Shown here: in pieces, positions 1 through 64,000 of the stretch
Layout: every line of letters begins with the position of its first letter
Numbering within the stretch: position 1 is the first letter of the stretch
NCBI GenBank assembly: GCA_963727525.1
Contig: CAVSGO010000007.1
Coordinates: 1,760,001 to 1,824,000 of the forward strand
Source: an uncultured bacterium
Lineage (GTDB): Bacteria; Krumholzibacteriota; Krumholzibacteriia; LZORAL124-64-63
Direction: 5' to 3'
DNA length: 64,000 bases
Translations under genes and position numbers: made by a program
Notes under the pieces: model-generated
Told to the model about the DNA's origin: nothing
What the model saw: only the letters and a program-made list of their open reading frames with translations
The model's database searches: none

Positions 1-17
1 GCGACGTCGCCGGGCTC

Positions 18-2081
18 ATGTGCGTCCCGCACCTCCAGCGCGTATTCCGGCGGCCGCTGCGCTTCGTGAGCAAGGCGTGGCAAGAGCCGGCTCTGCCCAG
101 CGAACCGGATGCCGACATCGCTGCCATCGTCGCCGCCGTCGAGCAGGCCTCGTTGCAGAGCACCGTGCAGACGCTGCAGGATTTCGGCACCCGCCACAGC
201 CAGTCCGCCGGCGGCCTGCAGGCCTCGTACTGGATCCGCGATCAGTTCCTGAGCTATGGCTACGCCGACGTCGTACTGGACGACTACAATAGCTGGAACG
301 ACAACGTCGTCTGCACCAAGACCGGCGCCGTGCATCCCGACCGCATCATCGTGATCGGCGCGCACTACGACTCGATCAACCCCAGCAATAACAACGACGC
401 CCCCGGCGCCGACGACAACGCCACCGGCTCCACCTGCGTGCTCACCGCTGCGCGCCTCTTCGCCGACCACGAGTTCGAGAACACCATCGTGTTCATCACC
501 TTCAGCGGCGAGGAGGAGGGACTCTACGGCAGCGAGGCCTGGGCGAACGAGGCGGCCGCCCAGGGCCTGGACATCGTCGCCATGGTGAATCTCGACATGC
601 TGGCCTACCGCGCCGCGGGCGACGCGGCCGACTGCGACGTCGTCGTCAACACTGCCAGTCAACCGCTGCGCGAGGTCACGTACGACTGCGCAGCCACCTA
701 CGTGCCCGGTTTCGCTCTCGTGGATGGCAGCCTGCCCCTGGGCGCGAGCAGCGACCACGCCTCGTTCTGGGCCGCTGGCTTCCGCGCCGTGATGCTCTTC
801 GAGGACACGGGCCAGTACAGTCCCTACATCCACACCGCGAACGATGTCATCGGCACCAGCGCCAACGACTTCGCCTTCATGGCCCAGAACGTGAAGGTGG
901 CGCTGGCCACCACCGCGGCCCTGGCGCGGCCCTTCCGCGTGGCCATCGTGCACACGCCGCTCGTGCATCAGGAAGGCCTCGGTCCGTTCCCCGTCACCGC
1001 ACAGGTGCTCGCCGCGTCGGCCGTGGATCCCGGCAGTGTGCAGCTCCATGTGCGCGTGGACGGCGGCGCGTTCGCCACCACGGCCATGGCGCCCACCGGC
1101 CAACCCGACGAGTACACCGCCGCCATCGCCACCCAGCCCGCCGGCTCGGAGGTGGAGTACTATCTCACAGCCGGCGACGACGGCGGCCACACCGCCAGCA
1201 GTCCCGACGGCGCGCCGGCCGCCACATATGCCTTTCGCACGGGCGTCGACCACGTGCTCGTCGACGACGCCGAGGCCGATCAGGGCTGGAGCTTCCAGGC
1301 CCCAGGCGATTTCGCGGGCACCGGCATCTGGGTACGCGCCGATCCCGTGGGGACGGCATACCAGCCCGAGGCCGATCACACGCCCGATCCCGGCCACATC
1401 TGCTTCGTCACCGGCAACGGCGTACCCGGCGGCGCCAACGGCGATCAGGACGTCGACGGTGGCGCCACCACTCTCACGTCGCCCGTCTTCGACCTCGCCG
1501 GCGTCACCTGGGCCGAGATCTCTTACTGGCGCTGGTACGTCGACGAGACCAGCCACGACGACGACTTCGTCGTCAACATCTCCAGCGACGGCGGCGTCAC
1601 CTGGACCAACCTCGAGACCGTGACCGACACCGCCATGCCCTGGGTCCATGCGGCCTTCACCCTCCCCCAGGGCTCCATCGCCCTCACCGATCAGATGCGC
1701 CTGCGCTTCGTCGCGAGCGACGAGGCAGGCGCCAGCCTGGTCGAAGCCCTCGTCGACGACGTGATGATCGTGGCCACTCGCGCCGGCGGCCCCACGGCGA
1801 CCGGCGACACGCCCGCGGTCGCCGCGAGCCTGGGCGCCTACCCCAACCCCTTCAATCCGCGTACCACGTTCGCTTATACGTTGCCGCGTTCGGGCGACGT
1901 GACGCTGCGCATCCTCGACGCCGGCGGCCGCGAGGTGGCGCGTCCGATCGCGAGCCCCCAACCGGCCGGCCCCGGTGCGTATGCCTGGGACGCAGGGCAA
2001 CTGCCCAGCGGCGTCTACCTGGCGCGTCTGGAGCTGGACGGCCGCGTGCTCGTGAGCCGGAAGCTGACCCTGGTAAGGTGA
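18..2081 (+). CDS. M28 family metallopeptidase (aminopeptidase) with C-terminal FlgD-Ig/T9SS-CTD-like domain; probably 5'-truncated by the window edge
   Basis: M28 motifs GAHYDS, GADDNATG, GEEEGLYGS, NLDM, SDH and YIHT. C-terminal YPNPFNP...LPSGVY...KLTLVR. The frame is open back to the window start. Confidence 0.9.
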   Translation: MCVPHLQRVFRRPLRFVSKAWQEPALPSEPDADIAAIVAAVEQASLQSTVQTLQDFGTRHSQSAGGLQASYWIRDQFLSYGYADVVLDDYNSWNDNVVCTKTGAVHPDRIIVIGAHYDSINPSNNNDAPGADDNATGSTCVLTAARLFADHEFENTIVFITFSGEEEGLYGSEAWANEAAAQGLDIVAMVNLDMLAYRAAGDAADCDVVVNTASQPLREVTYDCAATYVPGFALVDGSLPLGASSDHASFWAAGFRAVMLFEDTGQYSPYIHTANDVIGTSANDFAFMAQNVKVALATTAALARPFRVAIVHTPLVHQEGLGPFPVTAQVLAASAVDPGSVQLHVRVDGGAFATTAMAPTGQPDEYTAAIATQPAGSEVEYYLTAGDDGGHTASSPDGAPAATYAFRTGVDHVLVDDAEADQGWSFQAPGDFAGTGIWVRADPVGTAYQPEADHTPDPGHICFVTGNGVPGGANGDQDVDGGATTLTSPVFDLAGVTWAEISYWRWYVDETSHDDDFVVNISSDGGVTWTNLETVTDTAMPWVHAAFTLPQGSIALTDQMRLRFVASDEAGASLVEALVDDVMIVATRAGGPTATGDTPAVAASLGAYPNPFNPRTTFAYTLPRSGDVTLRILDAGGREVARPIASPQPAGPGAYAWDAGQLPSGVYLARLELDGRVLVSRKLTLVR

Positions 2082-2218
2082 TCAATCAGGCGGCTCCGGC
2101 GCCTCGCGTGAAACCGGAGCCACCACGCACAATCTCTTGTATCATTGCTGCTTGCCGCATCGACACCACCACGAAACCAGCGGCACCGGGTCCGACGTAT
2201 ACAACCTTTTCGCGAGCG

Positions 2219-2248
2219 TTCAAACCTCTGCCCCCCGGCCGCCGTCCA
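2219..2248 (+). promoter_or_regulatory. Putative ECF sigma promoter (autoregulatory)
   Basis: TTCAAACC-N16-CGTCCA directly upstream of the ECF sigma gene; matches the generic ECF AAC...CGT pattern. Confidence 0.5.
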
Positions 2249-2256
2249 AAGGGAGC

Positions 2257-2889
2257 ATGACGATCATGGACCCCGTTCCCGAGACCTTTCCCGAGGATCC
2301 GACGATGCAAGCGCAGGCAGCCCTCCAGCCTCTCACCGCCGGCCCCGACGCGCGCGTCCACGACGACGTGCTCGTGACGGCCGCACGGCGGGGCGAGCAG
2401 GCGGCCTTCGAAGCACTCTACCGCCGGCACGCCGCCACCACGTATGGGCTGTGTCTGCGGCTGGTGGCCGACGCCACGCTTGCCGAGCAGCTCACACAGG
2501 ACGCCTTCGTGCGCGCCTGGCAGCGGCTCGGCAGCTTTCGCCAGGAGGCCCGCTTCGCCACCTGGCTGCACCGGCTCACCGTGAACGTCGTGCTCGACTG
2601 GCGCCGCCAGCGCGATCGCCGGGGCCGGCGCGAGGTCGCCGCAGACGACGCCGGGGGGCTCGACACTGCCGCGACCGCCCACCCGGCCCCGCCGCCCGCC
2701 GTGGCCGAACGCCTCGACCTCGAACGTGCCATTGCACGCCTGCCCGAGGGCGCGCGCACCATCTTCGTGCTACACGACGTGCAGGGTTTTCCGCTCAAGG
2801 AGATCGCTGCCTTGCAGGGTATTGCCGAGGGCACCGTCAAGGCCCAGCTCTTCCGCGCACGTCGCCTGCTACGGGAGGCACTGAAATGA
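2257..2889 (+). CDS. ECF RNA polymerase sigma factor
   Basis: Region 2 AEQLTQDAFVRAW and FATWLHRLTVN; region 4 LKEIAALQGIAEGTVKAQLFRARRLLR. Start uncertain (ATG at 2257, 2266 or 2305). Confidence 0.92.
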   Translation: MTIMDPVPETFPEDPTMQAQAALQPLTAGPDARVHDDVLVTAARRGEQAAFEALYRRHAATTYGLCLRLVADATLAEQLTQDAFVRAWQRLGSFRQEARFATWLHRLTVNVVLDWRRQRDRRGRREVAADDAGGLDTAATAHPAPPPAVAERLDLERAIARLPEGARTIFVLHDVQGFPLKEIAALQGIAEGTVKAQLFRARRLLREALK

Positions 2890-3530
2890 CGTCCTGCGAG
2901 CACATCCGCTCGTTGCTGAACGACGAGATCGACGGCCGACTCGATGCCGCCGCCCACGCCCAGGTAGCCGCCCACCTCGCCACCTGCGCCGACTGCCTGG
3001 CCGAGCGCAACGCGCTGGCCTCGCTGGTGGGGTCGGCCCGCGAGCTACCCGGCGGCATCGAACCACCGCATGACCTATGGCCGCGCATCGCCGATCGCCT
3101 CGAGGCGCCGTCGGCGTTGTCCGGGCTGGCCGCGAGGTCGGCCTGGCGCGCACGGACCGCATACCTGCCGCAGGCGGCGATGGCCGTGGCGGCCTGCCTC
3201 GCGCTCGTGCTACTGTGGCCATCGCGGTCTCCGCACGAACATGCCGGCGACAGCCCCATCCCGAACGACCTCGTGACCCTCGACACCACTTACGAACACG
3301 TGCGCGCCAGCCTCGACAAGATGCTCGTCGCCGGCTGCGACCGGCTATCCGACCCCACCTGCTCCGACCTGAAATCAAGCGTGCAGACCCTCGACGAGTC
3401 GGCCGCCGCCGCGCATGACGCCCTGAGCCAGGCGGGCGGATCGCCTCGCGAGACCATGCTCCTGATCAACACGTACCAGCTCACGATCGACCGCGCCCGC
3501 GGTCTGGCCAGCCGGCTTGCCCGGATCTGA
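2886..3530 (+). CDS. Zinc-binding anti-sigma factor (zf-HC2) with one TM helix
   Basis: MTSCEHI...HLATCADC (HxxxCxxC) and hydrophobic AAMAVAACLALVLLW; ATGA overlap with the sigma stop codon. Confidence 0.88.
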   Translation: MTSCEHIRSLLNDEIDGRLDAAAHAQVAAHLATCADCLAERNALASLVGSARELPGGIEPPHDLWPRIADRLEAPSALSGLAARSAWRARTAYLPQAAMAVAACLALVLLWPSRSPHEHAGDSPIPNDLVTLDTTYEHVRASLDKMLVAGCDRLSDPTCSDLKSSVQTLDESAAAAHDALSQAGGSPRETMLLINTYQLTIDRARGLASRLARI

Positions 3531-3544
3531 CGAGGAGGCCCATC

Positions 3545-4459
3545 ATGTCGTCCCTGCACCGTAACCGCACCCTACAGTTCGCCGCCGTTCTGGTGGCCGC
3601 CGCATGCGCTGCGCTCCCCACCCTCGCAGCCGACCGCAACGTGAACGAGACCCGCAAGGTCGACGCCGACGCCCGCATCACCATCGAGAACATGGCCGGC
3701 GAGGTGGAGGTGACCGGCTGGGACAGGAAAGAGGTGTCGATCACCGGCACCCTCGATCCCAAGGCCGACGAGCTATCCATCGAGGGCGGCGGCAAGTCGC
3801 TGCACATCGAGGTCAAGTACCCGCACAAGCGCAATCTGAACATCGACGAAGGCAGCCACCTCACGCTCAAGGTGCCGCAGGGCTGCGAGCTGCGCGTGGA
3901 GACGGTGTCGGCCGACGTGAAGGTGTCCGACCTCACCGGCGACGTGCGTCTGGCCTCCGTGAGCGGTGACATCGATGCCCAGGGCAAGTTCGCCGATCTG
4001 AACATCGAGACCGTGAGCGGCGACCTCGACGTCGAGGCCACAGCGAAGCGCTGCACCTTCTCCACGGTGAGCGGCGAGATCGACGCCCGCGGCCTCGGCC
4101 GCGAGGTGACCACCTCCAGTGTGAGCGGCGACGTCACCCTGGAGGCCGGCGATCTCGTCACCGAGTTGCGCGTGGAAACCGTGTCGGGCGAGGTCGAGGT
4201 GCAGGCCTCCCCCGCGAAGGATGCCGACTGGAAGGTGTCGAGCCAGTCCGGCGACGTCGACCTCTGGCTGTCCGCGAAGGTCGACGCCGAGTTCGACATC
4301 GAGACCTTCTCCGGCGACATCCGTGATGGTTTCGGCCACGAGGCCGAACGCACCTCCCGCTTCGCTCCCGGCCAGGAGCTCAAGTTCACCCAGGGCAGCG
4401 GCGGCGCCGAGATCACGGTGAACGCGTTCAGCGGCGATGTGACGATCAGGCGGAAGTAG
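3545..4459 (+). CDS. DUF4097 family beta-strand repeat protein, secreted
   Basis: Signal peptide and repeated (T/S)VSGD(V/I/L) units; typical third gene of ECF/anti-sigma operons; GGAGG RBS. Confidence 0.85.
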   Translation: MSSLHRNRTLQFAAVLVAAACAALPTLAADRNVNETRKVDADARITIENMAGEVEVTGWDRKEVSITGTLDPKADELSIEGGGKSLHIEVKYPHKRNLNIDEGSHLTLKVPQGCELRVETVSADVKVSDLTGDVRLASVSGDIDAQGKFADLNIETVSGDLDVEATAKRCTFSTVSGEIDARGLGREVTTSSVSGDVTLEAGDLVTELRVETVSGEVEVQASPAKDADWKVSSQSGDVDLWLSAKVDAEFDIETFSGDIRDGFGHEAERTSRFAPGQELKFTQGSGGAEITVNAFSGDVTIRRK

Positions 4460-4543
4460 GCGCAAAGTCAATGGCAACGCGGCCGCGGTACCGGGGCGTC
4501 CGGACTCCGCGACCGCGATGCCGTGCTGATTCCCGACGTGATA

Positions 4544-7500
4544 TCAATGCCCTCGCGACGCTGCATGCGACCGGAACCATGCGTCCGCGACCGTTGCGTG
4601 CAGCAATGTCGTGAAATACTCGCGGATCTCCGGTCGGCGGCCGGCCGGGAACGCGTCCACGACCGCGCACACGTCCGCGCGAAACGTCGCCGACTCGTCG
4701 CCATATCCCGTCAATCCGAGGATCACCGTCTGGAGCTGCCAGCAGGGAAACGCGTCGGTCCCGGGGTGCTTGCCACGGCGGTATTCGTCCCAGATCTCAC
4801 GCAGGCAGGCCAGGGTCCGCGCATCGTGGGGCTGGCGCAGGATCTGTTGCGCAGCCCACATGATCGTGCCGGCGGGATGGTGCGGGCTCACCAGCATGAG
4901 CACCAGGAGGTCGCGGTCCTGAGGATCGACGCGCATACCGGAGAGGGCGCGGACATCGGCGTACGGAAACTGCTCACGACGTGCCGCATACGGGGCGGGC
5001 AGAATGTCGAATCGACCGGGTTTCTCGTCGAGCAACGCCCCCAGCTGCGCCCGCGATAGCGTGCGGGTCGCCGCGAATGCCGGCTGCTCGAGCAACCAGG
5101 GCGTGATCAATCTGTCGCTCGCCAGCTCGCGCCAGTTGGCGTCGTCGAGGCGTTCGGTAGCGAGACGCGGGAACTCGTAGTACGTCGAGATGCTCCCGCG
5201 GCACACCTGCCGCCGCCCGCCCGTCTCGACGACGACGTAGAGCACGCGCGGGCGCCCGACGGCAGCTTCCACGCAGCTCTCGGCGCTCACCGCCACGTCA
5301 ATCACGCAGGATATCGGGGTCTCCGCGATCGGGGAGCTGTTGTCATTCATCGACAGGCGTTTCAGGCGTCCCGGCATGCCGCGCAGCAGTTCGCAGTCGG
5401 CCGGTGTCTGAGGCTGCCCAGCCAGCTCACGCCTCGCGAGATCCTCGAGCTGGGCCATCAGCTCCTGGAAGTCGGCCCAGCGGTCAAGGCACGCACGCAT
5501 CCGCGACTGTGTGTTGTGTTTCCGGATCGCGTCGAGCATGTCCATATAGGCCGCCTGGATCCGCGTGAACTCATCAAAGCTCGCACCGCGCCGCTTCAGG
5601 TCGTCATATTTCGGTGCGGGATGGGCTTGCCGCCACGCCTGGATGTCGACCGCCCGCCCGAGGCGCACATCCAGTTCTTCCCACAGCCCGCACGCGTGGC
5701 CCGCGTCGACGATCTGCCGCGCGAGGTCGCGCAGGCCGCGATAGAAGTCGGGATAGGGCTCGACGTAACCATGAAAGGCGTCGGTGACGGCAGAAAGGCC
5801 AGAATACATGTGCGCCTCCTTGACGAACACGTGCGTCACGTGGCGCAACTCCGCCCAGGCGGCAAGGGTGGTGTTGAGCTGCTTGTCCCGCCAGGCGTCG
5901 GTCGCCAGTGCAGTCGGCGCGCCGGGAGGCGTCGTCATGAGGGTGGCGAGGACATCGAGTCCTGTGGAATTCAGGGATGCCATTCGCGGCATCAGATCCG
6001 GCGTGGCGAGGACCCGTTCCCATGCCTTGCGTGCGCCGGGATCGAGGGTCTGCGATCGCAGGTCGCGCGCATGGTCGCTGCCGAGCAACGCCGCCGCCAT
6101 GTCGAACCCCGAGACGGGCCAGACACCGCTGTCCATCAGCCGTTGGAAGAGCCGCGCGTCGGGCGTGGACCGCAGACCGAACAGGCGCACGCCGCGCGCT
6201 TGGCCGGGCGAGTACGCGAAGGCGTCGGTGTTGACCACCGGTGCCGGCAACGTGGCAAGCGCAGCGTCGAGTGCATCGGCCACCACGGAGTCGTGCCGGC
6301 CCGCGGCCAGGGCCGCGTCCGGCGCGGCTCCGGTCACGCGCCCAATCACCGCGAGGACATCGGCGGGAGTCGCGTCGTCAGCAGGGCCGAAGAAGAGCGT
6401 CAGCAGCGTATCGACGGCTTGCCATCGGGCGAGGAGATCGGAGTCGGCGGCTAGAAGCGACGCGAGCAGAATGGCGTCGCTCTTGCCCTGCGCCTCGCTC
6501 AGGCGCCACGTGAAGCGACCGCACCAGGTCATCGCGCGGAAGAACGCCTGGTCAGTCTGCGGATCGCTGTGTCGGCCACGCGGCCGATAAGCCGCGTAGT
6601 CCTCGGTCCGCCCGCGCAACGGACTGTCGGCCGGTCCCTCGGCGTTGTCGACCAGAAGCACCTCGTCGTCGACCATCGTCGCGTATATCGACGGCAATAC
6701 CGGTAGGTCGCCAGCATCGAGCAACCGCGCCGCCACGCTGGCCATGGCCCCAACACGCCACGCCGACTCCCGCGTCTCCGGATCCGCGTTGGTCCCACGG
6801 CGGGTCGCGGCACGCGCCAGATCGGCCGTGAAGTGGGTAAGCATGTCGTGCAGGCTGACGGTTTCCAGCGACTCGTACGTCGTCGCCGTCAGCCGCATGA
6901 ATGCGTGCCATATGGCATCGGAAGTGACGAAGGGGTACTCCGGTCGCAGCAACTCGAAGTGCTCGTTCGCCTCCTCGTCGCTCACGGCCACACCCTGCTT
7001 CTGGAGCTGGTCGAGCACCGCAGCCGACACGGAGAACGGACACATCAACCCTCTCGCCGCCGCCGCATGAAGGCGCAGGGCGCGCGTCGCCTTGTCCTGC
7101 AGCATCTCCGCGTCGCGCTCGCACTGGTTGCGGAACCCCGTGCGCCGACGCTCGTCCCAACCGGGCTGGGTCGACGCGGCGGCGAGGCTATCGGCCAGCG
7201 CCGGCATCTCGGTCAGGGCGTGGAGAGCCTCGCGCGACCCCGATCCCGGGATCTGTGCGAGCGCGTCGATGGTGTCGAACATGTCGGATTTCGTCCAGCG
7301 ACGGGTTGCCATGACGACGTCCAGCGCGCGCGGATCGCGCAGCGAGACCAGGATGTGGCGGCCAACGCCCTGCGAGGTCGCGGCGGAGAGCGTATGTTGG
7401 ACGCCGTACATCGCCAGGCGGTCGGCACGCGAATTCTCGATCTCCAGCGCCGGCAACGCAGCGAGCCGAACGGCCAGCTCGGCGGCCGCCGGATGCGGAT

Positions 7501-7801
7501 AGAACTCGAGGAACCGCAGGGCTACGCGGACCGAATCCGGCACCGCCGCCGGCACGGGCCCTTCATCGAGATAGTGATCCACCCGCGCGACGCAGAATCT
7601 GGTCAGCGTGTCGATGGAGGCAAGATCGTGGGGCAGACGACCGGCGTCGAAGGCGTCGTCGTCGAGATAGTCGTCCCAGTTCTCCCGCGCCTGCGCGCTC
7701 GCCAGCAGCAGCACCGCGGCCATCCCCAGCGTCCATGTGATCCTGCGCACGACGTCCCTCCCTCGATCCGTGAATATATGGAAGCGATCCGGCCGGACCA
7801 A
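4544..7801 (-). CDS. DUF3160 domain-containing secreted protein with extra N- and C-terminal regions
   Basis: DUF3160-type motifs FVTSDAIWHAF, EDYAAYRPRGRH, KQLNTTLAAWAELRH, GYVEPYP and STYYEF; signal-like LGMAAVLLLASAQA. The true start may be slightly downstream. Confidence 0.75.
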   Translation of the reverse strand: MVRPDRFHIFTDRGRDVVRRITWTLGMAAVLLLASAQARENWDDYLDDDAFDAGRLPHDLASIDTLTRFCVARVDHYLDEGPVPAAVPDSVRVALRFLEFYPHPAAAELAVRLAALPALEIENSRADRLAMYGVQHTLSAATSQGVGRHILVSLRDPRALDVVMATRRWTKSDMFDTIDALAQIPGSGSREALHALTEMPALADSLAAASTQPGWDERRRTGFRNQCERDAEMLQDKATRALRLHAAAARGLMCPFSVSAAVLDQLQKQGVAVSDEEANEHFELLRPEYPFVTSDAIWHAFMRLTATTYESLETVSLHDMLTHFTADLARAATRRGTNADPETRESAWRVGAMASVAARLLDAGDLPVLPSIYATMVDDEVLLVDNAEGPADSPLRGRTEDYAAYRPRGRHSDPQTDQAFFRAMTWCGRFTWRLSEAQGKSDAILLASLLAADSDLLARWQAVDTLLTLFFGPADDATPADVLAVIGRVTGAAPDAALAAGRHDSVVADALDAALATLPAPVVNTDAFAYSPGQARGVRLFGLRSTPDARLFQRLMDSGVWPVSGFDMAAALLGSDHARDLRSQTLDPGARKAWERVLATPDLMPRMASLNSTGLDVLATLMTTPPGAPTALATDAWRDKQLNTTLAAWAELRHVTHVFVKEAHMYSGLSAVTDAFHGYVEPYPDFYRGLRDLARQIVDAGHACGLWEELDVRLGRAVDIQAWRQAHPAPKYDDLKRRGASFDEFTRIQAAYMDMLDAIRKHNTQSRMRACLDRWADFQELMAQLEDLARRELAGQPQTPADCELLRGMPGRLKRLSMNDNSSPIAETPISCVIDVAVSAESCVEAAVGRPRVLYVVVETGGRRQVCRGSISTYYEFPRLATERLDDANWRELASDRLITPWLLEQPAFAATRTLSRAQLGALLDEKPGRFDILPAPYAARREQFPYADVRALSGMRVDPQDRDLLVLMLVSPHHPAGTIMWAAQQILRQPHDARTLACLREIWDEYRRGKHPGTDAFPCWQLQTVILGLTGYGDESATFRADVCAVVDAFPAGRRPEIREYFTTLLHATVADAWFRSHAASRGH

Positions 7802-7889
7802 CGCCTACCGGTGCCGGCACCACAAGCGCCTTGCCCATCTTCACCATCGTCGACATCACCACAGCAAGGGCCAGGAAGCCTCCCGCCAG

Positions 7890-8215
7890 TGACGCCACGA
7901 CCTCATCCTCCCGACCATCTTGACATCGCGCGTCATATGTCTTGCAACGTTTGACATGAATCGATCCGAGAACGAGCTGGTCGTCGGTGAGGTCGCGATC
8001 ACCGGACTTCTCGACACCCTCCGCAAGAAATTCGCCGCTCCCGCCGAAATGCTCGCAAAAGTCGAGGCTGTTCCTGCGCCAGTTCGAGATCATTCCGCGA
8101 CCCGCCGAACCCCGTCCGTTACCGGTCCGCGGTTCCGATGATCGCTGGGTTCTCGCCAATGCGATCGCAGGTCTCGCTGACGTGATGGTGACCGGAGATC
8201 ATGGTCGGCTGAGCG
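7890..8215 (+). pseudogene. Frameshifted PIN-domain toxin (PIN_3-like) remnant
   Basis: One frame gives ENELVVGEVAITGLLDTLRKKFAAPAEMLAKVEA. After a frameshift near 8068 it continues FLRQFEIIPRPAEPRPLPVRGSDDRWVLANAIAGLADVMVTGDH, matching the PIN RDxDD...A...AD..VTGD motif. The N-terminal DTNV motif is degraded. Confidence 0.7.
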
Positions 8216-8339
8216 CGACCGTCCGACATGCGCCGGCGCAAGACGCGAAAGACCGGCGTGCCGCATCCACCGGATTCGTCCTTCCCGCCCCCGCTAACTC
8301 CTGCTAGTATCCCCGCTTCCCCACATAGGAGGTGACTCG

Positions 8340-10388
8340 ATGTCCGACCGCGAGCGCGCGCAACTCGACCTACCCGAGAATGCTTACCGGGAACTGGAAC
8401 CCGGCGAGACCTACACGCCCATCATCGACCAGGAGAGCGGCGTGCCCGAGGTGACGCCCCGCTCGATCACCTTCGGACTGGTGATGATCGTGGTCTTCTC
8501 GGCGGCGGCCGCGTACATCGCGCTGAAACTTGGCCAGGGTATCGAGACGGCCATCCCGATCAGCATTCTTGCGGTCGGATTCTCGGCGATGGTTGCGCGC
8601 AAGAGCATCCTCATCGAGAACGTGAACATCCTCGCCATCGGCGCCACCTCCGGCATCGTGGTGGGCGGGTCGGTCTTCGTGATGCCGGCCATCTACATGT
8701 TGAATCTGCAGAGTTCCAGTGGCCTCCAGACATTCCTGCAGATCTTCCTCGTGCCCTTCCTGGGCGCCGTGCTCGGGGTGCTCTTCCTGATCCCGTTCCG
8801 CAGCTACTTCACGGATGAGATGCACGGCAAGTTGCCGTTCCCCGAGGGCACGGCGACCACCGAGATCCTCGTGGCCGGCGAAAAGGGCGGCGACCAGGCC
8901 AAGGTGCTGGTATATGCGCTCGGCATCGGCATCGTACTCGACTACCTCGCCCTCGCCCTCTCCGCCTGGAGCGACACGTTCACCACGGCCGCCATCGACA
9001 AGCTGAACGCCTTCACCGACAAGACCAAGGCCGTCTTCGCCATGAACACGTCGGCCGCGGTGCTGGGCCTGGGCGTGATCATCGGCGTGAAGTACGCGTC
9101 GATCATCATGGCCGGGTCCTTGCTCGCGTACTTCGTGCTCATTCCCCTGTTCGCGCACCTGAATCCCATCCTGGCCGCCCACAGCACCGGCGATATCTTC
9201 TTCGGGTTCACCGCGGACGGCGTGACCATGGGCGGGGTGCGCAACATCGGCATTGGCGGCATCTTCGCCGCCGGCGTGATCTCGATCCTCAAGATGGCGC
9301 CGGTCATCAAGCAGGCCCTGCAGCAGATGCTGACCCAGCTCTTCAAGCATCATGACGCGGGCGGCGGCGGCTCGCGATTGAACCGTGACATCAAGATGTC
9401 GACGGTCGCGGTCATGGGCATCGCGCTCGCCGTGATCATTTTCGTGTACTTCCGCCTCGTGGTGGTGGCCAGCGTGCCCCACGCCACGGCCATCGCCCTG
9501 GTGTCGCTGGTGCTGACGTACTTGATCGTGTTTCTGTTCTCGGCCGTATCGGCCTGGGCGGTGGCCATGATCTCGGTGACGCCCATCTCCGGCATGACCC
9601 TCACCACCCTGATCATCGCCGCCGTCCTGCTTGCCGCTTTCGGCCTGTCGGGCGCGTCGGGCATGCTCGCCATCCTCCTCATCGGCGGCGTGGTGTGCAC
9701 CGCGCTGTCGATGTCCGGCTCGCTGGTCACGCAGTTCAAGATCGGCTACTGGCTCGGTTCCACGCCCCGGACGATCCAGTGGAGCAACATCCTGGGCTCG
9801 GCCCTGGCCAGCCTCACGGTGACAGCCGTGATCATGCTCTTCGCCAAGGTCTACGGCTACGGCACCCCCACCGCCGTCCACCCGCACCCCTTGCCCGCCC
9901 CCCAGGCCGGCGCCATGGCCGCCGTGGCCAACGCCTTCCTCGGCGGCCAGGGCGCCCCGTGGCTGCTCTACGTCGTGGGCGCGGTGATCGCCGTGGTGGT
10001 GTCGATGCTCGGCGTGTCGGCCCTGGCCTTCGCCCTGGGCATGTACCTGCCCATCGAGCTGAACAGCCCCATCCTGCTGGGCGCCATCGTCGGCTGGCTC
10101 ATCATGCACAGCTCCAAGGACCCGGCCACGTCCAAGGCCCGCAGCGACAAGGCCATCCTCATCGCCTCGGGTCTCATCGCCGGCGGCGCCCTCGCCGGTG
10201 TCTTCGATGGCATCACGAAGATGGTGCTCTCCGAGGGCTTCCACGTCGATCCGGACACGTTCGGCTTCCAGAGCTGGCTGCCGGGTGTCTTCACGCCGGG
10301 CTTCCAGAACTGGCTGGGTTTGATCGTGTTCCTCGGACTGGCGACGTTCCTGTACGTGGATGCGAGGAAGGCGAAGGCGGAAGGCTGA
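8340..10388 (+). CDS. OPT family oligopeptide transporter
   Basis: Multi-TM protein with motifs YIALKLG, IENVNI, LPFPEGTA, LPAPQA, ALGMYLP and ASGLIAG; AGGAGG RBS. Confidence 0.93.
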   Translation: MSDRERAQLDLPENAYRELEPGETYTPIIDQESGVPEVTPRSITFGLVMIVVFSAAAAYIALKLGQGIETAIPISILAVGFSAMVARKSILIENVNILAIGATSGIVVGGSVFVMPAIYMLNLQSSSGLQTFLQIFLVPFLGAVLGVLFLIPFRSYFTDEMHGKLPFPEGTATTEILVAGEKGGDQAKVLVYALGIGIVLDYLALALSAWSDTFTTAAIDKLNAFTDKTKAVFAMNTSAAVLGLGVIIGVKYASIIMAGSLLAYFVLIPLFAHLNPILAAHSTGDIFFGFTADGVTMGGVRNIGIGGIFAAGVISILKMAPVIKQALQQMLTQLFKHHDAGGGGSRLNRDIKMSTVAVMGIALAVIIFVYFRLVVVASVPHATAIALVSLVLTYLIVFLFSAVSAWAVAMISVTPISGMTLTTLIIAAVLLAAFGLSGASGMLAILLIGGVVCTALSMSGSLVTQFKIGYWLGSTPRTIQWSNILGSALASLTVTAVIMLFAKVYGYGTPTAVHPHPLPAPQAGAMAAVANAFLGGQGAPWLLYVVGAVIAVVVSMLGVSALAFALGMYLPIELNSPILLGAIVGWLIMHSSKDPATSKARSDKAILIASGLIAGGALAGVFDGITKMVLSEGFHVDPDTFGFQSWLPGVFTPGFQNWLGLIVFLGLATFLYVDARKAKAEG

Positions 10389-10413
10389 TGCCGGTGTGAT
10401 GCCGAGGAGTCGT

Positions 10414-10451
10414 GAACGGGGCTGGGCGCTGTCCGGCCCCGTTCTTGATTT
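10414..10451 (+). terminator. Hairpin terminator after the OPT transporter
   Basis: GAACGGGGC...GCCCCGTTC followed by TTGATTT. Confidence 0.6.
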
Positions 10452-11251
10452 CACGCGATACGATTCGCGATCGCGGCACCTGTCCCCTCGAGATGCGGCA
10501 CACCCCCGGCCGCGCGCGCCTCATCGTGCACGCCCCGCACCAGCCCATGCCCTTCCAGCACCCAGTACACGACGACCACGATCACCGCGGCCACGACCAC
10601 GAGCCGGCGGCGAGAGACGCGCAACGCCGACCGCCGACGCCCGCGCCATGCCACGACGAGCAACCCTACCGGCGCCAGCAGTCCCTCGAGCAACGCGCCG
10701 CGCAATGCCGGCCACCGCGGCCCGGGATAGAAGAAGACACTCGCTCCCACCACGCCGGCCGCCACGAGATACGCCACCACCAGAGGCCATCCGCCGGGCA
10801 ACCACCGCGCCACCGCGCGCAAGGTCACCGCGTAGAGCGCCACGCCGACGGCCTCGAGAACGACCCGCGCGCCACTGGCGCCGGCACCACGCAGCACGAA
10901 TGCCCAGTCCCCTGCACCCGTCACGGCCGACGACAAGACCGTGCCGGCCGCCCAGAATCCGTTGAACGCCACGACGAACGCCAGGAATACCTGCAAGACC
11001 GAATCCCGTACGCGCACCAGCGCCACGAACGCTGCCATCGAGACGAGCAGGTTCATCACCGAGCCCCCCGCATCCACGAACGGCGTGCCGGGACTGCAGC
11101 GAAAGTAGACCGTGGTCAGCAGTGTGATGTGCCCACCGCTCAGCAGGCACGCAGCCCCGTGCCCGAGCACCTCGTGCGCGACGCTCGCTGCGATGATCGC
11201 CAGGGCCGCGAGCCCGCTCAGCGTAGGGATGTGGACATCATGCCTGGGCAC
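10451..11251 (-). CDS. Membrane protein with HExxGH motif (M50/M50B-like metallopeptidase candidate)
   Basis: AHEVLGHG in TM1, AGGSVMN and GDW; several hydrophobic segments. Confidence 0.6.
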   Translation of the reverse strand: MPRHDVHIPTLSGLAALAIIAASVAHEVLGHGAACLLSGGHITLLTTVYFRCSPGTPFVDAGGSVMNLLVSMAAFVALVRVRDSVLQVFLAFVVAFNGFWAAGTVLSSAVTGAGDWAFVLRGAGASGARVVLEAVGVALYAVTLRAVARWLPGGWPLVVAYLVAAGVVGASVFFYPGPRWPALRGALLEGLLAPVGLLVVAWRGRRRSALRVSRRRLVVVAAVIVVVVYWVLEGHGLVRGVHDEARAAGGVPHLEGTGAAIANRIA

Positions 11252-11255
11252 CGGA

Positions 11256-11789
11256 TCACCCGCCGGGATTCGCGATGATGTAGGTGCTCACGGTCCTGTG
11301 CACACCCTGGAACATCATCGTTCCCGATCGACTGTGCGCAAACCCCGCCCGCAAGAGCGTGCGCTGCGATGCCACGTTGTCCGCCGCCGTGACGCCGATG
11401 ATCCGCGCCAGCCCGAACCGCGCGAGCGTCCATTTCACGGCCGCCGCGGTCGCCTCGGTCGCATAACCTCGCCGTTGGTACGCCTCCGCGATCCCGAACC
11501 CGATCTCCACCTCATTTTCGAACGGGCTGAACCCCACGTGCCCGACCAACACGCCGTCGGCCCGATGCTCGATGGCAAGCGCGTACGGCCCGCCGCGCGG
11601 GGTGCCGGGGTCTTCGTAGGCCGCCACGAGATCCGCGATCACCGACTCCGCGTGCGCGAGATCACGGTACACCTGGCTCGGCAACCACATGCGTGCACCG
11701 GGCTCGCGGCTGAGAGCGAGGACTCGCGTGGCGTCGTCGGTGGTGAAGTGGCGCAGAAGGAGGGATGTGGTTGCGAGGGGGGGTTGCAT
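11256..11789 (-). CDS. GNAT N-acetyltransferase (RimJ/RimL family)
   Basis: TTSLLLRHF, EIGFGI, YQRRGYATEA and NVASQRTLLRAGF. Confidence 0.9.
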   Translation of the reverse strand: MQPPLATTSLLLRHFTTDDATRVLALSREPGARMWLPSQVYRDLAHAESVIADLVAAYEDPGTPRGGPYALAIEHRADGVLVGHVGFSPFENEVEIGFGIAEAYQRRGYATEATAAAVKWTLARFGLARIIGVTAADNVASQRTLLRAGFAHSRSGTMMFQGVHRTVSTYIIANPGG

Positions 11790-12070
11790 GGTCGTTCAAG
11801 GCCTCACTCTTCCATCGCGTCGGCCGCGCACGTTCTTCGGGCGTCGTCAGGTCACCGCCTCCACCGAATGTCGCGGTCGTACTATCCGGTCGCTGTCCAC
11901 GCACGTCATCATAAACGACGAGCGCGATGATCACCAGGATACCCGCGAGGATGTTGACCTCGATCGAGAAGTCACCGAAACAACAAACGACCGCGAACCG
12001 AAGCCTCGACCGTAGATCGAAGCAATACGGAGGATACTCGACGACCAGGACTGGCACTACGACCGGCGCG

Positions 12071-12622
12071 CTATGCCGTGCTTTTCGCCCACCGAAAATG
12101 CCTCACAAGCACCACGATCCATACCGCCACAAGGAAAAGAAACACCCCCGTGCCCACCCACATCGCCGTCCCCGACAGGACCGGCGGCGTGTGGTGATTA
12201 GCCCGGACCACCAGCCCGTGCACGAACGCCAGGAACGCCGCGAGCATTACCCCCATGAAGGCGCCGTGCCACTGCAGGAAGGCGATCGTCTCCGCGCGCC
12301 GCGCCGGCGCCAGCCAGTAGTTGCGATGGGGCAGGTTCACGAACGTTACCGGGATCACCCGCACGATCGACCCGAGCGCCCCGATGAACATCGGCAACGC
12401 GACCACGAGCGCCAGCGTCACGCGCAGGTACTCGTCTCGCGGCATGAATCCATCGGCCCGCCCCGCGGCGTCGAAGTGCGACGCGATGCGCATCGGCAAC
12501 TCCTGCGAAGTCACCATGACATAGATGACTGCCGCCGCCAGCACACCGAAATAGGCAATGGCCAGAGCGCTTCGTCTCACTTTTTCACCCGCGATTCGAA
12601 CGGTCGTGGCCTCGCAAGACAC
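12071..12622 (-). CDS. DUF1648 domain membrane protein
   Basis: LPMRIASHFDAAGRADGF motif, VNLPHRNYWL and four TM segments. The start may be the GTG near 12580. Confidence 0.78.
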   Translation of the reverse strand: MSCEATTVRIAGEKVRRSALAIAYFGVLAAAVIYVMVTSQELPMRIASHFDAAGRADGFMPRDEYLRVTLALVVALPMFIGALGSIVRVIPVTFVNLPHRNYWLAPARRAETIAFLQWHGAFMGVMLAAFLAFVHGLVVRANHHTPPVLSGTAMWVGTGVFLFLVAVWIVVLVRHFRWAKSTA

Positions 12623-12696
12623 GTGAGGAACTGCGAGACGCTACTCGGGAAAGCGCCGGACCTGATGCCCATCATCGCAAGGTATCGCCCGCACTC

Positions 12697-13131
12697 TCAC
12701 GACGTGTCTCGCACCCGAGTCCTCTCCTGCAGCATTCGCAGTAACGCTCCGGCCCGATCGACCTTGAAGCGATACTCGACGTGCCCGGTGAAGCCCTGCT
12801 GCATAACCGCCGCGTCACACTCGATGACGAGCATCTCATCGCCATCGACCCGCAACGCGAACTTCGTCCACCGTGGGTCGTCGAACGCGATATCAATCAC
12901 CTTGCGCCGAAACGCCAGGGCCACACACCGCCGTCGAGTGACGGCGATCGCCCCCGTGAACCACTCCCGACGCCGCGAGAAGTACTTGCCGTGCCCCCGA
13001 AAATCGCGATAGGTCACCGATCCGCTCAGCTCCTCCTCCACCGTGAACCCTCCCTCGGCTGCGAGCACGTCTCGCACGCTCCCCGGCAACCGCCCGACCC
13101 GAAAGAGCCGATAGAAGATCGACCGCCCCAT
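12697..13131 (-). CDS. Hypothetical protein
   Basis: 144-aa ATG-start ORF with protein-like composition, same strand as its neighbours. Confidence 0.6.
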   Translation of the reverse strand: MGRSIFYRLFRVGRLPGSVRDVLAAEGGFTVEEELSGSVTYRDFRGHGKYFSRRREWFTGAIAVTRRRCVALAFRRKVIDIAFDDPRWTKFALRVDGDEMLVIECDAAVMQQGFTGHVEYRFKVDRAGALLRMLQERTRVRDTS

Positions 13132-13474
13132 TCAAACCCACCGCTCGATATCACGTATCATCCGTCTTCCTCTGCAAAGCGATGGCAAGCGCAACATGCG
13201 ACGATTTGCTGACCATGATCGTCCCCCAAGCTGGCAGCGCATCGCCAGTTTATACCGTTATGTTCCAATTTCAATGGTATACCGTTTATCATGGTACCCC
13301 GATCAATTCCCCATTGTCCCCATCCCCTCCCGCTCCTTTCTCGAGAATCGAGTCGCCACGGACGAGGTGTAGTGCTGGAGCGATTGAAATCGACGGAGGT
13401 GCGGGACCGCGGGCAACGTGGTCGCAGCAGCCCCCCATGCTGTTCGCTGGCCGTCGCTACCTCGAGGTGGGCTC

Positions 13475-13508
13475 AAAAAAAGAGGCCCCACTTTACGCAG
13501 GGCCTCTC
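13475..13508 (-). terminator. Rho-independent terminator downstream of tRNA-Lys
   Basis: AGAGGCCC-loop-GGGCCTCT with a poly-A run on the + strand (U-tract on the minus strand). Confidence 0.75.
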
Positions 13509-13518
13509 TCGTGAACCT

Positions 13519-13594
13519 TGGTACGCCGCCGGGGACTCGAACCCCAAACCTAGTGATTAAGAGTCACTTGCTCTACCAGTTGAGCTAGCGGCGC
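13519..13594 (-). tRNA. tRNA-Lys (CTT)
   Basis: Reverse complement GCGCCGCTAGCTCAACTGGTAGAGCAAGTGACTCTTAATCACTAGGTTTGGGGTTCGAGTCCCCGGCGGCGTACCA; anticodon CTT, encoded CCA. Confidence 0.97.
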
Positions 13595-13661
13595 ACCGAG
13601 ATGTCGATTCTTGTGGCCGGTGGGCATGGCACGTATCGTGTGGGTCCGCCGGCGGGGTAGG

Positions 13662-13690
13662 AAAGTAGCGCTGGTGCAGGAAGTTGTCAA
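13662..13690 (-). promoter_or_regulatory. Sigma-70 promoter for tRNA-Lys
   Basis: Minus strand TTGACA-N17-TACTTT. Confidence 0.65.
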
Positions 13691-13731
13691 GGATCGCCGA
13701 GGGTTTTCCGGGGCGGGAAGGTGGCCTTTTC

Positions 13732-14373
13732 ATGTGGGAGTTGCGGACGCGCAAGTCGCATGCGCGCAAGGTTATCGGGATCCTGAAAGACGAGTTTCCC
13801 GAGAGCGGGTGTTCGCTGGAGCATGGGGATGCGTGGCAGTTGCTCGTGGCGACCATTCTCTCGGCGCAGTGTACCGATGTCATGGTGAACAAGGTGACGC
13901 CCACCTTCTTTGCGACCTTCCCGACCGTGCGTGATGTCGCGCGGTCCGAGATCGACGAGATCTCCGCGGTGATCCGGCCGACCGGTTTCTACCGGAACAA
14001 AGCGAAGTCGCTCAAGAAAGCGGCGGAGGCCGTGCTGGAGCGGCATGGCGGCAAGGTGCCGGGCACGATCGAGGAACTCGTGAAGCTGCCTGGCGTGGGG
14101 CGCAAGACGGCCAACGTCGTGCTCGGCGAGATCTGGAACAAGCCCGAGGGCGTGGTGGTCGACACGCACGTGGGGCGCATCGCCTACAAGCTCGGGCTCA
14201 CCGACCAGACCGACCCTGGGAAGATCGAGACGCAGCTCGCCGAATGCGTTCCTCCCGACGATTGGCGTGATTTCGGGCATCTCCTCATCGATCATGGTCG
14301 CAAGACGTGCAGGGCACGAGCGCCGAGGTGCGATGAGTGTCCGCTGTATCGGCTGTGCGAGGTGCGGGGCTAG
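13732..14373 (+). CDS. nth: Endonuclease III
   Basis: ILSAQCTD, HhH motif LPGVGRKTANVV, VDTHV and Fe-S motif CRARAPRCDECPLYRLC. The start could be upstream at 13684. Confidence 0.95.
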   Translation: MWELRTRKSHARKVIGILKDEFPESGCSLEHGDAWQLLVATILSAQCTDVMVNKVTPTFFATFPTVRDVARSEIDEISAVIRPTGFYRNKAKSLKKAAEAVLERHGGKVPGTIEELVKLPGVGRKTANVVLGEIWNKPEGVVVDTHVGRIAYKLGLTDQTDPGKIETQLAECVPPDDWRDFGHLLIDHGRKTCRARAPRCDECPLYRLCEVRG

Positions 14374-14432
14374 AAAGCACAGCGCCGTCTCCACCCGGGA
14401 GACGGCGCCTTGATCGTTCCCGCCGCGAACGA

Positions 14433-14888
14433 CTAGAACGGCAGATCGTCGTCGTCGATGGGACCGCTCTCCATGGGCGGGGCCTCGAAGCCACCTTCCG
14501 ACGGAGCGCTTTGACCGCGGCTCTCGCGCTGCGGGCCGGGCGCGTCGCCCTCCTCGCGGCGACCGAGGATCATCAGATCCCGCGCGACGACCTCGGTCGT
14601 GTAGCGCGTGTTGCCGTCGCGATCCTGCCACTGGCGGGTCTCGATGCGGCCCTCGACGTAGACCTGCTTGCCCTTGCGCAGATACCTCTCGGCGCGCTCG
14701 GCAAGGTGACGCCAGGCGACCACGCGGTGCCACTCGGTGCGTTCCTGCCACTCGTTGGTGCTCTTGTCCTGCCAGCGTTCGCTCGTGGCGATGCGGAGAT
14801 TCGCCACCGGGGTGTTGCCCTGGGTGTACTTGATCTCGGGGTCCGCGCCCAGGTTGCCGATGAGGATGACCTTGTTCACGCTTGCCAT
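14433..14888 (-). CDS. ssb: Single-stranded DNA-binding protein
   Basis: MASVNKVILIGNLGADPE, ERTEWHRV and C-terminal DDDDLPF. Confidence 0.97.
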   Translation of the reverse strand: MASVNKVILIGNLGADPEIKYTQGNTPVANLRIATSERWQDKSTNEWQERTEWHRVVAWRHLAERAERYLRKGKQVYVEGRIETRQWQDRDGNTRYTTEVVARDLMILGRREEGDAPGPQRESRGQSAPSEGGFEAPPMESGPIDDDDLPF

Positions 14889-15008
14889 CGAGGCTGCCTC
14901 CAGTGTGTGGGCGGACGGGCCGCCGGGTGCGCGGGAGGTGTCGGCTTCGCCATGCCACCTGGCGAAGATCGTGCCGACTTGCACCGGGAGCGGTACGCGA
15001 GAAAAAAA

Positions 15009-15085
15009 TGGGGTGGATGATGGGACTCGAACCCATGACCGCCTGGACCACAACCAGGAGCTCTGCCACCTGAGCTACATCCACC
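15009..15085 (-). tRNA. tRNA-His (GTG)
   Basis: GGTGGATGTAGCTCAG...CCTGGTTGTGGTCCAGG...GGTTCGAGTCCCATCATCCACCCCA; G-1 and C73 present. Confidence 0.96.
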
Positions 15086-15102
15086 ACCAAGTCGTGTCTG
15101 CG

Positions 15103-15179
<77 letters not shown>

Positions 15180-15262
15180 ACCGTTCGAACCGCGCGGGCG
15201 GAAGGCGAATAATCGCTTCGATCGCGCGGCCTGTCAAGCGGCCCGAGGCCGTCTGCGAGGGC

Positions 15263-15339
15263 TGGTCGGGGCGACAGGATTCGAACCTGCGACCCGCGGC
15301 TCCCAAAGCCGCTGCGCTACCGGACTGCGCCACGCCCCG
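15263..15339 (-). tRNA. tRNA-Pro (TGG)
   Basis: CGGGGCGTGGCGCAGTCCGGTAGCGCAGCGGCTTTGGGAGCCGC...GGTTCGAATCCTGTCGCCCCGACCA. Confidence 0.96.
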
Positions 15340-15439
15340 ACCCGGTCCTGACGAAGCGTCCATTCATAGTGGCCGCCCGCGGCGGTGTCAATACCGGGCG
15401 ACCGCCTCCGCCCGATCCGTGCGCGCCAGCTGACGCCGC

Positions 15440-16459
15440 CTACACATACGTCTGGCGCACCACGTCCAGCAACCGGCGCAGCGCGTGGCCGCGGTGGCTG
15501 ATGGCGTGCTTCTGTTCAGGAGCGAGCTGGGCCAGCGTCAGCTCGGTGCCGTCCGGGATGAAGATCGGGTCGTAGCCGAAGCCGCCCGTCCCCACCGGCT
15601 CGGTGCCCACGTGGCCCAGACAGCGTCCCTCGGCCGCCATCTCCAGCCACACGGCCTCGGCCAGAGTGCGGCCAGGGGCATCGGCGGGCAGGCCGCTGGG
15701 TGCCACCATGGTGGGCGGCTCGTCGCCGGCGGTGGGGCCGTTGGCCGTCCACAGGCGCGGGTCCGGCAGTCGCACGGCACCGGGGGGCGCATCAGCGGGA
15801 CGGCCGCCCTTGAGCATGGGCGTCACCAGGCGGTCGACGATCTCACGTAGGCGGTTGACGTCGGCCCCGCCGTCCACCATCACCGCACGCATGTTCATGC
15901 GGTAGTTCTGCCACACCTGGTGGTGATTGGAGAGCCGGTTCCAGTAGGCGTACTCCTCGTCCGGGTGCTTCACCTCGATGGCGCGCGCGAATGGATTGTG
16001 CAGCCAACGCGACTGAGCGCGGCGCGGCACCTCGGCCTCGCCGCCCAGTGTGACGCGTGGGCGCGGGTCGACCCACACCACGGTGGAGCTGAAGCGAGCC
16101 TGGCGGCGGCCGGCGGGCACGTGCCGCATCAGATCGAGCACCTGCTTCACATTGTCGGCGTAGCTGGCCTGCGGGCCGGCGAAGCGGGAGGCGAAGACGT
16201 CGGGCATGTCGTTGAGGACGCGGACCTGGAACGTGGTGTCGTCGGCCACGGCGATCTCGCCGGTGTATGCCGCCGTCTCGATGGCCTTGCGGCTCGCGTT
16301 GCCCAGAGCCGTGGTGCCGTCCTCGATGACCTCGGGCAGCCCCTCATAGTCGAGAGCCGACACGACGTCGAACGGCAACCCGGCACACAGCTCCCGCATC
16401 TCGCGCACCTTGTCCTCGTTGCGACTGGCGATGACCACCTTGCGCATCGTGTTTGGCAT
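15440..16459 (-). CDS. rdgB: Non-canonical purine NTP pyrophosphatase (RdgB/HAM1) with a large internal insertion
   Basis: IASRNEDKVRE, NASRKA, ADD, GFGYDPIF and KHAISHRG; canonical position after rph; 339 aa against about 200 aa typical. Confidence 0.88.
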   Translation of the reverse strand: MPNTMRKVVIASRNEDKVREMRELCAGLPFDVVSALDYEGLPEVIEDGTTALGNASRKAIETAAYTGEIAVADDTTFQVRVLNDMPDVFASRFAGPQASYADNVKQVLDLMRHVPAGRRQARFSSTVVWVDPRPRVTLGGEAEVPRRAQSRWLHNPFARAIEVKHPDEEYAYWNRLSNHHQVWQNYRMNMRAVMVDGGADVNRLREIVDRLVTPMLKGGRPADAPPGAVRLPDPRLWTANGPTAGDEPPTMVAPSGLPADAPGRTLAEAVWLEMAAEGRCLGHVGTEPVGTGGFGYDPIFIPDGTELTLAQLAPEQKHAISHRGHALRRLLDVVRQTYV

Positions 16460-16478
16460 ACTTCCGCCTCCGTTCTTA

Positions 16479-17216
16479 TCAGATCGACAGCACCTTGCGC
16501 TGCAACTCGTTGATCTTGGTGATACCGGCCGCCGAGAGGTCGAGCATGCGATCGAGCTGGGCGCGCGCGAACGGCTGGCGTTCGGCCGTGCCCTGGATCT
16601 CGATGAGGCCACCACCCTCGGTCATGACCACGTTCATATCGGTCTCCGCGCGCGAGTCTTCCTTGTAATCAAGATCGAGAATCACCTCGCCATCGACGAC
16701 CCCCAGGCTGATGGCGCCCACGAGGGAACGCATGGGGTGCTTGCGTAGATCGAGGCGCGCGAGGGCGTCGTAGAGGGCGACGGTGGCGCCATTGATGGAG
16801 GCGCAGCGGGTGCCGCCATCGGCGCGCACGACATCGCAGTCGAGGGTGATGGTCAGCTCGCCGAGGGCGTGCATGTCGGTGACGGCGCGCAGGGCGCGAC
16901 CGATCAGGCGCTGAATCTCCATGGTGCGGCCGCTGGGCCCGCCGCTCGCCTCACGGCGCATGCGCTCGTCGGTGCTGCGCGGCAACATGCCGTACTCGGC
17001 GGTGATCCAGCCCTGGCCGCCACCCTTGAGCCAGCGCGGCACGCCGTGGGCGATGGTGGCGGTGCACACCACGTGCGTGTTGCCCATCTCGATGAAGCAC
17101 GACCCCTCGGCGTGCGGCAGATAGTCGCGGGTCATGCGCGTGGCGCGCAGCTGGGTGACGGCACGTCCGCTCGCCCGTCCGATCGTCGCACCATTGTTGC
17201 CTGTGTTATCGCTCAC
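16479..17216 (-). CDS. rph: Ribonuclease PH
   Basis: [47 protein letters not shown] and [12 protein letters not shown] overlap with murI. Confidence 0.96.
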
Positions 17217-18073
17217 GTGGCCTCGCCCTTCCCGGCTTGGGACAGGCGTCCCTCGCCCTCGAGTTCGTCCAGGTTCACCGTCATCACGTCGGCGATGGGG
17301 CGGCCGAGGAAACGCTCGCCCACCTCGGTGAACTTCCAGGGGATGTCGCTCAGATAGTACGTCAGCCGGCCCTCGCCGAGAACGGTACGGCAGAGGCCTG
17401 CGGCCGTGAGGCGCGTCTGCGCGGCCGCGGCCAGGGCCTCGGCCGAGTCGACGAGGGCCACGGCCGGTCCCATGAAACGCGCGATGAGCGGCTTGAGCAA
17501 CGGATAGTGCGTGCAACCCAGGATGAGGGTATCCACTCCGTCGTCGCGCAGATCCGTGAGGTACTCGCGGCACGCCAGCTCGGTGAGCTCGTGCTCCAGC
17601 AGGCCCTCCTCCACGAGCGGGACGAAGAGCGGGCACTCGCGCGCCACCACGCGGTTCTCGCCCAGCGCGGCGGCGAGGCCGGCCTGGTAGCGCCCGCTGC
17701 GGATGGTGCCGCTGGTGCCGATCACGCCCACCTTGCCCCCGCACGTACGCTGCAACGCTGTCTGCACGCCGGGTTGGATCACGCCCAGCACCGGCAACGG
17801 GCAGCGCGCCTCGAGGAACTCGAGGGCGAAGGCGCTGGCCGTGTTGCAGGCCACGACCACCATCTTCACACCGAGCGACAGGAGGAAGCGCGCATCTTGC
17901 CAGGCGAAGGCCTGCACCGTGCGCGCACCCTTGGTGCCGTAGGGCACGCGGGCGGTGTCGCCGAAGTAGATGAGATCCTCTTGCGGCAGGCGCGCGTGCA
18001 GGGCGCGCAGCACCGTGAGGCCGCCCATGCCCGAATCGAAGACGCCGATGGGACGTTTCGCAGCTTCGTTCAT
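17213..18073 (-). CDS. murI: Glutamate racemase
   Basis: [24 protein letters not shown] and LGCTHYP. Confidence 0.97.
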
Positions 18074-18742
18074 CTATTGCCACCTCCGCAGATCGAAGGG
18101 GCCGTCCATCACGAGATGGCCGCTGAGCGTCTCCACCTGGGCGCCGTCCACGAGGACGCGGCAGGTCACGAGGTCGGGGAAGTTGAGGGCCACGGTGCGC
18201 AGGATACTGGTGATCGTGGCCAGCTCGGCCGCGCTGCCGCCGGGATGGCGCGTGACCAGCTCGGCGCTGAAGTCGAGCACGGCGCTGTGCGCCTTCGCGT
18301 CGATGAACACCGACAGCGGCTGCGTCTGGCTCGGCAGCGCCGAGATGGCGCCGCTGATCGTGGGCCCCTTGCATAGCTCGCGCATCAGCCCGAGCAGGTC
18401 GCTCTCGGCATAGCCCTCGCTCGGGATACGGCGCTGCTCGGTGACGTAGCCGGTACCATCCCACTCGGGAAAGACCATGAGCACGGTGCGATCGCCGGCG
18501 GGCGGCGGCGCCTCCTGCGTGCTCTCGGGCAGGGCGCCGAGTTCGGTATCCAGCGATGACGACGAGCGGCGCAATGAGCGTAGCCCCACGACCACGGCGG
18601 CGGCCGCCACGGCCACCAGCAGCCAGATCAGGACGCGGCTCGTGCGGCCATTCTTGCGCAACGGCGCGGGACGCCGGCTGCTCGGGCGCGGGCGGCGCGG
18701 TGAGGACGACGGCTGACGGGACGGCGGCGTCTGGTCGCTCAT
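18074..18742 (-). CDS. GerMN domain membrane-anchored protein
   Basis: N-terminal TM helix, LCKGP, LDFS, HPGGS, SILRT and VDG...TLSGH; typical amiC-GerMN-murI context. Confidence 0.85.
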
Positions 18743-20379
18743 CGCCCACCACCTCCGGCCGCGGCGCCCTGGCTGGCCGCCTCCGCCATGCGGTCGCGGT
18801 ATTGCAGGATCGCATCGCCGATGGCGCCGGCGAGCGAGTGCTGGTAGTGCGAGTCGTTGAGGCGTGTCTCGTCGGACGGGTTGCTCAGGAAGCCCATCTC
18901 CACCAGCACCGCCGGCATGTATGCGCCCACGAGCACGCGAAAACCGGCCTGGCGCACGCCGCGATCGGGAAGGTTGAGGCGGTCGCTCACCGTGTGCTGG
19001 ATGGTCTCGGCCAGGTCGCTGCTGCTGCTGATGAAGCGATTCTGCACCAGTTCCCAGACGATGAAGTCCACGTCGTCGTCGCCGCCGTCGCCGTTCTCGG
19101 CGACCTCGACGCTCTGGCTCCAGTCGGTCTTGGCCGGCGACAGGAAATACGTCTCCAGACCGGTGGCGCCCTGCGAGAACCAGCCGTTGCAGTGCAGGGA
19201 GATGAAGAGGTCGCCGCCGGCACTGTTGGCGATCTCGGTGCGCTGCGCGAGGGGCACGTGCTCGTCGGAGTCGCGCGTGAGCACCACGTTCAGACCGCCC
19301 TCGCGGCGCAAGTAGCTGGCGAGCTGCCGCGCCATCTCCAGATTGATCGTCTTCTCCTGAGTACCGCCGGGACCGGCCACGCCGGCATCGTTGCCGCCGT
19401 GTCCGGGATCGATGACCACGGTCTGCACCGTGAGCGCGCGCGACACGTTGATGGGCCCCGTGTCGAAGGCCACGCGCGCTTGGCCGCGCGGCACGGGCTC
19501 GGGCAACGCGGTGGTCTGCTGCTCCTCCACGGTGAGCGTGATGGTGCGGCCGTCGTCGGCTGTGGAAGTGCGGTACTGGGTCACAAGGTCGTCGACACGC
19601 ACGATGACGACGGCATAGCCGTCGGCCTGGCGACTGTGCACCGACCGCACGAGCCCGCGTGGCTCGCCCATGGCGACCCGCGACGGGTCCACCACGCCGT
19701 CGTAGATCTTCAGCTCGATGGTGCCCGGCTCGGGGCTGGTGGCGCGAAAGCTCAGCGGGGCTCGGCAGGTGATCTGCAGATTGGCGGCCCGCGTGAGCTG
19801 GGTGACGCGCAGTCCGGTGATGCTGGCGTCGATGGTGCCGAGGGTGAGGCGGCGTGCATCGGGGTCCCAGGCGATGGACTGGCCGGTGCGCGGCCCGAGC
19901 ACCTCGGTGACGAAGACGACGGGCAGCCAGAGGTCGCCCTCGGCGGCCACCACGGGTACTGGCAGGAGCAACTCGCTTTCGCCCTGAACCACGAGGCGGC
20001 TGCCGGCCATCACGCGCAGGCGCACGTCCTGCACCACCAGGGTGAGGCGCTGGGTAGGTGCCTGCCACAGCCGGCTGGCCTGCACGACGTCGGCGAGGGT
20101 GGCGGAGCGCAGATACATCTCCCGCGAGCCGGCGACGATCTGCCGGCCGGCGATGGTGCGCGTCTTGCCGGTGGCGCGGTCGGCCACGGTGATCGACTGG
20201 TTCGCGGCGTCGAGGTCGAGGTGACGCCAGGCCAGCGGGTCATCGAGTGTGTTGGGCGTGGCCGCCGGCGTGTCCTGCGCGCGCGCGAGCGGCGCGCGGA
20301 CGAGAGACGTGCCGAGCAACAGCGCCAGACCGAGCGCAAACAACGCCAGCAACCTCCGTGTGCGGCATACGGGTGCCAT
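18739..20379 (-). CDS. amiC: N-acetylmuramoyl-L-alanine amidase (Amidase_3) with N-terminal AMIN-like region
   Basis: [17 protein letters not shown] and [12 protein letters not shown]; signal peptide; GGAGG RBS. Confidence 0.9.
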
Positions 20380-20386
20380 CGTCCTC

Positions 20387-20860
20387 CTAGCCGCGGCGAC
20401 CGGTCTCCTGCGCGATCCGCCGCTCGACGTCCTTCTTGGCCTTGTCCTCGCGCTTGTCATACAGCTTCTTGCCGCGCGCCAGACCGATCTCCACCTTCAC
20501 GAGCCCCCGCTTGAAGTAGATCTTCAGCGGCACCAGTGTCTTGCCGCCCTCCTCCAGCTTCGGGCCGATCTTGCGGATCTCGCGGCGCGTCAACAACAGC
20601 TTGCGCCGGCGAAACGGTTCGTGATTCTCGCGATTGCCCATGTCGTAGGGTCCGATGTGCAGCTTCACCAGCCATACCTCGCCGCCCTTCAGTTCGGCGT
20701 AGGAATCGCCCATGTTCACGCGTCCACCGCGAAGCGCCTTGACCTCGGTGCCAACCAGGACGATCCCCGCCTCCCAGCTGTCGAGGATCTGGTACTCGTG
20801 GAAGGCCCGGCGGTTTCTGGCGATGAGCTTGATCCCGCTCTCGTCGTCCTTGCGGGCCAT
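20387..20860 (-). CDS. smpB: SsrA-binding protein
   Basis: NRRAFHEY, GIVLVGTEVKALR, RKLLL and ARGKKLYDKRE. Confidence 0.97.
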   Translation of the reverse strand: MARKDDESGIKLIARNRRAFHEYQILDSWEAGIVLVGTEVKALRGGRVNMGDSYAELKGGEVWLVKLHIGPYDMGNRENHEPFRRRKLLLTRREIRKIGPKLEEGGKTLVPLKIYFKRGLVKVEIGLARGKKLYDKREDKAKKDVERRIAQETGRRG

Positions 20861-20947
20861 GGTGTCTCCGGGGTGAGGGTACGTTGGTGCAGCCACAGAA
20901 CCTAGCACCTGCCCCGGCTTCCCACAAGCTCTTGGCCCAGGACCAGG

Positions 20948-20976
20948 TTGACAGCGGCCGGGCGCCGCGCTAATTT
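20948..20976 (+). promoter_or_regulatory. Sigma-70 promoter for tRNA-Leu
   Basis: TTGACA-N17-TAATTT followed by a GC-rich discriminator. Confidence 0.7.
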
Positions 20977-21014
20977 GGCCCTCCGCCGCGAGAGCGGCGA
21001 TATCGCGAATACGT

Positions 21015-21101
21015 GCCCAGGTGGCGGAACTGGTAGACGCGCTACGTTCAGGTCGTAGTGAGGGTAACCTCGTGGGAGTTCGAGTCTCTTCCTGGGCACC
21101 A
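21015..21101 (+). tRNA. tRNA-Leu (CAG)
   Basis: GCCCAGGTGGCGGAACTGGTAGACGCGCTACGTTCAGGTCGTAG, long variable arm, GTTCGAGTC and CCTGGGCACCA. Confidence 0.97.
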
Positions 21102-21108
21102 TGACTTC

Positions 21109-21133
21109 AGCCCGCTTCGGCGGGCTTTTTTTT
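21109..21133 (+). terminator. Rho-independent terminator after tRNA-Leu
   Basis: AGCCCGC-TTCG-GCGGGCT followed by a T-run. Confidence 0.9.
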
Positions 21134-21294
21134 GCCTTATCCTCATCTGACCACATCCTCCTCCACCACACCACCCCGGCATGGGTCCTGCAAGCCAGTC
21201 TGCGAGTCCACAGCCCGAGCCTTCAGTTCACGAATCGGATGCCGAAGACTCGATCAGAGTTACCCTCGCCCGCACAGCACGGCCGGAGGACTGC

Positions 21295-22575
21295 ATGCGC
21301 TGGATCGACATCTCGTTGCCGCCGACGGGCGAATGCCCTGACCTGGACGCCCAGCTCGCGATCGCGCGGGATTTACAGACTTCCCTGAGCGCACTGCAGG
21401 AGCGCGAGGGGCTGGACAGCCCCGCCGTGGTGCAGGCGATGCTGGTTGCCGGCCAGGCGCTGTTCGCCGGGGTGACCAGTCGCGATCCGGAAGCTTTCAA
21501 GCCGGCGTCCGGGCGCGCCGGTGGTCGGGTCCCGGCCTCCCGTCGGCCGGAAGTCGACCGGTTGGACGGATATCACCTCGTCGGCGACGCCACCCAGGTG
21601 GGCCTGCCGTGGCACTGGCTGCACAATGGTGTCGAGTTCCTGCTGGCCCGGTCGCCCATCTGCGCAGGCATCCACGGCTCACGGGTGCCTGAGGCCGATC
21701 CGCCGCGGCTGTGGATGCAGCGGTACAGCGAGGCCCTCTTCGCCCAGGCCGCGGGCGAACGAGGCGTCGGCGCCGGCGAACCCGCCGTCACGCCCGAGAT
21801 CCTCTTCGTGCCTGGCCACGGCGATGACGCGATCCGCCGCCTCATGTTCCGCGAGGCCGACGCCATCGAGACGTCCCTGCGCGGAGGCTTGCGTCCCCTG
21901 GCACGATTGCGCATTCCCGGCGCCGTGACGCCGGGCCTGCTGGCCGCGCGCGCCATGCTCTACCAGGCCCTGCATTTCACCGCGCCGACCAGCCAGGCAC
22001 CGGAGGTCTCGCACGCCGGCGAGAACAGCTGGCTGGCCGGCCTCATCGCGGGCGCCGGCGTGCCGGGTGCCGAGGCCATCGACACCATGGTGGGCATGGA
22101 ACTGGACGTGGTGGGTGTGGATCCCGTGGACGCCGTGCTCGACCACGTGTTCGAGCGTTACGAGCAGCATCCCGAGGGCGTGGCGCGCGCGCGTGAACGC
22201 GGCGCGGCGAACGTGGTCACCGCGGGCCACGCGTGGTTGCTCGACGATGGCCCGGTGCTGCCCGAAAGCCTCGGCCGCGACGGCAACCTGCCACCCTTGG
22301 TGTTCTCCAACAGCTACTGCAGCCTGGGCTGGCTTGGGTCGCGCTTCCTGGCCGCCGGCGCCTCCACCTTCGTGGGCCCCGCGGCGCCGATCTATAGCCG
22401 CCCAGCGCGGCGCTTCGCGGCGCATTTCTACGCGGGCCTGAACGACGGTCTGTGCGCGGGTGCGGCGGTGCAGCAGGCCGCGCTGGCCCTGCGCGGCGAA
22501 CTTGGCGCAGAGCATCCCGGCTGGCTCACCTACGGCCTGATAGGCTACGGCACGCTCGTGCTCGGCTGCCTGTAG
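21295..22575 (+). CDS. CHAT (caspase-HetF)-like domain protein with altered catalytic motifs
   Basis: LPWHWL, ALHF, LVFSN, FLAAGASTFVG, ARRFAAHFYAGL, G...GAAVQQA and W..YGLIG; GGAGG RBS before ATG 21295. Confidence 0.7.
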   Translation: MRWIDISLPPTGECPDLDAQLAIARDLQTSLSALQEREGLDSPAVVQAMLVAGQALFAGVTSRDPEAFKPASGRAGGRVPASRRPEVDRLDGYHLVGDATQVGLPWHWLHNGVEFLLARSPICAGIHGSRVPEADPPRLWMQRYSEALFAQAAGERGVGAGEPAVTPEILFVPGHGDDAIRRLMFREADAIETSLRGGLRPLARLRIPGAVTPGLLAARAMLYQALHFTAPTSQAPEVSHAGENSWLAGLIAGAGVPGAEAIDTMVGMELDVVGVDPVDAVLDHVFERYEQHPEGVARARERGAANVVTAGHAWLLDDGPVLPESLGRDGNLPPLVFSNSYCSLGWLGSRFLAAGASTFVGPAAPIYSRPARRFAAHFYAGLNDGLCAGAAVQQAALALRGELGAEHPGWLTYGLIGYGTLVLGCL

Positions 22576-22583
22576 TCGGCGTT

Positions 22584-23390
22584 TCAGCCCTCGAACTCGC
22601 GGACGATTCCTATCAACTCGTTGTGCACCAGTCCGTTGCTGGCCACGAGGTCGGTACTGCCGGGCCGGTAGGGCTCGCCCCGATGGTCGGTGACGCGGCC
22701 GCCGGCCTCGACCACGAGCAGCAGTCCCGGCGCCACGTCGTACAGCGCCTGTGGCTTGCCCCGGCCGGCAACGAGAGCGTCGAAGCGCCCGGCGGCCAGG
22801 TAGGCCATTTCCAGGGCGATGGTACCCAGCCGGCGCATCTTCATCGAACGCAGCAGGAGGGCCTGGAGCAGAGCCGCGTTCTGGACGAAGCGCCCGCCCT
22901 TCTGGAGCTGGGCGGAGAAGATGCACTCGGCGAAGCTGGCGCGGTCGCTCACGTGCGCCGGTTCGCCGTTGCGGCGGCAGCCATGACCCTTCACGGCGGT
23001 GAAGCACTCGTCGGTGAGAGTGGCGTAGACGCAGGCGGCAACCACCTCATCACCGTCCATGAGCGCGAAGCTGGTACAGAACGTGGGCAAGCCGAGGGCG
23101 AAGTTCAGGGTGCCATCGATGGGATCGAGGTGCCACACGCGCCCACCCTGGGCCGCCTCGGCGTCGGCGCCGAACTCCTCGCCGCTCACGGCATCGTCGG
23201 GGAACGCAGCCCGGATCCGCTGGCGCAGGAGCGTTTCGATCTCGCGGTCGGCGTCGGTGACGGCCTCGCGGGCGTACTTGAACTGCAGGGGTCCGGTACG
23301 CAGGAAGCGGTCGCGGGCGATCGCGGCGGCCTCGAGGGCCCAGCCGTGCATGGTGGCCTCGAGGGAGGCCGGGTCGAATCCGGGGGTCAT
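22584..23390 (-). CDS. Inositol monophosphatase family protein
   Basis: VTDADREIE, GEE, WHLDPIDGTLNF, RRLG and YDVAPG..LVVEAGG.VTD. Confidence 0.92.
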   Translation of the reverse strand: MTPGFDPASLEATMHGWALEAAAIARDRFLRTGPLQFKYAREAVTDADREIETLLRQRIRAAFPDDAVSGEEFGADAEAAQGGRVWHLDPIDGTLNFALGLPTFCTSFALMDGDEVVAACVYATLTDECFTAVKGHGCRRNGEPAHVSDRASFAECIFSAQLQKGGRFVQNAALLQALLLRSMKMRRLGTIALEMAYLAAGRFDALVAGRGKPQALYDVAPGLLLVVEAGGRVTDHRGEPYRPGSTDLVASNGLVHNELIGIVREFEG

Positions 23391-23444
23391 CGCGAGTCCT
23401 TTCGAGTTGGATCACCTGGCATGATGGCGGCACCTCGAGCCGGA

Positions 23445-23473
23445 TGCAACCCGGAGGGCGTCCCCTGCGTCTC
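23445..23473 (+). promoter_or_regulatory. Putative ECF-type promoter of the phosphatase-TPR operon
   Basis: TGCAACC-N16-CGTCTC. Confidence 0.45.
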
Positions 23474-23595
23474 TAGACAGTCTATACCCTGGGCGCCGGT
23501 TCTCGTCTAGTCGCACGCGCGAATCCGGCGTATCCTGAACCGATGCACCGCGATCGGTGCCTGATGACACCCACACCGGGACGCATGGAACGATC

Positions 23596-26208
23596 ATGCC
23601 AGCCGATTCCACGGCCGACAACTTGATCCAGAGGCTGAGCCACGCGCTGTTCGCCCGCGCAACGTTCCTCGGCCTTGGCGTGCTGGCCGTGTCCTACTGC
23701 GTATTCGCGGGTATCGATGCCACGAAGGTGCGGCCCAACGACGGCACCGTGTGGCTGCTCGGCCGGTCGATCCCCGAGGTGCTCGACGTGCCGCCCCGCA
23801 TCGAGGGGCCGACCACGCCCCTGCGCAAGGGCGACCGGATCCTCGGCATCGCGAACTGGATCGTGCGCGACCCGCGCGAAGCGGCGGAGCGGCTCAAGAA
23901 GCAGCGTCCCGGCACCACTGTCACCTACTACATCGAACGCGACGGCGAGCAGATGAACGTGGAGGTGCCGCTCACGGGCTTCCGCGTGGTCGACCGCTGG
24001 TATCTGATGAACGTGGTGCTGGCACTGGTCTATCTCGGGATCGGTTTCCTGGTGTACACCAAGAGCCAGAACGACCGGCCGGCACGGCTGTTCTTCCTGC
24101 TGTGCCTCACGTTCGGCGTATACTTCATGACCAACCTCGAGCGGTCGAGCTACTTCTGGGGTGACATCATCACGCGCAACGGCGGCGCGCTTGCTCGCTT
24201 CCTGCTGCCGGCGTTCTTCCTGCAATTCTTCCTGCTCTTCCCGGAGAAGAAGCGCTACCTGACGCGGCATCCGTTCCTGTCGCCCCTGGTGTATCTGCTG
24301 CCGGTGATGTTCTACATGCGCTTCACCATGGACCAGTTCTTCGGCGATCGCGGCGCGCGACTCGACGCGGTGACGTGGATGATCCTGGGCTGCTTCTACG
24401 TGGCCGGCATGGTGGCTCTGCTGCACAGCTATCTCAGCTACCGCGATCCCCTGCTGCGCGAACGGGTGCGCATCCTCACCTGGGGCACGCTCGTTGCCGT
24501 ACTGCCGTTCCTGGTCTTCAAGATCGGGCTCGAGGAGATCACCGAGCACAGCGAGCTGGCGCAGTTCGGGGTGATCCCGCTGGTGGCCATCCCGGTGTCG
24601 TTCGGCTATTGCGTGGCGCGCTACCAGGTGATGCAGATCGACTTCCTGGTGAAGCGCAGCCTCCTCTACAGTGTGCTACGGGCGGTGCTGCTGGCGGCAT
24701 TCCTCGGGGCGGTGCTCTGGCTCGGCGAGCAGGTGCTCTCCCTCGCCGCGTGGGACAATCCACTGGTGGCCGTGGGAGTGACGCTGGGCATCGCCGCCCT
24801 CCTGTGGCCGGCGCGCAACCACCTGCAGCGCCTGCTCGAGAACCGTTTCTATCGATCGCGCGCCAATCTGGCGGTGCTGCTCGAACAGTTCAGCCGGGAG
24901 ATCCCGCGCCTCATCCAGAGGCAAGCCCTGCTCGACCACGTGGGCAGCGGACTGCAGGACGCCCTCGACCTGCCCGGCATATGGATGTACCTCGCGCACC
25001 GCAGCGAGGGCGAACCGGCTTGGCGTCTGGCATGGCAGTCGGACCCGTCGGGGCCCGGGGCCGTGCGCGCCCGGGAGATGCCGGCAGAGGTGCCGCTGGC
25101 CGCGACGATGAAGGTGATCCACGAGCGCCGCGAACCATTCTGGATCGACCGCACCGCGGCGCTCCCCCTCGAGGGGCACCAGGCCATCACACGCGAGCAG
25201 GCCGAACTGGCGGCGCGGCAGTGGGAGCAGCGTCTGCTGGCGGAGGCCGGTGTGGAGCTGCTGGTGCCCATGGCCACCGGCGACCGCGTGGTGGGACTCC
25301 TGGTGTTGCCGGCGCGGCAGGGTGGCGAGTCCTACCAACTCCACGAGATGCAGCTCCTGACGATCGTGGCCGGTCAAGCGGCCATGCAGCTCGAGAACAC
25401 GCGCCTCTACGAGGAGGAGGTGGCGAAGCAGAAGCTCGAGGAGGAGATGACGCTCGCGCGCGCCATCCAGAGCCGCCTGTTGCCCGGCACGCTGCCGGTG
25501 TTCACGGGCATCGAGATCGACGCCGTCAACCTGTCGAGCAAGCTGGTCTCCGGCGACTACTACGACATGATCTCGCGCAGCGACGGCCAGCTCGCCATCG
25601 CCATCGCCGACGTCAGCGGCAAGGGTATGCCGGCGTCGCTGCTGGCGTCGAATCTGCAGGCGGCATTGCGCGCACAGTGCGACATCTGCGACAAGCCGGG
25701 CCTGATTCTCGAACGGATCAACCGTCAGCTCCATGCGGCTACCGACCCCATGCACTTCGCGACCTTGTTCCTGGCCTTCTTCGATCCGCGGACGCGCCGC
25801 ATCCTCTACAGCTCCGGGGGGCACAACGCGCCGCTCGTGCTGCGGGCCGACGGCACCATCGAGGCGCTCGTGGAAGGCGGGCTCCCCCTCGGTGCGTTCG
25901 ACTTCGGCAGCTACGAGGAAGGGGAGATCACGCTCGAGCAGGGCGACCTCTTCTTCCTCTACACCGACGGCCTGACCGAGACCAAGAGCCCCGACCAGGA
26001 AGACGAGTTCGGTGAGGAGCGCCTCAACGGATTCCTGCGCGAGCACAGCGCGCTCACCGTGAACGCGCTGATCGCCGAGCTGGATACCGAACTGCAACGA
26101 TTCCGCGGCCGACGCGAGGCCGAGGACGACATCACGCTGATCGGCCTGAGGATTGCGGCGGCGGCGGCCGTCGTGACGCAGCCGACGGCGGGAGCCGAAT
26201 CGTCGTGA
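23596..26208 (+). CDS. Membrane PP2C/SpoIIE (RsbU-like) phosphatase with PDZ, multi-TM and GAF-like domains
   Basis: PDZ LRKGDRILGI, many TM helices, GAF LLVPM...VVGLL, and SpoIIE VSGDYYD, DVSGKG, GGHN, YTDGL, DDITL. Start at 23557 or 23596. Confidence 0.9.
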   Translation: MPADSTADNLIQRLSHALFARATFLGLGVLAVSYCVFAGIDATKVRPNDGTVWLLGRSIPEVLDVPPRIEGPTTPLRKGDRILGIANWIVRDPREAAERLKKQRPGTTVTYYIERDGEQMNVEVPLTGFRVVDRWYLMNVVLALVYLGIGFLVYTKSQNDRPARLFFLLCLTFGVYFMTNLERSSYFWGDIITRNGGALARFLLPAFFLQFFLLFPEKKRYLTRHPFLSPLVYLLPVMFYMRFTMDQFFGDRGARLDAVTWMILGCFYVAGMVALLHSYLSYRDPLLRERVRILTWGTLVAVLPFLVFKIGLEEITEHSELAQFGVIPLVAIPVSFGYCVARYQVMQIDFLVKRSLLYSVLRAVLLAAFLGAVLWLGEQVLSLAAWDNPLVAVGVTLGIAALLWPARNHLQRLLENRFYRSRANLAVLLEQFSREIPRLIQRQALLDHVGSGLQDALDLPGIWMYLAHRSEGEPAWRLAWQSDPSGPGAVRAREMPAEVPLAATMKVIHERREPFWIDRTAALPLEGHQAITREQAELAARQWEQRLLAEAGVELLVPMATGDRVVGLLVLPARQGGESYQLHEMQLLTIVAGQAAMQLENTRLYEEEVAKQKLEEEMTLARAIQSRLLPGTLPVFTGIEIDAVNLSSKLVSGDYYDMISRSDGQLAIAIADVSGKGMPASLLASNLQAALRAQCDICDKPGLILERINRQLHAATDPMHFATLFLAFFDPRTRRILYSSGGHNAPLVLRADGTIEALVEGGLPLGAFDFGSYEEGEITLEQGDLFFLYTDGLTETKSPDQEDEFGEERLNGFLREHSALTVNALIAELDTELQRFRGRREAEDDITLIGLRIAAAAAVVTQPTAGAESS

Positions 26209-26239
26209 AGTACACGACGTCCGGCGAAGGAGAACACCC

Positions 26240-27727
26240 GTGAAGAAGATCGTGCCCTGGATCGTCGTCGCCATCGTGCTCATCGCCGTCGGGTTGGTGA
26301 GCGGACGCCTCCGCGGCGGCGTGCGCCTGACCGACGATAAGGTGGCCGCCGAAGCGTACGAGGAGGGCAACGCCCAGCTCGTGGCCATGCAGCTCGGCAA
26401 GGCCGAGGTGAACCTGCGGCGTGCCGTCACCCTGGATCCGGGCTTCGCCATGGCCCACGCCGCCCTCGCCCACCTTCTGAGCCGCAGCGGCATGCAGGAC
26501 CAGTCGAAGCAAGAACTGGCGATCGCCGACAGCCTGTCGGCCGGCATGGATGACACGCTCGCCCGGTTGCTGGTGCAGGTGCGCCTCAGCAGCTCCTATT
26601 ACTCTCGCTACCATACCAGCGCCGACTCGCTCCTCGCCGCCGGCGAGAAGATCGATCCCAACCAGCTCATCTTCCTGGTGGCCAAGGCCGAGCGCGCCGG
26701 CCAGCGCGACGATCGCGACACCGTGGAGCGCGTATGGAAGCACGTGCTCGATCTCAATCCCAACTATGCCGCGGCCTACAACAGCCTCGGGTACCTCTAC
26801 TTCAACGAGGGGCGCTACGAGGACGCCAAGAATGCCATGCACAAGTATGCCTTCGTGGCGCCGGACCTGGCGAACCCGCACGACTCTCTCGGCGAGGTGC
26901 TCATGACGGTGGGCGAATACGAGGACGCGGAGCACGAGTTCAAGCTGGCCCTGCAGAAGCAGTCCGACTTCTTCTGGTCGCTCGTGAACCTGGGCCACGT
27001 CTATCTCGAGCGAGGCGAGATCACGCGCGGTCTCGCGCTGCTCGATCAGGTGAGCGCCAAGATCGAGGGCACCTCGTGGGAACGCGCCGTCGCGGCCCGC
27101 GTGATCCACTCCCTGTACGCGGCCGACATGAAGGACGACCTCGGCCGCTACACGCAGCGGTTCATCGCGAAATTCCCCGACGACCAGCGCACCCCGTTCT
27201 ACCGGGCGATGATCATGATGTACACCGGACGCTTCGACGCGGGCGCGGCCGTCATCGACTCCGCGCTGGACGTGGCCGCCAGCAAGCTGGACGACCAGGA
27301 CGGCAATGGTCCCCGCACGATGCTGGAAGCAAATCGCCTCTTGTTTGCCGGGGCGCTAGCCGCGGCCCAGGGCGACACGGCTTCGGCCGCGACGGATTTC
27401 ACGGAGATGCTCGCCATGCAGCAGAATCGCCCACCGCACGAGCTGATCTCCGAGCGCGTGCGCCTGGCCGGGTACCTGCACTCGCTGCGGCGTGACGCGG
27501 AGGCGAAGACCCAGCTCGAACAGGTCTTCGCCATCAATCCCCGCACGTGCTCCGCGCTGGCGCTGGCGGTCGACGTGAATCTGGCGCTAGGCGACCGCGT
27601 GGCCGCCGTGACGTTCCTGGATCTGCTGGAGCGGGCCACCGCGCTCGCTGACGCGGACTATCCGCCGCGCGAGCGCGCCCAGGCCTTGCGGGCACGTCTG
27701 GGGACCTCGGAGCGCGCGGCGCGCTGA
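26240..27727 (+). CDS. Tetratricopeptide repeat protein, N-terminally anchored
   Basis: TPRs LDPGFAMAHAALA, LNPNYAAAYNSLGY and NPHDSLGE; AAGGAG RBS with GTG start. Confidence 0.85.
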   Translation: MKKIVPWIVVAIVLIAVGLVSGRLRGGVRLTDDKVAAEAYEEGNAQLVAMQLGKAEVNLRRAVTLDPGFAMAHAALAHLLSRSGMQDQSKQELAIADSLSAGMDDTLARLLVQVRLSSSYYSRYHTSADSLLAAGEKIDPNQLIFLVAKAERAGQRDDRDTVERVWKHVLDLNPNYAAAYNSLGYLYFNEGRYEDAKNAMHKYAFVAPDLANPHDSLGEVLMTVGEYEDAEHEFKLALQKQSDFFWSLVNLGHVYLERGEITRGLALLDQVSAKIEGTSWERAVAARVIHSLYAADMKDDLGRYTQRFIAKFPDDQRTPFYRAMIMMYTGRFDAGAAVIDSALDVAASKLDDQDGNGPRTMLEANRLLFAGALAAAQGDTASAATDFTEMLAMQQNRPPHELISERVRLAGYLHSLRRDAEAKTQLEQVFAINPRTCSALALAVDVNLALGDRVAAVTFLDLLERATALADADYPPRERAQALRARLGTSERAAR

Positions 27728-27745
27728 CGGGCGAGAATGTCCGGG

Positions 27746-29113
27746 CTACGCCAGGACCACCGGCTCGATCCGGCTCACCATGGGATGTTCGGGGAACTTC
27801 TCGGTGACGGTACGGCGCCAGCTCTGGGCATTGTCGTGGAACCCCAGGTCTTCCATGAGATCGGTGCCGCGCACCCACGCGCGGTGGTTCCACTCGTTGG
27901 CCGTCACGGCGCGCAGGTACAGCTTGAGTGCGCGCTTGCGATCGCCAGCGTAACGTGCGCATTCCGCCAGCCCGAGCCAGGCGAACGAGTAGTCCCCGTC
28001 GATTCCGAGGGCCTGTTCGAAGTACTCCGACGCCAGGCTGACGGCACCGTCCGCCAGCGCCACCTCGCCGAGGTGCCGCAGCGGATAGAGCGTCCGGATG
28101 CGGGTGTCGCCTGCGGTGCGCACCTCCGGCGTGGAACGCAGCTCATCGAGGTCGCGACGTGCGGCGCAGATGAGCTTCTCCCGGGACGCCCCTGCGGGCG
28201 CCGACTCGAGCTGCGCGACGAGTGCGGCGGCCGCCTGCAGGAGGATATGCGGTCGCGGACCCCAGACCGCGCGGGCCTGCTCGATCACCTCGCGAGCCGC
28301 GTCGGGCCGGTCGCAGGCCACGAGGCACGAGGCCAGGTTCGCCGCCAGATACTCGCCGAAGATGAGAAGCTTGCGCCGCACCAGAGGTTCGGCCCGCAGC
28401 AGGCGCCAGGCCGACTCGAGATACTGCCGGCTGGACCCGAGGCCGGCCGTCGGCAGCACGTCCTCGTCGAGCTTCATGAGCGTATCGTTGGCGAGCTGAA
28501 ACTGGAAGTACAGCTCTTCGGGATAGGCCGCCGCGAGCTTGCGAAGCAGGCGTAGATTGCGGTCGTGCTTCTGGATGCGCTGGTCGCCCTCGAGTCCGCC
28601 GTGCACGATGACCAGCGGCGAGTCGGCCACCGTCATCGCCTCCTCGGCGCCCACCGCCGAGAGTGTGGGCAGGATCTGTTCGTGAACCGGATACCAGTAG
28701 CGCACGGAGGGATGATTGCGGAAGAGGCGCACCGACGGTACCGCCTGCGTGACGAGGTGGCCCCCCGGCGTGGACGTATGCACGCGGTAGCCGATCACGT
28801 GCCGCTCGTGCAGGAGCCGCTGGAATTCCACCGGCCGCAGGCTCTGGAGCTGCTCGTCGGTGTCCAGGACCAGGATCCAGTCGCAGGTGGCCTCGGCAAG
28901 CGCGAGGTTGCGCGCTGCCGCGAAGTCGTCTTGCCAGCGATGGTCGAGGACGCGCGCCCCGTAACCCTCCGCGATGATGCGCGTGTTGTCGCGCGACCCG
29001 GTATCGACGACGATGATCTCGTCCACGAGGGCCAACGTGGACTTGATCGCTCTGCCGATGGATGCCTCCTCGTCGCGAGCGATCATGCAGAGGCTGACAG
29101 TCTTGCGCTTCAT
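27746..29113 (-). CDS. GT2 glycosyltransferase with C-terminal TPRs (GmaR-like architecture)
   Basis: SLCMIARDEE, VDTGSRD, WQDDFAAARN, LDTDE (DxD), RLFRN and VHEQI; TPR-like C-terminus. Confidence 0.9.
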   Translation of the reverse strand: MKRKTVSLCMIARDEEASIGRAIKSTLALVDEIIVVDTGSRDNTRIIAEGYGARVLDHRWQDDFAAARNLALAEATCDWILVLDTDEQLQSLRPVEFQRLLHERHVIGYRVHTSTPGGHLVTQAVPSVRLFRNHPSVRYWYPVHEQILPTLSAVGAEEAMTVADSPLVIVHGGLEGDQRIQKHDRNLRLLRKLAAAYPEELYFQFQLANDTLMKLDEDVLPTAGLGSSRQYLESAWRLLRAEPLVRRKLLIFGEYLAANLASCLVACDRPDAAREVIEQARAVWGPRPHILLQAAAALVAQLESAPAGASREKLICAARRDLDELRSTPEVRTAGDTRIRTLYPLRHLGEVALADGAVSLASEYFEQALGIDGDYSFAWLGLAECARYAGDRKRALKLYLRAVTANEWNHRAWVRGTDLMEDLGFHDNAQSWRRTVTEKFPEHPMVSRIEPVVLA

Positions 29114-29154
29114 GCGTACCGGAGTTCCTTGGTCGGGTGACAGGCTCCCCCCGG

Positions 29155-29181
29155 TTATCGGCTCCCGGCCGCCCCGGTTTA
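29155..29181 (-). promoter_or_regulatory. Sigma-28 (FliA/SigD/WhiG-type) promoter
   Basis: Minus strand TAAA-N15-GCCGATAA, an exact consensus match about 40 nt upstream of the GT2 start. Confidence 0.75.
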
Positions 29182-29272
29182 GCCCGCCGGACGCGGGCTT
29201 GCCGCGCCTTGCCGCGCGGGCGATCATGGTCGAGCGCCGCAGACCGCCCCACAGCGCAGGAGGAAGCCCGCG

Positions 29273-29767
29273 ATGCCCGGACCCGACGGCCACGCGCCCA
29301 TCTTCGGATTGCTCGACAACATCCGCAGCGCCTGGAATGTGGGCGCGATGTTCCGTACGGCCGACGCGGCGGGCCTGGCGGGCCTGGTGCTCTGCGGCGT
29401 CACCGCGACCCCGCCGCGGCCGGATATCGAGAAGACCGCGCTGGGCGCCAGCCTCACCGTCCCCTGGGACTACTGGACCGACTCGGCGGCGGCCGTCCAC
29501 CACCTCCAGGGCAAGGGCGTGCAGGTGGTGGCTCTGGAGCTGGCGGAGCGGGCGCATCCCTTCGACGCCTTCGCCTATCGTTTCCCGGTATGCTTCGTCG
29601 TGGGCCACGAGGTGAGCGGCGTCCGCGCCGAGGTGCTCGAACTCGCCGACGCGACGGTGGCCATCCCCATGCACGGGCTCAAGCAATCGCTGAACGTGGC
29701 CGTGAGCTTCGGTATCATGGCCTATACCGTCCGGCGGGCGTGGGCGTCATCGACCTACCAGGGCTGA
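29273..29767 (+). CDS. TrmH/SpoU family RNA methyltransferase
   Basis: LDNIRSAWNVGAMFRTAD, VGHEVSGV and IPMHGLKQSLNVAV. Confidence 0.92.
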   Translation: MPGPDGHAPIFGLLDNIRSAWNVGAMFRTADAAGLAGLVLCGVTATPPRPDIEKTALGASLTVPWDYWTDSAAAVHHLQGKGVQVVALELAERAHPFDAFAYRFPVCFVVGHEVSGVRAEVLELADATVAIPMHGLKQSLNVAVSFGIMAYTVRRAWASSTYQG

Positions 29768-30843
29768 TATTCGAGGAGCTGGGTGTAGGCGCGCACGAGA
29801 TGGTTGCTCGACGCGCATAGCCGTGCCGCCGCCACGGTGCGGTACACCGCGCTACGGCCGATCTTCACCCGCGCGTGCGACGGGAAGTCGGCGGAGCTCT
29901 CGGCGGCGCGCAGCGTGCGCACCGCCAGGAAGACGGGTACCAGGCAGAACAGCCGGATCTGGTACTCCACCCGCGGCACCAGCTCGCAGTACTGCAGCGC
30001 GTCCTCGAGATGGCTGCGCGCCTTGCCGATAAGGCGCCCCATCACTGCCCGCGCCTTCTGCCGCGTGGCGGGCGCGAGCAGATCTTCCACAGCGAGTCCC
30101 TCGCGCAGGCACAGCTCGTCCGGCACATACGACACGCCCCGCGACTGATCCTGGCCGGTGTCGACGATGATGTTGGTGAGCTGCAGGCCCGAACCGAAGC
30201 TCTCGGCCAGCGCATCGAGCCGGGACAGCCGATCCGACTGGCCGCGGAGACGGCGATAGCCGAAGAGTCCCGTCAGCAGATGGCCGACGGTGCCGGCCAC
30301 GACGTAGCAATAGCGGTCGAGTTCGGTCTCGGTGGCGAGGGTCCGCAGGACCGGCCCATTCTCCGCAATTCCCCGGGGCCCCGCACCCGCGGGCCCCTGC
30401 AGCCGTTGTTGCGCGAAGTCTCCCATACCCTGACACATCTCCTGGACCCAGGGCACCACCACGGCACGCAGATCGGCCGGGAGCTGCTCGAACACTCCCA
30501 GAACCCGTCCGGCGCTGGCGGCCAGCCTCGCCTCGGCGCCATCGAGCTGTGCAAAGGCCTCGGCTAGTTCCGGGACCGGCGTACGCGGCGTGGTGAGTGC
30601 TTCGGACAGGCAGTCGAGCAGGGCGCGCTTGCGGGAGGCGTCGAGGCCGGGCGTGTCCTCGATCGTGTCGGCGATCCGGCAAAGCAGATAGCTCAGCAGA
30701 ACGGGCTGCTGCAGATCTGTGGGCAGAAAGCGGATGCACAGGGCGAACGTCCGCGACACCCGCGGCAGCATGAGTTCACACCAGAGCTGGTCGTCGACCG
30801 GCCGGCCGTCGGCCGGGTTGTCGTATGGTCTCGCCTCGCGCAC
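29755..30843 (-). CDS. Squalene/phytoene synthase family protein
   Basis: VSRTFAL, YLLCRIADTIED, YCYVVAGTVG and GLQLTNIIVDTGQD..RGVSYVP; start uncertain. Confidence 0.88.
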   Translation of the reverse strand: MREARPYDNPADGRPVDDQLWCELMLPRVSRTFALCIRFLPTDLQQPVLLSYLLCRIADTIEDTPGLDASRKRALLDCLSEALTTPRTPVPELAEAFAQLDGAEARLAASAGRVLGVFEQLPADLRAVVVPWVQEMCQGMGDFAQQRLQGPAGAGPRGIAENGPVLRTLATETELDRYCYVVAGTVGHLLTGLFGYRRLRGQSDRLSRLDALAESFGSGLQLTNIIVDTGQDQSRGVSYVPDELCLREGLAVEDLLAPATRQKARAVMGRLIGKARSHLEDALQYCELVPRVEYQIRLFCLVPVFLAVRTLRAAESSADFPSHARVKIGRSAVYRTVAAARLCASSNHLVRAYTQLLEYQPW

Positions 30844-31054
30844 GCCCCCCACCTGGGTTCGCGAACCGGGCTTCGCATTCGGACACAAAAAGAGATCGAT
30901 GCGGGCGAAGCCCCAGCACCGATCCCACGGGATGCGACTCAAGTCCCGGGGGTGGCCAGGGGGCCCCGATCATCCCACGACAACCAGCCTTGATGTCGCG
31001 GGAACCCGCATCGAATCCTCCCGCGACGGACTCGGCGGCCATCGAGGAGGCATA

Positions 31055-31083
31055 AGTATACGTGGTGCAGGCCCCCCTATCAA
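31055..31083 (-). promoter_or_regulatory. Sigma-70 promoter upstream of the squalene synthase leader
   Basis: Minus strand TTGATA-N17-TATACT. Confidence 0.65.
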
Positions 31084-31261
31084 GGGGCCCCCGCAATGGC
31101 GTAACCATTGGACAAGGCAAAGGCAGAACCATATATTCCTCTCAGGGTTGAGGGGGTTCGGCGCCTGCCGGCGCCGCCCTGTTGCCGGCTGCCGTGTCGT
31201 GACGTCGCGGCTGGTCCCCACCCCGGGCCGGCCTCTCGGAATCATGCGAGGAGTTGAGTCA

Positions 31262-32731
31262 ATGACGCTGGGTAATCGCCCCGGAATCGGTCTCATCGCG
31301 CTTGCGGCGCTCGCCGTGAGCTGGCTGGGCGGCGCGGCATCGGCCCAGACGGATGAGGGATTCGCCGGCAAGTGGCGCGCCTCGGTCGACACCGGTCAGG
31401 GCGAAATCATCTACCTCATGGACATCAGCCAGGGCGAGGATGGCACGTGGACCGGCGACCTCAAGTCGGACCAGAATCCGAACCGGGTGATGACCTTCAC
31501 GTCGATCACGATCGACGGCTCCCACATCCTGGCCGTGGTCGATCAGGGCGACTTCAAGCAGAGTTTCGAGGGTAATCTCGGCGGCAACGGCAAGATCAAG
31601 GGCAAGATGCGGATCCACGCACAGGACGTGAAGACGGAGACGTCGATGACCTTCGTCCCGGCCGCCACGCCCAAGAATCCGGTACCCGAGCCGATCGCAG
31701 GCTCACCCGTCGTGAACTTCGACTCGTCCAACCCCATCTCGGGCAGCTGGGCGGTCCACCCGTCAGAAGAAGACAAGGCGCGCACATTGCGCCTGGAGAT
31801 CGGCCGCAATGCGAAGAACGAGTGGGCGGGCTCGATCACGGACACGGGCACCGACGAGCTGACGCCCCTGCGCGACATCAACCTCGGCGAGAACACGCTG
31901 AGTTTCAACTTCCGGCCCGAAGGTGCACCGTTCCTGGCGTCGTTCTGGGGCCGCTACCTGCCCGAGGACGACAGCCTCAAGGGGTCGCTCTCCATCGGCG
32001 GGCGGAGCCAGCCGCTCACGTTCGAACGCATCGGCGCCGCTCCGGGCACCACGGCCAACGAGTTCGCCGACACGCGGCCACCGAAGCCGCGCAAGCACCT
32101 CAGCCACTTCGCAGCCGCTGCGCGCGTGGGCTACTGGCACCCGATCTACGTGTTGAAGGAGAAGGTGCGCAACATCAACGACATCACGTCTTCTAAGACG
32201 GCATTCGACGGCGGCGTGCGCTGGTACGTGCAGGACACGATCGCTTTCCAAGCGCGGGTGTTCCGCGGCGGTCTCGGTTTCAACACCAACGACTTCAACC
32301 TCTCGCTCTTCGATCCCGTGGATGGCCCGCAGGGGACTGGCATCGCCCCCAGGATCACGAAGGATTCCTATCTGAAGCTCGACGGCTGGGAGTTCACGAT
32401 CAACGGATACGTGGGGCCGTCGCTCTTTCCCGATTCTCGCTACAATCCCTACATCATCGGGCTGCTCGGACGCACCTCGTGGGAACTCGACGAAAACGGC
32501 CGCGGAAGTAAGATCATCACCATCTTCGACGAGCCGGTCGAGGGCAAGGACTGGCACTTCGGCGCCGGCCTGGGCACCGAGTACGCGATCAATGAGCGCT
32601 TCGGCCTCGAGGGCGAGTGGACCTGGGTGTACACGCTCACCCAGGACACGCAGCGGTGGACGAACAACACGATGCAGTGGACGAACACTCACGCCTTCCG
32701 CTTCAGCCTCGGCGCGATCCTCTGGTTCTAG
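31262..32731 (+). CDS. Secreted protein with two repeated N-terminal beta domains and a C-terminal outer-membrane beta-barrel
   Basis: Signal peptide, repeats FAGKW.../ISGSW..., amphipathic strands NPYIIG and GAGLGTEY, and terminal FSLGAILWF. Confidence 0.7.
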   Translation: MTLGNRPGIGLIALAALAVSWLGGAASAQTDEGFAGKWRASVDTGQGEIIYLMDISQGEDGTWTGDLKSDQNPNRVMTFTSITIDGSHILAVVDQGDFKQSFEGNLGGNGKIKGKMRIHAQDVKTETSMTFVPAATPKNPVPEPIAGSPVVNFDSSNPISGSWAVHPSEEDKARTLRLEIGRNAKNEWAGSITDTGTDELTPLRDINLGENTLSFNFRPEGAPFLASFWGRYLPEDDSLKGSLSIGGRSQPLTFERIGAAPGTTANEFADTRPPKPRKHLSHFAAAARVGYWHPIYVLKEKVRNINDITSSKTAFDGGVRWYVQDTIAFQARVFRGGLGFNTNDFNLSLFDPVDGPQGTGIAPRITKDSYLKLDGWEFTINGYVGPSLFPDSRYNPYIIGLLGRTSWELDENGRGSKIITIFDEPVEGKDWHFGAGLGTEYAINERFGLEGEWTWVYTLTQDTQRWTNNTMQWTNTHAFRFSLGAILWF

Positions 32732-32742
32732 ATCGCGATCCC

Positions 32743-32789
32743 CGCAGACACGAGCGCCGCTCTTGTATAGAGCGGCGCTCGTGTCTGCG
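32743..32789. terminator. 21-bp perfect inverted repeat between convergent genes
   Basis: CGCAGACACGAGCGCCGCTCT-TGTAT-AGAGCGGCGCTCGTGTCTGCG. Confidence 0.75.
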
Positions 32790-32807
32790 ATGCTGGACGC
32801 CCGGCAC

Positions 32808-34085
32808 CTACGTGCCCGACGCGTAGTCGGTGAGGTAAGCCACCTGTTCGGGCGAGAGACTGTCGATCCCCGTACCCAGCGTGGACAGCTTGATGCGGGC
32901 GATCTCCTGGTCCTGCACTTCGGGAATGTCGTGCACGCCGTTGCTGAGCGCCTTACCTTCCTGAGCCAGCCGCACCATGGAGAGGAACTGGTTGGCGAAG
33001 CTCATGTCCATGACCTCGCTCGGATGGCCCTCGGCAGCGGCCAGGTTCACCAGGCGCCCCTTCGCGAGCAGGTAGATACGGCGGCCGTCCTTGAAGGTGT
33101 ACTCCTCGCAGTTGGCGCGGATCTCCCGCTTGCTCTCGGTGGCGGCCTCGAGGTCGTCGATGTTGATCTCGCAATCGTAGTGACCCGTGTTGCAGACCAC
33201 CGCGCCGTCGCGCATGCTCTCGAAGTGACGCTTCACCAGCACGTCCTTCATGCCCGTGGCGGTGATGAAGATATCGCCGACCTTCGCGGCCTCGTCCATG
33301 GGCATCACCCGGTGGCCGTGCAACGTGGCCTTGAGGGCGGCGGTGGGCTTGACCTCGGTGCAGATGACATGGGCGCCCATGCCCGCGGCGCGCATGGCGC
33401 ACCCGCTGCCACAATGACCGAAGCCAGCGACCACGAAGTTCTTGCCGGCGAGCAGCACGCTGGTGGCGCGCAGGATGCCGTCGATGCTCGACTGTCCGGT
33501 GCCGAAGACGTTGTCGAAGTCCCACTTCGTCTCGGCATCGTTCACCGCGATCACGGGGTAGCGCAGGGCGCCATCGTCGGCCATGGCGCGCAGACGATGC
33601 ACGCCGGTGGTGGTCTCCTCGGTGCCGCCGATGATGGTGCTCGCCAGCTCGGGGTGGCGATTGTGCACGGAGAAGATGAGGTCAGCACCGTCGTCGAGGG
33701 TGAGCGTGGGCTTCATCTCGAGAGTCTTGTCGATGCACCAGTAGAACTCGTCGACGTTCATGCCGTGCCAGGCGTAGATCGACACGCCGCCCCTGGCCAG
33801 CGCGGCCGCGACGTCATCCTGCGTAGACAGCGGATTGCAACCCGACCAGCTGATCTCGGCCCCGGCCGCCGCAAGGGTCTCCACGAGCACCGCCGTCTCC
33901 TTGGTCACGTGCAAGCAACCCGCGATGCGCATGCCCTTGAGGCTCTGCTTCTTCGCGTGCTCCTCGCGCAACGCCATCATCACGGGCATGCGGGCCTCGG
34001 CCCAGTCGATGCGCATGCGGCCGCTCTCGGCCTGATCGATGTCGCGCACCTTGTAACGGTCGTCCGCGCTGAACTTCTCGCTCAT
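32808..34085 (-). CDS. ahcY: Adenosylhomocysteinase
   Basis: GCLHVT, CNPLSTQD, DDGAD, EETTTGV, K..FDN.FGTG, GRLVNL and GHPSEVMDMSF. Confidence 0.97.
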   Translation of the reverse strand: MSEKFSADDRYKVRDIDQAESGRMRIDWAEARMPVMMALREEHAKKQSLKGMRIAGCLHVTKETAVLVETLAAAGAEISWSGCNPLSTQDDVAAALARGGVSIYAWHGMNVDEFYWCIDKTLEMKPTLTLDDGADLIFSVHNRHPELASTIIGGTEETTTGVHRLRAMADDGALRYPVIAVNDAETKWDFDNVFGTGQSSIDGILRATSVLLAGKNFVVAGFGHCGSGCAMRAAGMGAHVICTEVKPTAALKATLHGHRVMPMDEAAKVGDIFITATGMKDVLVKRHFESMRDGAVVCNTGHYDCEINIDDLEAATESKREIRANCEEYTFKDGRRIYLLAKGRLVNLAAAEGHPSEVMDMSFANQFLSMVRLAQEGKALSNGVHDIPEVQDQEIARIKLSTLGTGIDSLSPEQVAYLTDYASGT

Positions 34086-34089
34086 GGTC

Positions 34090-35127
34090 TCACTCCTTCT
34101 TCGGATCGATCGCCCCCCACGGGGCGGTGGTGGTGTCGGTCGAGGATTCTCGCGTGGCCACGGCCATGAACACGTCGGGCCAAGTGAAGGGTTCGCGGCC
34201 GGCCGCGGCCGCGATGTCGTCGTCGTCGCGCACGGTGCGCTTGCGCACCAGCCGCCGGCCGGCCACGAGGCCGGTGGCGGCGAACCACCGCGCGATGTCG
34301 TCGTCGGCGAAGCCGAGCCAGCGGTGGTCGAGTTCGTCGCGCATCCAGGCCAGGTTGTGGCGGGTGAATTCGATGAGCACCACCGTGCCGCCCGGCCGCG
34401 TGATGCGCGCCAGCTCGCGCACGGCGTCCAGCGGCTCGGACAGGTGGTGCAGCACCATGGAGCAATAGGCGGCATCGAATGACGCATCGCCGAAGGGCAA
34501 CGCGCGCACGTCCGCCTGCTGGAAGTGTACGTTGGTCTGCGCGGTGTCGGCGCAGAGCCGCCGCGCCCGCGTGAGCATGGCCGAGCTGTGGTCGACAGCC
34601 ACCACCTCGCGGGCCGCCGCGGCCAGCCCCGGCAGCAGGGCGCCGGTGCCGGTGCCGATGTCGGCCACGCGCAGGTCGGGCGGCACGAGCGCCGCCACGA
34701 CACCCGTCTGCAGATCCGGGTGCTCGTACTGCCGGCGGATGCGGTCCCAGTCATCGGCCACGCCGGCAAAGAAGTCGCGTCCGCGAGCCTCGCGCTCGGC
34801 AATGACATGCGCCAGTCGGATTTCGTCCTCGGTGCGCTCGGGCAGGTCTGTGAGCAGGGCGGTCACCGCCGCGTGCAGGGCCTCGCCGCCGGAGAACACC
34901 GCCGCCGGCACGGCCCGGTACCAACTCCACGTTCCCTCGCGCCGCTGCTGGATCCAGCCGGCGTCGCGCAACACGGCCAGGTGCTTGCTCACGCGCGGCT
35001 GGTTCAGCGCCACGGCGGCCACCAGTTCCTGCACGTTCAACTCCTCCCGGCCGAGCAAGCGCAGAAGGCGCAGGCGCGTGCCGTCGCTGACGGCGTGGAA
35101 GAGGAGAGTGGGGTCGATCGCGATCAC
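34090..35127 (-). CDS. sahR: ArsR-family regulator fused to a SAM-dependent methyltransferase (SahR-type)
   Basis: HTH TRLRLL...QPRVSKHLAVLRDAG and MTase ADIGTGTG, MVLHH, PGG; directly upstream of ahcY. Confidence 0.85.
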   Translation of the reverse strand: MIAIDPTLLFHAVSDGTRLRLLRLLGREELNVQELVAAVALNQPRVSKHLAVLRDAGWIQQRREGTWSWYRAVPAAVFSGGEALHAAVTALLTDLPERTEDEIRLAHVIAEREARGRDFFAGVADDWDRIRRQYEHPDLQTGVVAALVPPDLRVADIGTGTGALLPGLAAAAREVVAVDHSSAMLTRARRLCADTAQTNVHFQQADVRALPFGDASFDAAYCSMVLHHLSEPLDAVRELARITRPGGTVVLIEFTRHNLAWMRDELDHRWLGFADDDIARWFAATGLVAGRRLVRKRTVRDDDDIAAAAGREPFTWPDVFMAVATRESSTDTTTAPWGAIDPKKE

Positions 35128-35161
35128 CGGGACTCCGGGGTTTACATGATTAGATCGGAAT

Positions 35162-35190
35162 ATTGTAATTTATACGCATTCAGACGTCAA
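35162..35190 (-). promoter_or_regulatory. Sigma-70 promoter of sahR-ahcY
   Basis: Minus strand TTGACG-N17-TACAAT in an AT-rich patch. Confidence 0.7.
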
Positions 35191-35254
35191 GGCCAACGTG
35201 AATGGTGGTTTTTAAGATTTTAGCATAATCCGCGTCAGCGCAGCACACAGGAGA

Positions 35255-35824
35255 TCAATTCCCGGACGGCATGAGCCCCGCCATCTCCGCGAGCTGGCGC
35301 GCGATCGCGTCGGCGACCGTCGCCACGGAGATCCCGTCAGGAGCGTAGTCCAGGGCCACCTGGCAAAGGATCTTGCCGCTGAGCGTGTCCACCACGCGGA
35401 CCTGGCAGGCTACGACCATGAAGCCGCCGTAGAGGCGGCCCACGTGGCGGAAGAAGACCTCCCCCTTCACGACCACGTCGGCCGGCGGCTCCTCGCGCAG
35501 ATCGAAACCATCGTCGGCCAGCCGCAGCGCCAGCTCGCCGGTAAGGATCTGGCTCTCGGCCGTGACCACGAGCTCGGTCTCGGCATTCTCACCGGACGGG
35601 AAGCGCTGGAGCGGGTCGGGCCGCGGCGACGGGCCCGAATCGTCGATACGACGGATGAGTGGTGGCGGAGTCATCGCCGAGCGCAGCGATTCGAGCGTGA
35701 TCGTCGCCGGGATCGACGTCACGCCGGGCGACGGGATGGTGTGCATGGGTAGGGGCACGTAGGTCGCGCAACCCGCGAGGACGAGCAGCGCGCTGGCTCC
35801 CGCCAGACGCGATCGCGATGTCAT
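35255..35824 (-). CDS. Hypothetical lipoprotein
   Basis: Lipobox LAGC after a hydrophobic signal (MTSRSRLAGASALLVLAGC). Confidence 0.65.
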   Translation of the reverse strand: MTSRSRLAGASALLVLAGCATYVPLPMHTIPSPGVTSIPATITLESLRSAMTPPPLIRRIDDSGPSPRPDPLQRFPSGENAETELVVTAESQILTGELALRLADDGFDLREEPPADVVVKGEVFFRHVGRLYGGFMVVACQVRVVDTLSGKILCQVALDYAPDGISVATVADAIARQLAEMAGLMPSGN

Positions 35825-35926
35825 GGGATCGGCTCCGAGCCCAGGGGTGGGTACCCTACAGACGATACCAGACCGGTACCGGACCGTCAACGCGGTGCGC
35901 CTTCCCTCCCCCATTCATCCCAGCCT

Positions 35927-37207
35927 TCACACGTGCCCGCGCCGCCAGGCATACCATACGAGGTCGCTGAGCGGAATGATCGGCACGTGCGGTGCGACGA
36001 GGGCGAGGCCGTCGGCGATCTGACCGAGGCAACCGGGGTTGCTCGTGACCACGACATCGCAGCCCGTCGCCGCAAGCACCTCGGCCTTGCGGCGGCCCAT
36101 CGCCGCCGACAGCTCGGGGCGCTGCACCGCGTAGGACCCGGCGCTGCCGCAGCACACCTCCACCTCCGCCGGCTCGAGCACGATGAGGCCGGGGATGCGG
36201 GTGAGCACACGCGCGGGCTCGTCCATGATGTGCTGGGCGTGGCGCGCGTGGCAGGGATGGTGGAGGGCCACGCGCAGGGGCACCGAGCCCAGCGGGGGCA
36301 GGGCGAGGCGGTTGAGCAGCACCACGGCGTCGCACACCTTCGACGCGAACTCCTCGGGGTAGTCGCTCAACGCGAAACCACAGCCGGCGGCCTCGACGAC
36401 GACGTGGTCACAGCGGTCGAGGTGCGGACCGAAGGCCTTCACGTTGCGCGTGCGGAGCGCGGCCGCGCGTCCGGGACGTCCGCTGTGCGCGGCCAGTGCG
36501 CCGCAGCAGTCCTGGCCGGCGACGTCGACGAGGTGGCAGCCCGCGGCCTGCAGCAGTTCGCGCAGACGACTCGAGGTGGCGCTCATGAGCGTGCCGCTGG
36601 CGCAACCCGCGAACCAGGCCAGCGTGAGCGGCGGTGAGCTCGCGACCTCCTGTGCCGGCTCCACGGGCGCAGCGACTGGCCGGCCGGCCAGCAACACATC
36701 GAGGCGCGCCACGATGTCATCCGGCACCGTGGGCAGCGTGCCCAGCAGCCGCCCCAGGCGACGCACCGGCCCCGGGCCGCGATCCAGGCGCCGGCGCCAC
36801 GATGCGCCGAAGCACCCGCGCAGCACGCGGCGGGTGGCACGTACGAGCGCGTGCACCGTGTGCAGTACCGCCGGGCGGTCGAGGGCGGACACGGGCACGG
36901 GCCCTGCCCACCCAGGATCACCAGCGGCGATGTCTTTGAGATGGTGCAGCAGGTCGGCCTGGATACCGCTCGGACACACGGTGACACAGGCCAGACAGCC
37001 GAGGCAGCTGTCGAAGGCCTCGCGCACGTCGGGCGCGAGCGGTGCCTGGCGGGCGTGGCGTAGCAGGAGCAGGCGACCTCGCGGCGATAGGGTCTCATCG
37101 CCGGAGGCGAGATGGGTGGCGCAGTATGGCAGGCAAAGGCCGCACTCGATGCAGCTGCGCAGGAGCGTGTCGAGACGCTGGTCGAGCTGAGCCGAGGATT
37201 CGCTCAT
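35927..37207 (-). CDS. glcF: Glycolate oxidase Fe-S subunit (GlcF-like)
   Basis: CIECGLCLPYC, SPRGR, CLGCLACVTVCPSG, two CCG domains and NPGC. Confidence 0.88.
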   Translation of the reverse strand: MSESSAQLDQRLDTLLRSCIECGLCLPYCATHLASGDETLSPRGRLLLLRHARQAPLAPDVREAFDSCLGCLACVTVCPSGIQADLLHHLKDIAAGDPGWAGPVPVSALDRPAVLHTVHALVRATRRVLRGCFGASWRRRLDRGPGPVRRLGRLLGTLPTVPDDIVARLDVLLAGRPVAAPVEPAQEVASSPPLTLAWFAGCASGTLMSATSSRLRELLQAAGCHLVDVAGQDCCGALAAHSGRPGRAAALRTRNVKAFGPHLDRCDHVVVEAAGCGFALSDYPEEFASKVCDAVVLLNRLALPPLGSVPLRVALHHPCHARHAQHIMDEPARVLTRIPGLIVLEPAEVEVCCGSAGSYAVQRPELSAAMGRRKAEVLAATGCDVVVTSNPGCLGQIADGLALVAPHVPIIPLSDLVWYAWRRGHV

Positions 37208-39618
37208 GGTGCCACCACGTGCGTCGGCGCCACGAGCCAGGTGGGTGCGGGCAGCGTGCCGTCCGGATCGAAGAGATGCTTCAGACCCACGAGCAGCTCG
37301 CGCGGCACGTCGACCGACGGGGCCGGCGGCAGCGTGGCCACGGCATCGCGATAGATCGTGTCGGCGTGCCAGCCGGCCGGCGTCTGCGGCGCCTCCTGCG
37401 GCCGCCATACCACCTCGGGACGGCTCTGCCAGATTCCGCGCGCGGTGTCGGGCCAGTCGGCACCGACCTGGGCCGCGCTGAGCAGCGTCCAGTCGGGCGC
37501 GCCGCGCACCCAGCCGGGTAGGTCGGTGGCGATGGCGGGGTCGGCAAGGGCGCCTCCCTCGCGTACCTGTTCCGCCGCCCGACCCAGACCGAATTCCTCA
37601 CCCCACGCCTCCAGCTCAGCGCCGTATCGGCCGAGATCCCACGGCCGATCGCGGCCGGCGGCGAGCACATCGACTCGTACGCCCGTGCTGGCGATCTCGA
37701 GGGCGCCCACGACGGCCTGCGGCGCACGGCGCAGCAACGCCACGAGCGCGGGGCGCATCGCCGGATCGACAGTGCGCGCCTCGCGATGCCAGGACCAGTG
37801 CGCGAACGCGGCCGGCGCGGGACGCAGCAGGAACGTCGCCGCAAGCGTGCGCGCGAGGACCTCGCCGCTGCCGCAGAGCAGGCGTACCAGGTCGTAGCCC
37901 GCGACGTTCTTGGCAACCGGGGCGCCGGCGTGGAAGATGCGGCCGTCGCCAGTCTCCGCCCACAGCTCCACGAGTGCGTCGGCCACGCTGCCCGTCCCCA
38001 GCAGCGATGGCCCGCAGATGCCCATCGCCACGGCCTCCCCCACCGTGCCGGCGCGGCCCAGGCCTGGCAGTGCGCCCGCCACCGGCAAGGTCGCGCCGAT
38101 CGGAATCCACAGACCCCGTTGCAGCGCCTCGGCCTGGATTGCGGCGAGCGACGCGCCGGCCGGCGCGGTGAGGGTGAGGCTCGTCCAGTGGAAGTCGATC
38201 TGCACGGGCACCGGCGGCGGCGGCGCATAAGCCGCGTCGCGCGGCGGTAGCTTCTTGTCGGGATTGGCGAGGTGCTGCGGGTCGCAGAGATCCTTGATCG
38301 CGTGCATGAGCGCGCCGCTCCTGGCGTCGAGCTGGTGGTGCACGATGTGCCGCTTCTCCAGTCCCACGCCATGCTCGCCGGTGGCGCTGCCCCCGAGCGC
38401 GAGGGCGCGTAGCACGATGGCGTCAGCCGCCGCGTGGGCGCGCGTCACCGAGTCGGGATCGCCGTCGTCGTAGTGGATGCCCGGGTGCAGGTTGCCGTCG
38501 CCCGCGTGGAAGACGGTGGCGATCTCCACGCCATGGTCGCGCTTAATCGCTTGCACGTCGCGCACGAAGAGCGGCAGCGAACCGAGCGGCACGACCACGT
38601 CCATCGACACGTAGGCGGGCGCGAGTCGTCCCACCGCACCGAACGCGCGCTTGCGGCACCGCCACAGCGCCGCGCGCTCGGCGGCGGCGGTGGCCACGCG
38701 CACGCTGCGCGCACCGCCCTCGCGTAGCAGCCGGGTGGCCCGATCCGCGTCCTCGAGCACGCCCTCGGACACGCCGCTCAGCTCGGCGATCATGACGGCG
38801 TCGACATCGGTGGGGAAGCCGAACCGGAACGCGGCTTCCACGGCGGCGAGCATGGGGCGATCGACGATCTCCACGGCAGCAGGCAGCAGGCCGGCCCCGA
38901 GCAGCGTGACCACGGCAGCGGTGGCGTCGTCGAGGCGGGGAAAGTCGGCCAGCAGCGTGACCACCGCGGGCGCCAGCGGCAGCAGGGCGAGGTCGGCGCC
39001 GGTGACCAGTCCGAGCGTGCCCTCGCTGCCCGTGAGCAGGCCGAGCAGGCCGATGCCACGCTCGAAGCTCACGTTGCGACCCGTGCGCCAACTGCGTCCG
39101 GCGGCGTCGATCCAGTCGAGGCGCCGCAGGTGCTGCACGGTGACGCCCACCTTCAGGCAGTGTGGTCCACCGGCGTTGGCCGCCACGTTGCCGCCGATCG
39201 TCGAGGCTGCCTGGCTGCTCGGGTCCGGCGCAAAGTGCAGGTCGACGGCGGCCGCGAGCCGGCTGACCTCCTCGTTGCGCACGCCTGCCTGCGCGCTCAC
39301 GCCGCGCAGCACGGGATCCACGGCGCCCAGGGTGGTGAGCCGGCCCATCGCGATCACCACGGCACCTTCGGGCGGCAGCGCACCGCCCGCCAGACCCGTA
39401 CCGCCACCGCGCACCACCCATGGCGTGTGGTGCTCGGCGCAGAGCGCCACGACCTGGCGCGCCTGCTCGGGCGTCGTCGGCAAGCACACGCAGAGCGGCA
39501 GGCCGAGCGTGAGGTGGGACGCGTCGCGGGAATACACGATGCGGCTGGCCATCCCCGTCAGCACCTGAGGGGCGCCGAGCGCACGCCGCAACGCCGGGAC
39601 GAGAGCGGCCGCGCTCAC
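37204..39618 (-). CDS. FAD-linked oxidase, GlcD-GlcE fusion
   Basis: GlcD part RGGGTGLAGG, PDPSS, NAGGPHCLK, GSEGTLG, HAGDGNLHP and GEHGVG. C-terminal GlcE-like part VAKNVAGYDL..LLCGS and LKHLFDP. Confidence 0.85.
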   Translation of the reverse strand: MSAAALVPALRRALGAPQVLTGMASRIVYSRDASHLTLGLPLCVCLPTTPEQARQVVALCAEHHTPWVVRGGGTGLAGGALPPEGAVVIAMGRLTTLGAVDPVLRGVSAQAGVRNEEVSRLAAAVDLHFAPDPSSQAASTIGGNVAANAGGPHCLKVGVTVQHLRRLDWIDAAGRSWRTGRNVSFERGIGLLGLLTGSEGTLGLVTGADLALLPLAPAVVTLLADFPRLDDATAAVVTLLGAGLLPAAVEIVDRPMLAAVEAAFRFGFPTDVDAVMIAELSGVSEGVLEDADRATRLLREGGARSVRVATAAAERAALWRCRKRAFGAVGRLAPAYVSMDVVVPLGSLPLFVRDVQAIKRDHGVEIATVFHAGDGNLHPGIHYDDGDPDSVTRAHAAADAIVLRALALGGSATGEHGVGLEKRHIVHHQLDARSGALMHAIKDLCDPQHLANPDKKLPPRDAAYAPPPPVPVQIDFHWTSLTLTAPAGASLAAIQAEALQRGLWIPIGATLPVAGALPGLGRAGTVGEAVAMGICGPSLLGTGSVADALVELWAETGDGRIFHAGAPVAKNVAGYDLVRLLCGSGEVLARTLAATFLLRPAPAAFAHWSWHREARTVDPAMRPALVALLRRAPQAVVGALEIASTGVRVDVLAAGRDRPWDLGRYGAELEAWGEEFGLGRAAEQVREGGALADPAIATDLPGWVRGAPDWTLLSAAQVGADWPDTARGIWQSRPEVVWRPQEAPQTPAGWHADTIYRDAVATLPPAPSVDVPRELLVGLKHLFDPDGTLPAPTWLVAPTHVVAP

Positions 39619-39619
39619 A

Positions 39620-40924
39620 TCACACCTCCTGCAGGGCGAGCCCGGCGGCGGCACCGACGACGAGGGTGGTGGCCTGCGGCCCCACGGCATGCACGCCGAG
39701 CACGTCGCCAGTCTGCGCATCGAAGACAGCGGTGGCGACGGGCGCGGCGCCGTCGGAGCCCGCGCCGGTAGCCAGGCCGACGACGATCACGCGGCCCACG
39801 CGCACCTCGTAACCTTCCGCCCGCGCCTGCTCGGTCGAGAGCCCGACGGTGGCCACCGCGGGGCGGCTGGCGAACCACACCGGCAGCTTGCGGTAGCGGA
39901 TGGGCTCGCGCGTCTGACCCGCCGCGCAGCTCACCGCGGCCAGCGCCTCCGGCGCGGCCACCGAGGCGTAACCCGGCGTGGGCACGAGATCCCCGACGGC
40001 GAAGAGCCCGGGCTCGCCGGTCTGGCACGCGCCGTCCACGAGCACGTGGCCACGGCGATCCGTCTCCACGGTCACGGTGTCGAGCCCCAGCGCGCGGCTG
40101 TCGGGTCGCCGCCCGGTGGCGAGCACCACGCGCTCGACGGTGAGCGTCATCTCCGTGCGCGCGGCCGTGTCGAGCAACGACGCCGTCACGCCGCCGGACG
40201 CCGCCGCGGAGGCGATCAGGCGATGCGACGTGAGCAACCGGACACCCCGCTGCACCAGCGCGGCGGCGAGGGGCTCGGCCACCTCCTCTGGCAGACCGGG
40301 TAGCAGGCGTTCGCGCATCTCCACCAGCGTCACAGCACAGCCGAGGTCGGCGAGGATGCCGGCGACGATCGCTCCAACGGGGCCACCCCCGCTGACGAGG
40401 CAGGTGTTGGGCAGCTCCGCGAGGGCGCGCACCTGCGAGGGGAAGACCAGACGTTCGCCTTCGGCCTCGAGCCCCGCGGGCGGCTCCGGCCGTCCGCCGG
40501 TGACCAGCAGGATATTGCGGGCCGCCATGGCCTCCTCGGCGCGGTCGGGGGTCGTGACCTGCAGCCGCCCCGGTCCGTCCAGCCGGCCCGTGCCATGGCG
40601 CACCGCGACACCTGCCCGAGCGAGCTGAGCCAGGTTGGTCGCGCGTGCCGTGTCGGATATCGCCTGGGCGCGATACTGCAGGAGTTGCCAGTCGTCACGG
40701 GCGGCCACGGGCTTGGGGTCGCCGCGCAGCCCCTGACGATCGGCTAGCCAGAGGTCGACGACCTCGCGCAGGGTGGCCAGCGCCAGCGCGCCGTCATGCC
40801 CCAGGGCCGCCTCGCCGCGCGCCGAGACGAGGACGGTGCGCAGACCGAGCTGGCCACCCCGGATAGCCGCCGTCAGTGCACCGCGGCCGGCTCCCACGAT
40901 GGCGAGATCCCATGGTTCGTTCAT
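39620..40924 (-). CDS. Dihydrolipoamide dehydrogenase-like flavoprotein lacking redox cysteines
   Basis: DLAIVGAG, GGGPVG, ATGRRP, FAVGD and an interface domain; no GGTCxxxGC and no HPTxxE. Confidence 0.75.
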   Translation of the reverse strand: MNEPWDLAIVGAGRGALTAAIRGGQLGLRTVLVSARGEAALGHDGALALATLREVVDLWLADRQGLRGDPKPVAARDDWQLLQYRAQAISDTARATNLAQLARAGVAVRHGTGRLDGPGRLQVTTPDRAEEAMAARNILLVTGGRPEPPAGLEAEGERLVFPSQVRALAELPNTCLVSGGGPVGAIVAGILADLGCAVTLVEMRERLLPGLPEEVAEPLAAALVQRGVRLLTSHRLIASAAASGGVTASLLDTAARTEMTLTVERVVLATGRRPDSRALGLDTVTVETDRRGHVLVDGACQTGEPGLFAVGDLVPTPGYASVAAPEALAAVSCAAGQTREPIRYRKLPVWFASRPAVATVGLSTEQARAEGYEVRVGRVIVVGLATGAGSDGAAPVATAVFDAQTGDVLGVHAVGPQATTLVVGAAAGLALQEV

Positions 40925-41112
40925 CGGCGGCGTCTCCTCGCAGTCGGCGGGCGGTCCGGGGTTCGGCAAACGGCGCCTAACATAGGCGACCGGGGCCGGG
41001 CGCTCAAGAGCGCGCCATCGCACGATACGAGGATATATTGTGTCCTGCATCCTTTGCCACCTCGCGACCACAGAGTGAATCGCGAATCCCCACCGCTCGG
41101 GAGGTTCGATCC

Positions 41113-42081
41113 ATGTCCGAGAAGAAGGTCATTGCCGTCGTCGGAGCCACGGGCATGCAAGGCGGCGGGCTCGTCCGCGCCATCCACGCCGATACTGACA
41201 GCGCGTTCACCGCACGCGCCATCACCCGCGATCCGGGCTCCGGGAAGGCGCAGGCGCTCGCGCGACTGGGCGCCGAAGTCGTGGGCGCCGACGTCGACGA
41301 CGAGGCCAGCCTCGCCCGCGCTTTCGCCGGCGCCCACGGCGCCTACTGCGTGACGTTCTACTGGGAGCACTTCTCGCCGGACAAGGAGAAGGCCCACGCC
41401 GGCAACATGGCGCGGGCCGCGAAAGCCGCGGGTGTCGACCACGTGATCTGGTCGACCCTCGAGGACACGCGCCGGTGGATCCCCCTCTCCGACGACCGTA
41501 TGCCCACGCTCATGGGCGCGTACAAGACGCCGCACTTCGATGCCAAGGGCGAGTCGGACCAGGTCTTCAAGGACCTCGATCTCCCCGTCACGTGTTTGCT
41601 GACGGCGTTCTACTGGGACAACCTCATCCATTTCGGCATGGCGCCGCAGCCGGGACCCGACGGGCAACTCCTCTTCACGCTGCCGATGGGCGACGCGAAG
41701 CTGCCGGGCATCGCCGCCGAGGACATCGGACGCTGCGCGTACGGCGTCTTCCGGAGCGGGAACGAGCTGGTGCGCAAGACGGTGGGCATCGCCGGCGAGC
41801 ACCTCACGGGTGCGGAGATGGCCGCCGCCCTCGCGCGGGTGCTGGGTCGCGACGTGCGCTACAACGCCGTGTCGCCGGAGGTGTACCGCGGCTTCGGATT
41901 TCCCGGCGCCGACGACCTGGGCAACATGTTCCAGTTCAAGCACGACTTCACCGAGTATTACTGCGGCGCGCGCGACATCGCCTTCTCGCGCACGCTGAAT
42001 CCGCAGTTGCAGACCTTCGCCGGCTGGCTCGAGGCCCATCGCGAGCAGATCGCGCTGGCGGCCCGTAGCGCCAGCGCGTGA
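41113..42081 (+). CDS. NmrA/HSCARG family protein
   Basis: VVGATGMQGG, WSTLE, PHFDAK and FYWDN. Confidence 0.92.
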   Translation: MSEKKVIAVVGATGMQGGGLVRAIHADTDSAFTARAITRDPGSGKAQALARLGAEVVGADVDDEASLARAFAGAHGAYCVTFYWEHFSPDKEKAHAGNMARAAKAAGVDHVIWSTLEDTRRWIPLSDDRMPTLMGAYKTPHFDAKGESDQVFKDLDLPVTCLLTAFYWDNLIHFGMAPQPGPDGQLLFTLPMGDAKLPGIAAEDIGRCAYGVFRSGNELVRKTVGIAGEHLTGAEMAAALARVLGRDVRYNAVSPEVYRGFGFPGADDLGNMFQFKHDFTEYYCGARDIAFSRTLNPQLQTFAGWLEAHREQIALAARSASA

Positions 42082-42095
42082 GCAACGGGCCGCGA

Positions 42096-42124
42096 TTGAC
42101 TCGGAGCGCATGACTTTCTATCAT
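42096..42124 (+). promoter_or_regulatory. Sigma-70 promoter of etfBA
   Basis: TTGACT-N17-TATCAT. Confidence 0.7.
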
Positions 42125-42211
42125 GGGTTCGCGGCCGTCCGCGGCGCCCGCCGGGTGCCGCGCGCGTTCCCGTTAGCCCGCTTCCAAGCGATCCGCGCCG
42201 AAGGAGAACCC

Positions 42212-42994
42212 ATGAAGATCGCCGTCTGCGTGAAGCAGGTCCCCGATTCGGAAACCCGGATCAACCTGTCCGCGCCTGCCCCGACCCTGGATCAGTCGAG
42301 CTTCACGCGCATCGTCAACCCGTACGATCAGTACGCGGTCGAGGAAGCCGTGCGGATCAAGGAAAAGCTCGGCAACGTCGAGGTGACCGCCATCACCGTC
42401 GGCCCGCAGGACAAGGTCCGCGAGATGCTCAAGAAGGACTGCCTGGCCATCGGCTGCGACAAGGCCATCATCGTGTCCGACCCGGCTCTCGACGGCGCCG
42501 ACGGATTCGCCATCGCCCAGACGCTGGCCGCGGTGCTGGGGCGCGACGAGTACGACCTCGTCCTCTTCGGCATCAAGGCCATCGACGACGACAGCAGCCA
42601 GGTGGGCGTGATGGTGGCCGAGCTGCTCGGTCTGCCCCATGTGGGCTACATCGGCAAGCTCGACCTGCAGGCCACATCGCTCACCGCGCAGCGCGAGATC
42701 GAGGGAGGCAAAGAGATCGTCGAGAGCCCGCTGCCCGCGGTGCTCACCTGCGGCAAGGGTCTGAACGAGCCGCGCCTGCCGAGCCTGCCGAACATCATGA
42801 AGGCCGGCATGAAGCCCGTGGAAGTGCTCGACTGCGCCGGACTGGGCATCCCCGCACCAACCTCGCTCACCGAGGTAACGCAGTACAGCCCGCCGCCGCC
42901 TCGTGGCACCTGCACCATGATTCCGGCCGACGATCCCGTCGCCGCCGCCAAGGAACTCGCGCGCCTGCTCCACGAGGACGCCAAGGTCATCTAG
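42212..42994 (+). CDS. etfB: Electron transfer flavoprotein beta subunit
   Basis: MKIAVCVKQVPD, NPYDQYAVEEA, AIDDDSSQVG and NEPRLPSL. Confidence 0.96.
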   Translation: MKIAVCVKQVPDSETRINLSAPAPTLDQSSFTRIVNPYDQYAVEEAVRIKEKLGNVEVTAITVGPQDKVREMLKKDCLAIGCDKAIIVSDPALDGADGFAIAQTLAAVLGRDEYDLVLFGIKAIDDDSSQVGVMVAELLGLPHVGYIGKLDLQATSLTAQREIEGGKEIVESPLPAVLTCGKGLNEPRLPSLPNIMKAGMKPVEVLDCAGLGIPAPTSLTEVTQYSPPPPRGTCTMIPADDPVAAAKELARLLHEDAKVI

Positions 42995-43018
42995 ATCTCA
43001 TCGGGAAAGGACGAGACC

Positions 43019-43990
43019 ATGCCGAACATCGCCGTATTCATCGAGCAGCGCGGCGGCGAGATCAAGAAAGTCGCCTGGCAGATGCTCAGCGAGGCGCGGC
43101 GCCTGACCGACCAGCATGGCGGCGAGGTCACCGCGGTGCACCTGCACGCCGCCGACTGCGTGCTCGCCGAGGAGGCGGGCAAGCACGGCGCGCACAAGGT
43201 GGCCATCGGCGCCGACCCCGCCTTCAAGCAGTACGACAATGAAATGTGGACCACGGCGCTCGCCACCTACCTCCAGGCGCACGAGACGGACGTCCTGCTC
43301 CTGGCCGCCACCGCCATGGGCAAGGACCTCGCGCCCCGGCTGGCGGCACGCCTGAAGGCCGCGTGCATCAGCGACGCGATCGGCATCACGTGGGACGGCG
43401 CGGTCACCGTACGGCGTCCCATCTTCGCGGGCAAGTGCTACGCCGACGTGAAGGCGAAGACGAAGCTCGCCGTCGTCGGTATCCGGCCCAACGCATTCGC
43501 GGTGGCCGAGTTCACCACCGCCGCGACGGCCACCACCTTCGATGCCGGGATCGGTGGCACAGCACCGAAGGCCCGTGTCACGTCGGTGGAGGCCAGCGCC
43601 GGCGCCAAGGTCACGCTCACCGAGGCGGAAGTCGTGGTGTCCGGCGGCCGCGGCATCAAGGGCCCGGAGAACTACGTGCTCATCGAGAACCTCGCCAACG
43701 CACTCGGCGCCGCCGCGGGTGCCAGCCGCGCCATCGTCGATGCCGGCTGGATCGACTATCCGCACCAGGTGGGTCAGACGGGCAAGACCGTCGCGCCCAA
43801 TCTGTACGTGGCCTGCGGAATCAGCGGCGCCATCCAGCACCTGGCGGGCATGAGCTCGAGCAAATGCATCGTGGCCATCAACAAGGACGCCAACGCCCCC
43901 ATCTTCAAGGTGGCCGACTACGGCATCGTGGGCGACCTCTTCCAGGTCGTGCCCGCGCTCACGGATGCGGTACACGCGATTCGCAGCTAG
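43019..43990 (+). CDS. etfA: Electron transfer flavoprotein alpha subunit
   Basis: [29 protein letters not shown] and AINKD. Confidence 0.97.
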
Positions 43991-44023
43991 CACCCGCGCC
44001 GCAAAGACGTACCACGCGGACCC

Positions 44024-44057
44024 GTGAAGGGCCGCTCCCCCGGGAGCGGCCCTTCGC
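44024..44057. terminator. Hairpin between etfA and the convergent TPR gene
   Basis: GTGAAGGGCCGCTCCC / GGGAGCGGCCCTTCGC. Confidence 0.7.
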
Positions 44058-44079
44058 GGTCTTGCAACGGTGGGACGCG

Positions 44080-44934
44080 TCAGGGCTGGTCGTTGCCGCG
44101 CAACAGGTCCCAGACTTCCCGTACGTCGACGCCAGCACGCTCCGCCTTCGCGGCATGGCTATAGGCGTCAAGGTAGTTCTGCTGGTGGCCACACGCGACG
44201 GCGAGGTACGCATGGGCCAGCGCGTCCTCCGGGTCCAGCGTCAAGGCCTCGTGGCATGCCTGCTTGGCGGCGTCGTACTGGTGCATGCGGCAGAGCAGCC
44301 CCGCACGGTGGCTGTAGACGGTGGCCAGGTTCGGATCGAGCGCCTGGGCCTGGCCGTAGCTGCCGAAGGCGTCCTTGCTGCGTCCCAGTTTTTCCTGCGT
44401 CTCGCCCAGGGCCACGAGGAGCGGAGCCGTGTCGCCGGCACCCAGGAATTCTCGGCACTGGCGCTCGGCCTCGCGGGCCTGACCCGCGGCCGCAAGGCAC
44501 GTGACCAGCCGGAACTGGGCGTCCCCCGCGCCGGCGTCGCAAGCCAGCGCCGTGCGGAAGCACGCGAGCGCGCTGTCGCGCCAGCCGAGCCGCCAGTACA
44601 CCTCGCCCAGCAATGTGTGTCCGTCGGGGTCGCGACCGTCGAAGCCGAGGGCGGCCTGGGCCGCGCGCTCGGCCACGTCGAGATCACCCGCTCGCAACGC
44701 GCGGTGGCCGATCGAGATGAGCAGCGCGACCGACGGCAATTCCGTCACATCGGGTGCGAGGGAGCGGATCACGCCCACCAGATCCTGATCCGCGCGGGGC
44801 TGGACGGCGTCCCGGGCCGGTGGCCCTGTCGTGTCGACGACATTCGGCGGTGTCGCGGCGACCGCGGTCCCCTGCACCAGCAGGATCACGAGCAGAGTGC
44901 TGCAACATGCAGCCAGGCGAAGATGAGGTGGCAT
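44080..44934 (-). CDS. Secreted TPR protein
   Basis: Signal peptide and TPRs (HTLLGEVY, LDPNLATVY, LDPEDALAHAYLA). Confidence 0.75.
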   Translation of the reverse strand: MPPHLRLAACCSTLLVILLVQGTAVAATPPNVVDTTGPPARDAVQPRADQDLVGVIRSLAPDVTELPSVALLISIGHRALRAGDLDVAERAAQAALGFDGRDPDGHTLLGEVYWRLGWRDSALACFRTALACDAGAGDAQFRLVTCLAAAGQAREAERQCREFLGAGDTAPLLVALGETQEKLGRSKDAFGSYGQAQALDPNLATVYSHRAGLLCRMHQYDAAKQACHEALTLDPEDALAHAYLAVACGHQQNYLDAYSHAAKAERAGVDVREVWDLLRGNDQP

Positions 44935-45175
44935 GGAACGACTCCCCTGGTAGCGCCCGGTCGGGCGCGTTGCACGACTGGTGATGTCGAAATCGGGGTG
45001 TTCCAAGAGGCGTGCCACGTCGTGTGCCCTCACGTGAGGAGACTCCGCGGCACCGAGCGGAATTGCGCCGTTTTTTCATCCGATTTGACGAGAGGAAAGT
45101 CAGGCCTCAAGTTTGTCGCCGAATCCGCGAAAACAGGACCACGGCAACCCTCGCTCGCCCCCCGAGGTCGACCAG

Positions 45176-45571
45176 ATGCAAGACGAACGATTTGTCCGCT
45201 GCCCGTGCTGCGAGACGTGGTTCTCGCAGGACGAGGTCCTGACGTCGCCAGAGATCCAGCCCATCGGGATGATGCTCGAGGACACCGATCCCCGCTGGAA
45301 CTTCTTCGTCTTCAACCACGCCGTCGCGGGATGCGGCAGTACGTTCGCGATGAGCGTCGACCTCTTCCGAGCCTGCATCACGGATCCGGTGCCCGAGGTG
45401 ATCTGCACCGGCACCACCGATTGCGAACGCCATTGTACCATGCTCGGGGATCTCGAGATCTGCCGCGTGAACTGCCACTGGGCGCCCTACCGGCGACTCC
45501 TGCAACAGATGCTCGCGACGCGCCGGGCAAACGCGCCGTCGCCAGCGACGATCCCGCCGAGCGAAGCCTGA
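45176..45571 (+). CDS. Small Cys-rich putative metal-binding protein
   Basis: CPCC, NHAVAGCGST, C.GTTDC.RHC and C.VNC. Confidence 0.65.
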   Translation: MQDERFVRCPCCETWFSQDEVLTSPEIQPIGMMLEDTDPRWNFFVFNHAVAGCGSTFAMSVDLFRACITDPVPEVICTGTTDCERHCTMLGDLEICRVNCHWAPYRRLLQQMLATRRANAPSPATIPPSEA

Positions 45572-45581
45572 CGACGGTCGC

Positions 45582-46658
45582 TCAATCCGCCGCGCGTCGC
45601 GCCCCCACGGGCTTGCCGGCCAGACGGGCCTCGGTCTCGGCAATGGCCTCGTCGGCATCGGCGACGATCTCGGCGAGGATCTCGCGCAGCGGTTGCACGC
45701 GACGGCAGAGCCCCACCGACTGACCGGCCATGAGCGAGCCGGTCTCCACGTTGCCCTCGACGGCGGCCTCGCGCAGGCTGCCAACCCAGTAGTGCTCCAC
45801 CTCGTACTGCGCATCCTGCCGGTTCAGCTCGCCCGCCTGCAGCCTCCCGAGCAGCTCGAGCTGCAGCGTGCCGAAATGCTCCATGGCCGGATTGTTGAGC
45901 GCGCGCACGGCCACCACCGGCAGCTTGCTGCTGTACTGGGGCGTGGAGATGGCCTCGCGAGCACGGGCCTTGATGAAGATCTCCTTGAAGCGCGGATGCG
46001 CCCGGCATTCCTCGGCCATCACGAAGCGCGTGCCCATCTGGGCGCCCGCGGCCCCCATCAAACCGAGATGCCCGATCAACTTGCCGGTCGCGATGCCGCC
46101 GGCGACGAAGATCGGCACTTCTTCGCCGAACTGGAAGAGGATCTCCTGCAGCAGGACCACCGTGGACACGTGGCCGATATGACCGCCCGCCTCACTGCCC
46201 TCCAGGATGAGTCCGTCGGCGCCGTAGTCCAGCATGCGCTTGGCGATCGTGTCGGTCGAGGCGAAGCACAGCACCTTGGCGCCACTCCTCTTGGCCTTCC
46301 CCACCTCGCTCTCGCGCGGGATCGAGCCGGCGAAGACGATGTGCGTGACACGGGCGTTGCACAGGATCTCGAGATGGGCCTGGTAATTGGGGGCGATGGT
46401 GATGAGGTTGCCAGCGAAGGGACGGTCGGTCATCGCCCGGGTCTGCTCCACGTACTCGGCGAAGGTCGCGGGGGGCATGTTGCCGGCAGCGAGGCACCCG
46501 AAGGCTCCGTGGTTGCTCATCAGCGACACCAGGTGCGGTTCGCTGATCCAGGTCATGGCACCGCACATGAGGGGCAGCTCGCTGCCCAGGAACTCCCGGC
46601 CGCGCGCAAAGACGCGGTCCAGGCGCGGAGTCGACTGCACGGGATCATACGAACTCAT
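45582..46658 (-). CDS. FabK / nitronate monooxygenase family flavoprotein
   Basis: GAMTWIS, EGSEAGGHIG, AGGIA, GAQMGTRF and GSLMAGQS. Confidence 0.9.
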   Translation of the reverse strand: MSSYDPVQSTPRLDRVFARGREFLGSELPLMCGAMTWISEPHLVSLMSNHGAFGCLAAGNMPPATFAEYVEQTRAMTDRPFAGNLITIAPNYQAHLEILCNARVTHIVFAGSIPRESEVGKAKRSGAKVLCFASTDTIAKRMLDYGADGLILEGSEAGGHIGHVSTVVLLQEILFQFGEEVPIFVAGGIATGKLIGHLGLMGAAGAQMGTRFVMAEECRAHPRFKEIFIKARAREAISTPQYSSKLPVVAVRALNNPAMEHFGTLQLELLGRLQAGELNRQDAQYEVEHYWVGSLREAAVEGNVETGSLMAGQSVGLCRRVQPLREILAEIVADADEAIAETEARLAGKPVGARRAAD

Positions 46659-46737
46659 CACACGCTCCTCGCGACCAACGGTTCCCGGGGTGAACACCCG
46701 CACACGATAATCGCGCGGACGGCGGCGGCCAGTGGGA

Positions 46738-48240
46738 TCAGGCCTCCGCGGTGAGGCCCGGCGGGCCGGGATAGTAGTCCTCGAGAACCGGGAAGTCGTC
46801 GAGACTGCGGTGCAACGCCGCCTCCAGGAAGGCGTTGACCCACCAGAAGACGTCCTGCCGGCGTACCGACTGGCGCAGGCGGCGCATGCGCCGGCGCCGC
46901 TCATCGGACGGCATGATGCAGGCGTCATGGATGGCCGTGGCCATGCCCTCGATATCGTGGGGATTCACCACGATGACATGGCGGTGGAGCTGGGCCGTGG
47001 CCCCGGCGAACTCGCTGAGCACGAGTGCGCCCTGCTCGTCGTGGTCGGCGGCGATGTACTCCTTGGCCACCAGGTTCATGCCGTCCTTCCAGGGCGTGAC
47101 GAGCATGACCTCGGCGGTGCGGTAGTACGCCAGGAGCTGGGTGCGTTCGATGCTCCTGTACATGTAGTGCAACGGCACCCAGCCGGGCCGCGTGAACTCG
47201 CCGTTGATCTTCCCGACGAGGCGATCCAGTTCCTCCTTCAGGTTGCTGTAATGCGGAATGTCCCAGCGGCTCGGCACCACCACCTGCACCAGCGTCACCC
47301 TCCCCTGCAAGTCGGGGTACCGGCGCAGCGCCGCCCGGTAGGCACGCAGCTTGTCCGGCAGCCCCTTCGTGTAGTCGAGACGATCGACGCCGAGAATGAT
47401 CTGACGGTCGGGAAAGTTCTCGTGCACGTACCAGGCCTGTTCCGCCACGGCATCGCTGGCCGAATCGCGGGCGAAGGCGGCGTAGTCGATGCTGATGGGA
47501 AAGACCCCGACCTGGATGTCGCGATTGCGAAAATTGATGGTGGTTCCCGCGCCCTGGCTGCGCACGACCGTCTCGTCCTTGTAGAGCGCGCGCACGCAGC
47601 CCACGAAGTTACGCCGGTCGCGGCGCGATTGGAAGCCGATGAGGTCGTGCGCCAGCAGATCTGCCAGGACCTGGTGCCGCCACGGCAACTTCAGGAAGAT
47701 GTCGACCGGCGGGAACGGGATGTGCAGGAAGAACCCGAGGCGTTCCTCGATACCCGCCTGGCGCAGATGCGCCGCCACCTGCATGAGGTGGTAGTCGTGA
47801 ATCCAGACGAAGTCGCGCGGACGCAGCCGGTTGATGACGGCCTCGGCAAATCGCGCGTTCACCTCCTTGTAGACCTCCCACGATCGCGGGGCGAAGCGGC
47901 AGAGCACCTGCATGTCGTGGAAGAGCGGCCAGATGATCTCGTTGCTGAAACCGCGGTAGTAGTGCCGCTTCTCGTCGGCGTCGAGGAAGACCGGCACCAG
48001 GTCGTAACCTGTGTTGGGGGTGGATCCGGCGATGGCTTCGCGCAGGGAATCGGTGGGCGGTTCGGTGGTGCCGGGCCAGCCGATCCACAAGCCGCCGCGA
48101 TCGCGCAGCACCGGCGCCAGCGCCGTCACCAGACCGCCACTGCCCGGCGCGATGCGCCAGTTGTCCTTGGTGCGCTCCATGATGATGGGCAGCCGGTTGG
48201 AGACGATGACGAGTCGGGTCGTGGTCGGATCACTATCCAT
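46738..48240 (-). CDS. otsA: Trehalose-6-phosphate synthase (GT20)
   Basis: VSNRLP, GGLVTAL, WIGWPG, WIHDYHL, HIPFP, DRLDYTKG and DGMNLVAKEY. Confidence 0.93.
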   Translation of the reverse strand: MDSDPTTTRLVIVSNRLPIIMERTKDNWRIAPGSGGLVTALAPVLRDRGGLWIGWPGTTEPPTDSLREAIAGSTPNTGYDLVPVFLDADEKRHYYRGFSNEIIWPLFHDMQVLCRFAPRSWEVYKEVNARFAEAVINRLRPRDFVWIHDYHLMQVAAHLRQAGIEERLGFFLHIPFPPVDIFLKLPWRHQVLADLLAHDLIGFQSRRDRRNFVGCVRALYKDETVVRSQGAGTTINFRNRDIQVGVFPISIDYAAFARDSASDAVAEQAWYVHENFPDRQIILGVDRLDYTKGLPDKLRAYRAALRRYPDLQGRVTLVQVVVPSRWDIPHYSNLKEELDRLVGKINGEFTRPGWVPLHYMYRSIERTQLLAYYRTAEVMLVTPWKDGMNLVAKEYIAADHDEQGALVLSEFAGATAQLHRHVIVVNPHDIEGMATAIHDACIMPSDERRRRMRRLRQSVRRQDVFWWVNAFLEAALHRSLDDFPVLEDYYPGPPGLTAEA

Positions 48241-49481
48241 TACGCCACCTCGATGCGGCCGTCGAGCCCGTGGAGCAGACCATGGATCAACGTCAGATAC
48301 TCCACCAGGTGCCGCGTGAGCAGGAAGTTCTCGCGGATGAAGGCGTGTGCCTTGCGTCCCATAGCCATGCGCAGGTCCGGGTGGGACAGGAGATACCGGA
48401 TACGCAGCGACGCGCCTTCGGGCGTGTCGACCAGGAATCCGGTATGATGATTGGCGATTTGCAGGCGAATGCCGCCGGTGTTGCCGCCCAGCACCGGCTT
48501 GCCCTTCCACAACGCCTCGGTGACGGTGAGGCCGAAGCCCTCGCGTATCGACTTCTGCAGGACGATGTCGCTGAGCCGCTGCAAGGCATTGATCGTGCGA
48601 TGCGCGTCAGCGGGCAACAGCAGGATCCGCACGTCTTCGTCGTCGCCAGCCACCGCCTGCACTTCCTGCAGCACCGCCGCGCCCTCGGGATCATCGGTGG
48701 CCTCGCCTCCAGCCAGCACGAGTTGTAGAGACGGTACGTAACGTTTGGCAAGCTGGTAGGCGCGGACCACACCGACCGGATCCTTGAAACGATCGAAGCG
48801 GCTGATCTGCGTCAACAGGAACTTCTGCGGGTCGAGGTTGAAGCGCTGGCGCACCGACTCCATCTCGGCCGACTCGAGGTCCACGTTCTTGTCGCTCAGC
48901 GGATCGATGCTCGGCGGGATGAGGAACTGCGGATGCGGCAGGCGCTGAGTGAAATCGGGCAGCGAGAAGATGCTCGCGTCATAAGGTGCCACGTGCTTGC
49001 GCAGGTACTTCCATACCGGGCGGTACGGTCGGCTGGCGTCGATATGGCATCGCCACACCCACTTGCCCTTGCGCTCGGGAATGAGCCCCAGCAGCGGGGC
49101 CGGTTGCGGATCGTGGATCACCACCACGTCGGCCTCGCGCAGCGTGTCGCGAAGCATGTCAGCGTTGCGCGCGTTCGTGGACTCGTACGCGTCGATCAGC
49201 TCCTGCGACACCTGCTCGGCATTGCCCTGCAGCCCGTTGTGGAATTTCTTCGTGCAGGCGAAGAAGGGGTCATCGCCGAGGATCACGTCCCAGCGGCAGT
49301 CGAGCCCCAGTTCGTTGCAGAACGGCACCAGCTTGGTGAGGATCTCAGCCACGCCACCGCCCAGGCGCGTGGAATTCACGTGCACGAGGCGCAGGCCGCG
49401 CAGCGGGCGCGCCAGCGCCTGGAGCTGTTCGATGACGTCGGCACCGGCCACGGCGGCGTAACCGTCGAGAAACGCACTCAC
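48240..49481 (-). CDS. treT: Trehalose glycosyltransferring synthase (TreT-like GT4)
   Basis: HVNST..GGGVAE, HDPQP, WRCHID, PSIDPLSDKN, SRFDRFKD and QKSIREGFGLTVTEA. Confidence 0.88.
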   Translation of the reverse strand: MSAFLDGYAAVAGADVIEQLQALARPLRGLRLVHVNSTRLGGGVAEILTKLVPFCNELGLDCRWDVILGDDPFFACTKKFHNGLQGNAEQVSQELIDAYESTNARNADMLRDTLREADVVVIHDPQPAPLLGLIPERKGKWVWRCHIDASRPYRPVWKYLRKHVAPYDASIFSLPDFTQRLPHPQFLIPPSIDPLSDKNVDLESAEMESVRQRFNLDPQKFLLTQISRFDRFKDPVGVVRAYQLAKRYVPSLQLVLAGGEATDDPEGAAVLQEVQAVAGDDEDVRILLLPADAHRTINALQRLSDIVLQKSIREGFGLTVTEALWKGKPVLGGNTGGIRLQIANHHTGFLVDTPEGASLRIRYLLSHPDLRMAMGRKAHAFIRENFLLTRHLVEYLTLIHGLLHGLDGRIEVA

Positions 49482-50152
49482 GACGCCTCCTTCCAGTCGT
49501 ACTCGCGCACCATGGCGAGCACCTGCTGCTTGAGCTGGGCCAGCGTGCCCTGCAGCGGATCGACGTCGCCCAGCAGATCCGAGAGCATGCGGAAGCGCTC
49601 GCCGTACCCGTCGAGCCAGTTGCGGAGATCGTCGCGGCCGTCGGCATTACGGCGGCGGGCGTCGATGAAGTGGTAGAAGACGCTGCCGCGGCTGAAGTGC
49701 ACGAGCGCGTTCGGCAACTCGCGCGGATGGGCCACGCGGCGGCCCGCAGGAAACACCACCATCTGCGCGTCGAGGACGTGGAATTGCTCGTCGCGACGGG
49801 CCCAGGGCACCGTCTCCATCTCGTCGAGCCGGTCCTCGCAGATGTCCACGAGGTCGGTGCGCAGGTCCTCGAGATCGTCGTAGTCGGTGGGATCGACCAC
49901 GCCGAGCCGCTCGGCCAGCACGTCGTCGTGCAGACCGTGCCGCACCCAGGTGGCGAAGTCGTTGAAGAACTCGGGATCGTCGAAGCGCGGGCGCAGCATA
50001 CCGCCCCAGAAGTGGTGGTAGATGCTGCCGTGATCGGCGGTCAGAAACGCATCGCGCAGTTCGCGCAGGTTCTGCACGCTGCGCCCGGTGGCGCGCGGCA
50101 GCACGGCGCAGTCCATCACGTGGAACGGATCGGGAACGACTCCCGGCTCCAT
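49478..50152 (-). CDS. DUF5752 family protein (TreT-associated)
   Basis: SIYHHF...NDFATW and a second copy SVFYHF...DDLRNWL; overlaps treT. Confidence 0.75.
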   Translation of the reverse strand: MEPGVVPDPFHVMDCAVLPRATGRSVQNLRELRDAFLTADHGSIYHHFWGGMLRPRFDDPEFFNDFATWVRHGLHDDVLAERLGVVDPTDYDDLEDLRTDLVDICEDRLDEMETVPWARRDEQFHVLDAQMVVFPAGRRVAHPRELPNALVHFSRGSVFYHFIDARRRNADGRDDLRNWLDGYGERFRMLSDLLGDVDPLQGTLAQLKQQVLAMVREYDWKEAS

Positions 50153-50274
50153 GGCGCTCCTTCCCCTGCTCTGCGGCAACCGGTATTTCTCTAACAAAAA
50201 TTTATCAAAGACATGCAAAAGTTAGGCCAAACCCCCGCGGTCGGCCACCTCGACAGGTCGCGGGGCTTGCCGGC

Positions 50275-52305
50275 TCAGGCGTCGACGAGATTGGCCGCGA
50301 TGACCTCGGCGATGTCGCGCACGTGGAGCGATTCCTGCCGATCCGTCTCCTTCACGCCGTCCTCGAGCATGGTGAGGCAGAACGGGCAACTCGTACACAC
50401 CTCGCTCGCGCCGGTGGCCGCCGCCTCCTCGATGCGGTTGATATTGATTCGGGATCCGAGGTTCTCTTCCATGAACATGCGGCCGCCGCCGGCGCCGCAG
50501 CAGAAACCGCCTCGCCGCGAGCGCGGCATCTCGACCTGTTGCAGCCCGCCCACGGCGCCGAGCACCTCGCGCGGCGCATCGTACTCGTCGTTGTGACGGC
50601 CGAGATAGCAGGAATCGTGGAATGTCACCTCGTGCGCCGCCTCTGGCTTTACCCGCAGGCGACCCGCCTGCAGGAGGTCGCGCAGGAGTTGGCTGTGGTG
50701 CACCACCTCGACCCCGTCCAGGCCGAAATCGGGATATTCGTTCCTGATGATGTTGTATCCATGCGGGCACGCGGTGACGACCTTCGCCACCTTGTACTTC
50801 TTGAAGTGCTCGATGTTCTGCTGCGCTTGCATCTGGAAGAGATACTCGTTGCCCACGCGCCGCGAGACGTCGCCGCAGCACCCCTCCTCGATGCCGAGGA
50901 TCGCAAAGTCCACCGCGGCGCGCTGCAGACAGGTGACGAGGGCGCGCTGCACCTGCTGGTTTCGCGCATCGAAGCTACCCGCGCACCCGACGAAGAGCAG
51001 GTACTCGGCCGTGCCCTTGTCGCGCAGCTTCGGCACGTCGAGCCCCTCGCACCAGTCCTCGCGCGCTTGCGCGCTCTGATTCCACGGGTTGCTGTTGGTC
51101 TCGAGGCCGCGCAACGCGTTCTGTAGCGCGCTCGGCACCTTGGCCTGCATCATGGTCAGATGGCGACGCTGGTCGATGATGTTGGGCACGTGGTCGATCT
51201 GTACCGGACAGTGCGCCATGCAGTAGCCACAGGTGGTGCAGGCCCAGAGCACGTCGTCCTCGATCACGCCGCCGGCCAGCGGCGGTCGCTCGATCGACTC
51301 GCTCAGCGCCTTGTACTCGGTCGTGCGTCCGCTGGCGCGCAGGCGTCCGAGCGCGGCGAGACGATCGGCGATGCCGTACACGTGGTCGCGTTCGGCGGTG
51401 ATCAGCTCGCGCGGGTGCAGCGGCTTGCCCGTGACGTGCGTGGGGCAGCCGGAGTTGCAGCGGCCGCACTCGGTACAGGTGTACATATCGAGCACACGGC
51501 GCCAGGAGAAGTCCTCCACCCTGCCCACGCCAAAGCTCTCCACCCCCGCGGCGGCAAGGGCCTCGAAGTCCATCTTCTGCAGGTGCGCCGAGGGCGTCAG
51601 GCGCGCCAGGAACACCGCGGGCAGTGCGGTGATCACGTGGAAGTGCTTGCCGAAGGGCAGGTAGTTCAAGAAGGCGAGCACGAGGACGACGTGCGACCAG
51701 AAGCACACGTGGTGCCACGTCATCTGGGTGCCGGGCGGCAGGCCCCCGAACGCGCCGCTGAGCGCCGTGGCAGCCCAGGCCCAGCCGCGCTCGCTCGCCC
51801 CCGCGTCGTGTGCGAAGCGCGCCGCATCGCCGGCGAGGTCGGTGAGCATGAGCAACCCGATCCAGAGCAGGATGAGCACGGCCTCGCCGCTGAATTTCAG
51901 ACGCGCCGGCCGCGTGACCAGGCGCCGAAGGATCGCATAGGTCACCGCTGCCAGCACCAGCAGCTCACCCGCATTCAGGATCACCAGGTAGAACTTGCCG
52001 AACCAGCCGCCGAAGCCGGGCAGGTTGAAGTCGGACACGAAACCACGTCCGACGAGCGTGGTCGTGCGGAAGGCGACGATCAGGAATCCGCCGAAGATCG
52101 TGGCGTGCATCCAGCCGGGGCCGCGCTCGTAGAGGAGCTTGCGCTGGCCAAAACCCACGGCCAGCAGCTCGCGCAGCCGGCGCCCGAGATGGTCGAGCCG
52201 GTTGTCCGGTTCCAGCGCCCGCATGACGAGGATGCGGTGGACCATCGTGTTGACGAAGAGGGCGAGGGTAGCGAGTAGCAAGAGGACCATGGCCAGCGGA
52301 CCCAT
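50275..52305 (-). CDS. Membrane-bound Fe-S oxidoreductase (FadF/HdrD-like, candidate ETF:quinone oxidoreductase)
   Basis: N-terminal TMs with His residues, CTECGRCNSGCP, CTTCGYCMAHCP and two CCG domains. Confidence 0.9.
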   Translation of the reverse strand: MGPLAMVLLLLATLALFVNTMVHRILVMRALEPDNRLDHLGRRLRELLAVGFGQRKLLYERGPGWMHATIFGGFLIVAFRTTTLVGRGFVSDFNLPGFGGWFGKFYLVILNAGELLVLAAVTYAILRRLVTRPARLKFSGEAVLILLWIGLLMLTDLAGDAARFAHDAGASERGWAWAATALSGAFGGLPPGTQMTWHHVCFWSHVVLVLAFLNYLPFGKHFHVITALPAVFLARLTPSAHLQKMDFEALAAAGVESFGVGRVEDFSWRRVLDMYTCTECGRCNSGCPTHVTGKPLHPRELITAERDHVYGIADRLAALGRLRASGRTTEYKALSESIERPPLAGGVIEDDVLWACTTCGYCMAHCPVQIDHVPNIIDQRRHLTMMQAKVPSALQNALRGLETNSNPWNQSAQAREDWCEGLDVPKLRDKGTAEYLLFVGCAGSFDARNQQVQRALVTCLQRAAVDFAILGIEEGCCGDVSRRVGNEYLFQMQAQQNIEHFKKYKVAKVVTACPHGYNIIRNEYPDFGLDGVEVVHHSQLLRDLLQAGRLRVKPEAAHEVTFHDSCYLGRHNDEYDAPREVLGAVGGLQQVEMPRSRRGGFCCGAGGGRMFMEENLGSRININRIEEAAATGASEVCTSCPFCLTMLEDGVKETDRQESLHVRDIAEVIAANLVDA

Positions 52306-52412
52306 GAACGACCTTTCTGTCGAGACCTAAGGAACGGCGTAGGGCGGATTTCTTCCCCACTATAGCGTTCCTCGCCGCGAGGGGAAGGACAAAGCCCGGT
52401 GATCGGCGACTG

Positions 52413-53093
52413 TCAGTCGGCCGTCTGCTTGTCGCTCTCGCGGGTGCAGAGCAGGGCGCGGCACATCGCCATGCCGGACGGCCCGTCGGCGACGACAGCC
52501 TCGCGTGGACTCAGCTCGAGGGGGACGACGCGCCCGCAATGGCGCTGGCGCGCCTCCAGGTAGTCGGCGACGCGCAGGAGATAGAGGGAGCCGTCCTCGC
52601 ACAGCCAGGTCGCGTGATCCGCGTGGTCGCCGCTGACGCGGCGGCTCGCCGGGTCGAAATACGGCACCAGCCCCATCGGCGACGCCTGCCATAGCGGCGC
52701 CGCCTCGCGATGGCAGGTGAAGACGCAGCCGGCCGCGTGGCGGCGGGCCAGGTCCCTCGCTTCGAGCAGGCGGTGTGCGCCGAGAAGAGGCCGCTGCGGA
52801 TCGAGCACGAGCACGCCGTCGGGCGCCGGCCCGGGATCGGCCAGTAGCTGGTCCAGCACCGATTCCAGGCAGACGTGTCCCTGCGGATGGACGCGCGCGA
52901 TCGCGCCTGCCGATCGCGCCAGGACCTCCCAGCCAGTGGCGGCCGGCACGCTCAGGACGATCCGGGACGGCTCGACGGCGAGGCAGGTCCAGACGGCCCG
53001 CGCCAGGAGCGACACGCCCCCCAGCACCTGGCGCACCGGACCGGCCGATTCGCCCTGCCATCCGACGCCGATCACGGCCCAGAGATCACGCAC
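52413..53093 (-). CDS. Acylneuraminate cytidylyltransferase (NeuA)-like protein with degenerate active site
   Basis: LGG.SLL, VLVLDPQRPL, CVFT and EDGSLYLL resemble the NeuA layout; GGAGG RBS with GTG start. Confidence 0.6.
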   Translation of the reverse strand: MRDLWAVIGVGWQGESAGPVRQVLGGVSLLARAVWTCLAVEPSRIVLSVPAATGWEVLARSAGAIARVHPQGHVCLESVLDQLLADPGPAPDGVLVLDPQRPLLGAHRLLEARDLARRHAAGCVFTCHREAAPLWQASPMGLVPYFDPASRRVSGDHADHATWLCEDGSLYLLRVADYLEARQRHCGRVVPLELSPREAVVADGPSGMAMCRALLCTRESDKQTAD

Positions 53094-53346
53094 GTTCCAC
53101 GCCTCCCCTCCCCGGCTTGGACGGCCGCGCCAGCCTTTACATCGCGGCCCGCGACCGTTACTGTGTGCCGGATCCCACCTCTGGCGGCAGTTTCTGCCGC
53201 CCGGGCGCGATGCTTTTCCCGGACCGGATCCCACGCCACGGAGATTCCTGCCCGGAGAACGACATCCGGCGATGTGAGCCTCGCCCTTGCAAGTTCGAGC
53301 CCACTTCGGCCGACCCATTGCGCCGGCTGCGGAACGGGGGACTGCC

Positions 53347-53751
53347 ATGGACGACACACGGATGAAAACGCTCTTCACGACCATGCGGACCGTGGCCGTG
53401 GTCGGCCTGTCTCCGAACCCGGAGCGTGCCAGCCACGGGATCGCGAAGTTCCTCATCGGGGCAGGATTCGACGTGGTGGGGGTGAATCCTGGTCATCAGG
53501 AGATCCTCGGCGTTCCGGTGTACCCGACGCTGGGGGATGTCCCCCATCCCGTGGACCTCGTCGACATCTTCCGACGCAGCGACACGGTGGAGCCGGTCGT
53601 CCAGGCGGCCATCGCCCGCGGCGACGGCTTCGTGTGGATGCAGGAGGGCGTGGTCAACGAGACCGCCGCCGACGCCGCCGGCGACGCCGGGATCCCCGTC
53701 GTGATGGACCGTTGCGTCTACAAGGAGTGGCTGCGCCTGATGAACGCGTAG
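53347..53751 (+). CDS. CoA-binding protein (YccU-like)
   Basis: VAVVGLS, VNP, VDLVDIFR, VWMQEG and VMDRC. Confidence 0.92.
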   Translation: MDDTRMKTLFTTMRTVAVVGLSPNPERASHGIAKFLIGAGFDVVGVNPGHQEILGVPVYPTLGDVPHPVDLVDIFRRSDTVEPVVQAAIARGDGFVWMQEGVVNETAADAAGDAGIPVVMDRCVYKEWLRLMNA

Positions 53752-53760
53752 CCGGCAACC

Positions 53761-54828
53761 ATGATATCAGGACAGGACAGCCAGCGTCGCGCGGGACCGA
53801 GCCTCGTCACCGGGGCTCTCGGTTTCGTCGGCCCCTACCTCGTGGAGGCCCTGCTGCACGATGGCGAGACCGTGGTGGGGCTCGACCGGCGGCGAGCCGG
53901 TGGCGTACCGGCCGTGCGGGGGACGTTCCAGCTGGACGCGGCGTCCCCGGCCGACGGAACCACGGCCAATCTGGGCATGGCCCGGTACTCGGGTCCCGCC
54001 GGCACGTGGGACTGCTTTCTACAACCGCTCGGGGATGCCGAGGCGGTACTGGAACTCGTCCACCGGCTCCGCCCGGCAGCCATCTACCACCTGGCGGCCC
54101 AGAGTTCCGCCGCCGCATCTTTCACCGATCCCCGAGCCACGCTCGTGGGCAACCAGGCTGGCATCCTCAATCTCCTCGAGGCCGTGCGCAGCCTCCCCGC
54201 GGCCGAGCGCCCGAAGCTCGTGGTCACGGGATCGGCCGAGGAGTACGGCACCGCGATCCGCAGCGGACGACCCTGCCGCGAGGACGACGCGCTCGCGCCG
54301 GTCTCGCCCTATGGCGTCAGCAAGGCGACGCAGACCCTCCTCTGCCGCCAGTACCACCGCTCCTGGGACGTACCGGTGGTGGTCGCCCGCTCCTTCGGGC
54401 ATACGGGGGTCGGTCAGGATACCCGCTTCGTGTTTCCCAACTTCGCGACCCAGATCGCCCGGCTCGAGCGCGACGAGGCCGAGGGCGCCCTCGAGGTGGG
54501 CGACCTCTCCCCGATGCGCGACTATCTCGACGTGCGCGACGTCGTGGACGCTTACCGCCTGCTACGGGAACAGGGGCGCTCCGGTCAGGTCTATAACGTG
54601 TGCTCCGGACGGTCGTTGACGATCGGTGCCGGGCTGGAGATACTCCTCGGTGCCGCCCATCGGCCGATCTCCGTCCGCCAGGATGCGGCGCGACTGCGAC
54701 CGGCGGACATCCCGTGGTTGGTGGGCGACCCCGGTAAGCTGCAACTCGACACTGGCTGGCAACCTCGCCACCTCTTCGCTCGCACCCTGGGCGAGTTGCT
54801 GGCGACCGCCCGGAAGGAACAGGTATGA
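53761..54828 (+). CDS. NDP-sugar SDR, GDP-4-keto-6-deoxy-mannose reductase (Rmd)/GMD-like
   Basis: VTGALGFVG, YHLAAQS, GSAEEYG, SPYGVSK and RDYLDVRDVV. Confidence 0.85.
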   Translation: MISGQDSQRRAGPSLVTGALGFVGPYLVEALLHDGETVVGLDRRRAGGVPAVRGTFQLDAASPADGTTANLGMARYSGPAGTWDCFLQPLGDAEAVLELVHRLRPAAIYHLAAQSSAAASFTDPRATLVGNQAGILNLLEAVRSLPAAERPKLVVTGSAEEYGTAIRSGRPCREDDALAPVSPYGVSKATQTLLCRQYHRSWDVPVVVARSFGHTGVGQDTRFVFPNFATQIARLERDEAEGALEVGDLSPMRDYLDVRDVVDAYRLLREQGRSGQVYNVCSGRSLTIGAGLEILLGAAHRPISVRQDAARLRPADIPWLVGDPGKLQLDTGWQPRHLFARTLGELLATARKEQV

Positions 54829-56159
54829 CGCGCATCTGCATGATCGGCACCGGCTACGTGGGTCTCGTCTCGGGGGCTTGCTTCGCCGATTTCGGCCACG
54901 ACGTGGTCTGCGTCGACATCCTCGAGGAACGCATCCAGGCCCTGCGCCGCGGCGAGATCCCGTTCTACGAGCCGGGCCTCGACATGCTGGTCACCAAGAA
55001 CGTGCGCGAGGAACACCTGCGCTTCACCACCGACCTGGCCGAGGGCATGCGCGAGGCCCAGGTGGTCTTCATCGCCGTGCAGACTCCCCAGTCGGCCAGC
55101 GGCGAGGCCGACCTCAGCTACGTCATGGAAGTTGGCAAACAGATCGGCTCCCTGCTCGACGACTACAAGGTCATCTGCACCAAGAGTACGGTGCCCGTGG
55201 GCACGGCCCACATTCTCGCGGACGTGATCCGCGCCGCGCAGCCGCACCCGGTGGACTTCGACATGGCAAGCAATCCGGAATTCCTGCGCGAGGGCAGCAG
55301 CATCGAGGATTTCATGCGGCCCGACCGTGTTGTCATCGGTACGGAATCGCCCCGCGCCGAGGAACTCATGCGAGGCATCTACCAGCCACTCTACTTGCTC
55401 GACACGCCGATCGTGCACTGCCCGCGCATCGAGACGGCGGAGCTGATCAAGTATGCCTGCAACAGTTTCCTCGCCGTGAAGATCAGCTTCATCAACGAGA
55501 TCGCGACGCTGGCGGAAGCGGTGGGCGCCGACGTGTCGCAGGTGGCCAAGGCCATGGGCCTCGACCGACGCATCGGGCCGAAGTTCCTGCACGCCGGGCT
55601 CGGTTTCGGCGGGAGCTGCTTTCCCAAGGACACCAACGCGATCGTGCGCATCGGCCACGACCACGACGCGCCCATGAGCATCGTGGCATCCGCCATCGCG
55701 GTCAACGACGCCCTGCCAGCACGCGCCTTCGCGAAGGCCGGCGCCATGGTGGGCGACCTGCGCGGCAAGACAGTGGGCTTGCTCGGCCTGTCGTTCAAGC
55801 CCAACACCGACGACATCCGTCAGGCCGGTAGCCTCGAGCTCACGCGGCTGCTCATGGAGAACGGCGCCACGGTGCGTGCCCACGATCCAGTCGCCATGGA
55901 CAACTTCCGCAAGGTCTACCCCGACATCGCCTACTGCCGCAATGCGTACGAGACCTGCGAGGGCGCCGACCTCTGTGTGCTGGTGACCGAGTGGAACCAG
56001 TACCGGCAGCTCGATTTCAACCACCTCGGCGAGATCATGACGCGCAAGCTCTTCCTCGATTGCCGCAACGTGTACAACCGCGAACGGATCGCGCCGTACG
56101 GATTCGCATATGCGTGCTTCGGCCGCCCCCACGAAACGATCGCGGAGGTCCACCCATGA
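54825..56159 (+). CDS. ugd: UDP-glucose 6-dehydrogenase
   Basis: GTGYVGL, KSTVPVG, NPEFLREG, GFGGSCFPKD and FKPNTDD. Confidence 0.95.
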   Translation: MTRICMIGTGYVGLVSGACFADFGHDVVCVDILEERIQALRRGEIPFYEPGLDMLVTKNVREEHLRFTTDLAEGMREAQVVFIAVQTPQSASGEADLSYVMEVGKQIGSLLDDYKVICTKSTVPVGTAHILADVIRAAQPHPVDFDMASNPEFLREGSSIEDFMRPDRVVIGTESPRAEELMRGIYQPLYLLDTPIVHCPRIETAELIKYACNSFLAVKISFINEIATLAEAVGADVSQVAKAMGLDRRIGPKFLHAGLGFGGSCFPKDTNAIVRIGHDHDAPMSIVASAIAVNDALPARAFAKAGAMVGDLRGKTVGLLGLSFKPNTDDIRQAGSLELTRLLMENGATVRAHDPVAMDNFRKVYPDIAYCRNAYETCEGADLCVLVTEWNQYRQLDFNHLGEIMTRKLFLDCRNVYNRERIAPYGFAYACFGRPHETIAEVHP

Positions 56160-56611
56160 TCGATGGCGCCCTCGTCAAACCGCTCAAGCTGATCCCCGAC
56201 GAGCGTGGCTTCCTCTACGAGATGCTGCGGATCGACGACCCCTTCTTCCAGCAGTTCGGCCAGTGCTACCTCACCGCCGTGTACCCCGGCGTGGTGAAAG
56301 GCTGGCACTGGCACAAGCTGCAGACCGATCACTTCGTCTGCGTCAAGGGCATGGCGAAGGTGGTGCTCTACGACCGTCGCGAGGACTCGCCAACCCACGG
56401 CGAGGTAAACGAGTTCTTCATGGGCGAGCGCAACCCCATCCTCCTGGTCATCCCCCGCGGCGTGCTGCACGGCATGAAGGGTATCGGCACCGAGACCACC
56501 ATGATCATCAACCTGCCGACGCATACTTACAACCATCAGGACCCCGACGAGTACCGCGTCGACCCCCACGCCAACGAGATCCCTTACGACTGGGCCGCCC
56601 GCGATTTCTGA
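56156..56611 (+). CDS. dTDP-4-dehydrorhamnose 3,5-epimerase family protein (cupin)
   Basis: DERGFLYE, GVVKGWHWH, YD.REDSPT and IPRGVLHG. Confidence 0.88.
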   Translation: MIDGALVKPLKLIPDERGFLYEMLRIDDPFFQQFGQCYLTAVYPGVVKGWHWHKLQTDHFVCVKGMAKVVLYDRREDSPTHGEVNEFFMGERNPILLVIPRGVLHGMKGIGTETTMIINLPTHTYNHQDPDEYRVDPHANEIPYDWAARDF

Positions 56612-56633
56612 CGGGCCGGCCTGAAAGGCGACC

Positions 56634-57761
56634 ATGACCCCCAAGGAACTCCAGCGCGTCGGGCGCTACGACCTGGTGACGCCCATGATCCCGTGCAAAG
56701 ACGAGATCATGGCCGGTTTCGAGCGGATCCTGATGTCCGGCAACTACATCCTGGGAGAGGAAGTGCGCCTGCTGGAGCACGAGATGGCCGAGCAATGTGG
56801 CGTGCCCGACGCAGTGGGCGTGGCCAGCGGGTCCGAGGCGCTCTACCTCGCGCTCGCCATGGCGGGCGTGCGGCCGGGGAGCGAGGTGATCACCACCCCG
56901 TACACCTTCGACGCCACGATCGAGGCCATCATCATGCTCTATGCCCGCCCCGTGTTCGTCGACATCCGACCGGGCGACCTCAACATCGACCCCGGCCTGA
57001 TCGAGGCCGCCATCAGCCCGCGCACGCGCGCCATCCTGCCGGTGCACATCTTCGGCGCCCCCTGCGACATGGACCCCATCATGGACGTGGCCCGGCGCTT
57101 CGACCTGCAGGTCATCGTCGACATGGCCCAGGCCTGGGGCACCCTCTTCGAGGGCAAACCATGCGGCAGCATCGGGCGCATGAGCACCCTGAGCTTCTAT
57201 CCCACCAAGAACCTGCCGGGAATCGGCGACGGCGGTCTGGTCTTCTGCCGGGAGCGTGAGGACGCCGATCGCATCCGCCAGCTCCGCGGCCACAAGGCCC
57301 TGTGGATGAACAAGCATCTCTACTGCGGCTGGAACAGCCGCCTCGATGAGGTGCAGGCCATGGTCATCCGCGCTCGTCTCGCTCGGTTCGACGACGAGCA
57401 GCGCGACCGCAACCGCGTGGCGGAGATCTACGATTCCCTGATCCCGGCGGCCAACCGTCTGGACACGGCGACCTCGCCGGCGGGAACCCTCGTCACGTAC
57501 CACCAGTACTGGGTCCGGTCGCGGGCCCGGAACCAGCTCCGAGACGTGCTCGACGCCGCCGGGATCGACACCGGCATCTACTATGATCCGCCGCTTCACA
57601 AACACCCGCTCTCCGAGTACTGTCGCACGGGTACCCCGCTGCCCCAGGCCGAGGCTGCCGGCCGCGAGGTCTTGACCCTGCCGATCCACGCGGCCCTCCC
57701 CGAGGAACAGGCCCGCCGGATCGGCTCGATTGTCGGCGAGTTCCTGGCTGCCCACGGCTAG
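56634..57761 (+). CDS. DegT/DnrJ/EryC1/StrS aminotransferase
   Basis: SG..AL, PVFVDI, PVHIFG, D.AQA, SFYPTKNL (PLP Lys) and NSRLDE.QA. Confidence 0.92.
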   Translation: MTPKELQRVGRYDLVTPMIPCKDEIMAGFERILMSGNYILGEEVRLLEHEMAEQCGVPDAVGVASGSEALYLALAMAGVRPGSEVITTPYTFDATIEAIIMLYARPVFVDIRPGDLNIDPGLIEAAISPRTRAILPVHIFGAPCDMDPIMDVARRFDLQVIVDMAQAWGTLFEGKPCGSIGRMSTLSFYPTKNLPGIGDGGLVFCREREDADRIRQLRGHKALWMNKHLYCGWNSRLDEVQAMVIRARLARFDDEQRDRNRVAEIYDSLIPAANRLDTATSPAGTLVTYHQYWVRSRARNQLRDVLDAAGIDTGIYYDPPLHKHPLSEYCRTGTPLPQAEAAGREVLTLPIHAALPEEQARRIGSIVGEFLAAHG

Positions 57762-57784
57762 CGAACGGATCGAAAGGCTCGGAC

Positions 57785-58834
57785 GTGAGCGCCAAGGTGC
57801 TAAGCTTCGGTACCCTCGACGCAAGCCTGGCCAAGGACCAGACGCAGATCGTCATGGACCGGATCCAGGCCGCCAGTCCGCGTCTGGCCTGCCAGATGCA
57901 ACGCTTGCCCTCGCCGCTGTCCGACGGCGAACGCGAGGGCGAGCCCTTCCTAGCGTGCAGTGCCCAGGAAGTCGAGTTCCTCGAGAATCAGCTCCTGGCC
58001 GGCGAGTTCCGCCTGCTCGTGGTGCGGGCTCCCGATCTCGTGCTGCCCCTGCGCAAGGGCCTCTGCATCGCCGCCGTTCCGGTGCGCGACACGCCCTTCG
58101 ACGCCCTGCTCTCGCGTCGCGGCATCATCATCGACGACCTCGAGGAAAGCGCCCATGTCGGCGTGCTCACGCTGCGCTCCAAGGTGCAGGTGCAGGCGCT
58201 GTGGCCGCACATCACGGTGTCGCTCCACCACGGCGGGGTGATGGCCTCTCTCGACCTGCTTTTGCGGCAGAGCGAGATCGATGCCCTCGTGGCCCCGGCG
58301 GCGGTGGCCGAGCATCTGGGTCTGCAGAGCGTGGTCTCCGAGATCTTCAATCCCGATCTGGTGCTACCTGGCGGCGGTCAGGGCATCCTCGTGGTGCTCG
58401 GGCGCAGCGACGACGCCGAAGCCCGCGAGCTGCTCGCCCCCATCCACAGTGAGGCCGCCCTGCGCGAGATGGAGGCCGAGCACGCGTTCCTGCAGCGCTT
58501 CGCCAGCGACCAGGACCTCCCGCTGAGTGTCCTGGCGCGCTGCGCCGGCGACCGCATCTCCATTGCCGGCGCCATCAGCTCGTCGCAGGGCGCCAGCGCT
58601 GCGCGGGCGGAAATCGAGGGCCCGCTGGATCAGGCCACGAACCTCGGGGCCCAGCTCGCCGAAGCGTTGCTGCAGAACGACGCCGTCGTGATCGGCCTGC
58701 TCGAGGCCGATTTCCCCGAGGGCGTGCCTGAAGACGACACGCTCGACGAGGCTGTCCCCAGCGAGCTGGAGCCGGACGTGATGGAGGAACTGGATCAGCT
58801 CACCGGGGAGTACGACGACGACGACGACATCTGA
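57785..58834 (+). CDS. Hydroxymethylbilane synthase (HemC)-like protein lacking the cofactor-binding Cys
   Basis: Colinear with HemC (GT...LA..Q, R..P.DAL, VG...LR, LPGGGQG, AE.AFL, G..LAE.LL) but key residues are replaced; acidic tail. Confidence 0.8.
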   Translation: MSAKVLSFGTLDASLAKDQTQIVMDRIQAASPRLACQMQRLPSPLSDGEREGEPFLACSAQEVEFLENQLLAGEFRLLVVRAPDLVLPLRKGLCIAAVPVRDTPFDALLSRRGIIIDDLEESAHVGVLTLRSKVQVQALWPHITVSLHHGGVMASLDLLLRQSEIDALVAPAAVAEHLGLQSVVSEIFNPDLVLPGGGQGILVVLGRSDDAEARELLAPIHSEAALREMEAEHAFLQRFASDQDLPLSVLARCAGDRISIAGAISSSQGASAARAEIEGPLDQATNLGAQLAEALLQNDAVVIGLLEADFPEGVPEDDTLDEAVPSELEPDVMEELDQLTGEYDDDDDI

Positions 58835-58857
58835 CGAAACGACCGTGGCAGGTCGCG

Positions 58858-58885
58858 GAAGGCCCGGGCCGTTGCCCGGGCCTTC
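58858..58885. terminator. Hairpin between convergent genes
   Basis: GAAGGCCCGGGC-CGTT-GCCCGGGCCTTC. Confidence 0.7.
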
Positions 58886-58911
58886 GTCATACCGGCAGGA
58901 TCGCAAGCGCC

Positions 58912-61740
58912 CTACTGGACGATCACCATCTTGCGCGTCTCGGTGAAGTTCTTTCCGCTCAGACGGTAGAAATACGTGCCGCTGCTGGTCTTCAGACCGT
59001 GATCGTCACGGCCGTCCCAGGTGCGCGTGTACTGACCCGCCACCAGCGGTGCGTGCTCGAGCGTGCGAACTCGCTGGCCGCGCACGTCGAAGATCGTCAG
59101 CGACACCACGCCGGCGTCGGCCGGCACGCTGAAGCTTATCTGCGTGGAAGGATTGAACGGGTTCGGCGCATTCTGCGCCAGACCGAAGGCGGTGGGCAGC
59201 GCATCCGGCGTGGCCGTAGCCGCGCCGTCGCATTCGAAACCCGAGATATCGTAGAGCGCCCAGCCCACGAGCGTCCCGGTGCCGCCGTTGCCCTGGTCAC
59301 GCACGATGAGCTGCCAGTCGCCATCAAGCGGCTGACCCAGGAACGTGCTCAGCGGTTGCGCCGGCGTGAGCGTGTTGGGGTAGTTGCCGATGATGTTGTC
59401 GGCCGAGCCACCCTGGAACGCCGTCAGGAAGATCGACGTGCCCTGCGGCGAGACCAGGCGCACGATGAGATCGCCGATGTAGTCGTGCAGGATGTTCACG
59501 TCGAGGTTCAGGTTCTCGTCGACGGTGGCACCCGTACCGCTGATCGTGATCGTGCTGACGACCTGGTTGCCATCGTTGTCCGGCACCGGGGTGTTCGGGC
59601 TCGCCACACCGTAACCGCCGAGCGGTACACCCACGTAGAGCTGAGCCGATCGCGTCACGCTGGCCGGAACGCCGTTCACCTGGTAGTCAATGGCCAGGGA
59701 GAAAGCCATGAGAGTCCCGCACGCGACGTTGCCATCCACGGTGACGGTGTAATCCACCGTGCTGGTGCTCTGACCGTTCACTGGCAGGTCGGGATAGTTC
59801 GCCGTGTCCTGGACCACTGTCACACCCGGCGTGGAGGTGCTCAGCACCGCGCTCACCGCGGTGGCGCCGGCCAGTCCGCTGTTCGCCAGCGTCACCTGCA
59901 CGTCCACCGTCTCGCCAGGATCCGCCGCGCCGTTGCCCGACGGCTCGGACGTCACGGCGAAGGACGCGACACCCACCGCCGGCAGCGGTTCGAGGATGAT
60001 GTTGTGCACGAGGAACTTCTGCACGAAGACCCCGGCGTGCGGGCCGCCGGGCTCCATCGCCTGCGCCGTGGCGATGATGACGTTGGCCATGTCACGCATC
60101 TTGAGACCGCTGCCAAGACCGAACTTCGACTCGAGCAGGATCGAGTCTACCGATTCGCGGGTCTCGCCCATGCCCACCAGCGTGATCAGCGACTGGAAGA
60201 GCGGCGTGCTCCACAGTTCGTCCGACTGGTAGCCGCCGGGGATCGACACGTGCGCCGGGTAGAAGGTGGTGTGCACGTACTGCGCGCCGTTGGCGTTCAG
60301 GATGCGTCCCGGCCAGCACTGGTTGCCGTTGCCATGGCCGTCCCAGGAGTAGATGTAGTTGGGAAAGAACGTGGGACCATTGGGGGTGCTGTAGCTGTAG
60401 GAACCACCCCAGTAGTCGCCCCAGCCCTCGCCCATGGCGCCGGTGTCGCCGCCTGACCAGTTGTGATTGATGTCCGAATCGATCGCATGGCCATACTCGT
60501 GCCAGATCACGTCGGCATCCTCGTCGTCATCGACACAGCCGTGACCAAAGGCCAGTCGGTTGGAGCCGGGCAGGTAGTGCGAGTTGTCGGCGCCGCTGAG
60601 GCCGTCGGTGTCCGTGCCGATCGAGCCGTCCTGGATGCCCATGGCGCCCACGAAGCCGAGGTCCTGCATGTAGCGCTGGCTCTTGTCGAGCTGGAAGTAC
60701 ACCATCGCATCGTCGAAGGAATTGTCGCCGCGGGCGCGATTCCAGTTGCCGTCGGGCGTGGTGCTGGGCGCCGTATTGGGAGTCTCGAAGTTGATGATAT
60801 TCACCCAGGGGCCGTTGAGGCGATAGACGGAACCGTCGAATTCGATGTCCATCAGCGGCTCGGTGAAGTAAGCGTTGGTAAAGGCGCTGGCCGGCGAGTT
60901 GTCCTGGAGGTTGTTGTTGATCAGCGTGGTGCGCGGATCCGGGTCGAAGACCAGGCCGGTGCCGTTCACGCGCGACTTCGCCGCGTTCATCATGGCGGCG
61001 CGCTTGGCCTCGAGCTCGGTGATGCGCGCGAAGGCCGCCTGGCGATCGGCCAGCGGGCCCTGGTGCTGACTCAGACGAACCTCGACCGGATCGACCGGCT
61101 GACGGTACATGGCCGTGTCCGTCACCTCGACGATCTGGCCGGTCACCGCGTCGATGCGGCAGCGCCAGGCGCCGTCTGGACCGTCGAGATCGAGATCGAC
61201 CAGCCAGTTCAGGCGGAAGCTCTCGCCCTCGGGCGTGTAGACCAGCTTCGCCGCCGGTAGCGACCGCAGGTCGCCGTAGGCACCCAGATAGCCCCAGGCG
61301 ATGTCGTACGCCGTTTCGGCGTCCATGCCACCGCGGGGCAGGAACGTCGCGTTCTCGCCCACGGGGTAGGTATTGTTGAAGATGCGCATCACGTGCCCGT
61401 CGCGCTTGCTCACGGACACGATGAACTCGGCGCCCTCGACGGGCAGGCCATTGAGCATTTGCTGGAAGGTGACATGGCGGGCAAGCAAGCTTTCGCGTTC
61501 GCCGCTGGGCATGAGATTGCCCAGGTCGGACGGCAACGCATACCTGGTCGCCTGATCTTGCAGGAAAGCCTCGGCGGTGCCTTGCGCGGTCGCACCCGCG
61601 ACGGCGTGCCAGGCGGGGTCGAACTGGACCTTCGCGGTCTCGCGATAATCCGTATGATAGGTGTCCGTCGCCAGCGAGGCCGCGCTCGCGGCAAAAGCAC
61701 CGGTAGCTAGCAGACCGATGACCAGTACCTTCAATTTCAT
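58912..61740 (-). CDS. Secreted M36/M4-type metallopeptidase with FTP/PepSY propeptide, P-domain and FlgD-Ig CTD
   Basis: Signal peptide, FQQ..NG.PV, IDAVTG, HEYGH...MGEGWGD, H.YIGDL.V.LVSP.G and NAPNPFNP. Confidence 0.88.
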   Translation of the reverse strand: MKLKVLVIGLLATGAFAASAASLATDTYHTDYRETAKVQFDPAWHAVAGATAQGTAEAFLQDQATRYALPSDLGNLMPSGERESLLARHVTFQQMLNGLPVEGAEFIVSVSKRDGHVMRIFNNTYPVGENATFLPRGGMDAETAYDIAWGYLGAYGDLRSLPAAKLVYTPEGESFRLNWLVDLDLDGPDGAWRCRIDAVTGQIVEVTDTAMYRQPVDPVEVRLSQHQGPLADRQAAFARITELEAKRAAMMNAAKSRVNGTGLVFDPDPRTTLINNNLQDNSPASAFTNAYFTEPLMDIEFDGSVYRLNGPWVNIINFETPNTAPSTTPDGNWNRARGDNSFDDAMVYFQLDKSQRYMQDLGFVGAMGIQDGSIGTDTDGLSGADNSHYLPGSNRLAFGHGCVDDDEDADVIWHEYGHAIDSDINHNWSGGDTGAMGEGWGDYWGGSYSYSTPNGPTFFPNYIYSWDGHGNGNQCWPGRILNANGAQYVHTTFYPAHVSIPGGYQSDELWSTPLFQSLITLVGMGETRESVDSILLESKFGLGSGLKMRDMANVIIATAQAMEPGGPHAGVFVQKFLVHNIILEPLPAVGVASFAVTSEPSGNGAADPGETVDVQVTLANSGLAGATAVSAVLSTSTPGVTVVQDTANYPDLPVNGQSTSTVDYTVTVDGNVACGTLMAFSLAIDYQVNGVPASVTRSAQLYVGVPLGGYGVASPNTPVPDNDGNQVVSTITISGTGATVDENLNLDVNILHDYIGDLIVRLVSPQGTSIFLTAFQGGSADNIIGNYPNTLTPAQPLSTFLGQPLDGDWQLIVRDQGNGGTGTLVGWALYDISGFECDGAATATPDALPTAFGLAQNAPNPFNPSTQISFSVPADAGVVSLTIFDVRGQRVRTLEHAPLVAGQYTRTWDGRDDHGLKTSSGTYFYRLSGKNFTETRKMVIVQ

Positions 61741-61865
61741 GTTCCACTCCTCGGAGAGTCGCCAGAAACACTACAGAGGCTGCCTATGATAACACAAAAA
61801 CCAGAACCGTACGTGAGGCGATTTCTACACCGACGGCCAAGGCTCGGCACTCCGGCATGCGAAGC

Positions 61866-61893
61866 GGCCCCCGGCGCCGCAGCACCGGGGGCC
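61866..61893 (-). terminator. Hairpin downstream of the rhodanese gene
   Basis: GGCCCCCGG...CCGGGGGCC. Confidence 0.5.
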
Positions 61894-61916
61894 ACAAGTT
61901 AAACTCATACAATAAG

Positions 61917-63782
61917 TTACATGTTTGGCAGCGGCGTGACTTCCAGCGGGAAATCGTGCTGCGAGCCCGGCCCCCACGCGTGGGCCGTGAGGCTGTCGTG
62001 GAACAGGGCATTCGAGCCATTGCGAAGGCTGTAGGCCTCGTAGCCCAGCATGTTCAGGAACGCCGTGATCTGGGACGAGGTCTGCCCCGTCCAGCAGTAG
62101 ACCACGATCGGCTTGTCCAGGGGCAGGTGCCCGAGCAACTGGTCCAGGCCGAGGCTGCTGCCCGGCGAGAACTGGTAGGCGCCAGGAATGTGGCCCGGCG
62201 TGCCGGCGCTGCCGGTACCGTCGTAGTCGGCCTCGCCGAAGTAGTTGAGGATGAAGTAGTCACCCAGGTTGTCCTGGATGTCGGAGTACCCGATGCTCTT
62301 GAAACCGTCGGTGAGCATCGCCGCCACGCGGTCGGCCACGACGGTCTGCGGGGTCTCGTCCGCGAGCGTCGGATAGTCGTGCCAGACCAGCATGGTATTG
62401 TTGTGCGTGGTCTCGGGGTTGGTCAGCAGGTTGGCGCAGCTCGACGTCCAGTGGTCATAGCCGTCCTGGGTGCTCCATGACGACATGCCGAAGCCCAGCG
62501 TGTAGGTGTCGGTGTAGCCCATCATCTCGAGCGCGATCTTGGCGTGGCCTGCCGACTGGCCCGAGTAGCAGGCGACGACGAGCGGCTTGTCCGTGGGAAT
62601 CGTCGTGCCGACGTCGCTCAGCAGCGTGCCCAGCGAGGAATGGTACGCCCCGGCGATATGACCCGCGTCATACGTGGCCTGCGAGCGGATATCGATGACG
62701 GTGTAGTCCGACAGGTTGTCATAGAGCACCTGCGCCGAGATCACGCCCGGACAGTCGGCGGTGTTCACATAGTTGATGCCCGCGTCGAGCAACGTCTGGA
62801 AGGTCTCGTTCGGCTGGTAGCCGGAGGCCAGTGAGTAGTCGTGCTTCGACGTTTCGGCCCACGTGTGCGCCGTCAGGCTGCTGTGGAAGAGCGTGTTGGC
62901 GCCGTAGCGCAGGCTGTAGGCGTCGTAGCCGAGCATCTGCAGGTACGCGGTGACCTGCGACGACGTCTGGCTGGTCCAGCAGTAGACGATGATCGGCATG
63001 TCGGTGGGCAGGTATTTCAGCATCTGGTCCGCGCCCAGGCTCGCGCCCGGCGTGAACTGGAAGGCGCCCGGGATGTGGCCGGGCACGCCGGCGGTGCCGA
63101 CGCCGTTGTAGTCGTCCGCGCCGAAGTAATTCACGATGAAGTACGCGTCGAGATTGTCCTGGATATCGGACCATGCCTTGCCCCAGCTGCCGTTCAGCAG
63201 CATGGCCTGCACGCGCTCCTGAACGACCGTGGCCGGGGCCTCGGTGAGCACCGGGAATTCGTGTTCCACGAGACTGGCATTGTTGTTCGTGGTCTCGGGG
63301 CTGGCCAGGTTGTCGCCAACCGCGCCGTCCCAGCCGCCGCACAGCGCCGTGCTCCACGACGACATGCCGAAGCCCAGCGTGTAAACATCGGCGTAACCCA
63401 TCATCTCGAGAGCGATCTTGCCGCGGCCCGCGCTCTGACCGGTGTAGCAGGCCACGACCAGCGGCTTGTCCGTGGGAATCGTCGTGCCGACGTCGGTGAG
63501 CAGGGTGGCCAGCGACGAGTTGTAGGCGCCCGGGATGTGGCCGGCGAGGTAGGTGGCATTGCTACGGATGTCGATGACGGTGTAGTCGGCCAGATTGTCC
63601 TTCAAGGTCTGGGCCGAGATCACGCCCGGGCAGTCGGGCGAGTTGATGTAGGCCGCGCCCGCGGTCGCCATGGTCTCGAAGGCCGTGGTCGTGGGCGGCT
63701 GCGTGGTATCGTCATCCGAGCAACCCCAGAAGAGTGCCAGGACGAGCATAAGGAAAATCCAGCTGAGTCCCTTGCGATTCAT
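61917..63782 (-). CDS. Lipoprotein with four rhodanese-like domains (two tandem repeats)
   Basis: Lipobox FWGC; repeated IDIRS...GHI.GA, VVACY.GQSAG, GHIPGA.QF and VYCWT.QTSS. Confidence 0.88.
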   Translation of the reverse strand: MNRKGLSWIFLMLVLALFWGCSDDDTTQPPTTTAFETMATAGAAYINSPDCPGVISAQTLKDNLADYTVIDIRSNATYLAGHIPGAYNSSLATLLTDVGTTIPTDKPLVVACYTGQSAGRGKIALEMMGYADVYTLGFGMSSWSTALCGGWDGAVGDNLASPETTNNNASLVEHEFPVLTEAPATVVQERVQAMLLNGSWGKAWSDIQDNLDAYFIVNYFGADDYNGVGTAGVPGHIPGAFQFTPGASLGADQMLKYLPTDMPIIVYCWTSQTSSQVTAYLQMLGYDAYSLRYGANTLFHSSLTAHTWAETSKHDYSLASGYQPNETFQTLLDAGINYVNTADCPGVISAQVLYDNLSDYTVIDIRSQATYDAGHIAGAYHSSLGTLLSDVGTTIPTDKPLVVACYSGQSAGHAKIALEMMGYTDTYTLGFGMSSWSTQDGYDHWTSSCANLLTNPETTHNNTMLVWHDYPTLADETPQTVVADRVAAMLTDGFKSIGYSDIQDNLGDYFILNYFGEADYDGTGSAGTPGHIPGAYQFSPGSSLGLDQLLGHLPLDKPIVVYCWTGQTSSQITAFLNMLGYEAYSLRNGSNALFHDSLTAHAWGPGSQHDFPLEVTPLPNM

Positions 63783-63882
63783 CGCGTCAACTCCTCGGTC
63801 TGGCCCTGTGGGCCGTGAGCAGGGCGGCGGTCGCCCCATCGCGGTACCGGCCGGCTCCCTCCGGAGCCGGCCGGCATGCGGA

Positions 63883-64000
63883 CTATTTGCCCGGGAACGA
63901 ACCCGGGATCACGATGTCGATGTTCGCGTCGTAATCGGGCAGCCTGGTCACGCCATCCGACTGGTAGAGATCGGACTCGCGCAGGAAGAAGCCCTCCGGT
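63883..64000 (-). CDS. C-terminal end of a CDS extending beyond the window
   Basis: Open frame ...PEGFFLRESDLYQSDGVTRLPDYDANIDIVIPGSFPGK*, followed by hairpin CCGGCCGGCTCC/GGAGCCGGCCGG at 63847-63874. Confidence 0.55.
   Translation of the reverse strand, partial: PEGFFLRESDLYQSDGVTRLPDYDANIDIVIPGSFPGK

Follow-up and report, generated by a model that had tools for sequence, protein, structure and literature searches.

The rdgB gene described here, from an uncultured bacterium of the phylum Krumholzibacteriota, encodes a protein (P0001) whose Ham1 domain is interrupted by a conserved nested segment of about 137 residues. Across all life, the enzymes of the RdgB/ITPA family are compact and consist of a single domain of ~200 residues, and P0001 differs by this segment from every solved or described member that was found. 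The protein is enlarged by two thirds through a segment that has no detectable relative and that has been fixed in a bacterial family over its entire history. The addition is genuine, conserved and specific to one clade. P0001 is probably a housekeeping ITP/XTP pyrophosphatase in which this clade-specific insert has become integrated and acts as a buttress or cap, not as an independent domain. The enzymatic activity, the packing site of the insert and its role are inferred. P0001 is an ordinary enzyme in an unusual form and does not represent a new system, and nothing so far shows a new function.

Gene and locus

The window, i.e. the whole stretch of DNA that was analysed, is 64,000 nucleotides long, and all coordinates refer to it. 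P0001 is encoded on the minus strand (15440-16459) by an uninterrupted frame that starts with the ATG at 16459 and specifies 339 amino acids and a stop codon, the length given in the original prediction. The open frame as a whole spans 15440-16615 of the same strand. A GGAGG is present 8 nt upstream of the ATG, and the stop codon of the RNase PH gene is located 19 nt before the start. The gene order murI-rph-rdgB, recognized earlier from the letters, was confirmed by Pfam matches:

15440 to 16459, minus strand: rdgB coding sequence, P0001, 339 aa and stop (open frame, GGAGG, PF01725 at 155.2 bits against a cut-off of 22.5)
16479 to 17210, minus strand: neighbouring rph, RNase PH (Pfam RNase_PH 1e-27, RNase_PH_C 1.9e-13)
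17213 to 18073, minus strand: neighbouring murI, glutamate racemase (Pfam Asp_Glu_race 2e-28)

Farther upstream of murI are a GerM-domain protein and an amidase-like frame. Downstream of rdgB are tRNA-Pro, tRNA-Arg, tRNA-His and an SSB gene, and an endonuclease III gene on the opposite strand. No RNA run containing the stretch was among the sequencing runs listed; three salt-marsh metagenome runs contain it in small shares (0.04-0.12), with contigs that cover it piecewise only.

The genome (4.66 Mb, 96.7% complete) has rdgB as its sole Ham1-family gene, both Ham1 matches lying inside the one frame. Because it is the sole Ham1 gene, retains the active-site residues and occupies the ordinary position, P0001 is taken as the cell's working ITP/dITP/XTP pyrophosphatase.

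The genes rph and rdgB are only 19 nt apart on the same strand, and the original prediction suggested that the insert may couple the enzyme to RNase PH. More generally, the insert could be a module that docks the enzyme on RNase PH, a polymerase or a repair factor; viral Ham1 proteins are reported as RNA polymerase partners in the abstract of PMC8893687. However, rph is also found directly upstream of rdgB in all five of the sister-family genomes checked whose RdgB lacks the insert. The adjacency thus predates the insert and is independent of it, and the proposed coupling to RNase PH was not borne out. Furthermore, the insert was absent from other protein contexts among the 1.84 billion representatives searched. 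A partner-binding role is considered very improbable.

A split Ham1 domain

The Pfam family PF01725 (Ham1p_like) matches P0001 in two stretches (155.2 bits, E 2.4e-45, gathering cut-off 22.5). The best of these, residues 8-138, corresponds to profile positions 1-129 of 186, and the second to about 127-185. The break is seen at the same place in the alignment with E. coli RdgB (1k7k, E 2.8e-33): residues 4-136 of the query align with 22-157 of the chain and residues 277-335 with 159-217, which leaves ~140 query residues opposite one residue of the E. coli hairpin turn. The segments that match RdgB are residues 1-132 and 270-339, separated by about 137 residues (133-269). An inserted stretch of ~135 aa had been predicted at 15647-16063 (residues 133-271), which proved correct to within two residues; the end is now placed at 269 because strand 270-284 of the structural model is the returning strand of the hairpin, the outgoing strand being 120-131. 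The parts of the protein are as follows:

16064 to 16459, minus strand: N-terminal Ham1 core, residues 1-132, with N14, K17, E46, K58, D73-D74 and the changed loop N83-D-M-P-D87
15653 to 16063, minus strand: clade-specific insert, residues 133-269, at the turn of a long beta-hairpin (1k7k alignment, relatives, model)
15983 to 16009, minus strand: conserved insert motif R151-W-L-H-N-P-F-A-R159, which includes the modelled beta-strand 149-154
15809 to 15964, minus strand: helical part of the insert, residues 166-217, with modelled helices 166-176, 179-192 and 201-217, W173, W183 and a G198/D200 turn
15749 to 15769, minus strand: conserved insert motif L231-P-D-P-R-L-W237, P232 and D233 being invariant in a 67-row alignment
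15668 to 15703, minus strand: Pro/Gly-rich strap A253-P-S-G-L-P-A-D-A-P-G-R264 (APSGLPADAPGR), with G256, A261, P262 and G263 invariant in the 67-row alignment
15440 to 15652, minus strand: C-terminal Ham1 core, residues 270-339 and stop, with the returning hairpin strand 270-284, F294-G-Y-D-P298, K317 and S321-H-R323

All of the strings quoted in the original prediction are present: ARFSSTVVWVDP, RWLHNPFARAIEVKHPDEEYAYWNRLSNHHQVWQNYRMNMR, LPDPRLWT, AEGRCLG, GFGYDPIF, DDTTF, DMPDVFASR, ADD and SHR.

The Ham1 core and its catalytic residues

P0001 is a member of the Ham1/RdgB family by its Pfam score, its fold and its motifs. The core was compared in 31 RdgBs, consisting of 19 insert-bearing proteins and 12 canonical RdgBs of sister families. 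N14, K17, E20, E46, N54, K58, D73, D74, R119 and F123 are invariant in all 31 rows of the alignment, as are F294-G-Y-D297, K317 and S321-H-R323. As judged from this alignment, the base-, phosphate- and metal-binding residues of RdgB/ITPA are all kept in the insert form. We take N14, K17, E46, K58, D73, D74, F294-G-Y-D297 and K317 to have the roles assigned in the RdgB/ITPA structural literature, in the phosphate/metal site and the base pocket. PMC8833965 describes the SHR signature and the function of the Arg in it.

The same Ham1 fold is found in E. coli RdgB (YggV; 1K7K, 2PYU, 2Q16), S. aureus 4BNQ, Coxiella 3TQU and Thermotoga 1VP2, and the motifs common to P0001 and these solved bacterial proteins are N..K, E-D-G, K58, ADD, FGYDP, K317 and SHR. 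P0001 differs from E. coli RdgB by the ~137 residues at the hairpin turn (chain residue 157 to 159), and from the solved RdgBs in two of the motifs: NDMPDVFASR is present instead of GGAPGxYSAR, and the first motif is ASRNxDK instead of ATGNxGK. The odd motif DDTTF...DMPDVFASR had been singled out before. It is indeed present, and the change of the GGAPG loop to N-x-L/M-P-D is specific to the insert form, but DDT in place of DDS is characteristic of the phylum as a whole, ADDTGL being present in the canonical RdgBs of the sister families too.

At 13 positions of the core, the insert family has a fixed difference: S12, T49, G53, R57, T62, E68, I69, D87, F93, W129, P134, G324 and Y338. G87D, which alters the GGAPG loop, Y/W93F and L129W are among the changes specific to the insert form. 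P0001 also scores below the NCBIfam equivalog cut-offs (162.4 vs 234 bits for NF011397, 118.1 vs 145.35 bits for TIGR00042). These scores accompany a split domain and a long-branch core; whole-protein HMM scores are lowered by the splitting of the Ham1 domain alone.

Anatomy and conservation of the insert

In the modelled structure the insert consists, in order, of a variable linker (133-148), a strand (149-154, RWLHN), three helices, a variable loop, LPDPRLW (231-237), a second variable loop and the strap (253-264). Among 65 full-length proteins, 16 of the 134 insert positions are at least 95% conserved, as compared to 48/131 and 20/70 in the two core parts. Amino-acid identity is 0.64 in the core vs 0.42 in the insert (153 pairs of 18 genes). 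The Nei-Gojobori median pS from the same 153 pairs is 0.47 for the core and 0.56 for the insert; the synonymous differences are saturated and dN/dS is therefore unusable. The G+C content of the insert matches that of the surroundings (0.69-0.75). A passive spacer would not require the conserved straps or the invariant Arg, Asp and Trp found in the insert, which counts against a buttress.

Distribution and origin

The distribution of the insert was surveyed in 208 genomes of the phylum using an insert profile (A3) built from 11 rows. The insert is conserved across the lineage: 78 of the 90 other genomes of the family gave one match each, and none of the 117 genomes from the phylum's eight other families gave any. 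Of the 12 family genomes without an insert match, 10 (59-90% complete) lack any RdgB match and two have a gene truncated by contig ends; an RdgB without the insert was not found in any of the 90. Thus the insert is kept in frame and without stops in 79/208 genomes of the phylum, all of one family, which is more than chance. A word-indexed search with residues 130-280 recovered 66 other protein clusters (233-461 aa) that carry the insert region; all are PF01725 proteins, 36-68% identical over that region. The named relatives are metagenome-assembled genomes labelled Candidatus Krumholzibacteriota, Krumholzibacteria, Krumholzibacteriia, "uncultured bacterium" or "uncultured Fibrobacteraceae bacterium". 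To our knowledge this Krumholzibacteriota family is known from metagenomes only, and the insert provides a clean molecular marker for it.

A maximum-likelihood tree was constructed from 195 core columns, with the insert removed, for the 19 insert-bearing and 12 canonical sister-family rows. With midpoint rooting as the only root, all insert-bearing rows fall on one side of a branch with 100/100 support. On the evidence of this tree, the insert is of single origin. The stem of the insert clade is long, 1.01 + 0.22 changes per column vs a median tip of 0.29.

Several other origins of the insert were considered. An assembly artefact is ruled out, since 79 genomes of one family, assembled independently, contain the insert. 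The N-side junction is also bridged by a 151-nt contig, covering 15976-16123 with 4 differences, that comes from an unrelated metagenome run. The insert starts with R133-P134 and ends with ...L266-A-E-A269, followed by V270-W271. An intein is ruled out, because the insert neither begins with Cys, Ser or Thr nor ends with His-Asn, and Pfam detects no Hint/intein domain in it; the earlier remark that intein ends are lacking was correct. An internal duplication is also ruled out: in hhalign comparisons of the insert with each of the two core parts and with its own halves, the probabilities were 0.1-0.2%. The own genome has one match to the insert profile and no second copy.

Like a mini-intein, the insert is an in-frame addition of ~135 residues within a conserved enzyme, with no trace of foreign DNA, and this size and placement are what a non-functional origin (artefact, intein or remnant of a mobile element) has in its favour. 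Unlike mini-inteins, it is a conserved element of what is predicted to be a single compact structure. The number of independent assemblies, an identity to the window's copy of 37-54% in the 18 family members sampled, the Arg-Pro start, the missing His-Asn end, the lack of a Pfam match, the matching G+C and the lack of a second copy or of similarity to the core or itself make the probability of such an origin practically negligible.

Searches for relatives of the insert

The original prediction regarded the insert as a novel accessory domain and proposed profile and fold searches with the insert alone. These gave no convincing match to a known domain in Pfam, the PDB or Foldseek. Pfam gave 0 matches at E<=10, the profile search of PDB sequences a best E of 6.8, PADLOC 0 matches and PHROGs a best E of only 0.063; the ESM Atlas gave no usable match. 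A fold search using the low-confidence model of the insert alone retrieved generic helical matches only (VIA best Z 5.4 over 48 residues, Foldseek best E 1.8).

An hmmsearch of the insert profile against 1.84 billion representative proteins gave 18 matches at E<=0.001. Of these, 16 were inspected one by one, and the other two, P0025 and P0032, are PF01725 proteins already recovered by the word-indexed search. Thirteen represent insert-bearing RdgBs, in part as fragments or frameshifted gene calls; two (P0074, P0080) are gene calls in which pieces of the insert are fused to other sequence; and three (P0070, P0082, P0078) are repeat proteins that share a short motif only. From the content of these matches, the insert is not seen as a free-standing protein or in another architecture. 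The novelty claimed for it therefore stands in that it is a conserved addition without a detectable relative, but its autonomy as a domain is doubtful, since it folds poorly alone (pLDDT 62.1). As judged from the titles listed, no description of an insert-bearing RdgB was found in open-access papers and bioRxiv, nor was any literature on an RdgB "conserved signature" or on the enzyme in Krumholzibacteriota.

Structure models and packing of the insert

AlphaFold2 with a 67-row alignment folded the whole protein into one body (mean pLDDT 89.4, pTM 0.90), in which the 10-residue blocks of the insert region (131-270) have pLDDT values of 76-94. Folded alone (19 rows), the insert reached a pLDDT of 62.1 and a pTM of 0.43, the helices being the sole confident part, although the shallower alignment (19 vs 67 rows) may explain part of this poor fold. 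The poor fold of the insert alone suggests, with the same reservation about alignment depth, that the straps need the core to take shape. The insert, as modelled, is structurally integrated with the core and may not be an autonomous domain. The modelled core superimposes on S. aureus Ham1 (4bnq_B) with a Z of 22.2 and an rmsd of 1.7 A over 192/192 residues. Other superpositions gave Z 20.8 with 1vp2_A and Z 16.7 with human ITPA (2i5d_A), and the Foldseek TM scores (target-normalised) to E. coli and Coxiella RdgB are 0.85-0.90.

According to PMC5075207, the ITPase cleft is flanked by two lobes built on a long central sheet, and it is the N-terminal lobe that contains the catalytic site, close to the periphery. 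Covariation in 65 related sequences gave 108-248, 105-251, 60-197, 65-258 and 52-238 as the top insert-core pairs, which connect helix 100-110 with positions 248 and 251 and helix 51-66 with 197, 238 and 258. The core strand-neighbour pairs 78-122 and 81-124, which are plausible, are also among the top pairs, which suggests that some of the covariation signal is real. The substitutions that distinguish the core of this family are concentrated at residues 49-69, 87 and 93. The covariation and the positions of the substitutions hint that the insert packs on the N-terminal lobe.

Proposed role of the insert

In the mechanism that we consider probable, the enzyme would hydrolyze non-canonical purine nucleotides (the triphosphates ITP, dITP and XTP) to the monophosphate and pyrophosphate by the usual Ham1 active site. 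The ancestor of the family would have gained ~135 residues at the turn of the long beta-hairpin, and these extra residues would now be a fixed part of the protein, with a short strand (RWLHN), a three-helix bundle and two Pro/Trp-rich straps (LPDPRxW and APSGLPxDAPGR). The insert would be packed against the N-terminal catalytic lobe (helices 51-66 and 100-110 and the former GGAPG loop), serving to buttress or cap that lobe; at most, it would tune lobe closure, stability or assembly, and the chemistry would be unchanged.

Alternatively, the function may have shifted, the insert forming a lid or wall over the nucleotide cleft that changes the accepted nucleotides or makes activity depend on a ligand or condition, in which case P0001 would not be a plain ITP/XTP pyrophosphatase any more. 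The original prediction likewise suggested that the insert may alter the substrate range. The long stem of the clade in the core tree and the 13 changed core positions, including G87D before the conserved Arg92 and those at 49-69 in the K58 lobe, would also fit a shift in function, as would the conserved charged and aromatic residues of the insert and the scores under the NCBIfam cut-offs. However, the canonical base, phosphate and metal residues are invariant, and the split of the domain by itself lowers the whole-protein scores. Moreover, the genome has no Ham1 gene other than rdgB, so the housekeeping role must be filled by P0001. We hold a functional shift to be unlikely.

A related and equally doubtful possibility is that the insert is a new regulatory or docking module on the catalytic lobe, through which the cleaning of the nucleotide pool would become conditional on a ligand, on the oligomeric state or on a partner in replication, repair or RNA processing. 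We know of no such conditional control for any RdgB/ITPA enzyme. P0001 offers a tractable case of how a large insertion becomes integral to an old fold, and of whether control was added to a housekeeping reaction. If the insert is a mere structural buttress, the interest is local, for specialists in protein evolution and in this phylum.

The insert might also make or reshape an oligomer interface, for example assembling dimers of the usual RdgB dimer. ITPase/RdgB proteins are homodimers whose substrate cleft adjoins the dimer interface, as described in PMC5075207, and the Pro/Trp/Arg-rich motifs conserved in the insert are of a surface type. Yet the model of the monomer is already confident without a partner, and an assembly module is regarded as quite unlikely.

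Comparison with canonical RdgBs and other insertions

The canonical RdgBs of the sister families (L015-L029) come from the same phylum and have in common with P0001 the rph-rdgB order (5/5 checked), the catalytic residues and ADDT. They differ in having frames of ~200-230 aa and a short hairpin, and in keeping the GGAPGxx(S/A)AR loop and Y/W93. The two pieces that match the query are 6-108 nt apart in 15/16 sister genomes, and on two contigs in the remaining one.

A Ham1 domain within a protein of more than 300 residues is also represented by NCBIfam NF002698, a model of 328 positions in which positions 129-256 correspond to residues 7-133 of the query. Unlike in P0001, where the extra part is nested inside the Ham1 domain, the extra part there precedes the domain, and P0001 scores 122.6 bits against a cut-off of 301.

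None of the 23 genomes of another family of the phylum, f4, matches the insert profile, and three f4 members carry, at this hairpin tip, ~20-27 extra residues that are unrelated to the insert. From these sequences, the hairpin tip seems to be permissive in this phylum.

Hairpin-tip insertions in a sister family

The canonical RdgB proteins of f4, one of the sister families in Krumholzibacteriota that lack the big insert, carry a separate and far shorter insertion of roughly 20-27 residues at three loci, L016 (genome G032), L020 (G037) and L024 (G027). It lies at the same hairpin tip as the big insert and includes, for example, a PAD..R..A helix-like stretch. The profile of the big insert matched none of the 23 f4 genomes, the short insertion included. 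Because the short f4 insertion differs from the big insert, the hairpin tip of RdgB looks like a repeated insertion site within Krumholzibacteriota.

Genomic neighborhood of rdgB

Flanking features, in window coordinates:
13519-13594 (-), tRNA-Lys(CTT)
13684-14373 (+), Endonuclease III (HhH-GPD)
14433-14900 (-), SSB
15009-15084 (-), tRNA-His(GTG)
15103-15179 (-), tRNA-Arg(TCT)
15263-15339 (-), tRNA-Pro(TGG)
18074-18700 (-), GerM-domain protein (Pfam Germane, 3.4e-11)
18739-20460 (-), long frame, putative cell-wall amidase by appearance

Four tRNA genes lie close downstream of rdgB and on its strand; a 68-aa frame at 15157-15363 was rejected as a gene, being a mere translation over tRNA genes. 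The Endonuclease III and SSB genes adjoin this cluster, and the rdgB neighborhood therefore includes other DNA-maintenance genes. Upstream, the GerM-domain gene and the amidase-like frame precede murI, which suggests a cell-wall gene group continuing into murI-rph-rdgB. Very long open frames overlap the real genes at 16479-18815 (-) and in other stretches of 12000-20000, owing to a G+C content of about 70%; one of 778 aa runs through both rph and murI. The genuine rph and murI are the Pfam-matching portions of these frames.

Environmental matches and public gene calls

Three metagenome runs from salt marsh (X1-X3) contain short contigs that match parts of rdgB within 15300-16700, in most cases with 85-99% identity. 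These runs hold small shares of the sampled words (0.04-0.12), so that the matches give only a hint of the habitat of relatives. Among database proteins of the insert-bearing family, the public gene calls P0045, P0068, P0072, P0074, P0079 and P0080 are frameshifted or chimeric, probably through assembly or gene-calling errors in metagenome contigs. P0045 goes out of frame past the insert, reading through a tRNA-like stretch, and P0072 has RdgB fused to an unrelated N-terminus.

Follow-up and report, generated by a model that had tools for sequence, protein, structure and literature searches.

A Cofactor-Less HemC-Like Protein at the End of Nucleotide-Sugar Operons in Candidatus Krumholzibacteriota

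Main Finding

The last gene of a nucleotide-sugar operon in an uncultured bacterium of Candidatus Krumholzibacteriota encodes a protein with the three-domain fold of HemC (porphobilinogen deaminase, or hydroxymethylbilane synthase), from which the cofactor cysteine is missing. The gene occupies positions 57785..58834 on the forward strand of the window, i.e., the whole stretch of 64,000 nucleotides that was analysed, and specifies 349 residues followed by a stop codon. Judged by its reading frame and substitution pattern, the HemC-like open reading frame (ORF) is a real gene under purifying selection. Its product is tentatively regarded as a remodelled cleft-binding or adapter protein serving the sugar pathway, which is the best explanation at hand.

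Fold and Family Assignment

The HemC-like ORF begins with GTG, contains no internal stop codon across its 349 residues, and has a start site that agrees with the N-termini of its orthologues (M-x-A-K/R-V-L-S-F-G); a purine-rich GAAAGG stretch lies 8–13 nt upstream of the GTG within the 23-nt spacer (57762..57784, forward strand) that precedes the gene. Domains 1–2 (aa 8–214; 57806..58426, forward strand), whose binding-protein-like lobes form a cleft, match PF01379 (Porphobil_deam) with 85.8 bits against a gathering threshold of 22.1, covering profile positions 3–206 of 207. Domain 3 (aa 228–296; 58466..58672, forward strand), in which the cofactor-Cys loop of HemC reads F-A-S-D-Q, matches PF03900 (Porphobil_deamC) with 26.6 bits against a threshold of 26, a marginal pass. 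Both Pfam matches speak for homology only, and the NCBIfam equivalog model for hemC, TIGR00212, is covered from profile position 3 to 291 of 293 with 129.6 bits (129.9 in the genome search), below its cut-off of 164 bits.

Structural comparisons give the same three-domain HemC fold. All of the PDB sequence matches (17/17) are porphobilinogen deaminases, with 5h6o at the top (E 3.2e-25); the AlphaFold model reaches a pLDDT of 91.3, and in Foldseek the listed top 22 matches are all HemC at target-normalised TM-scores of 0.76–0.91, the next fold class following only at E 1.5e-8. The earlier note, made from the letters of this DNA, had read the ORF by eye as an intact HemC fold from end to end and had suggested structure prediction as a check, and both the profiles and the model bear this out. 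No obvious signal peptide was seen in the protein, and no longer fused forms of it were found at E up to 1e-20, which is weak evidence. The only clusters obtained from the ESM Atlas were those of HemC, including one found most often in Candidatus Krumholzibacteriota, and they offered no functional lead.

Just beyond the canonical end of HemC lies a family-specific motif, L-L-E-A-D-F-P-E-G-x-P (aa 305–315; 58697..58729, forward strand), in which L305 and A308 are invariant and L306, E307, F310, P311, G313, and P315 are each conserved in 74/75 sequences. It is followed by an acidic tail of 34 residues (aa 316–349; 58730..58831, forward strand) that holds 17 D/E and no K/R, as the earlier mention of a D/E-rich end had it, and that is predicted with low confidence as containing one short helix (aa 330–340). 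Tails with at least 35% D/E occur in 73/75 relatives, with a median of 33 aa and 45% D/E.

Lost, Kept, and Rebuilt Residues

In HemC, the cysteine of the LEGGC motif is needed for the dipyrromethane cofactor, and a set of arginine residues is needed for substrate binding. When the HemC-like protein is aligned to the E. coli enzyme (1pda), the substituted motifs read T10-L11-D12-A13, V80-R81-A82-P83-D84, G126-V-L-T-L-R-S132, H149-G-G-V-M-A-S155, and F239-A-S-D-Q243; every replacement that had been listed from the letters is found at its place, although the loss is not total, with Asp84, Arg101, Arg131, Gln19, and the Q199-G200 pair being kept. The remodelled cleft positions comprise L11, E62, P83, V127, S132, H149, G151, S155, and H177, and among the six arginines that we take to line the cleft, with the E. 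coli numbering and roles presumed for them (R11, R131, R132, R149, R155, and R176), only R131 is kept in the window copy. By its aligned residues, the cleft (its positions likewise presumed) has lost a strongly positive character and become about neutral or acidic, the net charge over 23 cleft-aligned columns being −0.55 in HemC-like proteins versus +6.79 in canonical HemC.

These changes are shared by the family, for which 75 relatives, 43–81% identical to the HemC-like protein, were aligned. The cofactor-Cys position, Gln243 here, holds Cys in 0/75 sequences (Q in 37, L in 36, M in 1, and S in 1), and the preceding Asp (D242) is present in 72/75. Similarly, R11 is replaced by L in 68/75, R155 by A in 68/75, R176 by H (H177) in 72/75, N151 by G in 75/75, and F62 by E in 67/75, while V127 is found in 75/75 and column 132 is S, T, or A; R149 is kept in 43/75 and lost in the window copy. 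Asp84, which corresponds to the catalytic Asp of HemC, is retained in 75/75 sequences of the window lineage, and a Cys stands at aa 36 in 64/75. PMC3949521 describes what the cofactor Cys, the Asp, and the cleft rich in Arg do in HemC. With such residues, the HemC-like protein can hardly act as a normal hydroxymethylbilane synthase.

Conservation and Selection

Because Cys is found in none of the 75 orthologues, the HemC-like proteins constitute an old, selected family, and strain-specific decay, which had been named as a possible refutation, fails as a reading. In 60 columns, conservation reaches at least 90% in the HemC-like family only, the reading frame is intact in all listed lineage matches but one (TGA), and the gene is cleanly deleted in one genome (G050). 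In the four closest of the pairs, picked by hand by the authors within genera (dN up to 0.2), dN/dS amounts to 0.12, 0.22, 0.23, and 0.32 for the HemC-like gene and to 0.15, 0.10, 0.15, and 0.20 for the DegT gene. Values of 0.4–1.0 in distant pairs, where DegT behaves likewise, were discarded because of saturation or codon-bias artefacts, and the pairs that came next in synonymous distance were set aside on the same grounds. The family therefore fits a working definition of a pseudoenzyme, namely an enzyme homologue that has lost key catalytic and cofactor residues and is kept by selection. The proposal of a dead HemC kept for a new role is upheld insofar as the protein is most probably not a normal hydroxymethylbilane synthase and belongs to an old selected family; the word dead goes too far, as Asp84 is invariant in the window lineage and the protein may have a new activity.

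The Nucleotide-Sugar Operon

The operon, which is encoded on the forward strand throughout, starts with the gene of a CoA-binding-domain protein of 154 aa (53287..53751; PF13380 CoA_binding_2, 134 bits) that adjoins the sugar genes upstream in 10/10 extended same-family loci (tblastn). Next comes an SDR nucleotide-sugar epimerase/dehydratase/reductase of 355 aa (53761..54828; PF16363, 193 bits; PF01370, 148 bits), present in 8/10 extended loci, whose nearest solved relative is the GDP-6-deoxy-D-lyxo-4-hexulose reductase 2pk3 (E 1e-58). Its stop codon is overlapped by 4 nt by the gene of a UDP-glucose/nucleotide-sugar 6-dehydrogenase (UGDH) of 444 aa (54825..56159; PF03721, PF00984, and PF03720; TIGR03026, 440 bits, over the cut-off), which is found in 10/10 extended and 74/80 short loci. 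An RmlC/FdtA-like cupin of 151 aa (56156..56611; PF00908, 51.9 bits; PF05523, 25.2 bits), of the sugar epimerase/ketoisomerase type and related to the PDB entry 3ejk, "dTDP sugar isomerase" (E 1.9e-23), is an optional member that occurs in 5/10 extended and 16/80 short loci. An Arg/Pro-rich ORF at 56110–56637, which has no family match, was rejected as an out-of-frame artefact over the cupin gene, and its tblastn matches are the cupin gene read in another frame.

The fifth gene encodes a DegT/DnrJ/EryC1-type PLP-dependent sugar aminotransferase of 375 aa (56634..57761; PF01041, 304 bits), with 7b0d, the DesV-type 2oga, WbpE (3nyu), and QdtB (3frk) as its nearest solved relatives. The HemC-like gene starts 23 nt behind its stop codon, at the distance first read from the letters, and the synteny suggested for checking is found throughout: the DegT gene lies directly 5′ of the HemC-like gene, on the same strand and with gaps of 13–138 nt, in 19/19 and 77/77 loci, the latter count comprising the related loci with enough upstream DNA. 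CoA_binding_2, UGDH, DegT, and the HemC-like protein are the four members encoded in 10/10 extended loci.

On the 3′ side, a perfect 12-bp GC-rich hairpin with the loop CGTT (58858..58885) stands between the stop codon and a convergent peptidase gene, and it likely marks the transcript end of both the HemC-like and the peptidase genes; it is not listed by the consensus terminator scan because it has no T-run. The consensus promoter/terminator scan reported no terminator and, as its only promoter-like site, a weak one within the SDR gene; Rfam gave no match over 52000–59200, and a search of sequencing runs listed no RNA run and two DNA runs with 0.05–0.06 of the sampled words. Convergent pyrD/pyrK lie downstream of the HemC-like gene in 70/71 loci; in the window genome, the 3′ neighbours are rearranged, and the HemC-like gene is still with the sugar genes.

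Counterparts in Other Families

In six other families of Candidatus Krumholzibacteriota, sugar or glycan operons end with positional counterparts that are more degenerate, so that short-gap, same-strand linkage to sugar-nucleotide genes extends over 77/77 loci of the window lineage and these six families. The counterpart operons run from SDR–UGDH or 2-epimerase through Wzx and GT4 to the HemC-like gene; downstream of counterparts in other families, one finds serS and the genes of a histidine kinase and a response regulator. The immediate 5′ partner varies by lineage, being DegT in the window lineage and a GT4 transferase elsewhere; no DegT was found within about 9 kb of the sister-lineage counterparts (tblastn, E 1e-8).

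The cleft residues are not conserved from lineage to lineage. Asp84 is lacking in the counterparts of four families (f3, f4, f7, and f8) and is Glu in f5; the f5 form keeps R11, S13, K83, R131, R155, and R176 and is without the Cys and a few other residues, and the counterparts in f3 and f7 have diverged widely, with end branches of 1.14–1.25. The AU test (p 0.60) does not reject a common origin of all these forms. Given this divergence of the cleft and the loss of Asp84 in four families, it is doubtful that all forms share one ligand.

Relation to the Heme Pathway

In the window genome, a canonical hemC with every motif (TIGR00212, 275.8 bits) adjoins hemB on contig C5 and hemD is on contig C8, whereas the window belongs to contig C7; no other hem genes are nearby, as had been observed, and the separate canonical hemC that the earlier note proposed to look for exists. 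In most genomes of the family, the HemC-like protein is accompanied by an active paralogue. Elsewhere, hemB (PF00490) and a Cys-bearing HemC were not detected in G036, G026, G037, and G042, which keep the HemC-like gene, and likewise in 3/3 genomes of genus g22, within the window's own family; altogether, seven genomes (75–99% complete) keep the HemC-like gene with hemB and canonical hemC not detected. As far as gene content can tell, the HemC-like lineage is demonstrably independent of the heme pathway.

This has a practical side. Two cofactor-less relatives exceed the NCBIfam hemC cut-off, with 172 and 193 bits, and one public source labels these proteins as hydroxymethylbilane synthase; automated metabolic reconstructions could therefore credit these bacteria with a heme-pathway step that they lack, an annotation hazard for uncultured bacteria with a HemC-like gene.

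Possible Roles of the HemC-Like Protein

The gene represents, in this genome, a HemC-derived lineage that is old in Candidatus Krumholzibacteriota and forms the last same-strand gene of a nucleotide-sugar or glycan-precursor operon. The explanation that is tentatively preferred builds on this position. Its remodelled cleft may bind a pathway metabolite, such as an amino-sugar or uronic-acid nucleotide; alternatively, a partner protein may be bound through the conserved DFPEGxP motif and the acidic tail. In either case, binding would assist or tune precursor supply. We infer the binding of a ligand or partner and the role in glycan synthesis, as well as the ligand-binding, scaffolding, or regulatory roles put forward in the earlier note, and it is gene order that suggests a functional link to the sugar pathway. 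As unrelated neighbours (pyrD/pyrK, serS, the histidine kinase, and the response regulator) are syntenic too, part of the synteny may be inheritance. Moreover, the invariant Asp84 in the window lineage would fit an enzyme as well as a binding protein.

A new enzyme is worth weighing, even though it is considered unlikely. The HemC scaffold, with Asp84 as acid/base, would use the DegT product, an amino-sugar nucleotide, as its substrate and would perhaps supply an N-modification step, in which the CoA-binding protein from the head of the operon may take part. An N-modification step is usually encoded in such operons, and no match to acyl-, formyl-, or methyltransferase families was found among the six operon genes with Pfam at E up to 0.01. 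The constancy of Asp84, the cleft columns fixed anew (V127, G151, H177, and D242), and the joint occurrence of CoA_binding_2, UGDH, DegT, and the HemC-like gene in every extended locus are in keeping with such an enzyme, and enzymes with binding-protein-like lobes exist, for instance Thi5, seen here only as a weak structural neighbour. However, no specific chemistry is indicated, the sister-lineage counterparts have no nearby DegT and have lost Asp84 in four families, and disordered acidic tails belong more typically to interaction modules.

To a similar, low degree of belief, the protein may have a role unconnected with sugars, its position being a legacy of an ancestral genome where hemC lay there by chance. 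The counterparts lie between the GT4 gene and serS in five families, and pyrD/pyrK follow in two families; unrelated genes therefore share this conserved neighbourhood. The f5 form retains many HemC residues, as would be expected from the in-place decay of an ancestral hemC, and the unrejected single origin is also compatible with inherited order. Nevertheless, at least three different rearrangements have left the gene 13–138 nt behind the last sugar gene on the same strand, and not with serS or pyrD, and the 3′ hairpin probably marks the end of the unit.

Somewhat less credible again is the proposal that the HemC scaffold was recruited for sugar-nucleotide chemistry or sensing, with the Asp84-bearing cleft binding the amino-sugar nucleotide of DegT and then either catalysing or reporting. 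Catalysis, perhaps assisted by the CoA-binding protein, would provide the N-modification step missing from the operon, while sensing would report the metabolite level to a partner via the DFPEGxP motif and the acidic tail. If true, this would be the first non-tetrapyrrole function of the HemC fold.

It is very improbable that, in the window genome, the gene is a relic in slow decay and without a function of its own: the divergence of f3 and f7 and the one deletion lend themselves to such a view, but the conservation data already contradict it, with a frame that is open in the listed matches bar one TGA, 60 family-only columns, dN/dS of 0.12–0.32, and a family-specific motif and tail that are gains and not losses. 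Hardly to be entertained is a protein that is still a hydroxymethylbilane synthase, e.g., a back-up enzyme holding the cofactor in another way, for although Asp84, Arg101, Arg131, the Q-G pair, and mostly a Cys at aa 36 are kept, the cofactor Cys is absent in 75/75, the substrate-stacking Phe has become Glu, five Arg presumed to bind cofactor or substrate are replaced, and, as the gene is kept where hemB was not detected, such an enzyme would be left without porphobilinogen there.

Comparison with Known Systems

HemC itself (EC 2.5.1.61; E. coli 1PDA and Vibrio cholerae 5H6O) is homologous over the full length and has the same three domains. In contrast to HemC, the window protein lacks the cofactor Cys, Arg11, Arg132, Arg155, and Arg176 (Arg149 is also lost here), has Glu for Phe62 and Gly for Asn151, is extended by the DFPEGxP motif and an acidic tail, and has its gene among sugar genes instead of hem genes.

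The next structural neighbours after HemC, at E of about 1e-8 in Foldseek, are YhfZ (2OZZ), Thi5 (4ESX), MetQ (4YAH), and BvgS VFT2 (3MPL), which possess a two-lobe cleft like that of domains 1–2 and set an example of such a cleft being used for ligand sensing or for chemistry other than that of HemC. The match to them is weak (TM 0.28–0.39 on the query) and comes with no sequence similarity; unlike them, the window protein adds HemC domain 3 and has no obvious signal peptide.

Pseudoenzymes in general are likewise enzyme homologues without defining residues, under purifying selection and with an active paralogue alongside, whereas the window protein keeps the catalytic Asp and may have an activity of its own. 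Neither a bacterial HemC paralogue without the Cys nor a HemC-derived pseudoenzyme was found in openly accessible literature, at the level of listings and the first lines of abstracts. To our knowledge, only one function has been ascribed to the HemC family, that of an enzyme whose covalent cofactor is unique. Set against it is a phylum-wide HemC branch in which the cofactor is gone, the cleft is remodelled, and a tail has been added, and which has been kept where other heme-pathway genes were not found; it points to a second use of the HemC fold, for which the operon offers candidate ligands and partners.

Fold and Residue Replacement

The HemC-like gene (57785–58834, + strand) starts with GTG and forms an open frame of 349 codons, and its product matches two Pfam families, PF01379 at 85.8 bits over nearly the full profile and PF03900 at 26.6 bits, where the cut-off is 26. 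Among the NCBIfam models, TIGR00212 (hemC) is aligned at 289 of its 293 positions with 129.6 bits, below its 164-bit cut-off, and no other curated model matches the protein; all 17 solved structures matched by sequence are porphobilinogen deaminases. The AlphaFold model, built with 75 relatives, is confident (pLDDT 91.3, pTM 0.85), and the best 22 Foldseek matches listed for it are all HemC structures with target TM up to 0.91, while the next fold class first appears at an E value of 1.5e-8.

The hallmarks of HemC are an invariant cysteine bearing the dipyrromethane cofactor, an arginine-rich cleft, and an invariant catalytic aspartate (PMC3949521). In the alignment to E. coli HemC (1pda), Arg11 is replaced by Leu, Ser13 by Ala, Lys83 by Pro, Ser128 by Leu, Ser129 by Thr, Arg132 by Ser, Arg149 by His, Asn151 by Gly, Arg155 by Ser, Arg176 by His, and the cofactor Cys242 by Gln; Asp84, Arg101, Arg131, Gln19, and the Gln-Gly pair near 199 are kept. 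The earlier note had described an intact HemC fold with most catalytic residues replaced, and its motif substitutions are all present, residue by residue, in this alignment, which together with the PF01379 and PF03900 matches and the AlphaFold and Foldseek results bears that description out. Its further readings, a 23-nt spacing from the DegT stop codon to the start of the gene and a D/E-rich C-terminal tail (34 residues, 17 acidic and none basic), likewise agree with the sequence.

Conservation and Selection

A word-indexed protein search returned 93 matches, and the query and P0003–P0076 were aligned as a family of 75 sequences (relatives 43–81% identical to the query), leaving out P0002, which equals the query, the fragments or odd lengths P0077–P0080, and the distant canonical HemCs; 14 canonical HemCs served for comparison. 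None of the 75 sequences has a cysteine at the cofactor column (Q 37, L 36, M 1, S 1), whereas Asp84 and Arg101 are kept in 75/75 and Arg131 in 68/75. The replacements are largely fixed: Arg11 is Leu in 68, Arg155 Ala in 68, Arg176 His in 72, Asn151 Gly in 75, Thr127 Val in 75, and Phe62 Glu in 67 of the 75. The family keeps 30 and has lost 42 of the columns conserved to 90% or more in canonical HemC, and another 60 reach that level in the HemC-like family only. The motif L-L-E-A-D-F-P-E-G-x-P (aa 305–315) is almost invariant, and an acidic tail (median 33 residues, 45% D/E) comes after it in 73/75 sequences. In four close pairs, more distant ones being saturated and unused, the Nei-Gojobori dN/dS is 0.12, 0.22, 0.23, and 0.32 for the HemC-like gene and 0.15, 0.10, 0.15, and 0.20 for DegT in the same pairs. 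Judging from these sequences, the family is old and under selection; strain-specific decay, which the earlier note had named as the alternative should relatives keep the Cys and Arg residues, is contradicted by the family-wide loss of the cysteine, the conserved columns, and the low dN/dS.

Distribution

The family is small: when 1.84 billion representatives were searched exhaustively with a profile, six exceeded 360 bits and three lay at 204–225 bits, and what remains of the 150 listed consists of ordinary HemCs and a few fragments. Metagenome-assembled genomes account for the source names and for all 80 loci taken from the species-representative genome collection. Most bear the title Candidatus Krumholzibacteriia or Krumholzibacteriota; the other labels are "uncultured Fibrobacteraceae" and, once each, Latescibacterota, Gemmatimonas sp., and Fibrobacter sp. 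Within the window's family, a strong match was obtained in each genome sampled (24/24 and 60/60 in two overlapping samples). The relatives are named "hypothetical protein" at NCBI and hydroxymethylbilane synthase in another source, and full-text literature searches, covering listings and the openings of abstracts, turned up no paper describing a cysteine-less HemC paralogue in bacteria. Outside the family, the cofactor cysteine is also missing from the HemC homologues P0109, P0110, P0122, P0163, P0172, and P0207 (P, P, Q, H, D, and N, respectively), three of which keep all cleft arginines.

Operon and Surroundings

The HemC-like gene is the last in a same-strand (+) run of a CoA-binding-domain protein (53287–53751), an SDR sugar enzyme (53761–54828), a UDP-glucose-type dehydrogenase (54825–56159), a 151-aa RmlC/FdtA-like cupin (56156–56611) that overlaps the dehydrogenase stop codon by 4 nt, and a DegT aminotransferase (56634–57761), with 4-nt overlaps or short gaps throughout and a perfect 12-bp hairpin 3' of the HemC-like stop codon. 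The longest ORF between the dehydrogenase and DegT genes (56110–56637) was rejected as a gene, its translation being out-of-frame and Arg/Pro-rich with the cupin in another frame. The closest solved relatives of DegT are 7b0d, 2oga, WbpE, and QdtB, which are mostly C-3 aminotransferases of nucleotide sugars. DegT is the immediate upstream neighbour, on the strand of the HemC-like gene, in 19/19 short loci and, with gaps of 13–138 nt, in 77/77 loci whose upstream DNA reaches 1200 nt or more (80 fetched), the two sets sharing species genomes and kinship so that the counts are not independent; the link to a nucleotide-sugar operon that the earlier note proposed holds in these loci. All 10 extended loci contain the CoA-binding gene, dehydrogenase, DegT, and HemC-like gene, whereas the SDR occurs in 8 and the cupin in 5 of them.

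Convergent pyrD/pyrK lie downstream in 70/71 same-family loci, whereas the window has there a secreted-peptidase-like gene of 942 aa (58912–61740, − strand) with a fungalysin/thermolysin propeptide motif, a weak M36 match, a proprotein-convertase P domain, and a T9SS C-terminal sorting domain, which therefore points to a rearrangement or insertion directly after the hairpin. Beyond it, a 640-aa protein with four rhodanese domains is encoded at 61917–63839 (−). Upstream of the run, about 1 kb (52306–53286) separates a divergent Fe-S/CCG-domain gene from the CoA-binding gene, with neither an ORF recognised by Pfam nor a match to Rfam; the counterpart gap in related loci spans about 270 to 1860 nt. 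A trehalose-type cluster at 46741–50221 (−), comprising GT20 (OtsA-like), TreT-type trehalose synthase, and DUF5752 genes, is partly syntenic in several related loci.

Canonical hemC and Heme Synthesis

The search for a separate canonical hemC, as the earlier note had advised, succeeded: the 4.66-Mb source genome (8 contigs, the window being on C7) has a second match on contig C5 (275.8 bits, 310 aa) with all canonical motifs including the cysteine, adjoining an ALAD (hemB) family gene (447 bits), and hemD is on contig C8. Across 61 genomes of the window's family, 51 have a TIGR00212 match over the cut-off, though in G021 it is the HemC-like gene that scores so high (164.5 bits); because HemC-like copies otherwise score 103–162 bits, most family genomes carry both copies. 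Four genomes of 96–99% completeness (G036, G026, G037, and G042) yield a single TIGR00212 match each, to the cofactor-less gene of the sugar cluster; none of the four gives an ALAD match, and hemD was found in G036 only. All three sampled genomes of genus g22 (75–94% complete), in the window's family, have the HemC-like gene alone and no ALAD match, with the usual dehydrogenase-DegT-HemC-like run at locus L035 of at least one of them. Such absence is read from incomplete genomes and hence is not proof, and the pattern is seen again across these seven genomes. The cysteine-less relatives at L042 (G037) and L041 (G042) score 172 and 193 bits, over the 164-bit hemC equivalog cut-off, in genomes where hemB was not found, and automated annotation could credit these genomes with a heme step they lack.

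Counterparts in Other Families

In sister family f6 of Candidatus Krumholzibacteriota, a 31–33% identical protein lies between an upstream SDR-SDR-dehydrogenase-Wzx-like flippase-GT4 transferase run and a convergent pyrD; its cysteine column holds Trp, Asp84 is kept, and an acidic tail is present. The counterpart in f4 and f8 is shorter: it lacks the tail and Asp84, its Arg11 column holds Asp, and E/V/P/A stand at the cysteine column. It closes the run SDR, UDP-GlcNAc 2-epimerase, Wzx, GT4, with serS, a histidine kinase, and a PglZ response regulator coming after it. The f5 form, between a dehydrogenase and serS, keeps many HemC residues, with Pro at the cysteine column and Glu at position 84; very degenerate forms occupy the same GT4-to-serS position in f3 and f7, and f2 has canonical hemC only, next to hemA. 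At L038, L042, L054, and L055, loci of four other families, the HemC-like gene, serS, histidine kinase, and PglZ-domain response regulator form a conserved same-strand run. In one f7 genome the HemC-like gene is gone, GT4 and serS being separated by 165 nt, so that this lineage can do without it.

In a quick maximum-likelihood tree built from 40 sequences, f1 pairs with f6 (support 98), f4, f8, f3, and f7 cluster together (95), and so do the Cys-bearing HemCs, the phylum's own included (93). The AU test does not reject a single clade of all 20 cofactor-less forms (p 0.60); it is limited by long branches and by the naming of the group after the tree was inspected.

Probable Function

The gene very probably encodes a functional HemC-derived protein that is no hydroxymethylbilane synthase. 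Its favoured role, held tentatively, would be that of a cleft-binding or adapter protein serving the sugar-nucleotide pathway, a view based on where the gene sits in the operon, on the reversed charge of the cleft, and on the gained conserved linear motif and acidic tail. A serious rival, though appreciably less probable, is a new enzymatic activity in which the retained Asp84 would act on the DegT product. On an equal footing stands a role unrelated to sugars with inherited gene order: the surroundings are conservative in general (pyrD/pyrK in 70/71 same-family loci, serS downstream in other families), so adjacency is weaker evidence here than usual; however, several rearrangements have left the gene immediately behind the last sugar gene and on its strand, and in the source genome pyrD, serS, and GT4 genes are sited elsewhere with the T9SS-type peptidase gene now converging. 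Residual hydroxymethylbilane synthase activity and functionless decay are each very improbable. The cleft-binding or adapter role fits the comparison with canonical HemC, in which the mean net charge at 23 columns that line the cleft in E. coli HemC is +6.79, as against −0.55 in the HemC-like family.
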